Below are positions 1-32,000 of a stretch of DNA of 32,000 bases, one piece after another; the first letter of the stretch is position 1, and every line of letters starts with the position of its first letter. This DNA comes from Desulfosudis oleivorans Hxd3 (GTDB taxonomy: Bacteria > Desulfobacterota > Desulfobacteria > Desulfobacterales > Desulfosudaceae), in contig NC_009943.1 of NCBI RefSeq assembly GCF_000018405.1, positions 240,417 to 272,416 of the forward strand, given 5' to 3'. The position numbers were made by a program, and so were the translations under genes. The notes beneath the pieces are model-generated. The model ran no database searches, was not told where the DNA came from, and worked only from the letters and a program-made list of their open reading frames with translations.

Positions 1-2
1 AG

Positions 3-824
3 ATCTCCATTGACGTGGCCAATGACGAGGCCCTGCTGAAAAAGATCCGCCGGTCCGGGGGCACCCATTTTTTCATCGGGCTGGAATCCCTGGACCTTCG
101 CAACCTGAAATATATCGACAAGCATATCGTGGGCGACATCGAAAAGCGGGGCATTACGGCGTCGGACTATTATGCCGAAAGGATTCGAAAGATTCACGCC
201 CAGGGCATTTCGGTGCACGGCTCCTTTATCGTGGGCCTGCCCTATGACTACTTTCATTCGATTTCCGACAACACCGGCATCGACATCGCCCGGTTCTGCA
301 GCAAAAACCGCATCGGCGCCCAGCCCAGCACCATCGTGGACCTGCCCGGCTCGGTGTTTTTCAACGAGAGCCAGGAAAACAACCGGTTCCTGTACGGCCG
401 GCGGGGCACCATGGACTATTTTGTCTCCCTGTCCATCACCGATCTTGCCGAAACCAACAAGATGCCGCCGGACTCGCTGTACAATAGCCCACTGGTGATC
501 GCCGCCATGGTGTATGAAATTGCCAGCCGGGTCGGTTCTCCCATGACAGCGGCGAAAAATTCGGCTATTATTTTTACGCGTTCCTTTTTTCGCCCCACAA
601 AAAACGGCCGCGGGTTCCGGGTGCGGCAGCGGTTTCTCGACGCGCTGTGCTCGGCGGTTTCCCAGACGGCGGTCAGCCTGTACAAGGAGCAGGGCGAGTA
701 CCTGGTACGCTCAGCCCACGGTGTGCGGGGGATCATGGAACGCCTTTACGACGAGGAGAAAAACCCGGAGGTACGACGGATGTTTGCCCGGTATGTAACG
801 CGGTTTACCGAACAACCCGGATAA
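3..824 (+). CDS. Radical SAM enzyme, C-terminal part (5' end lies upstream of the window)
   Basis: The frame is open to the window edge. HFFIGLESLD and ISVHGSFIVGLPYD resemble the conserved G-x-E-S and F-I-V-G-x-P strands of the radical SAM barrel, as in B12-binding radical SAM enzymes. The CxxxCxxC cluster motif is not visible because the N-terminus is missing. Confidence 0.6.
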   Translation: MSIDVANDEALLKKIRRSGGTHFFIGLESLDLRNLKYIDKHIVGDIEKRGITASDYYAERIRKIHAQGISVHGSFIVGLPYDYFHSISDNTGIDIARFCSKNRIGAQPSTIVDLPGSVFFNESQENNRFLYGRRGTMDYFVSLSITDLAETNKMPPDSLYNSPLVIAAMVYEIASRVGSPMTAAKNSAIIFTRSFFRPTKNGRGFRVRQRFLDALCSAVSQTAVSLYKEQGEYLVRSAHGVRGIMERLYDEEKNPEVRRMFARYVTRFTEQPG

Positions 825-835
825 GGACAACGGAT

Positions 836-1003
836 ATGGTAGATGTAAAGCTTTCAAAGGAGCGCAACAAGAAGGGGGAGATTATTTCCGCCACGGTTTC
901 TATTGACCGGAACGGCGCCATTGAAAGACGCCGGTTTGCCACCGAGGAGGAAGCAAAGGCGTTTATCAGAAGAATGAGGGAAGAGGCGGCCAGGGATCAG
1001 TAG
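836..1003 (+). CDS. Small charged hypothetical protein (55 aa)
   Basis: An internal ATG of the 647..1003 ORF is preceded by AAGGA, 12 nt after the radical SAM stop. The protein MVDVKLSKERNKKGEII...EEEAKAFIRRMREEAARDQ has normal, non-repetitive composition. No family was recognised. Confidence 0.4.
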   Translation: MVDVKLSKERNKKGEIISATVSIDRNGAIERRRFATEEEAKAFIRRMREEAARDQ

Positions 1004-1299
1004 CCTGAATACCGGTTTTTTCTTCTAATCGTCTGGCAGCCGTGACAAACAAAGCCTGCCGGTAATCCCGCTGTCTTTGTTTTACAGCCGTCCGGGTGAC
1101 GGCGTTGTAAAACGACCTGTTGCCTTCCCACCACAACGTCCCAGCAGCCGGGATCATTCTTGAAAACAGCGGCATGGTTTGATAGGGTATGGACCAGCGG
1201 CACCTGCCGGTCCCTTAAGGGGATTGCAGGGCATGCCGCTTTTTGCGTTACACTGGTTGCTCCGGCGGTTTGCGCTGCCGGGTGCCGACGGAAACGAAG

Positions 1300-4200
1300 A
1301 TGACGCTCAAATCAAAAGCCCTGGAAGTCAACCTGGCCAGCTATCATGTGGATGTCTCCATTGAGGACCGCTACATGGTGCTGCGTGATGTCATGGCCGA
1401 CTTCCAGGGTCTTGCCGAGCGGCTGGACACCTTCTTAAAAGAGCTCTCCCACCCGTACCGGAACTGGCGGTTTATCGTCAGCGAGGCCCGCACCTTTTCC
1501 CTGGACTATTTTTACCAGCTTCGCAACCACGCAAAAGGCCCCCAGGCCGCTGACCTGTATGTCAAGATTTTTGCCGGCGCCATCAGCGCGGCCCAGCAGA
1601 TGCAGGTAAAGGTGGACGCCGCCGACAACCTGCTTTTGTTTCTGCAAAAGGCGGCAAAAGAGGGGGGGGCGGACATGGCGCCGGTGCTTCAGGCGGGCAT
1701 TGACACGATTGCGCGCCTGGAGGGCGAGAGCTTTTCCTTCTTTATCAACAGTTACTACCAGTTGACCGATGTGGCGGCCGCCATGCTCAAAGGCGGGGCC
1801 GCCGACCTGCTGGATGCCGCGCGTCTCGGCCGCCTGCTGGAAAAATACCTGGTGGCGGTGTGCCGCTGCTGGCAGCAGGAAAAAGACAGTCTTGCCTGGC
1901 TGAAAAAAGAGATCGGCTGGACCGCTCCGGCCACCCCTGCCCAGGAGGAGGTGGTGGCCCTGGTTTCCGGGGTGTCCCACAACGCCATCAGCCAGATGCT
2001 TGTGCGCATACGGCAGCTGGAGACCAAAACCCCGGATTCCCGGGAACGGTGCCGGCAACTGGCCCAACTGCCCGGCTACGAGTTTTTTGTGTCCGCCTAC
2101 CGGAACCTGCCCGACGCCCTGTATGCCGCCGGCGTCGACACCGGTAACGGCCACCAGTGGAAACTCCTGGCCCTGTTTCTGGTGTTGAACATGTCAAGCC
2201 TTTCCGGCCTTCACGAAGAGGCATTGCGGGAAATCAACACCACCCTGACCTACCTGATTTCCAGCAGCGATATCAAGAAGAGCCGGGAGTGGATCAAGCG
2301 GACCTTTCAGGTGCTGCAGGATCAGACGGCCCGTTTTCCGGCCACGGCCTTAAACTGCGTGCGCAACGTGGGGGAGAGCGTTTACAAGACCGGGGACGCC
2401 GAGCTGGTGAGCTATTTTATCGACGGCGTGATTGGCCTGGGGTTTCATGCCCCCATGGTGGAGGGGGTGGACAACGACTGGAAGATAAAAGCCAACAAGG
2501 CCCACATTCAGAACATTCGGGCCTGGCTGGCCCTGATCCGGGAAAACCCCCAGCGCTCCTCGCGGCTGTTGTCGGCGCTTATCGTTCATCTCACCCTGGA
2601 GGGGGTATTCATCCGGGACACCGACCTGTTCCCAAGGGATATCACCGAGCTGCTCAACAGTGACATCGGCCCGGTTTATAACATGGTCAAGCAGTTTGCC
2701 CGCCTGCTGCCGGTTTTTTTCAACGACATCGGGGCCGAAGGCGCCCTGCGGGATATCTCCACCGAGCTGGACGAAATCTGCCACCGCAAGGACGTGCTGG
2801 TTCATTTTTTAAGAAAGCAGGGTCACGTGGAGGGCAGCAACCGGCTGATTCCCTTTATGGAGGCGGCTATTGCTTTCTGGCTGACAAAAGACAAGACCGG
2901 TCTAAGGGCTTTTCTGCCGCCGGACATGTATGAACAGGTGCGGGAGAGCGGTCCCTACGTGGACCAGATGCACGCCCTGTTTTCACACCTGGCCGACAGC
3001 GGCGTGGACCTTCCCCGGGGCCTGCTGGCCCTTGACGCTGAAGCGGTGGCCGCGCTGTGCGAAAAGGTGCCCGCCGCGCCGGACCGGGAACGGCGACGGG
3101 TGGTGCTGGTGACCGAGTTCTACAAGCTGCTGGACCAGAAATACACCATCAATCCCTCAGACGTCGAGGGATACGTGGCCCGGCTCAACACCGTCGATTT
3201 TCCGGACTTAAAGGAGCTCAAGCGGGCCTTTGCCGAATCCAAGGCCAAAAACAAGGCAACCCGGCTCATCACCTACCTGGAGCAGCTCAAGGCACTGATC
3301 CTGTCCGACGAACGGTTTGAGATCGAGCAGAACATCTACGAGAAACGCCATATCGCCGTGGACATCCCCTCCATGTACGGCAGCTACCGGGAGACCAAGT
3401 TCGACGCCCTGGGCCTCACCTTCCGGTTGGAGGCCCTGCTCAACGTGCTGTTCGAAGAGATCGTCAACGACATCGACCTGGGCCTGATCACCAAGACCAC
3501 CTTTTTCCAGATTTACAACTGCCTGCGGCTTTTTGTGCGGGCCCTGGCCGTGGACGGCTTTTCCACCAAGGAGATCGAGCTCCAGCTGGACCTCCTGTCC
3601 CAGGGCATCAACACCCGGGGGTTTTCCTTTACCCAGTTTTTGGACATCTTCAAGCGGTTTGCCACCGCGGTCAAGCACATCATCGCCGACCATTTTCACA
3701 ACCGGCACGCAAAGAACCTGCGGACCATCCTGTCCGGCCAGCCCTCCGGCGTGGTGCTGCCCAAGTACCTTCCCGGTGACGGCAGCCGGAGCGCCGACAT
3801 GGACCACGACAAGCTGACCCACCGGGTGTCCGAGATCTTTTTTCGGGAAAAGATCGCCCTCTCCCTGGGGCTTCCTCAGCTGGACCTGCTGCTGACCCGC
3901 GTTCTCAACGTGCTGTTTCACCAGGCCAACACCCTTCCGGCCGAACGGCTGGAGCGGCTGCTCAACTACGACCCGGCCCGCACCATCGCGGCCATCGATG
4001 TCCGGGAAACAAAAAAATACGGCATCATTCACCTGGGCAACAAGGGGTTTAACATCATCAAGCTGTCCGGTTACGGATACCCGGTGCCGCCGGGATTCAT
4101 TATTACCACCGAGGTGTTCCGGTGCCGGGACATCATGGATGCCTATGCCCCGGCCGAGGAGATTTTCCGGCAGCAGATGGCCCATCACCTGAAACACCTG

Positions 4201-5508
4201 GAAAAGTCCGCGGGCCGAAAATTCGGCGACCCGGCAAACCCCCTGCTGCTGGCGGTACGGAGCGGGGCCGCCATCTCCCAGCCGGGCATGATGGACACGG
4301 CCTTAAACGTGGGCATGAACGAGGAGATCACACAGGGGCTGGCGCAACAGACCCGGAACGCATGGTTTGCCTGGGACAGCTACCGCCGGTTTCTGCAATA
4401 CTACGGCATGGCCTTTGGCCTGAAGCGGGACGATTTTGACGCCATCATCCGTGAACACAAGGCCCGGCGGAGCATTCCCCTGAAACGCTATTTTTCCGGG
4501 GACCAGATGCGGCAGGTGGCCCTGGACTATAAAAAAATGCTGGAAGACTGCAAAATAAAGGTTGCGGAGAACCCGTTTGATCAGCTTTACGTAACCGTCA
4601 AAAACGTGTTTGCCTCCTGGTATTCCCAGAAGGCGGAAAACTACCGGAAGATCGTGGGCATCTCCGATGACTGGGGCACGGCGGTAACGGTGCAGTCCAT
4701 GGTGTTCGGCAACCTCTCCCGGCAGTCGGGCAGCGGCGTTTTTTTCACTCACAGCCCCCGCATGCCGGGGGACACGCCCCGGCTGTGGGGCGACTTTACC
4801 ATCGGCAACCAGGGCGAGGACGTGGTGTCCGGCCTGGTCAACACCCTGCCCATTTCCGTGATGCAGAAAGAGGCGGAGCAACGCCGGACCGACATCACCC
4901 TGGAGACCCATTTCCCCGAGATATACGCCGCCCTGAAACAGTGGGTGGATGAGCTGATCTACGAGCACGGCTGGAACCCCCAGGAGATGGAGTTTACGTT
5001 TGAGGGCCCCACGAAAAGCCAGCTTTACTTTCTGCAGACCCGGGACATGACCATTCGGGAGAGCAAAAACATCACGATTTTCGACCCGGACGACGTGCTG
5101 GAGAGCGACCGGTTCCTGGGCCAGGGTATCGGCGTGAGCGGCGGCGCCATGAGCGGGCGTATTGTTTTTTCTTTAGAGGAGATCGACAAGTGGGCCATGG
5201 TGGAGCCCGATACCCATCTGATCCTGATACGGGGCGATACCGTGCCCGACGATATTCGGGAAATATCGGGCACCGACGGCCTGCTGACGGCACGGGGCGG
5301 TCTTTCCTCCCATGCGGCGGTGCTGGCCCACAGCCTGGGCAAGACTTGCGTGGTGGGTTGCGGGGCACTGGTCTGTGACGAGGTGAAAAAGACCTGCCGG
5401 TTCCATGACGTGGTGTTGAACGCCGGAGACTATATCAGCCTTGACGGCGCCGAAGGATCGGTTTATTCAGGATTTTTAAAGACCCGGAAGGTGGAGGCGT
5501 ACCTGTAG
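1300..5508 (+). CDS. Giant PPDK/PEP-synthase-like phosphotransferase. It has an N-terminal region of about 900 aa of unknown function, a PPDK-type ATP-grasp domain and a phosphohistidine swivel domain. No PEP/pyruvate TIM-barrel domain is present.
   Basis: The C-terminal third matches pyruvate phosphate dikinase motifs: GNKGFNIIKLSGYGYPVPPGFIITTEVF, LLAVRSGAAISQPGMMDTALNVG, WGTAVTVQSMVFGN, GDFTIGNQGEDVVSG and LYFLQTRDM. It also carries the mobile-domain motif LLTARGGLSSHAAVLAHSLGKTCVVG, with the His codon at 5311-5313. The start could be 1243 or the MTLKSK ATG at 1300. Confidence 0.8.
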   Translation: MTLKSKALEVNLASYHVDVSIEDRYMVLRDVMADFQGLAERLDTFLKELSHPYRNWRFIVSEARTFSLDYFYQLRNHAKGPQAADLYVKIFAGAISAAQQMQVKVDAADNLLLFLQKAAKEGGADMAPVLQAGIDTIARLEGESFSFFINSYYQLTDVAAAMLKGGAADLLDAARLGRLLEKYLVAVCRCWQQEKDSLAWLKKEIGWTAPATPAQEEVVALVSGVSHNAISQMLVRIRQLETKTPDSRERCRQLAQLPGYEFFVSAYRNLPDALYAAGVDTGNGHQWKLLALFLVLNMSSLSGLHEEALREINTTLTYLISSSDIKKSREWIKRTFQVLQDQTARFPATALNCVRNVGESVYKTGDAELVSYFIDGVIGLGFHAPMVEGVDNDWKIKANKAHIQNIRAWLALIRENPQRSSRLLSALIVHLTLEGVFIRDTDLFPRDITELLNSDIGPVYNMVKQFARLLPVFFNDIGAEGALRDISTELDEICHRKDVLVHFLRKQGHVEGSNRLIPFMEAAIAFWLTKDKTGLRAFLPPDMYEQVRESGPYVDQMHALFSHLADSGVDLPRGLLALDAEAVAALCEKVPAAPDRERRRVVLVTEFYKLLDQKYTINPSDVEGYVARLNTVDFPDLKELKRAFAESKAKNKATRLITYLEQLKALILSDERFEIEQNIYEKRHIAVDIPSMYGSYRETKFDALGLTFRLEALLNVLFEEIVNDIDLGLITKTTFFQIYNCLRLFVRALAVDGFSTKEIELQLDLLSQGINTRGFSFTQFLDIFKRFATAVKHIIADHFHNRHAKNLRTILSGQPSGVVLPKYLPGDGSRSADMDHDKLTHRVSEIFFREKIALSLGLPQLDLLLTRVLNVLFHQANTLPAERLERLLNYDPARTIAAIDVRETKKYGIIHLGNKGFNIIKLSGYGYPVPPGFIITTEVFRCRDIMDAYAPAEEIFRQQMAHHLKHLEKSAGRKFGDPANPLLLAVRSGAAISQPGMMDTALNVGMNEEITQGLAQQTRNAWFAWDSYRRFLQYYGMAFGLKRDDFDAIIREHKARRSIPLKRYFSGDQMRQVALDYKKMLEDCKIKVAENPFDQLYVTVKNVFASWYSQKAENYRKIVGISDDWGTAVTVQSMVFGNLSRQSGSGVFFTHSPRMPGDTPRLWGDFTIGNQGEDVVSGLVNTLPISVMQKEAEQRRTDITLETHFPEIYAALKQWVDELIYEHGWNPQEMEFTFEGPTKSQLYFLQTRDMTIRESKNITIFDPDDVLESDRFLGQGIGVSGGAMSGRIVFSLEEIDKWAMVEPDTHLILIRGDTVPDDIREISGTDGLLTARGGLSSHAAVLAHSLGKTCVVGCGALVCDEVKKTCRFHDVVLNAGDYISLDGAEGSVYSGFLKTRKVEAYL

Positions 5509-5588
5509 CCCGAATATTTCATGAAATATCCGGGTTAGAGGTTTAAACCAGGGCCGTGCGGGGGCCATTGAACAAAGGAGTACGAACC

Positions 5589-6842
5589 ATGAAAAAGCAA
5601 GACGCCGTGAAGATCGGCATTAACGGTCTGGGCAGAATCGGCAAACTGACGCTGTGGCATCATGTGGGCCGCAAGTATTTTCAGGAGATTGTCGTCAATA
5701 TCGGTCGATCGGCGGGATCTTCCATGAATGACATCGCCCATTATATCGAACGGGATTCCACTTACGGTCACCTGCACAGTTACCTTCACGGCTGCAGCTC
5801 GACACCGGTCATTGAAGAGGTGGACGAAGTGGCCGGCACCATGGTCATCGACGGTGTCAACGTGCGTTTTCTCCGCAAGGAGCGGAACCCCGCCGACATC
5901 GGGTGGCGAAACTTCGGCGTCAAGCTGGTGGTGGACACCACGGGGTCATTCCTGGATCCCACCGTGCCCGCCGACGCCCCCAAAGGCGCGCTGCGCGGTC
6001 ATCTCGTCTCCGGCGCGGAGAAGGTGGTGCTGTCGGCCCCCTTCAAGATCAAGGACAAGCAGGCCGCCATGCCCGACGATGCGGTGACCACGGTGATGGG
6101 CATCAATGAAAACGATTATGATCCCCGGCGGCACGTTCTGGTTTCCAACGCCTCCTGCACCACCACCTGCCTGGCCCACATGATCAAACCGTTGCTCAAC
6201 CACTTCGGGCCGCGAAAGATCCTGTCCGCCTCCATGGCAACGATTCACGCGGCCACGGCCAGCCAGGAGGTGCTGGACCGGCTGCCCAAGGCGGGAAAGA
6301 CCGACCTGCGAAAGAACCGGAGCGTGCTCAACAATATTATTCTGACCACCACGGGCGCGGCCAACGCGTTGCGCCTGGTGATTCCGGAGATGCGGCAGAT
6401 CGGCTTTATTGCCGAGTCGGTGCGGGTGCCCGTGACCTCCGGATCCCTGATTATCCTGGTGGTCAATCTTCAGGAGGAGCTTTCCGGCGATCCCATCCGG
6501 CGGGAGCGCATCAACAACATCTACCGTCAGGCCGCGGCGGGCAGCCCGAATGGATACCTGCTTTATACGGACAAGCAGAACGTGTCCGCCGACATCATCG
6601 GCGCGCCCAGGGCCGCGGCCGTGATCGAGGGTAGTGAAACCCATACGCGCACCGCCGAGGTGGCCATAGACCTGCACAATGTGCCCGGCCTGGACGACCG
6701 CATTCTGTCCGCCGTGGAAAACGCCACCATTCGGGTGCCGGTGACCCAGACCGTGATTTTCGGGTGGTACGACAATGAGATGGCCAGCTATGTGAATATT
6801 CTGGGAGACCGGTGCGTGTCGGTGGCTGAAATACTTAATTGA
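5589..6842 (+). CDS. Glyceraldehyde-3-phosphate dehydrogenase family protein, long form (417 aa)
   Basis: AAAGGAG RBS lies 8 nt upstream of the ATG at 5589. It has the NAD-binding motif KIGINGLGRIGKL, the catalytic Cys motif SNASCTTTCLAHM and ATIHAATASQ. It is about 80 aa longer than classical Gap because of internal insertions. Confidence 0.85.
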   Translation: MKKQDAVKIGINGLGRIGKLTLWHHVGRKYFQEIVVNIGRSAGSSMNDIAHYIERDSTYGHLHSYLHGCSSTPVIEEVDEVAGTMVIDGVNVRFLRKERNPADIGWRNFGVKLVVDTTGSFLDPTVPADAPKGALRGHLVSGAEKVVLSAPFKIKDKQAAMPDDAVTTVMGINENDYDPRRHVLVSNASCTTTCLAHMIKPLLNHFGPRKILSASMATIHAATASQEVLDRLPKAGKTDLRKNRSVLNNIILTTTGAANALRLVIPEMRQIGFIAESVRVPVTSGSLIILVVNLQEELSGDPIRRERINNIYRQAAAGSPNGYLLYTDKQNVSADIIGAPRAAAVIEGSETHTRTAEVAIDLHNVPGLDDRILSAVENATIRVPVTQTVIFGWYDNEMASYVNILGDRCVSVAEILN

Positions 6843-6934
6843 CAAGCAGTCCGGTTATCGAATGGGTGAGAGTGCCCGGAAATTCAAGGCATATTTTGAC
6901 AGAAGCACAGTTTTGTGCAGCGAAGCAGTGTTGT

Positions 6935-7330
6935 ATGATTGACAAGAAGATTCTGGTGATTGATGACGAGGGCGCGCAGCGGGACGTGATGGAGCGGTTT
7001 ATTCCCAAGCTCGGCTACGCGGTTCGCGTGGCCGACTCGGCCGAGACCGCCCTTGCAGTGCTGAAGGAAGAAGCCTTCCCCCTGGTGATTACCGACCTGA
7101 ACATGCCCGGCATGGACGGCCTGGAGCTGTGCCGCCGCATCAAGCAGCTGGATGCCGGCATCATCATTTATGCTCTGTCTGGTTATATCGCCTCCTTTGA
7201 CGAGGCAAAACTGGATGCCTGCGGGTTTGACGGCTATTTGAGCAAGCCGGCCAACGCCAGGGTGCTGCACCAGGCGATTGAGGGGGCGTTTGAAAAGATT
7301 TTTCGCCGGGCACGGGAGGAGCAGGAATAG
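6935..7330 (+). CDS. Single-domain response regulator (CheY-like receiver, no output domain)
   Basis: KILVIDDE, the phospho-acceptor context LVITDLNMPGMDG and a conserved Lys in GYLSKP. The start was chosen at MIDKKIL rather than the longer ORF-track start at 6839. Confidence 0.85.
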   Translation: MIDKKILVIDDEGAQRDVMERFIPKLGYAVRVADSAETALAVLKEEAFPLVITDLNMPGMDGLELCRRIKQLDAGIIIYALSGYIASFDEAKLDACGFDGYLSKPANARVLHQAIEGAFEKIFRRAREEQE

Positions 7331-7345
7331 CAGGGGGGTGTAGTT

Positions 7346-7392
7346 AAAAAGCCGGATGCGAGCGCTAGCGCCCGCATCCGGCTTTTCGTGTT
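7346..7392. terminator. Bidirectional rho-independent terminator between convergent genes
   Basis: A 10-bp perfect stem, GCCGGATGCG (7351-7360) pairing with CGCATCCGGC (7373-7382). It is flanked by AAAAA upstream and a T-run downstream, between the receiver gene stop and the thiolase gene stop. Confidence 0.7.
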
Positions 7393-7428
7393 TTTAAGCC
7401 GGTTCAAAAGAACCGTTTTTTTTATCTG

Positions 7429-8604
7429 TTAGACCTTTTCCACCAGCAGTGCCCCGCCGTTGCCGAAGGCGCCGCACAGGGAGGCAAGGCCGTATTTTGC
7501 ATCCGGCGCATCTGTCTTTAAGACATTGAGGAGGGTGACAATGATGCGGGCGCCCGACTCTCCCAGGGGATGGCCAAGGGCGATGGCGCCGCCCCACATG
7601 TTGACCTTGTCAAAGGGCGCATTGTCTTTGTCCAGCTTGAGTTCCCGAATGCAGGCCAGTGCCTGGCTGGCAAAGGCCTCGTTAAGCTCGACGGCGCCGA
7701 TGTCCTGGGGGCCAAGGCCGGTGCGGGCGAACAGCTTCTGTACCGCCGGTACCGGGGCCATGCCCATGATGGTGGGGTCGCAGCCGCCCAGCACGCCGTA
7801 GCTGTACTTGTATGTGTAGGAAAGGCCCAGCGCGTCGGCCTTTTTGCGGCTCATCATCAGCATGCAGCAGGCGCCCTGGGTCAGGGGGGAGGAGGTGGCG
7901 GCGGTCACGTTGCCGTCCGGCTTGAACGGGGACTTCATGCTTGCCATTTTTGCCGGGTCCACCTTGTCGCGGATCCACTGGTCGTGCTCTACCAGGAACT
8001 CGTTACCCGCGTCGTCCAGGCCCTTGATCGGAACGATTTCGTTTTTGAACTTGCCGGCATCCCGGGCAGCAGCGGCTTTCTTGTTGGACCAGATGGCCAT
8101 GTTGTCCATGTCTTCCCTGGAGATCTTGTACATCTCGGCCACCTTTTCAGCGGTGGAGCCCATGGGGAAGTCGGCCAGATTGTAACGGCTGAAGAGCCGG
8201 GGCGGAAAGTCCATGTTGGCGGCCATGGGAACCTTTTCCATGTCTTCTGCACCGGCGGCGATCATGATGTCGGCCTCGCCGGTAATGATGGCCCGGGCCG
8301 CGTGCATGGTGGCGGCCATGCCGGACGGGCACTGGTTGGTGATGGTGTTGCTGGGAACACTCTCCGGATAACCGCCGGCCAGCCAGCCCAGCCGGCCGAT
8401 ATCGTTCTGCATGCCGGTAATATTGGCGCAGCCCACCATGATGGCGTCGATATCTTCGGGTTTGACGGCCTTGTTTCTTTCAAACAGGGCGTCGTAAGTG
8501 GCGGTGAGCAGCTCATCGGGACGCAGCTTCCGAAACCAGCCTTTTTCCGCATGGGCCCTGCCGTTGGGGGTTCTTACGCCGTCGATAAATACACATTCTT
8601 CCAT
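7429..8604 (-). CDS. Thiolase (acetyl-CoA C-acyltransferase family)
   Basis: Nucleophile Cys motif NQCPSGMAATMHAA, then GGAIALGHPLGESGAR and the C-terminal SLCGAFGNGGALLVEKV. AAGGAGA lies 8 nt upstream of the MEECVF ATG at 8604, so the longer ORF-track start at 8622 is probably wrong. Confidence 0.9.
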   Translation of the reverse strand: MEECVFIDGVRTPNGRAHAEKGWFRKLRPDELLTATYDALFERNKAVKPEDIDAIMVGCANITGMQNDIGRLGWLAGGYPESVPSNTITNQCPSGMAATMHAARAIITGEADIMIAAGAEDMEKVPMAANMDFPPRLFSRYNLADFPMGSTAEKVAEMYKISREDMDNMAIWSNKKAAAARDAGKFKNEIVPIKGLDDAGNEFLVEHDQWIRDKVDPAKMASMKSPFKPDGNVTAATSSPLTQGACCMLMMSRKKADALGLSYTYKYSYGVLGGCDPTIMGMAPVPAVQKLFARTGLGPQDIGAVELNEAFASQALACIRELKLDKDNAPFDKVNMWGGAIALGHPLGESGARIIVTLLNVLKTDAPDAKYGLASLCGAFGNGGALLVEKV

Positions 8605-8629
8605 AACAAAACTCTCCTTCATGTTTGAA

Positions 8630-10492
8630 TTAATTGTTTAAACTGCCTGAAAACTCCTGTTCCGCCAACTTGCGGATCTCTTTTTTATTCAGCTTCTGCA
8701 CCTCGGTGAGGGGCATGGCATCCACTATTTTTACGGCCTTGGGAACCGCATACTTGGGCACCCGTTCCCGAAGAAAGGAGATGATCTCCTCGGGGGTCAG
8801 CTTTTCCTTATACGCATCGGTGGGCTGCACATAGGCCACCACCCGTTCGCTGCCCTCCCGTTCAGGGTCCGGAATACCCACGGTGGCGCCCATCTCCACG
8901 CCGGGGTGACCGGCGAGAATGTCGTCGATTTCCCGTGTATACACCTTGTAGCCGGAGACGTTGACCATGTCCTTGGTGCGGTCGACAATATAAAAGTAAC
9001 CGTCCTTGTCCACTGTTACAACGTCGCCGGTGTGAATATAACCGTCTGCATCCATTCCGCTGCCCGGATCCGGCCAGTAGCCCAGCATGCGCTGGGGGCC
9101 TTTCAGGCACATCTCACCGCGCTTGCCGGCAATAATGTCCTCGGGGGTAAGGATTGCGCCGGTATCCACGTCAACCAGCAGGATTTCCGTGTCCGGAAAC
9201 GGAATACCGGACGTACCACGTTTTTCAATGGATGGTTTTTTCTTTTCTTTTGTTTTTCCGGTGCGGTTGACGGTAAAGGAGACAAACCCACCAAAGGCCT
9301 TGCCTACGGCCTTGGGGCCGATCAGCCGCATGCCCCGGTTCAACAGAAACGCGGACCCCGGCAGGCCGAGGGCCGTGCTGTTGAGGCGCTGGGGAATACG
9401 TCCGCCGGCCAGCCGCAACAGAAAAGAGGTGTTCAGGTGCGTGCACGGCGACATCTCGGACAATCCGTATCCCTCCATGATGGCGCCGCTTGACTGCTTT
9501 TCAAACTTTTCCTGGGTACTCGGCGGAAGCGGCGCGGATCCGGAAACCCCGAGCATGCCCATCCCCTGGAGCTCTTCCTGGGCGATCTTGAGGAACTGGG
9601 TCGGAACCCCCATCTGCATGAGGGGCCGGTATTCCTTGATCATTTCCACCATGACCTTGGAGTCACGGGCGTCGGTGATCAGTATCTGGTTGACGCCCAG
9701 CATGGTCATGACATGCATGATCATGTGGCCGTAAGAATGAAAAAGGGGCAAGCCGAGTAGAACGGAAATTGCCCCTTTTAATATTTTGTGCGCCGCTCCC
9801 TGGGCCCAGCAGGACTGCATGCTGTTGGCGTAGATGTTGCGATGGGTCAGCATGCATCCCTTGGGCAGCCCGGTGGTGCCGCCGGTAAACAGCAGCAGCT
9901 CCAGGTCCTTTTCAACATCAAAGTCTACCCGGGGCGGATTGGGCGGTGTGTTGGCGATCAGGTCGGCCATCCATACGGCGTTGGGAATATCCAGGGCCTT
10001 ATGGGTGGCCGGCGGGTTTAAAGAGTAGTCATCCAGGCTCGACACAATCAGGTGTTCTATTCCGGTACTTTTCATCACCTCCACGGCAATGTCCAGATAC
10101 TCGTCCAGGCAGATGAGCGCCCTGGGCGAGCCCTTGGAGAATTTGTGTTCGAGCGTACTGGGCGGCTCAAGCGAGCTGCTGGGAATCTGGACGAGTCCTG
10201 CCTTGGCAATGGCGTAATCCGCGATCACAAACTGAATGCTTGTGGGAAGGATGGTCGCCACCCGTTCTCCCTTTTTCAGCCCCATGGCCGCCAGGGCCGT
10301 GGCCAGCCGGTCCGCGTGGTCCTTTGCTTCAGGATAGGTCATCTTGAAGTTGTTCTGGATGAGCCCCGTTTTCTTGAACCGGGCGGCGGTGTCGTCCAGA
10401 ATGTCACCCACGGACTTGTTCGGATACGGCTCCAGGGATTGCGGAATACCAAAAACCTTGTACTCTTTAAACCACGGCATCTGTGCGCTCAA
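8630..10492 (-). CDS. AMP-forming acyl-CoA synthetase (fatty-acid-CoA ligase family)
   Basis: AMP-binding motifs LLFTGGTTGLPKGCMLTHRN, GYGLSEMSP and TGDVVTVDKDGYFYIVDRTKDMVNVSGYKVY. The start is TTG at 10492 with GGAGG 7 nt upstream. It ends 25 nt before the thiolase start. Confidence 0.9.
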   Translation of the reverse strand: MSAQMPWFKEYKVFGIPQSLEPYPNKSVGDILDDTAARFKKTGLIQNNFKMTYPEAKDHADRLATALAAMGLKKGERVATILPTSIQFVIADYAIAKAGLVQIPSSSLEPPSTLEHKFSKGSPRALICLDEYLDIAVEVMKSTGIEHLIVSSLDDYSLNPPATHKALDIPNAVWMADLIANTPPNPPRVDFDVEKDLELLLFTGGTTGLPKGCMLTHRNIYANSMQSCWAQGAAHKILKGAISVLLGLPLFHSYGHMIMHVMTMLGVNQILITDARDSKVMVEMIKEYRPLMQMGVPTQFLKIAQEELQGMGMLGVSGSAPLPPSTQEKFEKQSSGAIMEGYGLSEMSPCTHLNTSFLLRLAGGRIPQRLNSTALGLPGSAFLLNRGMRLIGPKAVGKAFGGFVSFTVNRTGKTKEKKKPSIEKRGTSGIPFPDTEILLVDVDTGAILTPEDIIAGKRGEMCLKGPQRMLGYWPDPGSGMDADGYIHTGDVVTVDKDGYFYIVDRTKDMVNVSGYKVYTREIDDILAGHPGVEMGATVGIPDPEREGSERVVAYVQPTDAYKEKLTPEEIISFLRERVPKYAVPKAVKIVDAMPLTEVQKLNKKEIRKLAEQEFSGSLNN

Positions 10493-10615
10493 CGATATAC
10501 CTCCCTCTGGCGTTTGTGGGTTTGAAACATCTTTTCGTGCCTTTCGGCCGCTGATACCAGAATTTTTGTCGTACCACTATATGGGATATAAATTGTACCG
10601 TCTACTCTTTTTTGC

Positions 10616-11176
10616 TTAGGTAAACAGGGGCTGTGTCTGCATGGCAAAGGCCATGTCCCCTTCGATCTGCATGCCGCCGGACATGAACAGGTTTACCGGG
10701 TTGGTCTCCTTTTTTACCAGGGCGATGGAGTCCGCTGTTTTCATCTTGAAGGTTGCGGCCGGGGTGTCAGCACCGTTGAAAACGGTTTTGATCGATACGG
10801 CGCTGCCGTCGTCATTGGCCAGCTGGGCCATGAAGCTGCCTTTAAGGGTCTGAAGCGTGTTGTACTTACGCTTGTTCAGGTCGCTCTGAATGCCCAGCAG
10901 CATGTCCAGGCTGTTGGTTTCGATCATTTTCTGAAGGTCTTCAGCGGTAATGCTGATTCGGACCAGGGGGTTGTCCAGGTCGCCTTCCTTGACGTCAAAC
11001 TCGGTGCCGTCTTTCACCACGTAGGCAAATTTGTCCCCGGAAACCTCGACCACCATGGTGAACTCAGTGCCGGCCAGTTCAGTGGCGGCGCCGCTTTCAG
11101 CGATCGTTTTTTTTGCCAGGTTGGGGGAAAAGTCCAGAAGAAGTTCTTTTACGCTGATTCCTGCAGGTATATCCAT
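10616..11176 (-). CDS. SCP2 (sterol carrier protein 2)-like lipid-binding domain protein
   Basis: The C-terminal NPVNLFMSGGMQIEGDMAFAMQ matches the SCP2-family F-M-x-G-K-L-K-I-x-G-(N/D)-M motif. AAGGAGA RBS lies 8 nt upstream of the ATG. Confidence 0.7.
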   Translation of the reverse strand: MDIPAGISVKELLLDFSPNLAKKTIAESGAATELAGTEFTMVVEVSGDKFAYVVKDGTEFDVKEGDLDNPLVRISITAEDLQKMIETNSLDMLLGIQSDLNKRKYNTLQTLKGSFMAQLANDDGSAVSIKTVFNGADTPAATFKMKTADSIALVKKETNPVNLFMSGGMQIEGDMAFAMQTQPLFT

Positions 11177-11402
11177 AATATTATCTCCTTGCTGCCAGGC
11201 ACTCTGTCCTGACGGCTAAACAACCATTAATATTCATCCCATGTGTTTTCTGTCAACAAAAATCTGGTTCAAACCCGCCACACCAGAAGTGAAGGTGGGC
11301 TTTTTCAGAATGTGGTTTTTTCGATAGGACCTCCTTTCGTTTCGGGTTACCGGCAGCCGGTCAAAAAAGGCCGGTTGACAATGTTTTCAGTTTGGAGTAA
11401 AG

Positions 11403-11420
11403 AAACTGACATGTCAGTTT
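11403..11420. promoter_or_regulatory. Perfect 18-bp palindrome, candidate TetR operator
   Basis: AAACTGACATGTCAGTTT is its own reverse complement. It lies in the divergent region between the SCP2 cluster and the TetR gene. An extra half-site, TCAGTTT, is at 11387-11393 and a TTGACA hexamer is at 11375-11380. Confidence 0.5.
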
Positions 11421-11538
11421 TATTATTAACCACCATGCATGTCAAGAACAAAAAGCGTGTGTTGCTTTTTTATAAGAAGGGCGTAGCATAGAAAGCCGGT
11501 CAGCGGCGGCGCTGTTGACCGCATTTGAGAGGACAACC

Positions 11539-12156
11539 ATGAAAGCGGAAAAACGAAAAGACCTGATCCTGGCATGTTCGAAAAAACTGTTTGCAAAACA
11601 GGGGTTTTACAGGACACAAATTTCAGACATCATAGATGAAGCCAGGATTGCCAGGGGGACGATATACCAGTATTTTAAAAACAAAGAAGATATTTTTGTT
11701 TCCCTGCTGGAAGGCGCCTATGCCCAGTGGGAGCAGGCCGTTTCCCAGGCCGTGGCCGCCATTGACCTGAAAACCATCAAACCGGTGGATTACTTTCGGC
11801 TGCGCATACAAACAACACTGGAGTTTTTATTAGCTGATCCGGATATTTGCAGCATTGTCCTCTCCATGGGATTCGGTCTTCCCGAAGACCTGGAAAAAGC
11901 AACCCGCAAGCTTGAAAGCAAAATACGGGATATTGCGGTAAACGACTTCATGCTGGGCATTCACAACAATCATGTTCGAAAAAACATCAACATCGATCAT
12001 GCCGCCGAGATGATTGCCGGGGCCGCGTTCCGGTCGGCCTATTATATGCAGAAAAAGGCCAAAACCGGTGACCGGGCCGACATCGACACCATGACCGACG
12101 AAATCGTCAACCTGCTGGCGCCCGGCATCTTTCTTCCTGAATCCCTGAAACTGTGA
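11539..12156 (+). CDS. TetR/AcrR family transcriptional regulator
   Basis: N-terminal HTH signature ISDIIDEARIARGTIYQYFKNKEDIF. GAGAGGA lies upstream of the ATG at 11539. It is divergent from the acyl-CoA cluster. Confidence 0.85.
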   Translation: MKAEKRKDLILACSKKLFAKQGFYRTQISDIIDEARIARGTIYQYFKNKEDIFVSLLEGAYAQWEQAVSQAVAAIDLKTIKPVDYFRLRIQTTLEFLLADPDICSIVLSMGFGLPEDLEKATRKLESKIRDIAVNDFMLGIHNNHVRKNINIDHAAEMIAGAAFRSAYYMQKKAKTGDRADIDTMTDEIVNLLAPGIFLPESLKL

Positions 12157-12207
12157 GGCCGGTTGTTTGACAGCATAACATCTTTTGTTGCGCACACCCC
12201 CACTGCC

Positions 12208-13362
12208 TCACTCATCCAGCGAGCCCCGCTTGACCATGGTCTTGCCGAACTTTTCCGATATGGCCGACACCGACCGGTCCACCTGCTCCCACCGGGAGTC
12301 GCGGCGCGCCTCCCCGTCAAATAACTCCATCTGCACGCCCCCGGAGGTCACCACCAGTTCGGTAACGCCCACGCCGATCAACCGGACCTTCTGGGCAAGG
12401 GTCTGTTTTTCCAGGAGGGCGGACGCCTGCCGGTAAATGGTGTCCGAGGACTGGACCGGAGCGTCCAGGGTGGTTTGCCGGGTGGTTTGGGAAAAGTCGG
12501 CATATTTTATCTTGATAAACACCACCCGGGCCCGGGCGTTCAGCTTCTGAAGATGGCGGCATACGTCTCCGGCCTGGCGCAGCAGATGGTGCCGCAGTTC
12601 CTGTTTTTCCGCCGTGTCCCGGGAAAGGGTGGTCTCCTCGCTCACCGATTTTGCCGGATGCCACGGCACCACCCGGGAATCGTCGATTCCCCGGGAGAGT
12701 TCTTTTAATCGCCGGCCGAATTTTCCCAGCTTTTTGGAAAGCACTCCGTCTGGCAGCCGGACCACGTCGCCCAGGGTTTCAATGCCCATCAGGGCCAGCT
12801 GTTTTTTTGTGACCGACCCCACCCCCGGCACCTTGTGAACGGGCAGGGTTTCGATAAACCGGTCCGCCGCTTCGGGCAAAATCACCATCAGGCCGTCGGG
12901 CTTGTTCATGTCCGAGGCGATCTTGGCCAGGAACTTGATCGGCGCCACGCCCACCGAGCAGGTGATGCCGAGCGTGTCAAAGACCTGCTTCTTGATATTT
13001 TTTCCAATGGTTTCCGGGGTGCCGTGCAGCCGTTCGCATCCCGAGATGTCGAGGTAGGCCTCGTCAATGGAGACCTGCTCCACCAGGGGAGAGACCGCGT
13101 CCAGGATCTCCATGACCCGGGCAGACACCTCCTTGTAGCGTTCCATGCGCGGGGGCGCCACAATCGCGTCAGGACAGAGCTTTAAGGCCCGGGACATGGG
13201 CATGGCCGAGTGCACGCCAAAGACCCGGGCCTCGTAGCTGGCCGCTGCCACCACCCCCCGGCCCGAGCTTCTGCCAACCACCACGGCACGGCCTCGCCAC
13301 TCGGGGTGGTCCAGCTGCTCTACCGACGCGAAAAACGCGTCCATGTCAACATGAAGAATCAT
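12208..13362 (-). CDS. dinB: DNA polymerase IV (Y-family translesion polymerase)
   Basis: MILHVDMDAFFASVEQ carries the catalytic Asp pair. SIDEAYLD, ASDMNKPDG and the length (384 aa) are typical of DinB. Confidence 0.92.
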   Translation of the reverse strand: MILHVDMDAFFASVEQLDHPEWRGRAVVVGRSSGRGVVAAASYEARVFGVHSAMPMSRALKLCPDAIVAPPRMERYKEVSARVMEILDAVSPLVEQVSIDEAYLDISGCERLHGTPETIGKNIKKQVFDTLGITCSVGVAPIKFLAKIASDMNKPDGLMVILPEAADRFIETLPVHKVPGVGSVTKKQLALMGIETLGDVVRLPDGVLSKKLGKFGRRLKELSRGIDDSRVVPWHPAKSVSEETTLSRDTAEKQELRHHLLRQAGDVCRHLQKLNARARVVFIKIKYADFSQTTRQTTLDAPVQSSDTIYRQASALLEKQTLAQKVRLIGVGVTELVVTSGGVQMELFDGEARRDSRWEQVDRSVSAISEKFGKTMVKRGSLDE

Positions 13363-13384
13363 GATGGTTCCACACCACTATCCA

Positions 13385-13425
13385 AATCGGTATCGGTATC
13401 GCTATCGGTATCGAAATCGAGTCGG
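13385..13425. repeat. Imperfect hexanucleotide tandem repeat, (T/A)ATCG(G/C/A), about 6.8 units
   Basis: It reads AATCGG TATCGG TATCGC TATCGG TATCGA AATCGA GTCGG. It lies in the 106-bp spacer between the B12-like gene stop and the dinB start. Confidence 0.8.
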
Positions 13426-13468
13426 ACATACCGTTTCCAGATCATTGCATCTTGGACCGGACCCACTT

Positions 13469-13987
13469 TCAACATATCCGGTTCAGACCCAACACATACC
13501 GCACAAAGGCGGAGAGGTCCGGCAGGATCACGTAGGGTTTTTCCTTTTGTTCGCTCAAGGGCAGCATCCTGAAAACCGGGCCCCCGGCCAGAATGGTGGT
13601 AGCCCCCGGCATGCGCGGCGCAATCCCTTTATCCAGCAGGTCCATGGCATCTTCCCGCAGCACGGTCAGCCCGAGCAGGTCGGGACAACCGGTTTTGCAC
13701 TTTTCAACCAGAGCATCCGGCTCCATCAGCAGGCCCCACCGCTCTATTCGCATGCCGGCCACACCGGCGTAAAGCTCGATCAGGTCAAGGCCCATGCCGA
13801 TGCCATCGTCCAGGGTGGCGGTGGCAAGAACCGGGGGCCGGGGCCACAGGCCGGGAATGTTTTTGTCCTGCCGCCATTGGGCCATCTGTTTACCCACGGT
13901 GATCAGCCGGTGCCGGGAAAAAAGGCCCCGGGCCTCCCACGCGTTGCACAGCCGGGCAAGGGCCGTTTGCAGGCGGTTATCATGCAT
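13469..13987 (-). CDS. Cobalamin(B12)-binding-domain-like protein lacking the His ligand
   Basis: A Rossmann-like pattern, VLATATLDDGIGMGLDLI ... PDLLGLTVL ... TTILAGGPVF, parallels the D-x-H-x-x-G / S-x-L / G-G motifs of B12-binding domains. DDGIGMG has no His. The start overlaps the upstream NRDE gene stop by 8 nt. Confidence 0.5.
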   Translation of the reverse strand: MHDNRLQTALARLCNAWEARGLFSRHRLITVGKQMAQWRQDKNIPGLWPRPPVLATATLDDGIGMGLDLIELYAGVAGMRIERWGLLMEPDALVEKCKTGCPDLLGLTVLREDAMDLLDKGIAPRMPGATTILAGGPVFRMLPLSEQKEKPYVILPDLSAFVRYVLGLNRIC

Positions 13988-14765
13988 GGCCCACCTGGAA
14001 AGATATGCGTTTATCCTGGGTTTTCAGGCGGTCCCCGGCCCCGGGTTCAAACGTCCGCTCCACAAACAGGCCCCGGCCTTCGCCATCTATCAGGATCACC
14101 GACGAGCTGCGGGTGCCGTAATCCGGAGAGCGAATGAACATGGGCGAAAGCACCCGCTCCCAGGCGATGCCCACGCCCGTGTCCGGCAGCCGGTTGTCCG
14201 GCGGCATCGTTGTGTCGTGCAGAATCTCCAGCAGGTCGTCCGGAGAAAACGCTTTTCCCTTACTCAGCAGGCCCTTGAGCCTGTTCCTGCCGGTTTCCAC
14301 TTTGGGCCAGGGCGTGTCCAGCAGGTGGTTGGAAAGGCCGTGCAGGCCGGGGGAGATGCGGCGCACCTGCTGTTCCCTGTTGGAGTAATAAAACAGGCCA
14401 TCGTCCAGTGTTCCTGCGACCAGGTTGAAGCCGCTGTACGGCCGGTTTTCCTGCTGAAGATCAAGAAGGTATTGATCCGGAGCCGTAGTCCCCGAAAGAA
14501 AGTCGCTTACCAGCGCACCCCGTGAAGGGGCGGCCGGATTTGCCAGCCGGGGATCCCGGAAGTTGGTCACTGCGGCAAACCGGCCGGTGGTGGTAACACC
14601 CAGCCAGGTGCCGCCGGCCTTTTTGTCCCTTCCGGCCAGCACCCGGGGCGCGTCCTCCCAGAAGTCCAGCACCGCCGTGGGCCGGTCATAAAACTCGTCC
14701 CGGTTGGCAGCAAGGATAAACGGATAGTCGGCACGATACCGGTTGGCGATCAGGATAAGACACAT
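13980..14765 (-). CDS. NRDE family protein (TANGO2/DUF833-like)
   Basis: MCLILIANRYRADYPFILAANRDEFYDRPT contains the N-terminal Cys start and the literal NRDE signature. The start was chosen at 14765 rather than the ORF-track start at 14849. Confidence 0.8.
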   Translation of the reverse strand: MCLILIANRYRADYPFILAANRDEFYDRPTAVLDFWEDAPRVLAGRDKKAGGTWLGVTTTGRFAAVTNFRDPRLANPAAPSRGALVSDFLSGTTAPDQYLLDLQQENRPYSGFNLVAGTLDDGLFYYSNREQQVRRISPGLHGLSNHLLDTPWPKVETGRNRLKGLLSKGKAFSPDDLLEILHDTTMPPDNRLPDTGVGIAWERVLSPMFIRSPDYGTRSSSVILIDGEGRGLFVERTFEPGAGDRLKTQDKRISFQVGHA

Positions 14766-14882
14766 GAAAACAGTATATCCTTTTTTTGCGTTCCGGCAAC
14801 CGGGCAAAGGTAAAATCCGGAAAAAAAGCATGCTCTTTTTGATTGACATTTACCGCAAACTTTCATACACATACCCCACTGA

Positions 14883-14968
14883 TCCCCAGTAGCTCAGTCG
14901 GCAGAGTCCCGCCACGGCGGGATTAACCACCGAGCCGGTGGCCGGGAGGTCCGGCACCGAAACTGGGA
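14883..14968 (+). pseudogene. Decayed tRNA-Asn-like element (tRNA-like, not a functional cloverleaf)
   Basis: The first 24 nt, plus 5 nt of upstream flank, are identical to the tRNA-Asn 98 bp downstream. It retains TTAACCACCG and a CTGGGA acceptor complement. The anticodon arm is replaced by the tight hairpin CCCGCC-ACG-GGCGGG, and the T-arm by CCACC-GAGCC-GGTGG and GCCGG-GAGGT-CCGGC. Confidence 0.4.
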
Positions 14969-14980
14969 TAAATAGACTGA

Positions 14981-15056
14981 TCCCCAGTAGCTCAGTCGGC
15001 AGAGCAGGTGGCTGTTAACCACCGTGTCCGTGGTTCGAGTCCGCGCTGGGGAGCCA
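14981..15056 (+). tRNA. tRNA-Asn (anticodon GTT), CCA encoded
   Basis: Hand-folded 76-nt cloverleaf. Acceptor TCCCCAG/CTGGGGA, D-arm GCTC/GAGC, anticodon arm GGTGG-CTGTTAA-CCACC, 5-nt variable loop, T-arm CGTGG-TTCGAGT-CCGCG, discriminator G and CCA. Confidence 0.93.
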
Positions 15057-15066
15057 AATCATCCGA

Positions 15067-15094
15067 GGCAGCAGGAATCTCTGCTGCCTTTTTT
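15067..15094 (+). terminator. Rho-independent terminator after tRNA-Asn
   Basis: GGCAGCAG-gaatct-CTGCTGCC followed by TTTTTT. Confidence 0.8.
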
Positions 15095-15106
15095 ATTTGA
15101 TACCAT

Positions 15107-15295
15107 ATGTATTGGGTCTATATTCTGCAAAGCACTACAACTCAACGCTATTACTGCGGCTACACAGACGATCTAGACAGACGGTTAAAGCAACACAATG
15201 ATCCCGACTATCACGGTACCAGAACAACTAAAGTCTTTTCCGGCCCGTGGGAGCTGATCTGGCAACTAAACAAAATTCATTGGCAAGGACGTTGA
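15107..15295 (+). pseudogene. GIY-YIG nuclease family protein, apparently truncated (62 aa)
   Basis: MYWVYILQS...YYCGYTDDLDRRLKQHN is the GIY-YIG / RRL-x-x-HN signature. The ORF stops shortly after WELIW, so the C-terminal conserved part of the domain (after WELIW) is absent. Confidence 0.55.
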
Positions 15296-15468
15296 ATCCG
15301 CCCCTTGGTATCACCTGTTTAAAGGTGACCGCATTAATGATCATCATTTGACGTTGGCAGAAAAAAAGCTACAAAAAAGCAAATAAAATTTAAGCAATAA
15401 CAGGATGAAAACTTTTTATTGCACGGTAACAATTATAATGTTATCGTACAAAAAAAGGTTATTGCGCC

Positions 15469-16452
15469 ATGAAAAATCTGCCCCATGATTTTGAGGATTA
15501 TGTCAAAAAAGTGGCCGGGCTTTCCGTCACCTGGGGCGCCCCTGTGCCCAGAGCTTTGCCCCAATATCTGGCCCGGCAATATGCCCTGCATGAGGTTATC
15601 GTTGGTAAACGAATTTTTCTGGGTATCCTGCTCAAGGACAACAGCGAATTTAAGCCGGCCGCGTTTGTAAAGCACCTGCGGCAGCTTCTGGCGGATTCCG
15701 GCGGTCAGGAAGGGTATTGCCTGTTTGCCCGGGATTTGCCGGGGTATATCCGGCGACGCCTGGTGGAACGACAAATTCCCTTTGTCACGCCCGGCCAGCA
15801 GATGTATTGGCCGGCCCTGGGCCTGGCCGCCCAGGCCAGAAAAACCGGGAAAATGCCAGTTCCGGTGGAGGCCCTGTCTCCGGCCGCGCAAGCGGTTGTT
15901 ATTTACGCGTTAAACGGGAAAATAACCGGGCCGGTCACGCCCAAGGTGCTGGCCGGGGTTTTGGGATATGCCGGCATGACCATGTCCCGGGCGCTGGATG
16001 AGATCGAGGCCAATAACGTGGGCCGGGTGGCCCGCCAAGGCCGGGAACGGCTGCTTGATTTCCCGGGTGAACGCCGTGATCTGTGGCAGGCCGCCTTGCC
16101 GTATCTGCGATCTCCAGTGCGCAAAACAACGCGGATAAGAGAAAAAGCATGGCCTGTGAAAAGCCGCATTAAAGCCGGACAGACAGCGCTGGCGGAATTG
16201 AGTATGCTGGTCGCCCCTGCAGAGCCGGTCTATGCCATCGGTCGGCAGGCCTGGAAAAAACAGGCCAAAAGCATTGAACGCATTCCCGTGGAAGACGAAG
16301 GCACCTGCCGCGTTGAAATCTGGCGCTATGACCCAGCCCTGTTTGCCGAAGGCGGGAGGGTGGACCCGTTTTCCCTCTATCTCAGCCTGCGGGAAGAACA
16401 GGACGAGCGGGTTGAATCCGCCGCAGAAAAAATGGTGGAACAGGTCTTATGA
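15469..16452 (+). CDS. wHTH-containing partner protein, AbiEi-antitoxin-like (327 aa)
   Basis: A predicted winged HTH lies around VLGYAGMTMSRALDEIEANNVGRVARQGRERL. The stop overlaps the downstream nucleotidyltransferase start (ATGA at 16449-16452). TATAAT at 15434-15439 sits in an AT-rich leader. Confidence 0.45.
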   Translation: MKNLPHDFEDYVKKVAGLSVTWGAPVPRALPQYLARQYALHEVIVGKRIFLGILLKDNSEFKPAAFVKHLRQLLADSGGQEGYCLFARDLPGYIRRRLVERQIPFVTPGQQMYWPALGLAAQARKTGKMPVPVEALSPAAQAVVIYALNGKITGPVTPKVLAGVLGYAGMTMSRALDEIEANNVGRVARQGRERLLDFPGERRDLWQAALPYLRSPVRKTTRIREKAWPVKSRIKAGQTALAELSMLVAPAEPVYAIGRQAWKKQAKSIERIPVEDEGTCRVEIWRYDPALFAEGGRVDPFSLYLSLREEQDERVESAAEKMVEQVL

Positions 16453-17210
16453 TCATCGGCCTTGATAAATTTGCCGCGCACTTTTCCGGATATCGGGACC
16501 GGTATCTGCTCATTGGTGGCGCGGCCGTGTGGCTGATTCTGGAGGAGGCGGGTATTGAGCCGCGGGCCACCAGGGATCTGGATATTGTCCTTTGCCTGGA
16601 AGCCCTGGACCCGGATTTCGGGGCGGTTTTCTGGGATTTTATAAAAGCCGGGGGATACAAAATTCAGGAAAAAAGCACGGGAAAGAAAAACTTCTACCGG
16701 TTTGTGAAACCTTCGCAACCGGATTATCCGGTGATGCTGGAGCTGTTTGCCCGCCGGCCGGATGCCTTGACACTGCATGATGACAGTCATTTGACACCCA
16801 TCCCCACAAGTGAAGAGGCTTCCAGCCTTTCGGCTATTCTGCTGGATGATAATTATTATGACTTTCTTCATCGACACAAGCGGGCGATTGGGGGGATTTC
16901 CTTTGTCAGCGAATACGGCCTTATACCTCTCAAGGCCCGGGCCTGGCTGGACTTGACGCAAAGAAAAGCGGCCGGTGAAAACATCGACAGCCGCGATATT
17001 AAAAAACATAGAAACGATGTCTTGCGTCTATACCAGATTCTGTCGCCGGAGATCAAAATAGATGCGCCGGAAGCCATGCGCCGGGATCTGGATACTTTTC
17101 TGCGGCAAACCCAACCGGCATTGAGCCAGGAAATATTAAAGAGTCTTGGGGTGAGGGACGTGAATGTTGTCGATGTTATCCAGACGATCAGAATTGTATA
17201 TGGAATTTAA
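16449..17210 (+). CDS. Nucleotidyltransferase-fold protein, AbiEii/DUF1814-toxin-like
   Basis: LLIGGAAVWL ... RATRDLDIVL is an hG[GS] plus D-x-D NTase core. The C-terminal KARAWLDL...SRDIKKHRNDVLRL resembles the AbiEii third motif. The size (253 aa) and translational coupling to a wHTH protein fit type IV TA systems. Confidence 0.6.
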   Translation: MIIGLDKFAAHFSGYRDRYLLIGGAAVWLILEEAGIEPRATRDLDIVLCLEALDPDFGAVFWDFIKAGGYKIQEKSTGKKNFYRFVKPSQPDYPVMLELFARRPDALTLHDDSHLTPIPTSEEASSLSAILLDDNYYDFLHRHKRAIGGISFVSEYGLIPLKARAWLDLTQRKAAGENIDSRDIKKHRNDVLRLYQILSPEIKIDAPEAMRRDLDTFLRQTQPALSQEILKSLGVRDVNVVDVIQTIRIVYGI

Positions 17211-17825
17211 GGAAAGGCGAACCCATGCCGGCAAAAGATAAACAAACGATCTGTGACGCCCTGGTAAAAGCGATTCGCGGGGCCCCGGTTATAATCCGGA
17301 GTTCCAGACAGCGGCGGTCTGTCTCTTCCTGATTGAAAATTTCGCGCCCTTCAGGTTCAGTCCGGTATCCGAAGGGTTCTTTGAAAACGAAGGGTCAGCC
17401 TTGCCTCGGGATGTACTTCCGGAAAAGAAAAAATCAATCGGTCGTCTTTTAATTCCCGGATCAACTGCGCGAACAGTTGCGGCCGCTTGCGGATAATCTC
17501 CTGTATGTCTTTAGAAATTTTCCCAACATAAGGTGTCAAGAAAAACAATCGGTAGTATTTATCTGGCCCATTAATGTAAATAAAACTATTTACATTGACA
17601 TTTACATTATGGCGGGGGTACTGTTGTCTCCAGATTGACAGGTTTACCAATGATGATGAACTCGTAAAAAGTCTATTTGGAATGGCAAAGTAAAAAGTTC
17701 AAGATCAAGGCGTCGCAAATCCCGAGGAATGAGGCGTACTTGTCGTACGCCGCAGTGACGAGGGGTGCAGCGCAACGCAGATATTGGGCTTTTTACGAAG
17801 CCATCAATGATCGCATGGAGGCAGC

Positions 17826-18458
17826 ATGAGAGACTCCCTTACAGCCCGGCAGCAGCAGGTACTGGAATATTTTCAGCATGAGATCGCTGAGACCGGTGCA
17901 TCGCCAAGCCTGCGGCAGGCGGCGGATGCGCTGTCCGTCAGCCACACCGCCATATCCCAGGCACTGAAATTGCTGGAGAAAAAAGGCTACATTACCCGTC
18001 ATGGGAGATACAGTCGCGATATCCATGTGCTTAACCCCATGAACCAGTCAGCCGGCATGCACCGCTGGCGGGAAATTCCCGTTATCGGCGCCATTACTGC
18101 CGGGTTGCCCATGTATGCCCAGCAGGAATGGGAGGGCACCCTGGTTCTGGACCGGAGCTGCTTTCCCGGGGACAACCTTTTTGCCCTGAGGGTAAAAGGG
18201 GATTCCATGAAGGACGCTGCTATTTTAGACGGGGACCTGGTTATCTGCGAACCCCGCCAATTTGCGGAAAACGGTGAGATCGTGGTGGCCCTGGTGAACG
18301 GCGAGGAAGCCACGGTAAAACGGTTTTTCAAACGCCAGGACCATATTGAGCTGAAGCCCGAAAACCCTGCCTATGCCCCCCTTAAGCTGATGTTTGGTGA
18401 TGTGCTGATTCAGGGAAAGGTCATTGGCCTGCACAGGGATCAGCAAGGGCTTGTCTGA
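17826..18458 (+). CDS. lexA: LexA-family SOS repressor (S24 peptidase)
   Basis: N-terminal wHTH (LRQAADALSVSHTAISQALKLLEKKGYI). Ala-Gly cleavage site in VIGAITAGLP, catalytic Ser in KGDSM and Lys in EATVKRF. Confidence 0.9.
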   Translation: MRDSLTARQQQVLEYFQHEIAETGASPSLRQAADALSVSHTAISQALKLLEKKGYITRHGRYSRDIHVLNPMNQSAGMHRWREIPVIGAITAGLPMYAQQEWEGTLVLDRSCFPGDNLFALRVKGDSMKDAAILDGDLVICEPRQFAENGEIVVALVNGEEATVKRFFKRQDHIELKPENPAYAPLKLMFGDVLIQGKVIGLHRDQQGLV

Positions 18459-18488
18459 CATCCTTATTTTTAAACGGTAACACTCCAT

Positions 18489-19304
18489 ATGGTTGCATCT
18501 GGCGCACAGATTCTGGTCGGCACCTGCGGGTATTCCTATCCGGAGTGGAAAGACGCCGGCTTTTATGCCGAAGACACACCCTCCGGGAAAATGCTGGAAG
18601 CCTATGCCCGGCGGTTTTCCGTAACTGAGCTGAATTATACCTGGTATCAGATGCCCAAGGCCCCGGCGGTGGAGCGCATGTGCCGGAATGTACCGGAGAC
18701 CTTCCGGTTTGCCGCCAAGCTGAACCGCAAGCTGACCCATGAAGTGGAGCCCAACCAGTGGCGGCAGGAAGCCGCACAATACCGGGCGGGCATATCGCCC
18801 CTGGTGCAGTCCAACCAGTTGGCCGCCGTGCTGGTCCAGTTTCCCCCCTCGTTTCAGCGCACGCCGGCCAACAGATCATACCTGGCCGCCCTGCTGGATG
18901 AAATGGGCGACCTTCCCCTGGCCGTGGAGTTCCGGCATGTCTCCTGGGCAACAGACAAGGTATATGCCGCGTTTACCGAAAAAAAAGTCACCCTGGTGGC
19001 GGTGGATGTGCCGGACCTGGCCTGGCTCTATCCCTCGGTGGATGTGGTGACCAACCCGGACCTGTTTTATGTCCGGTTTCACGGCAGAAACGCCAAAGGG
19101 TGGAACGCCGGCAGCATGCAGCAGCAGTTTGACTATGATTATACCGCCGCAGAACTGTCCCCCTGGGCCGACCAGCGCATTCCGCGGATGGCCGCGCAGG
19201 CAGGGGCCGGCCTGGTGTTTTTCAATAACCATGTCCGGGCCCAGGCGCCGAACAACGCGCTCCAGCTTATTCAGATGCTGATACGGCAGGGCCTGTTTCA
19301 ATGA
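18489..19304 (+). CDS. DUF72 (YecE/UPF0759) family protein
   Basis: Family hallmarks are VGTCGYSYPEWKDAGFY, LVQFPPSF, AVEFRHVSW, YVRFHGRN, YDYDYTAAEL and VFFNNH. It starts 30 nt after lexA, and its stop overlaps the imuB-like start (ATGA). Confidence 0.85.
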   Translation: MVASGAQILVGTCGYSYPEWKDAGFYAEDTPSGKMLEAYARRFSVTELNYTWYQMPKAPAVERMCRNVPETFRFAAKLNRKLTHEVEPNQWRQEAAQYRAGISPLVQSNQLAAVLVQFPPSFQRTPANRSYLAALLDEMGDLPLAVEFRHVSWATDKVYAAFTEKKVTLVAVDVPDLAWLYPSVDVVTNPDLFYVRFHGRNAKGWNAGSMQQQFDYDYTAAELSPWADQRIPRMAAQAGAGLVFFNNHVRAQAPNNALQLIQMLIRQGLFQ

Positions 19305-20506
19305 TCCACCGTTTTTTGGAACGATCCATCATCCATATCAATGTGGCCCATTTTGCCGTGACCGTGGAGCAGACACTGGACGCCCGCCTTCGGGATCGGC
19401 CGGTGTTAATCGCGCCGGCCGGGGCCGCGCGAACACCCGTGTACGACATGAGCCAGGAGGCCTTTGCGTCCGGCATCCGCAAGGGCATGCCGGTGGCCGG
19501 CGCCCTGAAGGCCTGCCGGGACTGCAAGGTGGTGCCGCTTTACCCGGCCCGCTATGAACGGGCCATGCAGACCATCGCAAAATACGCCGGGGCGTATACC
19601 CCGGTGGTTGAACAGGGCAGCGGGGATGGCCACCTGTTTCTGGATGTGACCGGGACCAGCCGGCTGTTCGGGCCGCCGCCGGACATCGCCTGGCGCCTGG
19701 AACGGCAGATCAAAAAAGACTTCGGCCTGGCGCCGGCCTGGTCCGTGGCCGCCAATAAGCTGGTGGCCAAGGTGGCCACCCGCCTGGTAAAACCGGTGGG
19801 CGAATATATTGTCTGCCCCGGTGACGAGGCGCCCTTTCTGGAGCCCCTGCCCCTGGGTATTCTGCCCGGGGTGGAGCGGTCCGACCTGGACGCGTTTGCC
19901 ATGTATCACATTGGCCGGGTGAACCAGCTGCGGCCGTGGAGCCTTGCGCAGTTGCAGGTGGCCTTTGATACGCGGGCGCAGTTCCTGTTTGACACCATTC
20001 GGGGCATTGATCTTTCTGCGGTCACGTCCGGCCGCGAAAAGGAACCAACCGTTGCCATGGAACATGAGTTTTCCGAAGACACCAACCAGCGGGACCAGAT
20101 GGAACAGGTGCTCTACGGGCTTGTGGAAAAGGGAGGCCGCGCCCTTCGTGCCCGGCAGCGCTTTGCCCGGATCGCCGGTGTGGTGGTGGACTATTCGGAC
20201 GGCAGGCGGTGCGCGCGGCAGGTGTCCATAGCGCCGCCTACGGCCAATGACCCGGCGCTGTTTGAGGCGGCCCGCAGGGCGTTGTCCCTGGCGGTGGTCC
20301 GCCGGGTCCGGGTGAGGTATATCCGGCTGGTGCTGCGCAGGCTGCTCTTTCCCCCGGTCCAGCTGGACCTTTTTGACCATGACCGGCAGGAACGCCAGAC
20401 ACGCCTTCTGACCGCCATGGATAACATCCGGTCAAAGTTTGGGGACAGCGCCATCTACCCCGGCCGCATGGAGGCGCCTGGCCTGCAACAACTGTTTTAC
20501 GCGTGA
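19301..20506 (+). CDS. imuB: ImuB-like inactive Y-family DNA polymerase
   Basis: It is colinear with DinB-type polymerases (IIHINVAHFAVTVEQ, LFLDVTG, VAANKLVAKVA, LPGV). The catalytic Asp pair seen in dinB of this window (HVDMDAFF) is replaced by HINVAHF. It lies directly upstream of dnaE2 and overlaps it. Confidence 0.8.
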   Translation: MIHRFLERSIIHINVAHFAVTVEQTLDARLRDRPVLIAPAGAARTPVYDMSQEAFASGIRKGMPVAGALKACRDCKVVPLYPARYERAMQTIAKYAGAYTPVVEQGSGDGHLFLDVTGTSRLFGPPPDIAWRLERQIKKDFGLAPAWSVAANKLVAKVATRLVKPVGEYIVCPGDEAPFLEPLPLGILPGVERSDLDAFAMYHIGRVNQLRPWSLAQLQVAFDTRAQFLFDTIRGIDLSAVTSGREKEPTVAMEHEFSEDTNQRDQMEQVLYGLVEKGGRALRARQRFARIAGVVVDYSDGRRCARQVSIAPPTANDPALFEAARRALSLAVVRRVRVRYIRLVLRRLLFPPVQLDLFDHDRQERQTRLLTAMDNIRSKFGDSAIYPGRMEAPGLQQLFYA

Positions 20507-23500
20507 AACAAATGATCCCCCTGACAGTCAGATCCGGTTATTCGCTGATGTGGGGCACAGCCCCCATCAAGGAGGTGTGCCGCGTGGCCCGGCAGCAGGG
20601 ATATGATCGCCTGGCCCTGACCGACACGGACAACCTTTACGGGCTGTGGCATTTTCTGGACGCCTGCCGCCGGAACGATATCACGCCGGTTGTCGGGGCG
20701 GAACTTACCGACCCCGCCACAACAGACCGGGCCGTTCTTCTGGTAAAAAACCCGGAAGGCTACAAAAACCTGTGCCGGCTCATAACCGCCCGGCACCTTG
20801 AACCGGACTTTAAACTGGAAACAGCCATTGCCCGGCATGCTGATGGCCTGGCCGTGCTGACCCGCAATCCCTGCCATTTGAAGCAGTGGCATGAATCCGG
20901 TGTGGCGGTGTATGGCGCCATGCCCCGGCGGCCGATGTCGCTGTCCAGCCCGCTGTGTCAGACCGCCAGGTACTTAAATGTTCCCCTGGTGGCCACGCCC
21001 GGCAGCTTTTTTCTTTCTCCGCAAGACATGGATGCCCACCGGATGCTGCGCGCCATTGACCTGAACACCACGGTTGACAGGCTTGGCCCGTTAGAAGCGG
21101 CGCCCGGGGAAGCCTGGCTGGCATCCCCCCGGGAGTATGAGAAACGTTTTGAAGCCTGCCCGGAAGCTCTGGCCAACACCCGTCGCCTTTCGGAAACCCT
21201 GACGTTTACCGGCCCCGAATTCGGCCTGGTCATGCCCCCCTGGGAAAGCAAAACGGGCACGGACCCTGGCTCCGCCCTTCGGCAGGCCGCCTACCGGGGC
21301 GCTCAGGCGCGGTATGGCCGGGACCTTCCGGAGCCTGTCGCACGGCGCTTGGAGCACGAACTGAGTATCATTATTCAAATGCGCTTTGCCGCTTACTTTC
21401 TGGTGGTGCAAGACATTGTGCGGCTGAGCCCCAGGATTTGCGGCCGGGGATCGGGCGCGGCCTCCCTGGTGGCCTATTGCCTGCGTATCACCAATGTCTG
21501 CCCGATAAAGCACAACCTGTATTTCGAGCGCTTTTTAAACCCGGGCCGAAAGGACGCCCCGGATATTGACGTGGATTTTGCCTGGGATGAACGCGACACC
21601 GTCCTGGCAGCGGTGTTCGAGCGGTTTGGCGATCATTGTGCCATGGTCTGCAACCACGTGCGAATGCAGCCGAGAATGGCGGTCCGGGAGGTGGCCCGGG
21701 TATATGGCCTGACCGAAGCGGAAATCAGCCGGGTGACCAAAAAAATGCCGTGGTTCTGGCGGCAGGACACCGCCGGCCTGGACATCCTGCGGGAACTGTC
21801 AGAGCGCCCGGAATCCCGGGATCTGGACCTGCCCGCGCCCTGGCCCGGGATCATGGCCGTTGCCCGGAAAATCTGCGGCGCGCCCCGGTATCTTTCCGTC
21901 CATCCCGGCGGCGTGATCATCACCCCCCGGCCTGTCTGCGAATATGTTCCGGTGGAAAGGGCCGCCAAGGGTGTCCGGATTATCCAGTGGGAAAAAGACC
22001 AGGCCGAGGATGCCGGGCTGGTGAAAATCGACCTGCTGGGCAACCGGAGCCTGGCCGTGATCCGGGACGCCATTTACAACCTGCGGTCAAACAACCACTT
22101 GCTCGACGAATCCACGTGGGCGCCGGAGGACGACTTTGCCACCCAGGAGGCGGTGTCCCAGGGCAAAACCATGGGCTGTTTTTACATAGAGAGCCCGGCC
22201 ACCCGGCTGTTGCAGAAAAAGTCCCGGGTGGGGGACTTTGAACACCTGGTGATCCACAGCAGCATTATCCGGCCGGCAGCCAATGATTATATCCAGGAAT
22301 ACCTCCGCCGCCTGCACGGCGCGTCCTGGGACCCCATTCACCCGCTTCTGGCGGATGTGCTGGACGAGACCTTTGGCATCATGGTGTACCAGGAAGACGT
22401 GTCCCGGGCCGCTGTGTCCGTGGCCGGGTTTTCTCACGCCGATGCCGACGGCCTGCGCAAGGTCATGTCCAAAAAAGACAAGGACCATGTTCTGGCCGAT
22501 TTTTACCGGCGCTTTGCGGACGGGGCCGCCAAAAACGGGGTGACCCCGGAGAAGATTCGCGAGATATGGCGGATGATGATGAGCTTTTCCGGGTATTCCT
22601 TCTGCAAGCCCCACAGCGCCTCCTATGCACGGGTGTCGTTTCAGGCGGCCTGGCTCAAGACCCACTATCCTGCCGCGTTCATGGCCGCCGTAATCAGCAA
22701 CCAGGGCGGGTTTTACAGCACCTTTGCCTATGTCTCCGAGGCCCGTCGCTCCGGCATTACCATCCTGGCCCCGGACGTCAATGCAAGCGACATCCGATGG
22801 CAGGGCAACGGCAACACCATCCGGGTGGGGCTTTCTGCTGTCGGTCATCTGTCCCTTAAAACCATGGAAAAAACGCTTGCCCACCGCAAGGCCGCACGTT
22901 TTACCGGCCTGGAAGACTACATGGACCGGGTCCGGCCGGATGAGCCTGAAGCTCAGGCCCTTATTCAGAGCGGCGCCTTTGACGCGTTGTGCCCGGGCCG
23001 GTCCAGAAGCATGATCCGGTGGCAATGGGCCTGCTGGAAAAACAACCGCCCGCCAGCATCGTCCTCGCCCCTTTTGTTTGACACGGCTCCCGGGCCGGTG
23101 GTCCCGCCCCCGCAGATAACCGAAGACCCGCTGGAAAGATACCGGCAGGAGTTTTCTGTTTTGGGCTTTTTGTGTGACACCCACCCCATGACGCTGTATA
23201 AGACGGAACTGGAGGGCCGGCAGACCATCAAGGCCAAACACCTGGGCCGATACGCGGGCAAACGCGTCTGCGTGGCCGGCTGGTTGATCACCGGCAAGGT
23301 CGTGCGCACGAAAAACGGCGATCCCATGGAGTTTTTGACCTTTGAAGATGAAACCGACATCTTTGAAGCCACCTTTTTCCCAAAGACGTATACCCGGTTC
23401 TGCCACATGATCGACAGGGGAAGCCCCTTCCTCCTCTGGGGCACGGTGGAGACCAATTGGGGGGCTGTGACACTCACGGTGGAAAAAATAGAAGGCCTGC

Positions 23501-23523
23501 CGGACTACAATAACCGACTATGA
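20503..23523 (+). CDS. dnaE2: Error-prone DNA polymerase III alpha paralogue DnaE2
   Basis: 1006 aa with an N-terminal PHP domain (LTVRSGYSLMWGT, LALTDTDNLYG). Polymerase core motifs include DIDVDF, GGVII, KIDLLG, GCFYIES and FCKPHSASYA. A C-terminal OB fold is present. The GTG start overlaps the imuB stop (GTGA); an alternative ATG is at 20512. Confidence 0.9.
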   Translation: MKQMIPLTVRSGYSLMWGTAPIKEVCRVARQQGYDRLALTDTDNLYGLWHFLDACRRNDITPVVGAELTDPATTDRAVLLVKNPEGYKNLCRLITARHLEPDFKLETAIARHADGLAVLTRNPCHLKQWHESGVAVYGAMPRRPMSLSSPLCQTARYLNVPLVATPGSFFLSPQDMDAHRMLRAIDLNTTVDRLGPLEAAPGEAWLASPREYEKRFEACPEALANTRRLSETLTFTGPEFGLVMPPWESKTGTDPGSALRQAAYRGAQARYGRDLPEPVARRLEHELSIIIQMRFAAYFLVVQDIVRLSPRICGRGSGAASLVAYCLRITNVCPIKHNLYFERFLNPGRKDAPDIDVDFAWDERDTVLAAVFERFGDHCAMVCNHVRMQPRMAVREVARVYGLTEAEISRVTKKMPWFWRQDTAGLDILRELSERPESRDLDLPAPWPGIMAVARKICGAPRYLSVHPGGVIITPRPVCEYVPVERAAKGVRIIQWEKDQAEDAGLVKIDLLGNRSLAVIRDAIYNLRSNNHLLDESTWAPEDDFATQEAVSQGKTMGCFYIESPATRLLQKKSRVGDFEHLVIHSSIIRPAANDYIQEYLRRLHGASWDPIHPLLADVLDETFGIMVYQEDVSRAAVSVAGFSHADADGLRKVMSKKDKDHVLADFYRRFADGAAKNGVTPEKIREIWRMMMSFSGYSFCKPHSASYARVSFQAAWLKTHYPAAFMAAVISNQGGFYSTFAYVSEARRSGITILAPDVNASDIRWQGNGNTIRVGLSAVGHLSLKTMEKTLAHRKAARFTGLEDYMDRVRPDEPEAQALIQSGAFDALCPGRSRSMIRWQWACWKNNRPPASSSPLLFDTAPGPVVPPPQITEDPLERYRQEFSVLGFLCDTHPMTLYKTELEGRQTIKAKHLGRYAGKRVCVAGWLITGKVVRTKNGDPMEFLTFEDETDIFEATFFPKTYTRFCHMIDRGSPFLLWGTVETNWGAVTLTVEKIEGLPDYNNRL

Positions 23524-23541
23524 TGAATAAACAATTTTGTA

Positions 23542-23570
23542 TTGACAGAAGCATGCCCGGTCATGATAAT
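23542..23570 (+). promoter_or_regulatory. Near-consensus sigma70-type promoter for the PLD-nuclease gene
   Basis: TTGACA (23542-23547), a 17-nt spacer, then GATAAT (23565-23570), about 64 nt upstream of the ATG at 23634. It sits at the abrupt GC-to-AT compositional switch after dnaE2. Confidence 0.5.
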
Positions 23571-23633
23571 GGGCCGAGGTTGGGGAAAATACAGCAGCCG
23601 TATAATCAATGTTAAGCGCCATAAAGGACGATC

Positions 23634-24911
23634 ATGAGCATACAAATACTGAATAAAGATCATGGGCAGTCGGCTGGAAAGCTCATCAAGGAATTTGCGC
23701 AGACCCTTGATAGAAAAAAACAAAGAAGACATGAGCTTTGGATACTCTCATGTTATATCGATTTGGATTTAATAGAAAAATACGTTGATTATCTTCTGAA
23801 GAGTATCCGGCTGACAGAAGTCTTTTTAGCATTCAATTTCGCAGAAATCTATAAAGCAGCCCCCATTGAAACAGAAGACAAACTTAATTCCATTAAAAAA
23901 AATCTAAACGATATAAATATCAATTTTGAATGGAGGGTATTGGCCTCTTCCAAATTAGTTCACAGCAAAGGATATTCCCTAATTCAAAGATCAGGTGATA
24001 AAGTATCCGGAGGGGTCGTTCTCATAACCTCTGCGAACTTTACGAAGCCAGGATTCAAAGGCGATAATATTGAGATAGGATATGCTTCAAATAGAAAAAC
24101 GGATGTTCAAAATTTTGAAAAAACATACGATTATCTCTGGGAAAATTTGGGTGTAGATATAGGAGCAGCGATTTTCAGACAAGAAAAATATCTACTGCAG
24201 TTTGCATTGTTATCTTCTGGTTTATTTCTTCATAAATGGTCTGGAAGCTTGAGTCAGGACGTTGGTATAAAATACAAACTGACAGAACTCGCAAAAGAAA
24301 AAGGAACAATAGCTCCTGAATTGGCCGCAGTTGGATTTGAAACGGGTGATACCTTTACGAGGCAAGTTTTGCAGCTTGGCGACCTACCACAAAAGGAAGT
24401 GCCACGATCATTTATAACACGATTCACCATTGAAACTTACTGGGGGAGATGGTGCCCATCTGATGCTTGGAATACTCTCAGCGCAACATTTGAAGGAGCA
24501 AAACAATTTGTTGCACAATTCAAAGAAGCCACTAAAAAGTCTATTCTTTCAAAAATAAAAAAAGAAGCGCTTGAAATACAAAATGATCTGATTCATAAAA
24601 AGTTGATTAAGCCTGTGAAACCAGAACATTTGGATAATTGGATCCTTCGAATTCAAGAATTGCGCAATAACTATCGTCGTCTTGAACGATTTTTTACTGG
24701 ATATGAAGCACATGATCTTCCGTATTCTATTGAACAAAAGTCTGATGTTATCGACCTATTTGAAAGTATAGAAGAATCTATCGAGCTTACAAAAGCCACT
24801 AATATTGCAAAAGAAAAAATTGTGTTTGCACTAGATGATGCAAATCCTGATCTTATCAGGCTGACAGATGAAGAAAAGCAAATAATAAAAGATATGAGCA
24901 GCAGCGCTTAA
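23634..24911 (+). CDS. PLD-superfamily (single HxK motif) nuclease-like protein with a large uncharacterised C-terminal region
   Basis: SKLVHSKGYSLIQ ... GGVVLITSANFT matches the H-x-K-x4-D ... G-S-x-N motif of Nuc/BfiI-type PLD nucleases (His codon 23961-23963). About 230 C-terminal residues have no recognised motif. The gene is visibly AT-rich relative to its flanks. Confidence 0.65.
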   Translation: MSIQILNKDHGQSAGKLIKEFAQTLDRKKQRRHELWILSCYIDLDLIEKYVDYLLKSIRLTEVFLAFNFAEIYKAAPIETEDKLNSIKKNLNDININFEWRVLASSKLVHSKGYSLIQRSGDKVSGGVVLITSANFTKPGFKGDNIEIGYASNRKTDVQNFEKTYDYLWENLGVDIGAAIFRQEKYLLQFALLSSGLFLHKWSGSLSQDVGIKYKLTELAKEKGTIAPELAAVGFETGDTFTRQVLQLGDLPQKEVPRSFITRFTIETYWGRWCPSDAWNTLSATFEGAKQFVAQFKEATKKSILSKIKKEALEIQNDLIHKKLIKPVKPEHLDNWILRIQELRNNYRRLERFFTGYEAHDLPYSIEQKSDVIDLFESIEESIELTKATNIAKEKIVFALDDANPDLIRLTDEEKQIIKDMSSSA

Positions 24912-24914
24912 CAA

Positions 24915-24982
24915 CCGCATCAACTCGGACTGGGAAAAGCAGCCCCGCTTCGCTATGCTGCTTTTCCCAGCCGGTTATGCGG
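24915..24982. other. Nested inverted repeat / long stem-loop
   Basis: A perfect 14-bp stem, CTGGGAAAAGCAGC (24930-24943) pairing with GCTGCTTTTCCCAG (24957-24970), with a 13-nt loop. It is enclosed by CCGCAT (24915-24920) and ATGCGG (24977-24982). There is no adjacent T-tract, so it is not a canonical intrinsic terminator. Confidence 0.6.
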
Positions 24983-25011
24983 AGCGTTAGGTTTTAAATG
25001 TAAAAGTTAAT

Positions 25012-25036
25012 ATCTGCCCGGACACTTCCGGCAGAT
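25012..25036 (-). terminator. Possible terminator hairpin downstream of the WYL regulator gene
   Basis: ATCTGCCCGG-acactt-CCGGCAGAT (one bulged C). It is followed on the minus strand by an A/T-rich run with TTTT. Confidence 0.35.
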
Positions 25037-25128
25037 GGTAAAGCGCCCCCCGGCCAGTATTTTTATGCCCTGCAATCCAATGTTATTCCTTGCAAGCACC
25101 AACAATTCCGGAGTCGGTAGATCCCACA

Positions 25129-26121
25129 TTATTGATAACGCTTTCGAATATTCTCTGCTGCGACCTTTACCTCCTCCACCAACCAGTCCGGTGAAAGCAC
25201 CTTTACCTCGGCTCCGAAGGACATCACCCACGACACCACCTCCGGTTCGGACGAGGCGGTAAAGGTCAGCACAATCCCATCCCTTTTCTGCTCTATCTTC
25301 TGGTCCGGGCTCAGGCGCCGCTCTTCTGCAAAGGCCGCCGCATACCCGGTCAGCGACACCTCCACCTGGAAGGTCTCCTGCTTGATCACGCCAAAGGCCT
25401 GGTTGAAATGCTTTTCGAAATTGTAGGTTTTCGGAAAAACAAACTTCCGGTCCGTGGGTTCCACCGCCTTCAGCCGGTGCACGGCCAGCAGCGGGTCGAA
25501 CTCAAACTCGGTTTTCTTTGAGCCGGGATACCGGGCCATGCCCGCGTGCAGGTAAAGGGCGTTGTTGTGGGCAAACAGCTTGTAAGGCTTGATGTAAAAG
25601 GTCTTGCCTCTGCTTTCCATGGGGTTCTTATAGGTGATTTTGCACACCGTCTTTTCTTCCATGGCCTTCATCAGCACGCGAATGTCCTGCTGCCGGGGCG
25701 TGTAGTCGATGGTGCCGGGCAGAAAGGCGTCAAACAGGTCCGCGCCCGTGGCGCCGGCGGCCAGGGTGCTGCTTTTCTGAATGGCCCTTTCCGATTCCAT
25801 CAGCAGGTCTTTTCCCAGCAGGTGCCGCGTAAAGGCCAGGCACATCTGAAGCATGACCATTTCCGACGGCGACATGCTCAACGCGCCGGGCAGCTTCTCC
25901 GGCCGCTGAATATGGTAATAGCTTTTCCGGCCATCCTTGGTCTCCTCTATCGGCACATAAGCCCGGCTGATATGGTCCACCATTCGAATCACGGTCTGCT
26001 TGGAGCAATCCATCTCTTTGGCCAGGTCCACCAGGGACCGGCGCCTTCCCGTAAAATAGAGCTCGGCAAACAGCCAGATCAGGTTTTCTCCATAGGTTTT
26101 GTCCGATTTTTTTCTGGGCAT
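25129..26121 (-). CDS. WYL-domain transcriptional regulator (HTH-WYL-C-terminal extension; CapW/BrxR-like architecture)
   Basis: N-terminal HTH RSLVDLAKEMDCSKQTVIRMVDHI. The central WYL-type SH3-like domain is KITYKNPMESRGKTFYIKPYKLFAHNNALYLHA. The C-terminal segment is GAEVKVLSPDWLVEEV. It is divergent from the AAA+ gene. Confidence 0.8.
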   Translation of the reverse strand: MPRKKSDKTYGENLIWLFAELYFTGRRRSLVDLAKEMDCSKQTVIRMVDHISRAYVPIEETKDGRKSYYHIQRPEKLPGALSMSPSEMVMLQMCLAFTRHLLGKDLLMESERAIQKSSTLAAGATGADLFDAFLPGTIDYTPRQQDIRVLMKAMEEKTVCKITYKNPMESRGKTFYIKPYKLFAHNNALYLHAGMARYPGSKKTEFEFDPLLAVHRLKAVEPTDRKFVFPKTYNFEKHFNQAFGVIKQETFQVEVSLTGYAAAFAEERRLSPDQKIEQKRDGIVLTFTASSEPEVVSWVMSFGAEVKVLSPDWLVEEVKVAAENIRKRYQ

Positions 26122-26144
26122 GTCCCCTCCTTATGAAAAACCAT

Positions 26145-26169
26145 TATCATTCCGTTTTATGGAACGATA
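26145..26169. promoter_or_regulatory. Imperfect inverted repeat, candidate operator in the WYL/AAA+ divergent region
   Basis: TATCATTCC-gttttat-GGAACGATA (8 of 9 positions complementary). It is centred in the 130-bp divergent intergenic region. Confidence 0.3.
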
Positions 26170-26251
26170 GCCTGTTACGGTGGGCCTGTCAAGCGAAACG
26201 ACCCCACTTTGAAAGTAGATTTTTTGAAGAACACACTCAGGAGGAAAGACC

Positions 26252-28513
26252 ATGGCAATACCAAAACAGTTTCGACGCAAGCGGAGTATGAATATGGGGA
26301 TGAACCAAGCCTTTTTTTTCTCTCGCCCCCAGGTAGAGGACAAAAACGGACGTTTTGTTGTCAGAAAATGCTGTGACTATATGCTGCGGCTGATGGGAAA
26401 ACGATTCTCTTTAGATGCAGAGACCGTGGAGTTCATTTGCTGGCTGGTCGGTGAACAGCGAAGGGAAATCAGGAAATTCATCCTGACCCGGCTTCCGGAG
26501 GATGAGCAGGAATATTTTGATGAATTCCTCTCCCCGGATACTCATGATGACGGGATGTTTGGTATAACCATTGTGCAAACGCTGCAAATCTCAAAAGACC
26601 GAAGCATCGCCGCCGACTGCTTTCAATTTTTCAGCCAGATTTTGCAGCGCCGGCGAAAAGCACTGGCCGGCAACGGTAATTCCGGCCTGCAAAAAAGCTT
26701 TGATCAACTCCAGTCCATCTTCCGCCTCACAGACCTGGAGACGGAGCTGTGCCTTTTTCTCTTTATAATCAGCGCTTACGATACGCCGGAGAAATTTTTC
26801 GACGACCATCTGCACACAGACAGGTTTCAGGGGCGTGGTTTTCTCTGCACCGCGCTGAACGCATCCAAACATGAAATTAACCAGGCGATTGGCAAGACGC
26901 TGACGGCTGCCGGGCTGGTGGAAATTTCCGGAGGCTTTAAAAGCACCATCCGCTTGACAGATGAAGTACAAAACATCCTTTTTGATCCTGCCTGCGACAT
27001 ACTTCAGAAAACCAATTTAAAAGACGCTAAAAAACAACCGGCGCTTCCCCTGTCTTACCATTTTGTGCCGGAAGCCGATATCAGCCATATTCTTTCTCTG
27101 CTCTGCGGAAAAACCGATACCGCCACTCACATCCTCCTGTATGGCCCGCCAGGTACCGGCAAAACAAGCTTTGCGTATGGCCTTTCCCGCAAGCTGAATG
27201 ATCCGGTATATGAAATCACGCATGACAACTCCCAGGAGAATGACAGCAAAAGCCGACGCCTCTCCCTGACGGTCTCAATCAACAGCATGAACCGGGGCCA
27301 GGGCGCGATTTTTATCGTTGATGAGGCAGATAATCTGCTGAACACGGAACGCCACTGGATGATAAGCGGTGAAGTGCAGGACAAGGGCTGGCTCAATAAG
27401 CTGATGGACAAGCCGGGGCTGCGGATCATCTGGATTGTCAACGCCATCCATTCCATAGAACCGTCTGTAGCGCGCCGCTTTGCCTACAGCCGCCATTTTG
27501 AGCCGTTTACCTGCAAACAGCGGGAACAGCTCTGGGATAATGTGATCCGGAAAAATCGCTGCAAGCGTTTTTTTACCACCGAAGACCTGCGGCAACTGGC
27601 CCGGGAGTTTGATGCCAGCGCCGGTGTCATTGACATGGCCGTAAAAAAAGCAAAAGAAGCCGGCCATGCCGGCCGGGCTCCAATGCTTCAGGCGGTCCGG
27701 CAGGGGATTGAAGCCCACCAGGCCCTGGTCAATGGCGGCCATAAAAAACCCCCCAAAGAAGCAATCGATCACCGGTATTCTCTGGATGGGTTAAACATAT
27801 CCGCCGACATTCGGCAGGTAATGTTCCAGGCGGAACAATTCAGCCGGCACCTTAAAAATACCACCAATATGACCCACTATAATTTCAACCTGCTCCTTCA
27901 TGGACCACCGGGCTCGGGCAAAAGCGAATTTGCCCGCTACCTTGCGCAACACCTGGACCGGGAACTTCATGTTCGCCGCTCCAGCGACATCTTGAGCCCA
28001 TATGTAGGTGTGGCCGAAAAAAATATCCGCCAGTCATTTGACCAGGCCGCTCACCAGGGCGCTATCCTTTTAATTGACGAAGCCGACGCCCTGCTGTTTC
28101 CCCGGGCAAATGCCAGCCGCTCCTGGGAAATCAGCCACACGGCCGAACTGCTCACCGCCATGGAGCGGTTTCGCGGCCTGCTTATCTGCACCACCAACCG
28201 GCTGAACGGAATAGATTCTGCCGCCATCCGGCGATTTAACCATAAAATCAGATTCGACTTTCTCACGCCGGACGGCAGCTGGATCTTTTACAACAAAATG
28301 CTGACACCCCTGGCAAAACTCGCGCCGGATGACCGGAACATCAAGACCGTCAAAAACCTGCGCCGCCTGACCCCCGGTGATTTTAAGATCGTCCGGGACC
28401 GCTTTGCCTTTTATCCGAAAGAAGAGATCACCCATACCATGCTGGTTGACGCCCTGGGGCAGGAAGCCACCGTCAAACAGCAGCAAACAGGAGAAAAGCC
28501 GATTGGCTTTTAA
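26252..28513 (+). CDS. Tandem AAA+ ATPase with an uncharacterised N-terminal region of about 290 aa
   Basis: AGGAGG RBS lies 7 nt upstream. Module 1 has Walker A LLYGPPGTGKT (nt about 27143-27166), Walker B IFIVDEAD and VARRF. Module 2 has Walker A LLHGPPGSGKS (nt about 27902-27925), Walker B ILLIDEAD and the SRH-like TTNRLNGIDSAAIRRF. Confidence 0.85.
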   Translation: MAIPKQFRRKRSMNMGMNQAFFFSRPQVEDKNGRFVVRKCCDYMLRLMGKRFSLDAETVEFICWLVGEQRREIRKFILTRLPEDEQEYFDEFLSPDTHDDGMFGITIVQTLQISKDRSIAADCFQFFSQILQRRRKALAGNGNSGLQKSFDQLQSIFRLTDLETELCLFLFIISAYDTPEKFFDDHLHTDRFQGRGFLCTALNASKHEINQAIGKTLTAAGLVEISGGFKSTIRLTDEVQNILFDPACDILQKTNLKDAKKQPALPLSYHFVPEADISHILSLLCGKTDTATHILLYGPPGTGKTSFAYGLSRKLNDPVYEITHDNSQENDSKSRRLSLTVSINSMNRGQGAIFIVDEADNLLNTERHWMISGEVQDKGWLNKLMDKPGLRIIWIVNAIHSIEPSVARRFAYSRHFEPFTCKQREQLWDNVIRKNRCKRFFTTEDLRQLAREFDASAGVIDMAVKKAKEAGHAGRAPMLQAVRQGIEAHQALVNGGHKKPPKEAIDHRYSLDGLNISADIRQVMFQAEQFSRHLKNTTNMTHYNFNLLLHGPPGSGKSEFARYLAQHLDRELHVRRSSDILSPYVGVAEKNIRQSFDQAAHQGAILLIDEADALLFPRANASRSWEISHTAELLTAMERFRGLLICTTNRLNGIDSAAIRRFNHKIRFDFLTPDGSWIFYNKMLTPLAKLAPDDRNIKTVKNLRRLTPGDFKIVRDRFAFYPKEEITHTMLVDALGQEATVKQQQTGEKPIGF

Positions 28514-28528
28514 TAACAACAAAAAAAA

Positions 28529-28658
28529 CGTCATTGCCAGAAACAACTCCACGTGGCAATCTTCCCGCAGTGAACGTCAATACGAGGAGCGATAGCGACG
28601 AAGCAATCTCCACCGCATTCCCCGTCAATGCGAGGAGCAACGCGACGAAGCAATCTTG
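28529..28658. repeat. Three imperfect direct repeats (period about 47 bp) in the ATPase-nuclease spacer
   Basis: R1 (28575-28611) is CGTCAATACGAGGAGCGATAGCGACGAAGCAATCTCC. R2 (28623-28658) is CGTCAATGCGAGGAGCAACGCGACGAAGCAATCTTG, nearly identical. R0 (28529-28565), CGTCATTGCCAGAAACAACTCCACGTGGCAATCTTCC, is a degenerate third copy sharing CGTCA(A/T)TGC ... GCAATCT. Confidence 0.7.
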
Positions 28659-28678
28659 TTCTTTAAAAGGAAAAAAAC

Positions 28679-30169
28679 ATGCACAATCACACCCCCCGCA
28701 TCTCCAAATCCCAGTACCTTCGTGGCCTGCAGTGCCCCAAGTCCCTTTGGTATTACCGCCACCGCCCGGACCTGGCCCCGGAAACCCCACCCGGCCGCCA
28801 GGCCCTGTTTGACGCCGGCCACGAGGTGGGCGTGCTGGCCCAACAGTATTTTAAAACCGGTATCGAGATCACCGAAGACTACCTGGCAACCGACAAGGCC
28901 ATCTGCTCCACGCAAAAAGCGGTTGCCGATGGCCACATTCATATCTTTGAAGCCACGGCCGCAGCCCCGGATGGCGCGTTCTCCAAAATCGATATCCTGA
29001 AAAAGGTCGGCAAATCCGACGCCTGGGACCTGGTCGAGGTCAAGATGTCCACCGGCGTCAAGGATTACCACGTAGACGACATGGCCCTTCAGCGCCATGC
29101 CTTTACCGGCGCGGGCTACAACATTCGAAAATCGATCCTCATGCACATCAACAACCAATATGTCCGGTCCGGAGACCTGGACCTTTTGGCCCTGTTTACC
29201 CTGGCCGACTGTACAGAGCAAGTCACCTCCCGGCTGGCCGACGTTGACGGCCATGTGGCCCGGCTCCTGGACGTCATCCGGCAACAAAAAGAGCCGGACG
29301 TGGCCCCGGGCGACCACTGCTTTTCCCCCTTTGAATGCGACTATACCGGCCACTGCTGGCCCACCCATCCACCCCGGTCGGTTTACGACCTTTTCCCCAC
29401 TGGCCCGAAGCTTAACGCCCTTCTGGCCCGGGACATCACCCTGATCAGCGAAATCCCCGACGATTTTCGCATGACAAACCGCCAGCAGGTGCTGGTCCAA
29501 GCCTGCAAAACCGGCCAGGTGCAGCTCGACCCGGCCAAAATCCAGAAGTTTCTTTTGTCTTTAAAATACCCGCTCTATTTTCTTGATTATGAAACCATAA
29601 ACAATGCCGTGCCCCTGTTTGACCGCACCCGGCCCTATCAGCAGGTGCCGTTTCAGTTTTCCCTTCATGTTCAAAACGAAAAAAACGGCCCGGTCAACCA
29701 CGTGGAGTTTCTTTCCACCGAAAAAACAGACCCCCGGCCGGCCTTTATTGAAAAACTGATCGCCCACTGCGGCACCAAAGGCTCGGTCATCGTTTACAAC
29801 AAGGCTTTTGAAAAGCGGATCAACGACGAACTGGGCCGGGACTTTCCCCAGTTCAAACCGGCCTTAAACCGCATCTCCACCCGCATGGTCGACCTGCTGG
29901 TGCCCTTCCGCTCCCGCCACCTCTACCACCCGGACATGAACGGCTCAGCCTCATTAAAAAGCGTGCTCCCCGCCTTTGTGCCCCACATGCGCTACGACAC
30001 CCTTGAGATCAGCGACGGCGGCGCCGCAGCCCAGCTCTACTTAAGCTGCCTCAAAGACGCTCTTCCCGCCGAAGAACAGCAGAAAGTTTTTGATAACTTG
30101 CGCGTCTACTGCGGGCAGGACACCCTTGCCGAGGTAAAGCTGCTGGAGGTAATGTACGGGCTGGTGTAA
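28679..30169 (+). CDS. Cas4/RecB-like PD-(D/E)XK nuclease fused to a DUF2779 domain
   Basis: The N-terminus SKSQYLRGLQCPKSLWY is typical of DUF2779 proteins. Nuclease core is FEAT...IDILKK...WDLVEVK. Four Cys (GLQC plus HCFSPFECDYTGHC) resemble a Cas4/AddB-type Fe-S cluster. C-terminal DUF2779 hallmarks are YFLDYET, RPYQQVPFQFSLH, VYNKAFE and SASLKSVLPA. Confidence 0.75.
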   Translation: MHNHTPRISKSQYLRGLQCPKSLWYYRHRPDLAPETPPGRQALFDAGHEVGVLAQQYFKTGIEITEDYLATDKAICSTQKAVADGHIHIFEATAAAPDGAFSKIDILKKVGKSDAWDLVEVKMSTGVKDYHVDDMALQRHAFTGAGYNIRKSILMHINNQYVRSGDLDLLALFTLADCTEQVTSRLADVDGHVARLLDVIRQQKEPDVAPGDHCFSPFECDYTGHCWPTHPPRSVYDLFPTGPKLNALLARDITLISEIPDDFRMTNRQQVLVQACKTGQVQLDPAKIQKFLLSLKYPLYFLDYETINNAVPLFDRTRPYQQVPFQFSLHVQNEKNGPVNHVEFLSTEKTDPRPAFIEKLIAHCGTKGSVIVYNKAFEKRINDELGRDFPQFKPALNRISTRMVDLLVPFRSRHLYHPDMNGSASLKSVLPAFVPHMRYDTLEISDGGAAAQLYLSCLKDALPAEEQQKVFDNLRVYCGQDTLAEVKLLEVMYGLV

Positions 30170-30173
30170 TCTT

Positions 30174-30189
30174 CCGGCTTGCCGGTTTT
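30174..30189 (+). terminator. Weak intrinsic terminator after the DUF2779 gene
   Basis: CCGGC-tt-GCCGG followed by TTTT, 5 nt after the stop codon. The stem is short, so confidence is low. Confidence 0.35.
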
Positions 30190-30436
30190 CCTTGGCCCAT
30201 GCAGCCAGAATGCAAACCGGACTATTTGGAAAATCGTATTTCAATGATCCACTTACGCGCCATAATCGGGTCAAAATATGACCCAAAACCGGGCAGATGC
30301 GCCTGGAACGGTTGCGTCTCCTTGCGCGACCTGGCCCAACTGGTCAATATGGGCATTCTTCAAAAAATCCCGGCGGCGGCCGCAGCACCAGCTAAGACCT
30401 GGTCTGGCCTGGGGGCCCGGGAAAAATTTAGCAACA

Positions 30437-31645
30437 TTAATCATCCAAAAGCATTTCAACTTTTTTACAAGCAATTTTAAATTTCTGGTTTTTGTTCATT
30501 TTGTAATGTTTGAGATATCTTTCTGCCGCAACCTTTATGCTTTTATAGAACCAATCAAAAGCCTTGATCTCATCTCCAGCGTCCCATCCCTTGTTTTGTT
30601 TATATTTTAAGGGATGCGGGCTTTCCAAATATGAAGCTCCATCTGGATCTGGATTCAGCTGCACATAATTTTTAAATACAACATCTCTACGGCTTATTCC
30701 TTTTTCCACCGTGGCCACATAGCCGAACTCCAAACCGACATACTTAATATTGTCATTAAGCTGCAATGAACAAAAAAACCAATAATAGCCGTATATTTCA
30801 TTACTATATTTTTTGACTCTAACTTCATGATCTTCGTCTTTTGTAGCCACTTTAAGTAATTTTTCCAGTGTTTCTTTGGTTACAAACGGCTCAAACACAT
30901 TCAACACTGAAACGACCATCCTTTTCTTGTATCGCACCTCTATCTTTTCTCTAACACTATTACCTAGAAACTCCAGATTGCTATTTATTATCTCAAGCGC
31001 ATATGGTATGCCTCTTGTTATTTTCTCTGTAGTAGCCCTGTTCTGTTGACTTGTTCGGAGAAAAAGACTCTGCAAAAAAAGACCGACCTCTTGCGGCAAA
31101 ATTTGATTGTATATCATGCAACTCTCCTCCAGATATTTTATAAACTCCTGCTGAAACAGTCCTTTGCTTTTGAGGCGACGCAAATTTTTATATAAATCAT
31201 TTATGGTCACTATATCGTATTGCCTGCTCATTTTTGTTTTCAGGGTTTTACAAATCCAATCTTCGGCTGGATATTTTGTGATCAATATAAAGCCAGCATT
31301 CATTGCTAAAGCATACTTAATATAATCATCGAGCTGATCCTCTGATAGCTCGTCTTCCATTTTCACCTCAAATATCAAAAGTGGGTGTTGACTTTCGTCG
31401 AAAACAGTAACATCAGATCTTCTTCTTTCTTTATTATCATTCCAGAGAACCGGAAAGGGAACCTCTAGAATGGTTTTAATCTCTTTTTTGCTATGCGACG
31501 TGTAACATTTAAAAAGGTTCAAAATGTCCTTGTTTTCATCTATTAGTGACTTCAGACAAATAGCCAGGAATCGACCTTCGGGATCTATCCTTTTTTTTTC
31601 AACTATATAGTTTCTAAAAGAGCCGAGTAAGCTACGTTCCCTCAT
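30437..31645 (-). CDS. Hypothetical protein with an N-terminal PD-(D/E)XK nuclease-like motif (402 aa)
   Basis: RRSDVTVFDESQHPLLIFEVKMEDELSEDQLDDYIKY fits D ... (D/E)-x-K followed by Q-x-x-x-Y (EVK codons at about 31361-31369, minus strand). The gene is strongly AT-rich relative to neighbours. The remaining 280 aa or so have no recognised motif. Confidence 0.5.
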   Translation of the reverse strand: MRERSLLGSFRNYIVEKKRIDPEGRFLAICLKSLIDENKDILNLFKCYTSHSKKEIKTILEVPFPVLWNDNKERRRSDVTVFDESQHPLLIFEVKMEDELSEDQLDDYIKYALAMNAGFILITKYPAEDWICKTLKTKMSRQYDIVTINDLYKNLRRLKSKGLFQQEFIKYLEESCMIYNQILPQEVGLFLQSLFLRTSQQNRATTEKITRGIPYALEIINSNLEFLGNSVREKIEVRYKKRMVVSVLNVFEPFVTKETLEKLLKVATKDEDHEVRVKKYSNEIYGYYWFFCSLQLNDNIKYVGLEFGYVATVEKGISRRDVVFKNYVQLNPDPDGASYLESPHPLKYKQNKGWDAGDEIKAFDWFYKSIKVAAERYLKHYKMNKNQKFKIACKKVEMLLDD

Positions 31646-31741
31646 TATAAAATCCTCTATTAGCCGGTAGTGGTTTTGTTTTTCTTATGCGTCTTGTTCT
31701 TTGGGCCTTAAACATAAGGCGCTCGGCACCATCGCTAAGGA

Positions 31742-32000
31742 TTATAATTTTTTTCTGCCGCCGCTCTTATTGGCAATTTCAATCTGGTTTAGTTTTTTTT
31801 CCGCCTCAACGAAGTGTTTTTCCGCCTCGGTCGGTTCCGCTAACTGTCTGACCCTGAACTTTTCGTATTCCTCGTGGGCTTTGCGCAACGCCTCTTCATG
31901 GCTGATTTTTCCGGCGTGGGAAAGCAGATCACGACCGGTCATGGTTAAAAACTGGTGCAGGCGCTCTATCCAATCGGCCATGGTCATGGGGTTGCGGTTC
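31742..32000 (-). CDS. RhuM-family-like protein, C-terminal part (gene continues past the window end)
   Basis: The frame stays open upstream of the listed ATG to the window edge. DWIERLHQFLTMTGRDLLSHAGKISHEEALRKAHEEYEKFRVRQ resembles the conserved C-terminus of RhuM/virulence-protein-family DNA-binding proteins. This is recalled from memory and was not searched. Confidence 0.5.
   Translation of the reverse strand, partial: NRNPMTMADWIERLHQFLTMTGRDLLSHAGKISHEEALRKAHEEYEKFRVRQLAEPTEAEKHFVEAEKKLNQIEIANKSGGRKKL

Follow-up and report, generated by a model that had tools for sequence, protein, structure and literature searches.

Introduction

Pyruvate phosphate dikinase (PPDK; EC 2.7.9.1; C. symbiosum structures 1KBL/1DIK; TIGR01828) combines an ATP-grasp domain, a swivel phospho-histidine domain and a PEP/pyruvate TIM barrel in a single chain. 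Barrel-less relatives in the same superfamily act on rifampicin, phenol, glucan or prodigiosin precursors, and in rifampicin phosphotransferase (RPH; Listeria structures 5HV1/5FBS; NF041857) the domains run in the order ATP-grasp, substrate domain, His domain. PTS Enzyme I and EI-Ntr (PtsP) pass phosphate from the swivel phospho-histidine of this superfamily to the protein HPr or NPr, and EI-Ntr carries a GAF sensor domain and has a regulatory role. Here we describe a protein, BIG, encoded in a 32,000-nucleotide window of the Desulfosudis oleivorans Hxd3 genome, that has the ATP-grasp to swivel-His order of PPDK and the barrel-less logic of RPH but differs from both in placing its putative substrate domain first, ahead of ATP-grasp and His. 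We found no publication on the BIG family.

Results

The BIG gene lies at positions 1300..5508 of the window (+, stop codon included) in a reading frame that is unbroken over 1243-5508 (+), and is defined by its translation, matches to Pfam, NCBIfam and PDB entries, and homologues of the same length. We set the start at the ATG at 1300 because homologues start at matching residues, giving a product of 1402 aa. This ~1400-aa architecture recurs in 1119 homologues (554 clusters when grouped at 50% identity), which speaks against a chance ORF. That two genes were joined near 4.0 kb by a frameshift or assembly error, which the first-pass annotation had named as a risk, or that the ORF is a decaying PPDK paralogue, has a negligible probability and is ruled out by four observations: the genome assembles into one contig of 3.94 Mb and is 99.99% complete, more than 1000 proteins from several phyla share the architecture and length, invariant residues occur on both sides of the junction between N-terminal domain and core, and the AF2 model is confident through that junction. 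We found nothing in favour of an artefact.

Pfam analysis identified PPDK_N (PF01326) at BIG residues 912-1195 (105.6 bits) and the PEP-utilizers mobile domain (PF00391) at residues 1307-1386 (58.1 bits), and detected no PEP-utilizers_C barrel. The PPDK model TIGR01828 matched only through its N-terminal profile positions and scored 392.9 bits, less than half of the family cut-off of 843. BIG residues 912-1398 align to residues 18-514 of the 873 in C. symbiosum PPDK with about 31-33% identity, and the chain stops directly after the His domain, opposite PPDK residue ~514, where the PEP/pyruvate barrel would begin. The PPDK-type ATP-grasp (nucleotide-binding) domain spans residues ~906-1255 (4015..5064, +; aligned to 1KBL 18-337), and the swivel phospho-histidine domain spans residues ~1270-1402, the protein end (5107..5505, +; aligned to 1KBL 381-514 and 2fm4). 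Every catalytic residue tested is retained, with PPDK K22, R92, E323, Q335, R337 and H455 corresponding to BIG K915, R987, E1231, Q1246, R1248 and H1338. The catalytic His1338 lies in the motif GGLSSHAAV and its codon is at 5311..5313 (+), as originally annotated; the residue is invariant in the BIG family and in a paralogous family; the core is intact and invariant in members from other phyla as well. A 1200-residue model (pLDDT 86.7, pTM 0.72) superposed in Foldseek on PPDK 1KBL/1DIK with an rmsd of 3.4 Å over about 540 columns, fitting the conformer in which the His domain sits at the ATP site. Judged from sequence, BIG is best explained as a working PPDK-type phospho-histidine enzyme.

Together, the Pfam and PPDK alignments bear out the architecture proposed in the first-pass annotation, a PPDK-derived ATP-grasp and swivel-His pair lacking the PEP/pyruvate barrel. 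They do not establish an RPH-like phosphotransferase whose substrate is a free small molecule, and the weightiest evidence links BIG to a single protein partner, the dedicated long GAPDH described below. BIG differs from RPH in domain order, identity is 16% with a TMq of 0.15-0.16 limited to the shared core, NF041857 scores 38.5 against a cut-off of 999, and the rifampicin-binding domain has no similarity to the BIG N-terminal domain.

The N-terminal domain, residues 1-905 (1300..4014, +), has no known family or fold: neither a single sequence nor a 24-sequence profile matched Pfam, NCBIfam or PDB sequences, in line with the initial description of a ~900-aa unrecognised region. AF2 predicts an all-alpha domain (pLDDT 88.3, pTM 0.83) of 47 helices and one beta-hairpin, and 45 of its positions show an invariance of at least 97% within the family. 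Foldseek comparison returned generic solenoids only (TM at most 0.17) with no barrel match, hhalign gave a probability of 0.4% for homology with the genome's own PPDK barrel, and a search for an internal repeat found none. A diverged barrel hidden in this domain, the other way in which the original reading was held to be vulnerable, is excluded by the all-alpha model together with the hhalign and Foldseek results.

Joint alignment of 33 BIG family members and 15 distant paralogues revealed a common polar set comprising H402, D440, D442, R484, E492, R496, R505, H509, K614 and Y615, in which D440-T441-D442 (codons 2617..2625, +) form an invariant DxD. Two further conserved segments are predicted to be flexible, as ligand-binding and catalytic loops often are. 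The invariant NDIGAEG loop includes D476-A479 (codons 2725..2736, +), in which I477 and G478 reach at least 97% invariance and pLDDT is below 50 at protein residues 476-479 (274-277 in the numbering of the model). K682-R683-H684 (codons 3343..3351, +), at the tip of the sole beta-hairpin, are invariant in the BIG family and are not kept in the paralogue, and residues 683-688 have pLDDT below 50 in both models.

Downstream of BIG, preceded by an AAGGAG ribosome-binding site (5576-5581, +), lies a gene for a long-form GAPDH of 417 aa (5589..6842, +; Pfam Gp_dh_N and Gp_dh_C). The protein scores 326.5 bits with TIGR01534, below the 367.2 cut-off, and by sequence the PDB entry that it matches best is 8wwz, 'GAPDH 2'. 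It keeps the phosphorylating-GAPDH catalytic residues Cys149, His176, Thr179, Arg195, Thr208/Gly209 and Arg231 and, like the B. subtilis GapB-type gluconeogenic enzyme, is missing Asp32, a trait of NADP(H)-accepting GAPDHs. In contrast to GapB-type enzymes, it is about 80 residues longer and has five conserved family-specific inserts, including an ETHTRT motif specific to the long form and a stretch of roughly 20-25 residues ahead of WYDNE; in addition, NxGR replaces ND. The ETHTRT motif is a putative phospho-acceptor, as yet only a candidate.

We sampled 301 genomes from the phylum of the window genome and identified 80 clear BIG carriers, all 80 of which encode long GAPDH somewhere in the genome. 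The long GAPDH gene is directly 3′ of BIG in 73 of the 80 loci with enough DNA and is the only universally conserved BIG neighbour. Both genes are present even where they lie megabases apart (G016, G206 and G278) or on different contigs (G095, G128, G190, G250, G058, G160 and G220). The two genes decay together: G140 and G083 retain BIG remnants only and have no long GAPDH, and G112 lacks BIG and has a long GAPDH with an internal stop. One complete genome, G279, encodes an intact long GAPDH and no BIG. Long GAPDH is the sole GAPDH in two complete genomes.

In Desulfobacterales the BIG/long GAPDH pair is directly downstream of CODH/ACS genes, and elsewhere it adjoins a canonical gap gene. Phosphoglycerate kinase (PGK) is retained in 80 of 80 carriers, long GAPDH adjoins pgk in six genera, and BIG, long GAPDH and pgk stand in series in two genomes (G170 and G106). 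A canonical PPDK or PEP synthase is kept in the window's genome and in nearly all carriers; four genomes of one Desulfogranum-like genus have zero PEP-utilizers_C barrels, so that BIG is their only superfamily member, and this genus has GTP-PEPCK for PEP formation.

In one distant subfamily an N-terminal hemerythrin is fused to an otherwise intact BIG, and long GAPDH is directly downstream in all 22 loci that reach far enough. The paralogue family, 28% identical to BIG, is directly upstream of a GAF-sigma54 activator in three of four contexts; it retains part of the N-terminal polar constellation and differs in the rest. These sensor and regulator additions suggest a regulatory flavour among BIG relatives. 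The third gene of the window's operon encodes a stand-alone CheY-like receiver of 131 aa (6935..7330, +, start ATG 6935; PF00072) with intact acceptor residues and no histidine kinase nearby, and a terminator-like hairpin with a T-run (7400..7425, +) closes the three-gene unit. A receiver 64-80% identical occupies the same position in six related loci (L054, L055 and L142-L145) and is not at this position in the other sampled loci or lineages, so the association first noted with the receiver does not extend beyond the window's clade.

Discussion

We tentatively propose, as a reading that is possible rather than probable, that the GAPDH partner of BIG is the recipient, or the site, of its phosphate transfer. 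The ATP-grasp domain would charge His1338 on the swivel domain by E + ATP + Pi <-> E-His~P + AMP + PPi, PPDK-like chemistry with PPi formation being likely in view of a core much nearer to PPDK than to PEP synthase. The swivel would then carry the phosphoryl group to a site that we place in the all-alpha N-terminal domain, for which D440xD442, R484, R496, R505, H509, K614 and the flexible K682-R683-H684 loop are candidate residues. BIG and the long NADP-type GAPDH would form a functional unit that is obligate and probably assembled as a physical complex, with the GAPDH itself as acceptor or the chemistry occurring in its active site. BIG could serve as a phosphoryl-donating switch or activator: its charge state would register the balance of ATP and Pi with AMP and PPi, and it would control how active the dedicated GAPDH is or which way it runs, that GAPDH otherwise operating with ordinary PGK. 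In the window's clade the receiver may be an extra read-out of the phospho-His or acyl-phosphate.

An intact core that superposes on PPDK, the 45 N-terminal invariants with two flexible invariant loops, and the strict pairing and co-loss with long GAPDH all favour transfer to the partner. Since the chemistry of long GAPDH is standard, its peculiarity is most simply its relation to BIG, and adjacency to pgk in six genera, the hemerythrin fusions, the paralogue beside the GAF-sigma54 activator and the receiver in the clade's operon point the same way. Transfer from PTS Enzyme I to HPr provides the precedent and our working analogy, although Enzyme I is charged by PEP via its barrel rather than by ATP, and has no ATP-grasp domain, and its model TIGR01417 gives BIG a score of 14.4 where the cut-off is 341.7. 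Against this reading, the GAPDH offers no more than a candidate acceptor, the ETHTRT motif, the DxD, Arg, His and Lys invariants resemble a small-molecule phosphotransfer site, the known barrel-less acceptors are small molecules or a polymer, the physical complex is suggested by genomics alone, and G279 has an intact long GAPDH with BIG missing.

Less likely than transfer to or at the partner is a free 3-phosphoglycerate (3-PG) dikinase, 3-PG + ATP + Pi -> 1,3-bisphosphoglycerate + AMP + PPi, whose product the long NADPH-type GAPDH would reduce; the route would form AMP, be pulled thermodynamically and bypass PGK in gluconeogenesis. We consider this rather unlikely. In keeping with it, the GAPDH so strictly paired with BIG is a genuine phosphorylating enzyme, is missing Asp32 in the manner of NADP(H)-using GapB-type GAPDHs and finds its best PDB match in 'GAPDH 2' 8wwz; the CODH/ACS and canonical gap contexts both fit gluconeogenesis; the basic and acidic invariants suit an anionic substrate; and our own estimate from standard free energies puts the reaction near equilibrium, at about +4 kJ/mol. 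Yet every carrier keeps PGK, and co-expression of a 3-PG dikinase with the adjoining or serial pgk would create a futile cycle; a free product would need no dedicated GAPDH with special inserts, and hemerythrin fusions and regulator neighbours would be unexpected. A version acting on 3-PG and the GAPDH Cys would need the chemistry of succinyl-CoA synthetase, in which an ATP-grasp domain charges a mobile His~P that converts a carboxylate to an acyl-phosphate for thiol attack; the analogy is mechanistic only, as the acceptor domain is not homologous and that enzyme releases a nucleoside diphosphate instead of AMP.

It is likewise rather unlikely that BIG is a dikinase for another small molecule, neither 3-PG nor pyruvate, whose substrate or product form belongs to triose-phosphate metabolism, with long GAPDH as pathway neighbour rather than physical partner. 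Swapped substrate domains have precedent in RPH, phenylphosphate synthase, glucan water dikinase and PigC, models of RPH, PigC and RedH match weakly, and the polar constellation, flexible invariant loops and partly altered constellation of the paralogue, as expected for changed specificity, all fit; but GAPDH is the sole universal neighbour, leaving no candidate substrate in the neighbourhoods, and pathway neighbours are usually less tightly linked in their presence and loss. Source annotations name BIG a PEP synthase or PPDK, and its standing as sole superfamily member in the Desulfogranum-like genus might suggest an alternative pyruvate dikinase, co-operonic with a gluconeogenic GAPDH, with a new pyruvate/PEP site in the helical domain. 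That is improbable given the canonical enzymes of the window's genome and nearly all carriers, PEP formation by GTP-PEPCK in the barrel-less genus, an N-terminal domain unrelated to the barrel, and a strict tie to one GAPDH type that it leaves unexplained. Equally improbable is a primary role as signalling kinase, in an unorthodox two-component system in which the phospho-His feeds the receiver: the intact, co-operonic receiver conserved in the clade, with no histidine kinase near it, and the coupling of the paralogue to a sigma-54 activator speak for it, but other sampled lineages conserve BIG with long GAPDH and have no receiver here, and BIG has no HisKA or HATPase_c domain.

The pairing of BIG with long GAPDH suggests that the central sugar metabolism of anaerobic bacteria includes a phosphate-transfer step, or a form of control, that has not been described so far.

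Results

A single long open reading frame occupies positions 1243-5508 (+) of the window and encodes BIG, a 1402-aa protein whose start we place at the ATG at 1300, since the N-termini of homologues coincide with it. Pfam analysis locates a PPDK_N domain (PF01326) at residues 912-1195 (105.6 bits) and a PEP-utilizers mobile domain (PF00391) at residues 1307-1386 (58.1 bits), with no match in BIG to the PEP-utilizers_C barrel (PF02896). The pyruvate phosphate dikinase (PPDK) equivalog profile TIGR01828 gives 392.9 bits against a curated cut-off of 843.45, through its N-terminal positions only, and BIG aligns to residues 18-514 of 873 in C. symbiosum PPDK (1kbl), where the BIG chain stops. Both proteins have the ATP-grasp catalytic residues, all invariant (PPDK K22, R92, E323, Q335 and R337 equal BIG K915, R987, E1231, Q1246 and R1248), and the catalytic swivel-domain histidine, kept in BIG within the motif GGLSSHAAV, against GGxTSHAA expected of a PPDK (His1338, PPDK His455), whereas PPDK alone continues into a C-terminal PEP/pyruvate TIM barrel. 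These results bear out the first-pass annotation, which from sequence alone described a protein with PPDK ATP-grasp and histidine domains, no barrel and about 900 unrecognized N-terminal residues, and correctly placed the histidine codon at 5311-5313. A second AlphaFold2 model, of residues 203-1402 (pLDDT 86.7, pTM 0.72), superposes through its C-terminal half on 1kbl/1dik, the conformer whose His domain lies near ATP at its site, with an rmsd of 3.4 Å; approximately 540 of 872 PPDK residues align to the model, which therefore has no barrel. At the level of sequence, BIG is established as an intact, predicted PPDK-type ATP-grasp and phospho-histidine machine. The window's genome also encodes a separate canonical 916-aa PPDK.

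Comparison with other swivel-histidine enzymes sets BIG apart from each. Rifampicin phosphotransferase has the order ATP-grasp, rifampicin-binding domain and histidine domain, whereas the extra domain of BIG is N-terminal; its profile NF041857 scores 38.5 bits (cut-off 999), and Foldseek matches of the BIG model to 5hv1 and 5fbs cover the shared core only. PTS Enzyme I possesses a PEP-binding barrel and an HPr-binding N-terminal domain, in contrast to BIG, where TIGR01417 finds the His domain only (14.4 bits, cut-off 341.7). Features of two-component histidine kinases are absent, with neither HisKA nor HATPase_c detected in BIG by Pfam at E <= 1.

The remaining residues, 1-905, have no match in Pfam, NCBIfam or PDB sequences, and a profile built from 24 sequences does not change this. 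AlphaFold2 modelling of this N-domain from a 61-sequence alignment (pLDDT 88.3, pTM 0.83) predicts an all-alpha fold of 47 helices and one beta-hairpin, for which Foldseek against the PDB returns generic alpha-solenoids only (TM <= 0.17). We rejected a hidden PEP/pyruvate barrel on the basis of the all-alpha model, the lack of a barrel among Foldseek matches and an hhalign probability of 0.4% between the N-domain profile and the barrel of the genome's own PPDK. A repeat solenoid scaffold was likewise rejected, as hhalign self-comparison reveals no internal repeat and the solenoid matches are so weak. The N-domain is thus large and conserved, with no detectable relative in sequence or fold. Joint alignment with a distant paralogue (below) identifies 45 positions of the N-domain with invariance of at least 97% across the main family, 17 of them common to the paralogue, including H402, D440, D442, R484, E492, R496, R505, H509, K614 and Y615; family-specific invariants include K682-R683-H684, E480, D491, K506 and E511. 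Two invariant loops, DIGA (476-479) and RHIAVD (683-688), are the only N-domain segments modelled at pLDDT < 50, a value typical of loops that may become ordered on binding a ligand or partner.

A search with the N-domain recovered 1119 proteins, nearly all 1360-1450 aa long and ending in the same pair of Pfam domains, and also 554 clusters at 50% identity, in which the shorter members resemble contig fragments. BIG fits this GAPDH-partnered, barrel-less dikinase family in its length class and in the succession of N-domain, ATP-grasp and C-terminal swivel histidine. A fusion or frameshift artefact was rejected, and we regard the chance that the ORF is artefactual as negligible: the window's genome is a single 3.94-Mb contig, more than 1000 homologues are built alike and the AlphaFold2 model is confident across the junction. 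The first-pass annotation had itself raised two objections, a diverged barrel and a fusion, frameshift or assembly error; both were examined and neither was found. Of 301 genomes sampled from the window's phylum, 86, belonging to 60 of 201 genera, match the N-domain; source labels of homologues in the phylum include Desulfobacterales, Desulfobulbaceae, Thermodesulfobacterium, Caldimicrobium, Thermodesulfatator and Thermosulfurimonas. Outside the phylum, source labels include Thermoleophilia/Miltoncostaeaceae, Dehalococcoidia, Dissulfurispiraceae and Myxococcota MAGs, and all 38 N-domain and core marker residues are kept even in protein P0396 from Miltoncostaeaceae (Actinomycetota). Literature searches found no published description of the family.

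Directly 3′ of BIG, the gene at 5589-6842 (+) encodes a 417-aa GAPDH homologue, here long GAPDH, which scores 326.5 bits with the type I phosphorylating GAPDH profile TIGR01534, below the 367.2 cut-off because of five conserved inserts. Catalytic and Ps/Pi-site residues are retained (Cys149, His176, Thr179, Arg195, Thr208/Gly209, Arg231 and WYDNE, with motifs SNASCTTTCLA, TIHAAT, DLRKNRS, TTGAA and RVPV), NxGR stands where NAD-specific enzymes have N-D32, and the best PDB match is 'GAPDH 2' (8wwz). We surveyed 101 loci from two collections, 80 with enough DNA to score the downstream gene, and found long GAPDH directly 3′ of BIG in 73 of these 80. The gene immediately upstream of BIG is often a canonical 334-aa gap that has Asp32, and in Desulfobacterales the upstream genes are acsB-cdhD-acsE-DUF3786.

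The pairing extends to genomes in which the two genes are apart. Strong N-domain matches make up 80 of the 86, and each of these 80 genomes contains long GAPDH, figures to be read as counts and not as a statistical test because related genomes are non-independent. Both genes persist when megabases apart (G016, G206 and G278) or on separate contigs (G095, G128, G190, G250, G058, G160 and G220). Exceptions fit joint loss: in G140 and G083 BIG survives as remnants only and long GAPDH is missing, G112 lacks BIG and its long GAPDH is interrupted by a stop, and of six genomes with long GAPDH and no BIG four are only 61-79% complete; G279 alone is a complete genome in which long GAPDH is intact and BIG absent. 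Inheritance and loss of BIG thus go hand in hand with those of a single special GAPDH that has standard chemistry of its own, and the two probably work as one unit. At the G279 locus (L140), long GAPDH (6210-7496, +) is convergent with a PAS-domain response regulator (7496-8530, −), a second case of a receiver beside a long-type GAPDH.

Long GAPDH adjoins pgk in six genera (G170, G278, G106 twice, G220, G190 and G139) and has no other GAPDH beside it in the complete 1.8-Mb genomes G030 and G069, which marks it as a real G3P/1,3-BPG enzyme working with phosphoglycerate kinase (PGK). A general housekeeping role was rejected, being true only of G030 and G069; two or three GAPDH genes are the norm among carriers. 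In G069 the homologue of BIG seems to be broken into two or more ORFs (652 and 809 aa; C1:682947-685587), and a TAA occurs within the match of the adjoining long GAPDH. Both genes may thus have become pseudogenes together, in a genome for which no GAPDH but this one was detected. The 2.0-Mb single-contig genome G106 carries its long GAPDH-PGK pair at C1:505494-507924 and 1777503-1779933 with identical match scores, which indicates a recent duplication. Besides long GAPDH, the window's genome encodes PGK, a canonical GAPDH and a third GAPDH paralogue; the last lies outside the window (G000:C1:2669040-2670014, −; 377-aa frame) and, at 348.8 bits, is also under the TIGR01534 cut-off. PGK occurs in 293 of 301 genomes, every one of the 80 carriers included, often with pgk in the same cluster, and BIG is therefore not a PGK replacement. 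The PEP-utilizers_C barrel family occurs in 297 of 301 genomes. The other four (G016, G095, G190 and G250; one Desulfogranum-like genus, each >=99% complete) all carry BIG and GTP-PEPCK and lack the barrel, hence also PPDK, PEP synthase and PTS Enzyme I, which leaves BIG as their sole superfamily member.

Lineages differ in what accompanies the pair. In the window's clade (loci L054, L055 and L142-L145; BIG 62-69% identical) the order is radical SAM, 55-aa ORF, BIG, long GAPDH and a CheY-like receiver (131 aa; 6935-7330, +) that is 64-80% identical across the clade and was not found at this position in any other locus examined. A terminator-like hairpin lies at 7400, 3′ of the receiver. Upstream of BIG, positions 3-824 and 836-1003 (+) hold the radical SAM gene (~600 aa) and the highly charged 55-aa ORF, whose order is kept at 72-82% identity only within this clade (L142-L145, L054). 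Flanks beyond these five genes differ, and the five may therefore form a clade-specific unit.

A metagenomic subfamily, one partial member of which is labelled Myxococcota, carries a fused N-terminal hemerythrin domain (PF01814; proteins P0167 and P0157, loci L148-L151, L156, L159 and L166), with long GAPDH directly downstream in all 22 loci that reach far enough. The catalytic histidine is kept except in the species-level cluster of P0167, and its loss across the subfamily was accordingly rejected. In that cluster (P0167, P0486-P0489) all five full-length members examined replace histidine with tyrosine (GGATSYAA) and the R92-equivalent arginine with glycine, yet the 1540-aa ORF remains full-length and most invariants of the N-domain are retained. 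This would reflect early decay or else a role of the N-domain that does not depend on phospho-histidine.

The paralogue, ~1490 aa and found only in Desulfomonilaceae (87 proteins), is 28% identical to BIG over 1064 residues and has the same N-domain, ATP-grasp and swivel-histidine build, including the catalytic histidine and ATP-grasp residues. It is not accompanied by long GAPDH, and in three of four contexts a GAF-sigma54 activator (enhancer-binding protein) gene lies directly 3′. At loci L138, L139 and L147 the paralogue stop overlaps the activator start, as in L138 (paralogue 6810-11438, +; activator 11434-13176, +).

Discussion

The conserved core suggests that BIG would charge His1338 from ATP, probably with conversion of Pi to PPi because the core resembles PPDK much more closely than PEP synthase, and that the phosphoryl group would then pass to a site in the N-domain. 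PTS Enzyme I provides precedent for a swivel histidine that phosphorylates a protein. Our leading reading, held tentatively, is that the phosphoryl group goes to long GAPDH or to chemistry within the active site of that enzyme, so that BIG would be a phosphoryl-donating switch whose charge reports energy state; this best accommodates the dedicated inserts, the retention and co-clustering of PGK, the hemerythrin fusions and the regulator-linked paralogue. Another small molecule as acceptor is unlikely, and ranks ahead of BIG as a free 3-PG dikinase, which we doubt slightly more: BIG, long GAPDH and pgk lie in series in G170 and G106, and such an enzyme would futile-cycle with PGK.

Two further roles appear highly improbable. 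An alternative PEP synthase would agree with the source annotations of BIG, and in the barrel-less genus with its status as sole superfamily member; nearly all carriers keep a barrel enzyme and that genus has GTP-PEPCK, grounds on which we rejected BIG as a replacement for PPDK or PEP synthase. A signalling kinase directed at the receiver draws on the gene order of the window's clade, and we give it equally little weight; the receiver is confined to that clade and was rejected as a family-wide partner. A salvage cycle in which BIG and PGK convert AMP + PPi to ADP + Pi was dropped, at ~+11 kJ/mol by our own estimate from standard values and on the further ground that it needs no GAPDH.

Developing the GAPDH-acceptor reading, it is possible, if somewhat doubtful, that BIG is a new metabolic switch whose phospho-histidine charge reflects ATP + Pi versus AMP + PPi and which targets its own GAPDH directly, either by phosphorylating it or by building the acyl-enzyme from 3-phosphoglycerate without free 1,3-BPG. 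GAPDH-PGK is among the best-studied nodes of metabolism, and such a switch would constitute an energy-state-gated control or bypass at this node in anaerobes, to which lineages would attach sensor or read-out modules: hemerythrin as a sensor of O2 or redox, the CheY-like receiver in the window's clade and the sigma-54 activator in the paralogue. Over a quarter of sampled Thermodesulfobacteriota genomes, together with some Actinomycetota, Nitrospirota and Myxococcota, encode a BIG-type enzyme with a 900-residue domain unrelated to any solved structure, and the database labels "PEP synthase" and "PPDK" mislead efforts to reconstruct metabolism in sulfate reducers, in sulfur disproportionators and in acetogen-like autotrophs. 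Thermophilic members (Thermodesulfobacterium, Thermodesulfatator) open the question to direct in vitro work, and the acceptor of BIG, once found, would represent either a reaction or a form of regulation that is new to central carbon metabolism.

Follow-up and report, generated by a model that had tools for sequence, protein, structure and literature searches.

A previous study by Timinskas and Venclovas (NAR 2019, PMC6511836) described cassettes combining a gbDinB2-like inactive Y-family polymerase (iPolY) with DnaE2. No imuA was reported in either the operons or the genomes of this class, and RecA was proposed as the ImuA substitute, acting through a RecA-NT-like motif. In Nitrospira, Geobacter, Syntrophobacter and Sphaerochaeta the operon was given as LexA->iPolY->DnaE2 with nothing between lexA and iPolY, and the operon investigated here was written in the same study's table as "LexA->{1}->iPolY->DnaE2", with {1} unnamed.

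The DUF72/YecE family, with 8,314 representatives (50%-identity clusters) matched at E ≤ 1e-3, has had crystal structures released in 2004-2005, and no demonstrated function was found in the literature. A published in-silico study predicted TM1631 to be an EndoIV-like DNA endonuclease, and a resemblance of DUF72 to UVDE/EndoIV-type nucleases is also noted in the literature. DUF72 and SRAP genes are accessory members of PolB2-iRadA-PPB2 mutasome operons (PMC11791011, 2025), DUF72 being found in 119 of 1823 PolB2 translesion-operon neighbourhoods, where the RecA-like iRadA is also present. In non-replicating Caulobacter, DnaE2 is reported to act on damage in coordination with nucleotide excision repair (PMC8102061).

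Organisation of the cassette

The window, i.e. the whole stretch of 32,000 nucleotides from Desulfosudis oleivorans Hxd3 that was analysed, contains the operon listed in PMC6511836, and the unnamed {1} is a DUF72 gene. The features are as follows:

17573..17624, + strand, candidate promoter/operator of the cassette (repeats, -35 and -10)
17655..17804, unstranded, insertion resembling a MITE, about 150 nt, within the 5′ UTR of lexA, absent in L001 and L002, with duplicated flanks
17826-18458, + strand, lexA, stop codon TGA at 18456-18458
18489-19304, + strand, DUF72 gene, start codon ATG at 18489
19301-20506, + strand, iPolY gene (inactive Y-family polymerase)
20503-23523, + strand, dnaE2

The initial annotation had described four co-directional genes with tight junctions, and the coordinates were confirmed. 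Exactly 30 nt separate the lexA stop (18458) from the DUF72 start (18489), the DUF72 and iPolY genes overlap by 4 nt in an ATGA (19301-19304), and iPolY and dnaE2 overlap by 4 nt in a GTGA (20503-20506). An alternative in-frame dnaE2 start, the ATG at 20512 as opposed to the GTG at 20503, would give a 5-nt gap, which is still tight. DUF72, iPolY and dnaE2 are translationally coupled. A simple promoter scan detected no promoter-like site on the + strand inside the cassette and a strong one at 23542-23570, just past the dnaE2 stop, which gives the following gene a promoter of its own. The view that lexA, DUF72, iPolY and dnaE2 constitute one LexA-linked operon is supported. The window ORFs that were screened with Pfam and NCBIfam included none resembling ImuA or RecA, as the initial annotation had also reported from inspection of the window.

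LexA, iPolY and DnaE2

The lexA product matched the equivalog model TIGR00498 (186.9 bits, cut-off 110.95, 3e-55) and contained the winged-HTH (PF01726) and S24 peptidase (PF00717) domains. The Ala-Gly cleavage site (ITA/GLP), the Ser in GDSM and the Lys in VKRF are all present in the translation.

The iPolY protein (401 aa) displayed the Pfam domains IMS, IMS_HHH and IMS_C and fell below the cut-offs of all NCBIfam Pol IV models. Its sequence is identical (100%) to ABW66046.1 as printed in the supplement of PMC6511836 (Tables S2 and S4), where it is classed as "gbDinB2-like inactive PolY" / 'other inactive' and not as ImuB. Of 62 orthologues, 61-62 have lost the catalytic residues (D8->N, D10->A, E104->H), and the window's own DinB retains D/D/E at these positions. 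A clamp-binding motif, QLDLF, is located at residues 354-358, followed by the RecA-NT-like motif RQERQTRLLTAMDNIRSKFGDSAIYPGR at residues 362-389, which is kept in the orthologues. The protein terminates only 12 aa after the RecA-NT-like motif and therefore lacks the ImuB-C domain. The gene, previously annotated as imuB, is thus not ImuB in the strict sense.

DnaE2 (1006 aa) contains the PHP, pol3_alpha, finger, HHH_6 and OB domains (Pfam), terminates at the OB fold without a tau-binding C-terminal domain, and keeps the palm Asp motifs PDIDVDF and KIDLLG. Its scores against NF004225 'error-prone DNA polymerase' (574 bits) and PRK05673 (659 bits) were both below the cut-offs. Table S4 of PMC6511836 gives this ImuC-type error-prone C-family polymerase the name DnaE2 (ABW66047.1).

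The DUF72 protein

The 271-aa product of the second gene is a genuine DUF72 protein, as had been proposed from motifs that are indeed present in the translation. PF01904 matched residues 26-263 at 4e-59, with 200.7 bits against a gathering threshold of 25.3 and with profile positions 1-217 of 217 covered. Profile screening with Pfam and NCBIfam gave no RecA or ImuA match for it, again in line with the earlier reading. Sequence matches in the PDB were 1VPQ (1.9e-52) and 1VPY. The AF2 model is an eight-stranded TIM barrel (pLDDT 86.6) that aligned to DUF72 structures with TM-scores of 0.78-0.84 in Foldseek. The best scores outside the family were obtained with UVDE (0.57) and EndoIV (0.54/0.58), which is a likeness at superfamily level only, and sugar epimerases, lyases and glycosidases scored in a similar range. 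None of 62 DUF72 members matched the UvdE or AP_endonuc_2 Pfam models, even at E ≤ 5, and hhalign of DUF72 against E. coli Nfo (EndoIV) returned a probability of 0.3.

Fourteen family-invariant columns were defined from 62 diverse DUF72 representatives, and the window protein has all 14 residues. The invariant polar residues E47, E147, D173, R196, H198, R200 and N247 are kept, as are K77, H84 and Q117. The cassette DUF72 is predicted to be enzymatically active. The cassette proteins form a discrete subfamily, with about 63% identity to the nearest representative and ≤43% to the following ones. DUF72 was found fused to DUF4130, a domain associated with DNA repair. In one representative the fusion partner is a pseudouridine synthase, a hint at RNA. 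In other organisms, DUF72 genes mostly lie outside polymerase operons.

Promoter region and candidate operator

Upstream of lexA, the conserved direct repeat TTTACATTGACATTTACAT overlaps the -35 box. The direct repeats TTTACAT-N5-TTTACAT are located at 17589-17607, with a further inverted copy, AATGTAAAT, at 17573-17581. The -35 hexamer TTGACA (17595-17600) is embedded in the repeats and is followed 18 nt on by a weak -10, TACTGT (17619-24); the lexA promoter was not called by the simple promoter scan. The direct-repeat block was the sole perfect match in the window, with 0.07 expected.

Among 72 lexA upstream regions, the repeat block followed about 17 nt on by a TATAAT-like hexamer could be aligned in 44, and the core 8-mer of the block was present in 61. 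Scanning 1.66 Mb of related loci with the operator gave 163 matches. Upstream of lexA there were 154 at ≤450 nt and another 8 at 550-700 nt. One match was located directly before an iPolY-dnaE2 pair without lexA. No palindromic LexA box was found. The TTTACAT direct repeats are presented as a candidate site for LexA binding, and a non-palindromic, cassette-specific candidate LexA operator is indicated for the Desulfobacterales.

The insertion between this region and lexA is bounded by a CAATGAT duplication (17648-17654 and 17805-17811) and ends in the imperfect terminal inverted repeats GATGAACTCGTAAAAAG / CTTTTTACGAAGCCATC. L001 and L002, which are the closest relatives, lack it in the alignment. 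Copies at 75-86% identity were detected in 16 other loci, often within intergenic gaps of the same cassette.

Conservation in the Desulfobacterales

Well over a hundred Desulfobacterales genomes have conserved the four-gene operon, and the adjacency of DUF72 and iPolY is thus not a peculiarity of one genome. In informative genome loci anchored on DUF72, iPolY was present in 66/66, lexA in 73/73 and dnaE2 in 56/57, and in metagenome loci anchored on iPolY, DUF72 was present in 63/66. The gene order was invariant in all informative loci, and the synteny of DUF72 and its overlap with iPolY extended across more than 130 loci. The arrangement is far beyond chance, practically all informative related loci having it as well. 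DUF72 was also the best conserved of the four genes, with a median identity of 64% compared to 54% for iPolY. In L161, the DUF72 is only 41% identical to that of the window, yet both the cassette linkage and the same operator persist.

Some deviations were apparent. DUF72 is missing from three close relatives (L142, L146 and L154), in which iPolY immediately follows lexA, and one 60%-identical DUF72 (P0354) is located outside any cassette. Many relatives have intergenic gaps of 100-1200 nt that harbour MITEs and small selfish genes, so that strict co-transcription is not guaranteed everywhere. The cassette of one relative also carries a DinG/XPD-like helicase.

Possible role of DUF72

We propose, with moderate confidence, that the locus is an iPolY-DnaE2 mutasome cassette without ImuA and ImuB-C into which the lineage inserted DUF72, an enzyme processing lesions or DNA ends in the service of the mutasome. 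The events may be depicted as follows: LexA probably represses its own operon through the TTTACAT repeats overlapping the -35 box and the spacer. Upon DNA damage, RecA-stimulated self-cleavage of LexA would lead to co-expression of all four genes. The catalytically dead iPolY would serve as adaptor, binding the beta clamp by its QLDLF motif and RecA, in place of the canonical ImuA, by its RecA-NT-like motif, and would recruit DnaE2 for error-prone synthesis. DUF72, most likely co-induced for the processing of DNA lesions or DNA ends, would be a TIM-barrel enzyme competent for catalysis and in all likelihood a UVDE/endonuclease IV-type nuclease that depends on metal. It would nick beside lesions or clean blocked 3′ ends and so may hand a 3′-OH entry point or a gap to DnaE2 for filling. 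Such a scheme would resemble the excision-coupled DnaE2 synthesis reported for Caulobacter.

The initial annotation had placed DUF72 in the imuA position and offered two roles for it, ImuA substitute or added repair enzyme. It is decidedly unlikely that the protein is a structural substitute, i.e. a non-catalytic subunit bridging or regulating iPolY and DnaE2. The gene does sit where imuA is found in lexA-imuA-imuB-dnaE2 and is coupled to iPolY, imuA is absent from the window and unreported in the class, the synteny is near-obligate, and the discrete cassette-specific subfamily could reflect adaptation to a partner. The TIM barrel is, however, unrelated to the RecA fold of ImuA, and a pure scaffold would not be expected to keep every family-invariant residue of catalytic type. 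Moreover, the cassettes of Nitrospira, Geobacter, Syntrophobacter and Sphaerochaeta lack both ImuA and DUF72, close relatives lack DUF72, the RecA-NT-like motif of iPolY offers RecA as the replacement, and in PolB2 operons DUF72 accompanies the RecA-like iRadA and does not replace it. Since sister lineages have nothing between lexA and iPolY and no reported imuA, the cassette has no vacancy left by ImuA, and the imuA position holds in the sense of gene order only. Because the ancestral or sister cassette has no gene there and relatives without DUF72 exist, DUF72 is a lineage-specific add-on of the Desulfobacterales and not an ImuA stand-in, which favours the second of the two roles.

An SOS-co-induced enzyme acting independently of the mutasome on a non-lesion substrate (RNA, a damaged nucleotide or a sugar/metabolite) is somewhat unlikely. 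It would agree with the pseudouridine-synthase fusion, with the similar Foldseek scores of sugar epimerases, lyases and glycosidases, and with the many DUF72 genes outside polymerase operons, such as E. coli yecE, which in the literature figures solely as a site of phage integration; nor did the literature yield a published assay of nuclease activity for any DUF72 protein. Against it stand the tight and deep synteny with the iPolY overlap, a second, independent association of DUF72 with another translesion system (PolB2), the DUF4130 fusion, and UVDE and EndoIV as the best non-family TM-scores. That the four genes are mere neighbours, with DUF72 a separately transcribed passenger outside LexA control, is highly improbable. 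The large gaps in many relatives, the weak -10 hexamer of the window and the lexA promoter missed by the scan would fit a passenger, but the spacings of 30, -4 and -4 nt, the lack of an internal promoter-like site on the + strand, the invariant gene order and the occurrence of the operator almost only at the cassette head all speak against it.

A DNA-damage role for DUF72, as first suggested from the window, is accordingly a reasonable prediction. The link of DUF72 to damage-inducible translesion operons is not wholly new, given the PolB2 operons of 2025 (PMC11791011), and the operon itself was in the 2019 supplement with the gene unnamed. The near-obligate, LexA-linked and translationally coupled tie to a mutagenic polymerase pair is nevertheless the strongest contextual clue yet to the role of DUF72, and names concrete substrates and partners for testing. 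It also indicates that DnaE2 mutasomes without ImuA or ImuB-C can gain dedicated accessory enzymes, DUF72 here and a DinG/XPD-like helicase in one relative, and suggests a possible coupling, within one operon, of error-prone synthesis to excision or end-processing. More tentatively, DUF72 proteins could be an unrecognised class of DNA-damage nucleases. One subfamily, in the Desulfobacterales, would then be hard-wired as part of a "cut-and-copy" module to a DnaE2 mutasome without ImuA, incising or cleaning the DNA where the lesion is and passing the 3′ end to clamp-bound iPolY-DnaE2. If true, this would be the first function for a family spanning E. coli (YecE) to archaea and would explain the presence of DUF72 beside two unrelated translesion polymerase systems.

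Comparison with known systems

The PolB2 operons (PMC11791011) resemble the window in that DUF72 accompanies a multisubunit translesion polymerase, damage-inducible and in some cases linked to LexA. The polymerase there is a non-homologous B-family enzyme, and DUF72 is found in about 6.5% of the neighbourhoods compared to nearly 100% here. UVDE and endonuclease IV, xylose-isomerase-like TIM-barrel DNA repair nucleases, resemble the DUF72 model in having an eight-stranded barrel with conserved acidic residues and His where the strands end, and may share its fold; no sequence or profile similarity was found. In the excision-repair-coupled DnaE2 synthesis reported for Caulobacter (PMC8102061), the excision machinery is encoded elsewhere, whereas the putative nuclease of the window lies inside the operon; the parallel is an analogy only.

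The canonical lexA-imuA-imuB-dnaE2 cassette (ImuABC) of Pseudomonas, Caulobacter and Mycobacterium is also LexA-linked and combines a dead Y-family protein with DnaE2; like it, the window cassette presumably carries out damage-induced mutagenic synthesis. The window cassette differs in having neither ImuA nor ImuB-C and in the TIM-barrel DUF72 in second position. The gbDinB2-like iPolY-DnaE2 cassette of PMC6511836 is the same system as the one described here, with LexA, an inactive PolY carrying the RecA-NT-like motif, and DnaE2, and without ImuA and ImuB-C. To its published core, LexA->iPolY->DnaE2, the present analysis adds an extra gene named as DUF72, conserved across the Desulfobacterales, and a dedicated candidate operator.

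Organization and class of the cassette

The genes of the cassette and the features of the region directly upstream of it are listed below.

Features of the cassette and its upstream region
15469-16452 and 16449-17210, + strand: two overlapping ORFs of 327 and 253 aa, directly upstream of the cassette; no Pfam, NCBIfam or PADLOC match
17589-17607: candidate operator ahead of lexA; sole perfect match in the window versus 0.07 expected
17655-17804: MITE-like element of ~150 nt with imperfect terminal inverted repeats, in the lexA 5′ UTR between operator/promoter and start codon
17826-18458, + strand: lexA, 210 aa; LexA by TIGR00498 (186.9 bits, exceeding the cut-off)
18489-19304, + strand: DUF72 gene, 271 aa; PF01904 at 4e-59, full domain covered
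19301-20506, + strand: iPolY, a dead Y-family polymerase homologue, 401 aa; IMS, IMS_HHH and IMS_C
20503-23523, + strand: dnaE2, 1006 aa; DnaE-type polymerase, the C-terminal end being an OB fold

As read in the sequence, a 30-nt spacer separates the lexA stop from the DUF72 start, DUF72 and iPolY overlap by ATGA (19301-19304), and iPolY and dnaE2 overlap by GTGA (20503-20506). Translation of dnaE2 could instead begin at an in-frame ATG, at 20512, and the latter overlap would then become a 5-nt gap. The four co-directional genes with these junctions, as described in the initial annotation, were borne out by ORF coordinates and sequence, and its assignment of the 271-aa protein to DUF72 was confirmed by the profile search. 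LexA keeps the Ala-Gly site and the Ser/Lys dyad. No sigma-70-like promoter was predicted on the + strand within the cassette and a strong one was predicted after the dnaE2 stop, which fits transcription of lexA-DUF72-iPolY-dnaE2 as a single unit.

The 401-aa Y-family protein is letter-for-letter identical to ABW66046.1 of Desulfococcus oleovorans Hxd3, the sequence of which is found in the supplement of PMC6511836. It is classed there as "gbDinB2-like (other inactive)" and not as ImuB, with a C-terminal RecA-NT-like motif, RQERQTRLLTAMDNIRSKFGDSAIYPGR, followed by 12 residues only, and its operon is given as "LexA->{1}->iPolY->DnaE2", {1} being a single unnamed gene. The other members of the group, from Nitrospira, Desulfuromonas, Pelobacter, Geoalkalibacter, Geobacter, Syntrophobacter and Sphaerochaeta, have LexA->iPolY->DnaE2 or iPolY->DnaE2 with nothing in between, and within the gbDinB2-like group {1} is shown only for D. 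oleovorans and for Desulfocapsa sulfexigens, in which it adjoins AGF78394.1 (PMC6511836).

A genuine, catalytically intact DinB (Pol IV; NF002677 at 396 bits, exceeding the cut-off) is encoded on the - strand at 12208-13362, 4.5 kb upstream of the cassette, and adjoins a TANGO2-family gene (13980-14849, -). Relative to this DinB, iPolY displays the replacements D8->N, D10->A and E104->H, which are found in 61-62 of 62 orthologues, and in the profile search all NCBIfam Pol IV models were far under their cut-offs. The clamp-binding motif QLxLF (aa 354-358) is retained, as is the RecA-NT-like motif, and there is no room for an ImuB-C domain. The label imuB is therefore loosely right at most: the protein is a dead Y-family adaptor but not ImuB proper. 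The canonical imuA-imuB-dnaE2 operon was the wrong reference for a cassette of the gbDinB2-like inactive class, and the framing of DUF72 as the gene in the ImuA position beside imuB does not hold.

In agreement with the claim that the window has no imuA-like ORF, profile searches found no RecA/ImuA-like product among its other substantial ORFs. The two ORFs at 15469-17210 were considered as ImuA and rejected, being without a profile match and not RecA-like. A hidden imuA or standalone ImuB-C gene was also sought in the variable intergenic gaps of the relatives. Apart from noise, the ORFs there were small genes of the four-helix-bundle (23S-IVS-like) and GxxExxY types and one for a ROK kinase, and no gap ORF was conserved. 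According to Timinskas & Venclovas (2019, PMC6511836), imuA was detected neither in the variant operons nor in their whole genomes, and RecA was proposed as the stand-in for ImuA via the RecA-NT-like motif.

Conservation of the DUF72 adjacency

Species-representative genomes were scanned with a DUF72 alignment, which gave 540 loci; the best 80 of these were nearly all from Desulfobacterales or Desulfobacterota MAGs, at 59-84% identity. Where the flanking DNA sufficed, these DUF72-anchored loci had iPolY directly 3′ of DUF72 (66/66), lexA directly 5′ of it (73/73) and dnaE2 present (56/57). In the converse survey of metagenome contigs, anchored on iPolY, DUF72 was directly upstream in 63 of the 66 informative loci. 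In the exceptional loci L142 and L154, and in L146 with little upstream DNA, lexA abuts iPolY, and locus L122 has neither lexA nor DUF72. The adjacency first noticed in Hxd3 is thus found well beyond this genome. Median identity was highest for DUF72 (64%), followed by LexA and DnaE2 (62%) and iPolY (54%). When 1.8 billion cluster representatives were searched exhaustively, the cassette-type DUF72 came out as a discrete subfamily, with one full-length representative at 63% identity and the remainder at 43% or less. The linkage extends to the relative L161, where a DUF72 only 41% identical to that of the window is accompanied by lexA, iPolY, dnaE2 and the same operator.

Several loci depart from the common layout. 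The only informative DUF72-anchored locus of its kind is L018 (CP070694.1, Desulfobacterales bin60 chromosome), which has lexA-DUF72-iPolY and no dnaE2 within 8.6 kb downstream. A divergent relative, represented by L163 and L164, has a five-gene lexA-DUF72-iPolY-dnaE2-helicase unit in which the gene of a DinG/XPD-like helicase (DEAD_2, Helicase_C_2; 12070-14493 in each) overlaps the dnaE2 stop; here, too, a repair enzyme has joined the cassette. Two cassette copies are present on one contig in L078 (591-7216 and 10001-15589, the second without its own lexA), and on separate contigs of the same MAG in L059 and L069. The DUF72 protein P0354 (L165, 1213-2022), 60% identical to that of the window, is encoded outside any polymerase cassette, with a DUF3024 gene, an HTH protein and a phage-type integrase as neighbours; the subfamily is thus at times uncoupled or mobilised.

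Candidate operator and insertions

The region 5′ of lexA harbours a conserved block, TTTACATTGACATTTACAT(T), in which TTTACAT recurs as a direct repeat every 12 bp, in two or often three copies. The -35 hexamer TTGACA lies within the repeat array, and a TATAAT-like hexamer is found ~17 nt further in the relatives. Across 1.66 Mb of related loci the operator matched 163 times: 154 matches were at most 450 nt upstream of lexA, a further eight were 550-700 nt upstream of it, and one immediately preceded the iPolY-dnaE2 pair of L122, a locus without lexA. The window search found no operator upstream of other genes, such as dinB. A palindromic LexA box was also sought by dyad enumeration, which gave nothing general; the conserved signal is the direct repeat. 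Judged from its sequence and position, the block looks like an autoregulated operator that would occlude the promoter, and LexA may bind this non-palindromic TTTACAT site.

The distance from operator to lexA ATG is 238 nt in the window versus ~80 nt in the closest relatives, because the 150-nt MITE-like element has been inserted in the 5′ UTR. The element is flanked by a target duplication, CAATGAT (17648-17654 and 17805-17811), and is missing in the closest relatives. Sixteen other Desulfobacterales loci have copies of it, 75-86% identical, which often lie within the cassette's own intergenic gaps. These gaps range from 0 to 1200 nt in the relatives and are repeatedly filled by small four-helix-bundle (23S-IVS-like) and GxxExxY-type genes (loci L006, L011, L017, L024, L025, L031, L039, L041-L043, L048, L051, L070 and L074), and in L066 and L076 a ROK-family kinase gene lies between the two polymerase genes. 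The pattern would suit an operon that small selfish elements favour for insertion. An Rfam search gave nothing meaningful as to structured RNA in the region, and the window contains no long repeats.

The stretch 3′ of dnaE2 (23634-31645), with a GC content minimum of 0.385, looks like a defence or mobile island. It encodes a PLD-like nuclease (weak matches only), a WYL/WCX regulator, a double AAA ATPase with IetA-like matches, a DUF2779 protein with a weak Cas4-like match and a protein with weak HSDR_N and Suv3_N matches.

Nature and role of the DUF72 protein

The initial annotation regarded DUF72 as a family without an established function, and neither the solved structures nor the searchable literature assigns one. 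No experimental function was found there for DUF72, YecE or TM1631, E. coli yecE being mentioned solely as a site of phage integration. Only two family members are in the PDB, TM1631 (1VPQ) and EF0366 (1VPY/1ZTV), labelled hypothetical or DUF72. From computation, Konc et al. (2013) predicted TM1631 to be a DNA-binding endonuclease similar to endonuclease IV. In 2025 the Venclovas laboratory reported DUF72 to be enriched beside polB2 translesion operons (119/1823 neighbourhoods) and called its fold closely related to UV damage endonuclease (PMC11791011).

The AlphaFold model of the window's DUF72 is an eight-stranded beta/alpha barrel (pLDDT 86.6), matching the DUF72 crystal structures at TM 0.78-0.84 in Foldseek. 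Among non-DUF72 PDB chains the top TM values were those of UVDE (0.57) and M. tuberculosis endonuclease IV (0.54/0.58), sugar epimerases being only slightly lower, and HMMER and hhalign detected no sequence relationship to UvdE or AP_endonuc_2. The TM values speak for a likeness to UVDE and endonuclease IV at superfamily level only. An alignment of 62 diverse representatives revealed E47, E147, D173, R196, H198, R200 and N247 as invariant and K77, H84, Q117 and R149 as near-invariant. The window's DUF72 has all of them and is thus most probably an active enzyme and not a degenerate scaffold. Domain fusions among distant representatives point both ways: P0253 (603 aa) joins DUF72 to DUF4130, which we take to be repair-associated, and P0222 (727 aa) joins it to an RluA-type pseudouridine synthase. 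A defence role was also considered; PADLOC gave no match.

Of the two roles put forward initially for DUF72, that of an ImuA substitute is disfavoured. The DUF72 fold is unrelated to ImuA, its catalytic-type residues are conserved, and neither ImuA nor DUF72 is present in the sister cassettes and in a few close relatives. Moreover, iPolY has a RecA-docking motif of its own, and in PolB2 operons DUF72 is found alongside the RecA-like subunit and not in its place. The other role, that of an added repair enzyme, fits all observations. Established here are the gene content, the synteny, the motifs lost and kept in iPolY, the conservation of the operator and the fold of DUF72. The fit leads us to propose that DUF72 may be a co-induced nuclease, incising lesions or cleaning 3′ ends, the action of which would provide a primer terminus or gap for the clamp- and RecA-tethered iPolY-DnaE2 complex. 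DNA is here the presumed substrate, and any hand-off to DnaE2 is likewise presumed.

Relation to known systems

The cassette class is already published, with the Hxd3 operon in a supplementary table and its DUF72 gene unnamed (PMC6511836), and DUF72 had already been connected with translesion operons in another polymerase system, PolB2. What appears to be new in the searchable literature is the identification of {1} as DUF72, its near-obligate presence in the cassette as found in Desulfobacterales, the separate DUF72 subfamily specific to the cassette and the direct-repeat operator. Through the cassette, the function of a long-standing DUF can be approached by sharp and inexpensive experiments. 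The coupling of DUF72 and DnaE2 proposed here would be analogous to that in non-replicating Caulobacter, where, according to PMC8102061, nucleotide excision repair is coordinated with DnaE2.

Follow-up and report, generated by a model that had tools for sequence, protein, structure and literature searches.

Identification of an AT-rich gene downstream of dnaE2

The locus described here raises the question of what is encoded by an AT-rich gene directly behind dnaE2 of Desulfosudis oleivorans Hxd3, how the gene came to be there, and whether its product works alone. The window, that is, the whole stretch of DNA analysed, comprises 32,000 nucleotides (positions 240,417 to 272,416 of NC_009943.1), and all coordinates below are those of the window. 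The reading we prefer, at a probability of about 0.55, is a stand-alone nuclease of the phospholipase D (PLD) superfamily which would act in the manner of END nucleases and type IV enzymes through a new C-terminal sensor domain, and whose gene would have been placed as accessory cassette cargo behind a resident promoter. The gene and the parts of its product are as follows.

23634..24911, + strand: PLD gene ORF, 425 aa, GC 0.364, with an AGGA ribosome-binding site at 23625-23628
23634..24158, + strand: N-terminal PLD-fold nuclease domain, residues 1-175, predicted from Foldseek, Pfam and invariant catalytic residues
24159..24908, + strand: C-terminal family-specific domain, residues 176-425, delimited by an AF2 model, Foldseek and a profile search
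23961-23963 (H110), 23967-23969 (K112) and 24036-24038 (N135), + strand: predicted catalytic codons; the set also includes S133 and E147

The preliminary description of this DNA had pointed to an AT-rich gene and a sharp drop in composition after dnaE2, and both the windowed GC content and the comparison with the genome agree with it. The GC content falls from 0.58-0.62 in dnaE2 to 0.36-0.41 over the PLD gene and returns to 0.54 beyond. The value of the gene (36%) lies far under that of the genome (0.562, or 56%; z = -3.8), and 0.58% of equal-sized genome windows have a GC content as low. The ribosome-binding site is located 5 nt upstream of the ATG, and about 100 full-length homologues of the 425-aa protein were found. 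No match was obtained in an Rfam search of positions 23400-25200.

Resident promoter and proposed insertion site

The following elements flank the gene.

23542..23570, + strand: sigma-70-like promoter TTGACA-N17-GATAAT, belonging to the resident backbone and not to the acquired gene
23611..23617, + strand: GTTAAGC, proposed left cassette junction (between G and TT), fitting the integron core-site consensus GTTRRRY
24906..24992, + strand: attC-type recombination site, 87 nt, assigned from fold energy, bulge pattern and a genome scan
24906-24912, + strand: R'' of the attC-type site, GCTTAAC, which includes the stop codon of the PLD ORF
24986-24992, + strand: R' of the attC-type site, GTTAGGT, which pairs with R'' at 7/7 positions

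The promoter reported upstream of the PLD gene is present; it agrees with the consensus at 11 of 12 positions and is the best match in the region. The claim that it is the gene's own promoter, on the other hand, had to be abandoned. It lies inside a block that is 97% identical to a same-genus genome (G403), where the same promoter precedes a type I restriction-modification (R-M) operon. Since this block is common to G403, which has no PLD gene, the promoter did not arrive with the gene. Similarity to G403 is high up to position 23599, weak up to GTTA (23611-23614) and at random level beyond; the sequence of G403 at the offset of GTTAAGC is GTTACAA, and its contig diverges from this genome past the junction. 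G403 is a metagenome-assembled genome with 6% contamination, and the sequence at the distal end of its contig is found 2.8 Mb away in the Hxd3 genome, so the comparison represents different cargo at one site and not a clean empty site.

The other end of the putative cassette was defined by the attC-type site, using as the criterion an R'' (RYYYAAC) and an R' (GTTRRRY) paired at the base of a 57-141-nt hairpin, an arrangement found at 24906-24992. Besides an unpaired spacer (2 and 3 nt) and an L box, the hairpin has three extrahelical bases and a distal stem of 14 bp, with a fold energy of -49.8 kcal/mol (z = -7.5). Its single-base bulges are confined to the ORF-proximal arm (positions 16, 20 and 24) and read C, T and A on the top strand, that is, G, A and T on the bottom strand, the same as the extrahelical bases G16/A20/T24 of attC_oxa2 (PMC5027507). 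Among 138 R''/R' pairs in the genome, this was the sole site with attC geometry. A REP-type repeat was ruled out, since the hairpin is essentially unique in the genome.

Based on these features, the PLD gene looks like a promoterless integron-type cassette, consisting of an ORF and an attC, which appears to have been set behind the resident promoter; its arrival may have been mediated by IntI. Integron defence cassettes (bioRxiv 10.1101/2024.07.02.601686) and attC sites (PMC5027507) likewise present a promoterless ORF directly followed by an R''/R' site, and the unpaired spacer, the extrahelical bases 16/20/24 and the variable terminal stem are those of integron attC (PMC5027507). Integron cassettes also have an external promoter in front, as the PLD gene does. 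In contrast to integron cassettes, however, a single attC stands here without an integrase or an array, and most other family members lack attC. No integron integrase was found in the genome (best TIGR02249 match, 86 bits; cut-off, 265), the TIGR02249 matches being generic tyrosine recombinases; nor was a cassette array found in the genome, which has one attC-like site only. Behind the other family loci no convincing attC site was detected, with one weaker candidate at L025. An attC in an integrase-less genome would provide a specific instance of the cassette-borne transfer of a defence gene to a promoter-proximal chromosomal site.

The N-terminal domain has a PLD fold with an intact catalytic set

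The motif HSKGYSLIQ...ITSANFT, from which a nuclease with a single HxK had been proposed, is present, and the product is a PLD-fold protein whose catalytic set is intact. H110, K112, S133, N135 and E147 were invariant in close (35/35) and distant (49/49) homologues, down to ca. 20% identity. Where the classical HxK(x)4D motif has its Asp, there is Ile/Val followed by an invariant Gln118. When an AF2 model (pLDDT 88.9) was compared with the PDB using Foldseek, the best match of the N-terminal domain was the NgoAVII R-protein (4rct; E 3.9e-6, probability 1.00), and NucT (6ehi), Zucchini (4gel), SauUSI (7clg) and Nuc (1byr) were each matched at a probability of 1.00. The predicted structure has the catalytic geometry expected of a nuclease.

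At E<=0.01, the Pfam model PLDc_2 was detected in 29 of 35 family members and RE_NgoFVII in 19 of 35. The scores of the 425-aa protein against these two PLD-family models stayed short of the curated gathering thresholds (20.5 vs 27 and 19.2 vs 23.8), and two distant family members exceeded that of RE_NgoFVII, at 30.3 and 24.5 bits. Searches of PDB sequences, using either the full-length profile or the N-terminal domain alone, gave nothing meaningful, and PADLOC and NCBIfam returned a trivial DrmC match only. The present family escapes detection by the versions of Pfam, NCBIfam and PADLOC that were used.

The PLD-fold matches in Foldseek also included PLD2/3, phosphatidylserine synthase, FAM83, MITD1 and Tdp1. 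The first four, which are lipid enzymes and pseudo-enzymes, would fit a PLD enzyme whose substrates are lipids or nucleotides, not nucleic acid, while toxin-antitoxin-rich neighbourhoods and a weak AIPR_N match at residues 341-384 (Pfam, E 0.05) would fit an element that is toxic or selfish, for instance an addiction gene or abortive-infection toxin. We regard such a product as very improbable. The best fold and Pfam matches belong to the restriction-nuclease branch (NgoFVII/NgoAVII), the 425-aa sequence shows neither a membrane segment nor a signal peptide, and the AIPR_N match is not significant. Besides, no conserved small partner that could be an antitoxin or immunity gene was found, the ORFs adjoining the PLD gene in WYL-linked loci being unrelated across loci by BLAST; other ORFs adjoining the PLD gene had no Pfam match. 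The protein is best described as a cytoplasmic member of the PLD (HKD) superfamily, of the single-motif kind, with a predicted nuclease activity.

The C-terminal domain is confined to this family

The C-terminal half, in which the preliminary description had recognised no motif, gave no match in Pfam, NCBIfam and PADLOC, nor by sequence in the PDB. The AF2 model of these 250 residues (pLDDT 89.1, pTM 0.77) shows a small beta-sheet region followed by a helical bundle, and the domain carries the signature GxFxHxW ... GxWxP. The best Foldseek E-values of the model were 0.76 (PDB) and 1.1 (BFVD), and no known restriction or housekeeping family was recovered in any of these searches. A second, degenerate PLD lobe was also considered but discarded, as two-lobed PLD enzymes could be aligned over no more than a single lobe and Foldseek of the C-terminal model gives no PLD fold.

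A profile of the domain matched 226 clusters among 1.84 billion representatives. In all full-length matches among the 150 listed, it occupied approximately residues 170-430 of 400-450-aa proteins. Judging from these sequence matches, the domain is found solely behind this PLD domain, which makes for a fixed two-part architecture. The domain, for which a sensor role is proposed by analogy, appears from these comparisons to resemble no known reader of DNA or of modified bases.

Distribution and genomic contexts of the family

Of 401 genomes of the class, 3 carry the PLD gene, and none of the six further members of the same family among them does. Twelve loci were spread across proteobacterial classes and Fibrobacteraceae, and the GC content was under that of the flanks in 17 of 18 loci. 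An origin from phages was rejected, since neither 50,697 phage records nor IMG/VR yielded a match. The proposed horizontal acquisition is supported by the patchy distribution, the low GC content and the different cargo at the same site in G403; on the strength of these comparisons, the PLD gene is accessory and horizontally acquired.

The defence or mobile setting suggested for the gene was borne out in other genomes, where homologues lie in accessory regions. A family member on a Planktothrix plasmid (hhalign probability 99.8%) is located between pglZ and brxL of a BREX-1 operon. At L010, the PLD gene stands between a type IIG R-M gene, DrmD and DruE, and at L007 it adjoins type I R-M and GmrSD. 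The context comprises IS1595, AbiU2 and SLFN at L006 and PIN toxin-antitoxin pairs at L011. No methyltransferase adjoins the PLD gene within the window, and those near the family loci are parts of complete separate systems. The 425-aa protein probably functions in defence against phages or plasmids, and it may be the restriction-like or abortive-infection nuclease that the preliminary description had suggested. No description of this family was found in the literature on WYL/PLD/AAA, on BREX-embedded PLD and on NgoAVII/PLD in defence islands. That the family is found within BREX and next to WYL/AAA+ modules is relevant to the way in which defence systems gain extra effectors.

In this genome, the PLD gene is located 110 bp downstream of lexA-DUF72-imuB-dnaE2 on the same strand, and no terminator-like site was found between dnaE2 and the gene. 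This arrangement may imply a DNA-damage-response or repair phosphodiesterase, Tdp1-like in logic, which is expressed with the SOS mutagenesis operon and/or a WYL damage sensor and removes adducts or processes damaged ends. Tdp1 is among the fold matches, the WYL gene orthologous to that of the window adjoins a UvrA paralogue and an AddAB-like pair in relatives, and an AddAB-like pair lies upstream of the PLD gene at L009. WYL regulators of this type are described as sensing ssDNA or DNA damage (PMC11662680). A role in repair is nevertheless improbable, since the patchiness of the gene and its compositional foreignness in 17 of 18 hosts are unlike a repair enzyme. The Tdp1 matches, at E about 3e-3, are weak and extend over a single lobe, and the palindrome upstream of lexA is absent from the PLD promoter. 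Moreover, the SOS adjacency is peculiar to this genome, the contexts elsewhere being BREX, R-M, toxin-antitoxin and IS.

Relationship to the adjacent WYL/AAA+ module

Beyond the PLD gene, the window contains the following genes.

25129..26121, - strand: WYL-WCX transcription regulator (Pfam WYL and WCX), convergent with the PLD gene
26252..28513, + strand: double-AAA+ ATPase (Pfam AAA in two stretches; IetA-like in PADLOC)
28679..30169, + strand: DUF2779/Cas4-like nuclease (Pfam DUF2779; weak Cas4 match in PADLOC)

Homologous WYL genes stand beside PLD homologues at L001, L007, L018, L025, L058/L069, L064 and L072, and homologous AAA+ genes at L001, L007, L018, L058/L069, L064 and L066; DUF2779 homologues accompany the PLD gene also at L007 and L025. 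Counting the window, L001, L007, L018, L025, L058/L069, L064, L066 and L072, WYL and/or AAA+ homologues are found no more than 10 kb from the PLD gene in ca. 9 of 31 distinct loci. The earlier designation of the gene as stand-alone is right in part: most loci (ca. 22 of 31) have no WYL/AAA+ neighbours, but the ca. 9 in which a WYL gene and/or a double-AAA+ ATPase gene is adjacent speak against strict autonomy.

The linked loci could mean that the PLD protein is not autonomous but serves the neighbouring WYL-regulated double-AAA+ module as one of its effector nucleases, possibly alongside the DUF2779 nuclease; it would then be switched on with, or handled by, the module and work in that context only. 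Linked loci are scattered over the family tree, with 4 changes of state needed. In two of them the PLD gene ends a co-directional cluster: the order is WYL-315aa-DUF2779-87aa-PLD in Aquimonas (L007), the genes abutting or overlapping with a 44-bp gap before PLD, and WYL-261aa-AAA-292aa-PLD in Rhodoferax (L018). At L001, L025 and L064, the WYL gene is directly upstream of the PLD gene on the same strand.

We consider this dependence unlikely, however. The unlinked loci include near relatives of linked ones, as exemplified by L010, a close relative of the linked L007, and relatives with WYL and AAA but without PLD exist. No common WYL operator was found upstream of the PLD gene; the only motif common to the PLD upstream and WYL/AAA intergenic regions of five loci was a 10-mer overlapping the -10 box of the window. 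The PLD gene of the window faces the WYL gene in convergent orientation, has a separate promoter upstream and lies between cassette boundaries, and its GC content is 0.36 against 0.50-0.57 for the WYL/AAA+ module. These observations, thus, suggest that the PLD gene arrived separately from the module. As in the WYL-regulated defence loci of BrxR and CapW (PMC9122601, PMC11662680), a wHTH-WYL-WCX gene stands beside the nuclease gene at several loci, often directly upstream on the same strand; unlike those loci, no common operator was detected upstream of PLD, and the genes in the window are convergent.

Proposed mode of action and comparison with known nucleases

According to our preferred reading of a stand-alone, END-like nuclease, two copies of the protein would pair via their N-terminal domains, and the two sets of H110/K112/S133/N135/E147 would form one metal-independent active site. 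Cleavage of the phosphodiester backbone would proceed by way of a phospho-histidine intermediate, as it does in Nuc, BfiI and the NgoAVII R-protein, and the 250-aa C-terminal domain would choose the substrate or gate the activity. Since the PLD gene usually travels without a methyltransferase or an antitoxin, the C-terminal domain itself most likely tells self from non-self, in the manner of type IV enzymes and END nucleases. In this genome the gene is accessory cargo behind a strong resident promoter downstream of the SOS operon; across the family it adjoins WYL-regulated double-AAA+ modules repeatedly but not consistently.

A more far-reaching version can be put forward only tentatively and is, in our view, doubtful. 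In that version, the C-terminal domain is a sensor of new fold for modified or foreign DNA or for a phage trigger, and the protein is a portable plug-in nuclease which works alone, has been repeatedly recruited into WYL/AAA+, BREX-1 and DISARM/Druantia-type systems, and moves as an integron-type cassette without an integron.

The END nucleases, in which a PLD nuclease is combined with an inactivated EndoIII sensor (Yee et al. 2025, PMC12191111), sense modified phage DNA, have recently been shown to block phages whose DNA is heavily modified, and constitute a single-gene defence of PLD plus sensor that is missed by PADLOC and DefenseFinder (PMC12191111). They share with the present protein a single gene, an N-terminal HxK PLD domain of the BfiI/NgoAVII type followed by a non-catalytic C-terminal domain, the lack of a cognate methyltransferase, a location in defence islands and the failure of PADLOC to detect them. 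The C-terminal domain here, however, is not of the EndoIII/Ogg1 (HhH-GPD) fold: no HhH-GPD or OGG Pfam match was found in 35 members, and neither EndoIII nor Ogg1 was among the 50 best Foldseek PDB matches listed for the C-terminal model. The logic would be END-like with a sensor domain matching nothing known. If active, the protein would represent a new recognition module for single-gene PLD cutters, and such enzymes are useful for detecting modified genomes.

R.NgoAVII/R.CglI and BfiI consist of a PLD nuclease and a B3-like DNA-binding domain (PMC4267654, PMC4267653). The order of nuclease and C-terminal specificity domain is the same here, and an active site formed by homodimerisation is likewise presumed. 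Unlike R.NgoAVII and BfiI, there is no B3-like pseudobarrel and no adjoining methyltransferase, and in a whole-chain alignment with 4rct (TM 0.30, rmsd 21 A) only the PLD domain superposes; unlike NgoAVII and CglI, there is no adjoining DEAD-family N-protein ATPase. DrmC of DISARM is similarly a PLD-type nuclease among helicase and methylase defence genes, as the PLD gene is beside DrmD at L010 and within BREX-1 in Planktothrix. In contrast, the score of the present protein against NCBIfam NF038319 was 16.2 bits (cut-off, 133), DrmC has no C-terminal domain, and neither DrmA nor DrmB was found within the window.

Nuc, NucT and Zucchini also have one HxK...SxN...E per chain and a PLD fold (TM 0.5-0.65, target-normalised). 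They are, however, proteins of 150-200 aa that are secreted or membrane-anchored and have no extra domain, unlike the present protein, which is predicted to be cytoplasmic and has a 250-aa extension. The hairpin between the HxK and SxN strands is ca. 8 residues longer here than in Nuc.

A low-GC putative nuclease gene behind a resident promoter

Features of the PLD locus (window coordinates):
23542-23570, promoter TTGACA-N17-GATAAT, 11/12 positions matching, top match of the region
23611-23617, proposed left junction GTTAAGC, fitting the core-site consensus
23634-24911, + strand, PLD-gene ORF, 425 aa
24906-24992, hairpin of 87 nt directly 3' of the PLD ORF, -49.8 kcal/mol, z = -7.5

The preliminary description placed a sharp drop in composition after dnaE2 and a near-consensus promoter ahead of the 425-aa ORF, and both were borne out. 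Windowed GC changed from 0.58-0.62 in dnaE2 to 0.36-0.41 in the PLD ORF and 0.54 beyond. The GC of the gene was 0.364 as compared to 0.562 over the whole 3.94-Mb genome (z = -3.8), a level reached by only 0.58% of equal-sized genome windows. AGGA was located 5 nt upstream of the ATG. At the DNA level, the closest PLD homologue was 75% similar over a stretch running from exactly the ATG to 25 nt past the stop codon.

However, the promoter, which had been taken to be the gene's own, is shared with the same-genus genome G403, a metagenome-assembled genome (MAG) whose contig's far end maps 2.8 Mb away in the window genome. Identity with G403 was 97% from 20902 to ca. 23600, spanning the dnaE2 end and the promoter, then faded up to a common GTTA at 23611-23614 and was random beyond. 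In G403, this promoter is followed by a 247-aa ORF, hsdM, hsdS, a DUF1016/YhcG nuclease gene, and an HsdR N-terminal fragment (L049:5370-11181). Since the promoter lies inside the conserved block, it belongs to the resident backbone. Two congeners therefore differ in the defence cargo found at this site behind the SOS mutagenesis operon: the PLD gene in one and type I restriction-modification (R-M) genes in the other. The far end of the G403 contig (L049:1-3365) showed 92% identity with G000:C1:3103198-3106599 of the window genome, which points to either a genome rearrangement at this hotspot or a chimeric MAG contig.

Upstream of lexA, a perfect palindrome, ATGTAAAT-N6-ATTTACAT (17574-17595), is followed by another TTTACAT copy and is likely the LexA box of this lineage. 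No copy of this palindrome was found ahead of the PLD gene, which adjoins the SOS mutagenesis operon, and a role of the PLD protein in DNA-damage repair appears improbable.

The N-terminal domain retains a complete catalytic set

The PLD motif described previously was present in the 425-aa protein. Pfam gave sub-threshold matches to PLDc_2 and the NgoFVII N-terminal PLD domain, and NCBIfam and PADLOC gave trivial DrmC matches only. PLDc_2 was touched by 29 of 35 family members, and two distant members exceeded the RE_NgoFVII cut-off. A word-indexed search yielded ca. 100 homologues, nearly all of ca. 425 aa. H110, K112, S133, N135, and E147 were invariant in an alignment of 35 homologues and remained so in 49 sequences, down to ca. 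20% identity. These residues constitute the full catalytic set of single-motif PLD nucleases; the Asp of the classical HxK(x)4D is absent. In the AlphaFold2 model built on the family alignment (pLDDT 88.9), residues 1-175 matched the NgoAVII R-protein, NucT, Zucchini, SauUSI, and Nuc in Foldseek, each with a probability of 1.00. The invariance of the complete set suggests that the protein is a PLD enzyme under selection to stay active. That it is instead a toxin or a PLD acting on something other than nucleic acid appears the least probable reading, PIN toxin-antitoxin pairs at one locus of the family notwithstanding.

The C-terminal domain is family-specific

Residues 176-425 were modelled separately from 18 sequences of the loci (pLDDT 89.1, pTM 0.77), and a helical bundle was predicted to follow a small beta-sheet region. 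Foldseek found no match to this model in PDB (best E 0.76) or BFVD (best E 1.1), and PDB-sequence profile searches and Pfam scans gave nothing for this part. The earlier statement that this half carries no recognisable motif therefore held, and the fold search it had proposed pointed to no known family. Three candidate folds were rejected: a second PLD lobe (no PLD fold found by Foldseek), a B3 pseudobarrel (only the PLD domain places with the NgoAVII R-protein), and an EndoIII/Ogg1 fold (none among the 50 best PDB matches listed). A profile of the C-terminal domain only, searched against 1.84 billion representative proteins, gave 226 clusters. Among the 150 listed, all full-length matches placed the domain at about residues 170-430 of 400-450-aa proteins; thus, the domain is family-specific, with no other architecture seen among those listed. 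Its signature is GxFxHxW ... GxWxP.

The family occurs in accessory regions

The PLD gene was found in 3 of 401 sampled genomes of its class and, in that sample, in none of the six further genomes of its own family. Pattern scanning of 185,579 species genomes identified 12 loci, distributed over Beta-, Gamma-, Alpha-, and Deltaproteobacteria and Fibrobacteraceae. The family was present on two Planktothrix plasmids and absent from the phage records and viral contigs searched. GC was lower than in the flanks at 17/18 loci (difference up to 0.29).

Contexts of PLD genes (one locus each):
IS1595, HEPN-AbiU2, and SLFN
type I R-M and GmrSD
integrase and transposases
type IIG R-M gene, NOV_C protein, DrmD, and DruE
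PIN toxin-antitoxin pairs
L050:7992-9572, Planktothrix agardhii plasmid NZ_LR882946.1, 526-aa member between pglZ and brxL of a BREX-1 operon

The contexts are accessory, as had been expected, with IS, R-M, toxin-antitoxin, BREX-1, and plasmid settings. Both domains of the 526-aa member align with the family (hhalign probability 99.8%). The same BREX-1 operon carries a VapC toxin gene between brxC and pglX. In Aquimonas, an 87-aa ORF directly upstream of the PLD gene (L007:7693-7956) shares 55% identity with the C-terminal end of a 322-aa NOV_C protein at another PLD locus (matched part L010:7794-8033), which lies ca. 1 kb upstream of the PLD gene and weakly matches PADLOC PD-T4-1. NOV_C-type sequence is a second recurrent neighbour in that sub-clade.

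The closest functional precedent, by analogy, is the END nuclease family. END nucleases are single genes with an N-terminal BfiI/NgoAVII-type PLD domain and a C-terminal sensor; they lack a methyltransferase, reside in defence islands, go undetected by PADLOC and DefenseFinder, and restrict phages whose DNA is hypermodified, and the PLD domain pairs with various C-terminal sensors (PMC12191111). The PLD family fits this modular pattern but lacks the defining iEndoIII domain. It has neither a B3 domain nor a methylase, unlike the BfiI/NgoAVII class, to which it does not belong, and it falls outside DrmC. It would thus represent a PLD nuclease whose C-terminal domain is new and confined to the family. 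The best explanation, to which we assign a probability of about 0.55, is that the protein acts as an autonomous homodimeric nuclease on foreign DNA.

Association with the WYL/AAA+ module is optional

In the window, the PLD gene is followed by genes for a WYL-WCX regulator (convergent), a double-AAA+ ATPase, and a DUF2779/Cas4-like nuclease. When all loci were searched by tblastn with the module proteins and diverged homologues, WYL and/or AAA+ neighbours were found at ca. 9 of 31 distinct PLD loci.

Arrangements at linked loci:
L001, WYL>PLD<AAA
L007 (Aquimonas), AAA<, then WYL-315aa-DUF2779-87aa-PLD; genes abut or overlap, final gap 44 bp
L018 (Rhodoferax), WYL-261aa-AAA-292aa-PLD, all co-directional
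L064, AAA<, then WYL>PLD

The linked loci were scattered on a maximum-likelihood tree, with four changes of state needed, and no operator common to the PLD upstream regions and the WYL/AAA intergenic regions was found. Relatives of the window genome carry WYL and AAA genes without PLD, and in others the WYL gene stands with a UvrA paralogue, a Fic protein, and an AddAB-like pair. Linkage to the module occurs far more often than expected by chance, yet it is optional. That the PLD protein is an obligate effector of this module is accordingly unlikely. The description of the gene as stand-alone would fit most loci, which lack WYL/AAA+ neighbours, and the linked ones less well.

In two relatives, G092 and G014 (L038:6649-17860 and L039), WYL homologues 68-76% identical to that of the window have no AAA+ ATPase beside them; their neighbours are the UvrA paralogue, a DUF4172-Fic gene, and an AddAB-like PD-(D/E)XK and UvrD-helicase pair, suggesting that the regulator family also serves DNA-damage-type modules. 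In a third, G124 (L040:13410-16420), a 185-aa HEAT-repeat protein and a 795-aa Pol III alpha-like protein (24% identity to the window DnaE2) are encoded downstream of the WYL-AAA+ pair, a further link of the module to DNA-polymerase genes. In Rhodoferax, a ca. 30-nt repeat, AATACTGTCGCAA...GCGACCATGAG, occupies the WYL-261aa and 261aa-AAA gaps (L018:1874-1904 and L018:2772-2802) and may be an operator of that module; the PLD gene of this locus has no copy upstream.

A lone attC-type site follows the PLD gene

At the base of the hairpin at 24906-24992, GCTTAAC (fitting RYYYAAC and containing the TAA stop) pairs with GTTAGGT (fitting GTTRRRY). Above lie a 2/3-nt unpaired spacer, a 6-bp box and, at the tip, a 14-bp terminal stem. 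Single-base bulges occur at positions 16, 20, and 24 of the ORF-proximal arm only, reading C, T, A on the top strand and G, A, T on the bottom. Integron attC sites are defined by these features, and the extrahelical bases agree with those of attC_oxa2 (G16/A20/T24) and VCR2 (G16/T20/T24) as given in PMC5027507. Of 138 pairs in the genome that fit the R''/R' consensus, this one alone had attC geometry, and its reading as a repeated element was rejected, as it is not repeated in the genome. Together with the GTTAAGC junction, the site delimits a putative cassette (23612-24986). Neither an integron integrase nor an attC array was found in the window genome; thus, it is a lone attC. Other PLD loci had no clear attC sites, except for a weaker one at L025, in a genome of the same order. 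Many compact defence genes are reported to be carried by integron cassettes (bioRxiv 10.1101/2024.07.02.601686). The gap from the attC-like site to the WYL stop codon contains a second, shorter hairpin, CTGCCCGGACACTTCCGGCAG (25005-25035); followed on the minus strand by a T-rich run, it may be the WYL terminator.

Follow-up and report, generated by a model that had tools for sequence, protein, structure and literature searches.

Within the 32,000-nucleotide stretch of DNA that we analysed, referred to here as the window, three genes lie side by side: a gene on the minus strand for a 330-aa transcription regulator of the WYL family (HTH-WYL-WCX; 25129–26121), a divergent gene on the plus strand for a 753-aa type II, Cdc48/p97-like AAA+ ATPase (26252–28513) and, also on the plus strand, a gene for a 496-aa protein (28679–30169) predicted to be a dual nuclease. 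These are exactly the reading frames proposed in an initial annotation, and the motifs that it had read in them (GPPGTGKT/IFIVDEAD, GPPGSGKS/ILLIDEAD, IDILKK...LVEVK and four cysteines) are all legible in the translations and invariant in family alignments. We prefer the 753-aa start of the ATPase to NCBI's less likely 739-aa start because an AGGAGG Shine-Dalgarno sequence (26239–26244) stands 7 nt upstream of its start codon and because it agrees with the alignment of homologues. The source, Desulfosudis (Desulfococcus) oleivorans, is a sulfate-reducing bacterium, and the module lies within a gene island.

The ATPase carries two AAA modules (PF00004, E 6e-37). Walker A and Walker B occupy residues 298–305 and 357–358 in the first module, D1, and residues 551–558 and 609–610 in the second, D2, which also has an aromatic pore loop, YVG, at residues 584–586. 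Family alignment shows G298–K304, D357/E358 and R408/R409 to be invariant in D1, and G551–S558, D609/E610 and R660/R661 in D2. By its two PF00004 modules and its SRH arginines, the protein is a type II AAA+ ATPase of the classical clade. Foldseek matched its AF2 model (pLDDT 80.7) best to Rix7, Cdc48, NVL and AFG2, with E values of about 1e-17. The conserved Walker A/B sets, arginine fingers and D2 pore loop, in a modelled fold like that of Cdc48 and Rix7, make an active unfoldase plausible. Cdc48/p97/VAT, Rix7/NVL and AFG2 likewise stack two classical AAA modules with Walker A/B motifs and arginine fingers and have an aromatic pore loop in D2. However, sequence identity to these proteins is only 16–20%, the Cdc48-type double-psi-barrel N-domain is missing, a helical domain standing in its place, and a C-terminal IGF takes the place of the HbYX motif. 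Membership of the CDC48 family was rejected, the TIGR01243 model scoring 65 bits against a cut-off of 802.65 (about 803).

The N-terminal domain (residues 1–290; 26252–27121, plus strand) was modelled as a helical bundle with a winged-helix-like element at about residues 190–245 (AF2, pLDDT 80, pTM 0.74). Foldseek found no significant match for it in the PDB, the best E value being 0.28, with weak similarity to MarR-type wHTH proteins. A phmmer search of 1.84 billion representatives returned 169 hits, all of them N-terminal in proteins of about 720–760 aa or in fragments. We conclude that the N-domain is specific to this family and that, as modelled, it has a new helical fold. At the other end of the protein, the C-terminal Ile-Gly-Phe (28502–28510, plus strand) is invariant in 24 full-length homologues; IGF is present in 40 of the 80 locus ORFs, with PGF and AGF as variants besides, and plasmid homologues of 28–30% identity keep IGF followed by zero to two residues. 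The tail around it is disordered in the AF2 model (pLDDT below 50). By analogy with the IGF loop of ClpX and the HbYX tails of proteasomal ATPases, where a hexameric unfoldase likewise bears a short hydrophobic tripeptide on a flexible element, we infer that this tail may be a docking motif. The analogy is imperfect: the ClpX motif is an internal loop, whereas here IGF stands at the C-terminus or one or two residues from it; and the known motifs dock onto a peptidase ring, but no peptidase gene lies in the window, and the ORFs from 23.6 to 32 kb matched no peptidase family.

In the 496-aa protein, DUF2779 (PF11074) spans residues 300–425 (E 3e-47, 160.4 bits against a gathering threshold of 23.3). 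Three sets of residues are invariant in 20 homologues: a Cas4-like PD-(D/E)xK triad (D105, E120, K122), a four-cysteine cluster (C19, C214, C220, C226) and DEDDy residues (D303, E305, E378, Y477, D481). These predict a dual nuclease, in which a Cas4-like PD-(D/E)xK domain is joined to a DEDDy 3'-5' exonuclease-like domain. The initial annotation had treated DUF2779 as lacking any characterised function, but the literature already predicts this fusion of a Cas4-like domain and a DEDD 3'-5' exonuclease (PMC3985635, PMC13621843), and both the published architecture of DUF2779/UU173 (MMSYN1_0389) and its DEDDy motifs match the protein. With the group of DUF2779/UU173, Cas4, AddB and MrfB, the protein has in common a Cas4-like D..E-x-K core with a putative 1+3 cysteine Fe-S pattern; the Mycoplasma protein does not keep all four cysteines, whereas ours does. 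For the DEDD domain of DUF2779, a resemblance to MrfB, an exonuclease of mitomycin repair, has been reported. In the minimal Mycoplasma JCVI-syn3.0, a homologue of DUF2779 is quasi-essential, which speaks against an inherent defence role of the nuclease family and counts against a role in conflict. PADLOC's Cas4 model matched residues 12–229 weakly (E 1.2e-4, 20.6 bits), but the cas1/cas2 or CRISPR context of Cas4 was not seen: the six ORFs that we scanned from 23.6 to 32 kb matched no cas family, and no gene cluster that recurs as a neighbour across 160 related loci resembles a cas gene in its length or annotation. As far as the literature that we searched shows, regulation of DUF2779 by a WYL protein and its linkage to an AAA gene are undescribed.

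The regulator scored above the Pfam cut-offs for WYL (PF13280, 26.7 bits against 21.8) and WCX (PF25583, 59.4 bits), and PADLOC's WYL models also matched it (E 4e-26); at its N-terminus, HTH_11 was weak (17.4 bits against 25). It belongs to the HTH-WYL-WCX regulators, its HTH part being weak. In about 50 of the 79 genome loci, a homologue of 37–65% identity stands beside the AAA gene in divergent orientation. When a profile of 18 homologues was compared with the PDB sequence set, the nearest solved relatives, by the WCX region, were DriD of Caulobacter (E 1.5e-7) and PafC of the actinobacterial PafBC; chains of BrxR and CapW were absent at E up to 1. The known repressors BrxR and CapW nevertheless have the same HTH-WYL-WCX architecture, a palindromic operator at their own promoter, as predicted here, and a place beside island-borne, potentially toxic genes (BREX, CBASS, ICE hotspots).

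A 25-bp palindrome, TATCATTCCGTTTTATGGAACGATA, lies between the two divergent genes at 26145–26169; the window has no other credible copy of it. Its core, GTTCC-N7-GGAAC, recurs with at most two mismatches in 40 of 43 homologous WYL–AAA intergenic regions (the background rate at one mismatch or fewer is 0.03 per kb), and it is also found 5' of AAA genes that have no neighbouring WYL gene. Alignment of 32 homologous regions shows CATGnTATAaT conserved 8–10 nt past the core, and on the opposite side the Shine-Dalgarno sequence and start codon of the WYL gene stand at 15–30 nt. The window's own candidate for this extended -10 element, TGtTACGGT (26173–26181, plus strand), is assigned by its position directly after the operator and matches the consensus less well than the homologues do. 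On the minus strand, a sigma-70-type WYL promoter is predicted at 26164–26192 (-35 TTGACA, 17-nt spacer, -10 TATCGT; 10 of 12 consensus matches), and its putative -10 falls within the right arm of the operator. Comparison of these regions identifies the palindrome as a probable WYL-type dimer site and places it where the -35 and spacer would lie in the extended -10 promoter predicted to drive the AAA gene.

This conserved cassette backs, at the level of sequence, the WYL control proposed initially. The target promoters have no -35 element, the operator sitting in its place, as described for the -35-less promoters of PafBC. Because an extended -10 (TGn) makes promoters self-sufficient, repression fits better than activation; an operator that covers the -35 region is compatible with PafBC-style activation as well. 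The 7-nt spacer and the extended -10 partner distinguish this operator from those of BrxR and CapW; DriD, too, has a palindromic site, of about 20 bp. The cassette also stands in front of DUF2779 genes, either directly, operator and extended -10 together (L012, L045, L060, L086), or through small upstream genes (L141, L149, L130). Judged by these copies, DUF2779 belongs to the same predicted regulon even where it is not directly behind the AAA gene. In the window, the 165-bp spacer between the two genes holds a 47-nt tandem repeat (2.2 copies; 28556–28657, plus strand; TRF score 132); no intrinsic-terminator-like site was found on its plus strand, and its RNA fold is not unusual (z = -1.2).

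Scanning 185,579 species genomes with two peptide patterns gave at least 98 stretches confirmed by tblastn, a lower bound because only these two patterns were scanned. In 12 of the 79 genome loci, a DUF2779 gene is found no more than 10 kb from the AAA gene, about 30-fold more often than if a gene present once per 4-Mb genome were placed at random (roughly 0.4 loci expected); among proteobacterial plasmid loci, it is near the AAA gene in 4 of about 21. A WYL gene stands next to the AAA gene in eight or nine of ten annotated plasmid loci. The complete trio is found, at 35% identity or less and in another gene order, on plasmids of Rhodoferax, Diaphorobacter, Sphingobium and Azospirillum; the Rhodoferax ATPase is 28% identical over residues 198–722 (E 9e-62). 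From these comparisons, the conserved core is the WYL regulator and the 753-aa ATPase, and DUF2779 is facultative.

No model in PADLOC v2.0 or NCBIfam 20.0 (2026) covers any of the three proteins, in keeping with the initial view that they match no named system. The genes controlled here thus differ from those of BrxR and CapW in not forming a named system. A related case is IetAS, which was reportedly described by Gao et al. in 2020 and has the same logic, a classical-clade AAA ATPase (IetA) with a degradative partner (the protease IetS). IetA is the best PADLOC and NCBIfam match to D2, but the PADLOC models reach only residues 505–698, and NF042959 only residues 543–677, with 107.7 bits against a cut-off of 510. 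With about 370 aa, IetA has a single module, to which the present ATPase adds an N-domain, a full D1 and the IGF tail. No adjacent subtilisin-like IetS protease was found, the downstream gene being DUF2779, and IetAS was rejected.

The surroundings agree with a defence island: directly beyond the right end of the window follow genes for a type I HsdR, YgjP and RhuM. The proposed link to a tRNA was not borne out, as 8.5 kb separate tRNA-Asn (14981–15056) from the point where the low-GC island begins on its left side; between them lies a lexA-DUF72-imuB-dnaE2 cassette of native GC, which the module adjoins, and no tRNA-derived direct repeat was found within 14900–32000, although the far edge of the island may lie beyond the window. 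The two flanking genes called nuclease-like have Pfam matches only below the cut-offs (PLDc_2, 20.5 bits against 27; HSDR_N_2, 20.1 against 25). Elsewhere, the neighbours of AAA loci include type I R-M, BREX-2, PDC-M27A (E 2e-182), a ZacB/ZacC-like (Azaca-like) set, Fic, MNT and PIN toxin–antitoxin genes and Tra conjugation genes, and R-M systems adjoin DUF2779 in other loci.

Overall, WYL control, AAA–DUF2779 linkage, the lack of a named match and the island setting have stood, whereas obligate pairing, the tRNA link and the blank status of DUF2779 have not. Taken together, the sequence data make a new, as yet unnamed defence-type module plausible. We give about an even chance to an inducible, horizontally mobile conflict module, most likely directed against phages or plasmids, with WYL and AAA as its core and DUF2779 as the accessory effector at this locus. 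BrxR-associated genes of unknown function have similarly been proposed as new systems (PMC9122601).

An alternative reading, a DNA-damage response, draws on DriD as the closest solved WYL relative. It would be an SOS-independent regulon of the DriD/PafBC type, in which an ssDNA-sensing WYL protein activates transcription by replacing the missing -35 contact, the ATPase strips stalled or cross-linked proteins off DNA and the nuclease trims damaged ends. We consider this unlikely, but several observations favour it: the matches to DriD and PafC rather than BrxR/CapW, the PafBC-like position of the operator, the MrfB-like DEDD domain and quasi-essential JCVI-syn3.0 homologue, the adjoining lexA-DUF72-imuB-dnaE2 genes and the weak winged-helix-like element in the N-domain. 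PafBC resembles the present regulator in being genetically linked to an AAA unfoldase (Mpa) system; unlike it, DriD and PafBC are chromosomal master regulators of repair regulons, while the WYL gene described here moves on islands and plasmids in the company of one or a few accessory genes. Against a repair role, the family is rare, both in genomes and in the N-domain search (169 clusters), its distribution is patchy, and several assemblies hold two copies (for example L057/L061, L041/L072 and L161). Its carriage on plasmids and conjugative elements beside R-M, BREX, toxin–antitoxin and Sir2 genes is typical of conflict systems and not of core repair, and the self-sufficient promoters favour repression.

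Somewhat less likely still is that AAA and DUF2779 make up an obligate two-component effector, with the nuclease loaded or activated by the ATPase and each inactive without the other. In the window the two genes follow each other in one orientation with a short gap, as they do at L010, L013/L014, L052 and L099 and in Rhodoferax and Diaphorobacter, their association is kept across phyla at low sequence identity, and they have one operator type in common. Yet DUF2779 is missing from the 10 kb around the AAA gene in 67 of the 79 AAA loci (about 85%), and the AAA gene is missing from about 95% of DUF2779 loci: of 80 metagenomic loci just 3 have it nearby, and of 32 on plasmids just 4; DUF2779 occurs with WYL alone or with other small genes, and AAA with Sir2 and others. 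Of the ATPase–nuclease pair claimed initially, linkage far above chance thus survives, in Desulfobacterota genomes and proteobacterial plasmids, but not its obligate nature. A function in the mobile element itself and not in host defence seems improbable; the module would then serve to maintain a plasmid or ICE, in entry exclusion or in recombination, and WYL would be the element's damage-sensing switch. Homologues do occur on plasmids and beside Tra genes, a Tn3 transposase and a DnaC-like loader, a regulator pair, XRE and ImmA-like, takes the place of WYL at L161, and Cas4-like nucleases are common in mobile elements; but from 23.6 to 32 kb the window lacks genes for an integrase, for replication and for transfer, the module is spread over many unrelated contexts, and phage records gave three weak, marginal matches. 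That three unrelated genes are neighbours by chance is very improbable and already disfavoured: island genes shuffle freely, and DUF2779 and AAA genes are mostly apart, but the common cassette, the enrichment of DUF2779 near AAA and the recurrence of the trio on distant plasmids all speak against it.

If the module does serve in conflict, the WYL protein would repress both its own promoter and that of the AAA gene until released by a nucleic-acid ligand, such as ssDNA from restricted phage infection, plasmid entry or DNA damage. WYL repressors of defence systems, BrxR among them, are released by ssDNA (PMC13622015). A ligand of this type is known for DriD as well, and release would apply here by analogy. 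The AAA and DUF2779 genes, with neither a second operator nor a terminator in the gap between them, would then be co-transcribed. An AAA hexamer would choose a protein substrate through its family-specific N-domain and thread it through the YVG pore loops of D2, while its IGF tail might serve to dock a partner such as a peptidase of the ClpP type. Linear or nicked DNA would be degraded by the nuclease from both polarities, by 5' end-dependent Cas4-type cleavage and as a 3'-5' exonuclease. A more specific proposal, which we regard as doubtful, more so than obligate pairing, is that the ATPase is a novel type of immune unfoldase whose conserved, flexible IGF tail plugs into the host's ClpP or into a ClpP-like ring of its own, with the N-domain picking the target and the WYL repressor keeping the system silent until ssDNA appears. 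If true, a housekeeping peptidase would be turned into an infection-induced degradation machine, and the N-domain's target would be a phage or plasmid protein or an inhibitor of the co-encoded effector (the DUF2779 nuclease, Sir2 or others).

Elsewhere, the same regulator–ATPase core would be joined to Sir2, ADP-ribosylglycohydrolase, other PD-(D/E)xK proteins or unknown ORFs. This picture of variable effectors holds for a subset of loci only, because many of the genes directly 3' of AAA in other genomes are housekeeping genes (isocitrate dehydrogenase, T2SSE, histidine kinases) or have no family match. Among the loci with other partners, the Leisingera ATPase is accompanied by an ADP-ribosylglycohydrolase and a PD-(D/E)XK protein, and in Sphaerotilus a Sir2 gene overlaps the AAA stop codon by 4 nt.

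We conclude that the three genes at window positions 25129-30169 form a real regulator-controlled module, which is not a named system and lies in defence-type surroundings; that its conserved core is a WYL regulator together with an IGF-tailed tandem AAA+ unfoldase; and that the DUF2779 dual nuclease belongs to the same regulon as a facultative component, not an obligate partner. The open reading frames are exactly as the initial annotation had described them: a 330-aa protein on the minus strand (25129-26121) with WYL and WCX domains and a weak HTH_11 match; a 753-aa tandem AAA+ ATPase, hereafter AAA, divergent from it (26252-28513, plus strand); and a 496-aa DUF2779 protein (28679-30169, plus strand). 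NCBI entries of Desulfosudis (formerly Desulfococcus) oleivorans match the AAA and DUF2779 proteins at 100% identity. That annotation's observation is confirmed, and its interpretation, a regulator-controlled ATPase-nuclease effector system, is partly supported.

Both AAA+ modules had been read as complete, and both are classical (PF00004, E 6e-37), with ATPase motifs that do not vary among 24 aligned homologues. The 753-aa start is preferred over NCBI's 739-aa start because AGGAGG lies 7 nt 5' of its start codon; an exact-sequence look-up of the 739-aa product gave no record. An AlphaFold2 model (pLDDT 80.7) matches Rix7, Cdc48, NVL, AFG2 and p97 (E ~1e-17), and on this model AAA is a type II, double-ring unfoldase. 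The aromatic pore loop [Y/W/F]-V-G is kept in the second module, D2, and absent from the first, D1. Residues 1-290 are modelled as a helical domain with a winged-helix-like element at its end, for which comparison with solved structures gave no significant match (best E 0.28). Scanned in full with HMMER, 1.84 billion representatives yielded this N-domain in only 169 clusters, always N-terminally and in proteins of ~720-760 aa or in fragments; this is one small family, and its architecture is uniform. The C-terminus is a disordered tail bearing an invariant Ile-Gly-Phe (IGF), retained in plasmid homologues of only 28-30% identity, which add 0-2 residues, and this tail is a concrete lead to AAA's partner. 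We considered a phage origin of AAA, as phrog_10401 matches residues 143-753, and rejected it, since tblastn of 50,697 phage records gave only 3 weak, unannotated matches.

In the DUF2779 protein, the proposed PD-(D/E)XK core, 4-Cys cluster and DUF2779 domain were all recovered. Its N-terminal half has the triad D105/E120/K122 and, in a 1+3 pattern, four cysteines that do not vary, PF11074 covers residues 300-425 (E 3e-47), and the DEDDy positions D303, E305, E378, Y477 and D481 are invariant in an alignment of 20 homologues. Because the catalytic positions do not vary in the alignment, both nuclease heads are probably active. The family had been taken to have no characterised function, yet predictions have been published. 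Majorek et al. (2014; PMC3985635) assigned PF11074, within the RNase H-like superfamily, to the 3'-5' exonuclease clade and reported its fusion with a Cas4-like DUF83 domain; in the minimal cell JCVI-syn3.0 the homologue MMSYN1_0389, which is quasi-essential, combines Cas4-like and DEDD(y) parts according to a 2026 study (PMC13621843). If confirmed, the module would supply the first functional context for DUF2779, a widespread, uncharacterised family that includes this quasi-essential gene.

How tightly the three genes belong together was judged from homologous loci. Scanning one genome per species returned 79 AAA loci, mostly from Desulfobacterota with a few from Bacteroidota, Acidobacteriota and Myxococcota. 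A divergent WYL homologue (37-65% identical) lies upstream of AAA in ~50 of the 79, which is nearly all of those having sufficient flank. An obligate nuclease partner is not supported: DUF2779 lies within 10 kb of AAA in only 12 of the 79. It follows AAA directly in loci L010, L013/L014, L026 and L052; in L016, L032, L045 and L012 the distance is one to three genes. In 49 of 68 loci the gene after AAA runs in the same direction, often across a gap of <30 bp. It is hypervariable, mostly without a Pfam, PADLOC or PHROG match and sometimes plainly housekeeping, and for these reasons we rejected the idea that the downstream genes make up one uniform class of effectors. One AAA locus is on a Tra-encoding element; elsewhere toxin-antitoxin genes (Fic, MNT, PIN) and a further WYL|Fic pair surround AAA. 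In one such locus, L162 (1364-3779 and 6832-10220), two paralogous WYL genes 5 kb apart are divergent one from Fic and the other from AAA, amid toxin-antitoxin genes of the MNT and PIN kinds. Approached from the nuclease, 80 metagenomic DUF2779 loci included AAA in only three (L086, L099, L101); in ~12 of them a WYL gene directly or nearly adjoins DUF2779 without AAA. Restriction-modification neighbours of these metagenomic genes comprise MmeI-type genes, a set of SNF2, DUF4391 and methylase, and type I HsdR.

The same picture emerges from plasmids, where tblastn found ~21 PLSDB records with relatives spanning both AAA modules; the annotated neighbourhoods among them repeat it in Proteobacteria. 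AAA, DUF2779 and WYL occur in this order on a Diaphorobacter plasmid and on a Rhodoferax plasmid, there followed by a PDC-M27A gene; the Rhodoferax AAA is 28% identical to that of the window over residues 198-722 (E 9e-62). On a Sphingobium plasmid the order is DUF2779 and WYL, divergent from AAA, then a PD-(D/E)XK gene, and an Azospirillum plasmid has AAA and DUF2779 with 1.2 kb between them. Other plasmids offer other neighbours: AAA, WYL, an ADP-ribosylglycohydrolase and a PD-(D/E)XK gene in Leisingera; WYL and AAA adjoining a ZacB/ZacC-like trio in Desulfosarcina BuS5 and Pantoea; and WYL, AAA and Sir2 flanked by BREX-2 PglZ/BrxD in Sphaerotilus (NZ_CP035707.1; L170 5722-8735), where the tandem-AAA relative is translationally coupled to the Sir2-family gene by a 4-nt overlap. 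The trio thus reappears in different phyla with its genes rearranged, which is classical evidence for functional linkage, although the nuclease is one option among several.

The divergent WYL-AAA intergenic region contains a 25-bp palindrome, TATCATTCCGTTTTATGGAACGATA (26145-26169), which we call the operator. Of 43 homologous WYL|AAA intergenic regions, 40 contain its core, GTTCC-N7-GGAAC, at <=2 mismatches; the background is 0.03 per kb when counted at <=1 mismatch. Alignment of 32 distinct sites revealed a fixed architecture throughout: the WYL Shine-Dalgarno and start codon lie 15-30 nt from the operator on one side, and an extended -10, CATGnTATAaT, is conserved 8-10 nt past the core, facing AAA. 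This conserved spacing would therefore put the core between about -39 and -23 relative to the inferred AAA transcription start, and in the window the operator shares sequence with the predicted -10 of the WYL promoter. The AAA-directed promoter has no -35 hexamer in the 32-site alignment, and the regulator could act as a PafBC-like activator that substitutes for the -35 contact; the simplest reading is occlusion, by which AAA would be repressed and WYL autorepressed.

This operator-promoter cassette also stands 5' of AAA genes without an adjacent WYL, 5' of DUF2779 genes not directly behind AAA (L012, two copies; L045; L060; L086) and 5' of small genes leading into DUF2779 (L141, L149, L130). 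It is a handle that defines a regulon minable for further effectors, and it also offers a simple reporter for the signal read by WYL sensors. Because the window holds a single operator, and no terminator-like site was found on the plus strand of the 165-bp AAA-DUF2779 gap, AAA and DUF2779 would be co-transcribed here. A 47-nt tandem repeat (28556-28657; 2.2 copies, 80% matches) makes up most of this spacer and has no other occurrence in the window; the predicted RNA structure of the spacer is not unusual.

Several observations concern other genes of these loci. In L149 (522-3503) and L130 (1-585) the same operator lies ahead of a gene for a ClpP-like protease (PF00574, E 5e-33). In L149 this gene is followed by a 756-aa WHD-AAA-PLD protein, beside a WYL|c23-DUF2779 unit: a peptidase-AAA-nuclease combination in the same regulon, with an AAA of a different family, since only the AAA module aligns. 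Small genes recur between operator and DUF2779 or after AAA (L141 1347-2746, L148 7178-8992, L130 5709-9757, L016 4352-6611); they fall in our gene clusters c9 (~160 aa), c23 (~200 aa) and c5 (225-560 aa), which have no Pfam, PADLOC or PHROG match, and in L148 they come after a DnaA/DnaC-like ATPase. A second AAA paralogue on the L161 contig (16399-19885) is preceded not by WYL but by HTH_3 (XRE) and Peptidase_M78 (ImmA-like) genes, an alternative damage- or infection-responsive switch. In the Bacteroidetes MAG locus L026, a PLD-like gene (6305-7648) lies directly upstream of the operator-AAA-DUF2779 unit. It shares the PLDc_2 / RE_NgoFVII Pfam pair, and 22% identity over ~280 residues (pairwise E 3e-4), with its distant homologue in the window, the PLD-like gene left of WYL (23634-24911); this gene may be a fourth associated member. 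L013, binned as 'Candidatus Woesearchaeota archaeon', and L014, a Syntrophaceae contig from the same study, appear near-identical because they agree in their identities to the window proteins, in the ranges aligned with them, and in ORF lengths and spacings; the archaeal label probably stems from faulty binning.

The earlier statement that the module matches no named defence system is borne out: no family-level model in PADLOC v2.0 or NCBIfam 20.0 covers any of the three proteins. Membership of IetAS was rejected, as IetA matches D2 only, at 108 bits against a 510-bit cut-off, with no protease; IetS is absent beside AAA. In the literature searched, no system combining WYL with a tandem AAA was described, and nothing relevant on the mechanism of IetA was found. 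To our knowledge, protein unfoldase activity has barely been explored in bacterial immunity, and we know of no established mechanism for IetAS; if confirmed, the module would be a new defence family built on a Cdc48-like protein unfoldase.

As to its role, we infer that inducible anti-phage or anti-plasmid action is the likeliest, with roughly an even chance of being right. Conserved uncharacterised genes beside BrxR-family regulators have been suggested as new defence systems (Picton et al.; PMC9122601), and a 2026 preprint reports that BrxR derepression is driven by ssDNA after restricted infection (PMC13622015). The main rival is a DriD/PafBC-like role in DNA damage. Against solved structures the WYL profile matched DriD and PafC and not BrxR and CapW; we nevertheless hold the damage role to be rather unlikely, and favour defence.

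The proposed defence-island pattern fits the surroundings. The island starts at ~23.6 kb, at the low-GC PLD-like gene. Right of the module are a 402-aa ORF and an 81-aa ORF (31742-31987), the latter the C-terminal end of a RhuM that the window edge truncates. Past window position 32000, on contigs with an identical DUF2779 protein, the island goes on with the complete RhuM, a metallopeptidase resembling YgjP/SprT and a type I restriction HsdR (at least 1005 aa; L167 5420-11595). The suggested tRNA linkage of the island was rejected: 8.5 kb of native-GC genes separate it from tRNA-Asn, and there is no att-like repeat.

Directly adjoining the island's left side is a contiguous plus-strand cassette of native GC (17826-23523): lexA (17826-18458; Peptidase_S24 and LexA_DNA_bind), DUF72, an imuB-like Y-family polymerase and dnaE2, with DUF72 in the usual imuA position of such mutagenesis cassettes. 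A tRNA was the only Rfam match. Right after tRNA-Asn, GC falls to 0.48-0.55 (15100-17210) over two co-oriented ORFs of 327 and 253 aa without a Pfam match, possibly a small insertion of its own at the tRNA. Finally, an isolated GC dip to 0.46 occurs at 11001-12000, in surroundings of 0.56-0.62.
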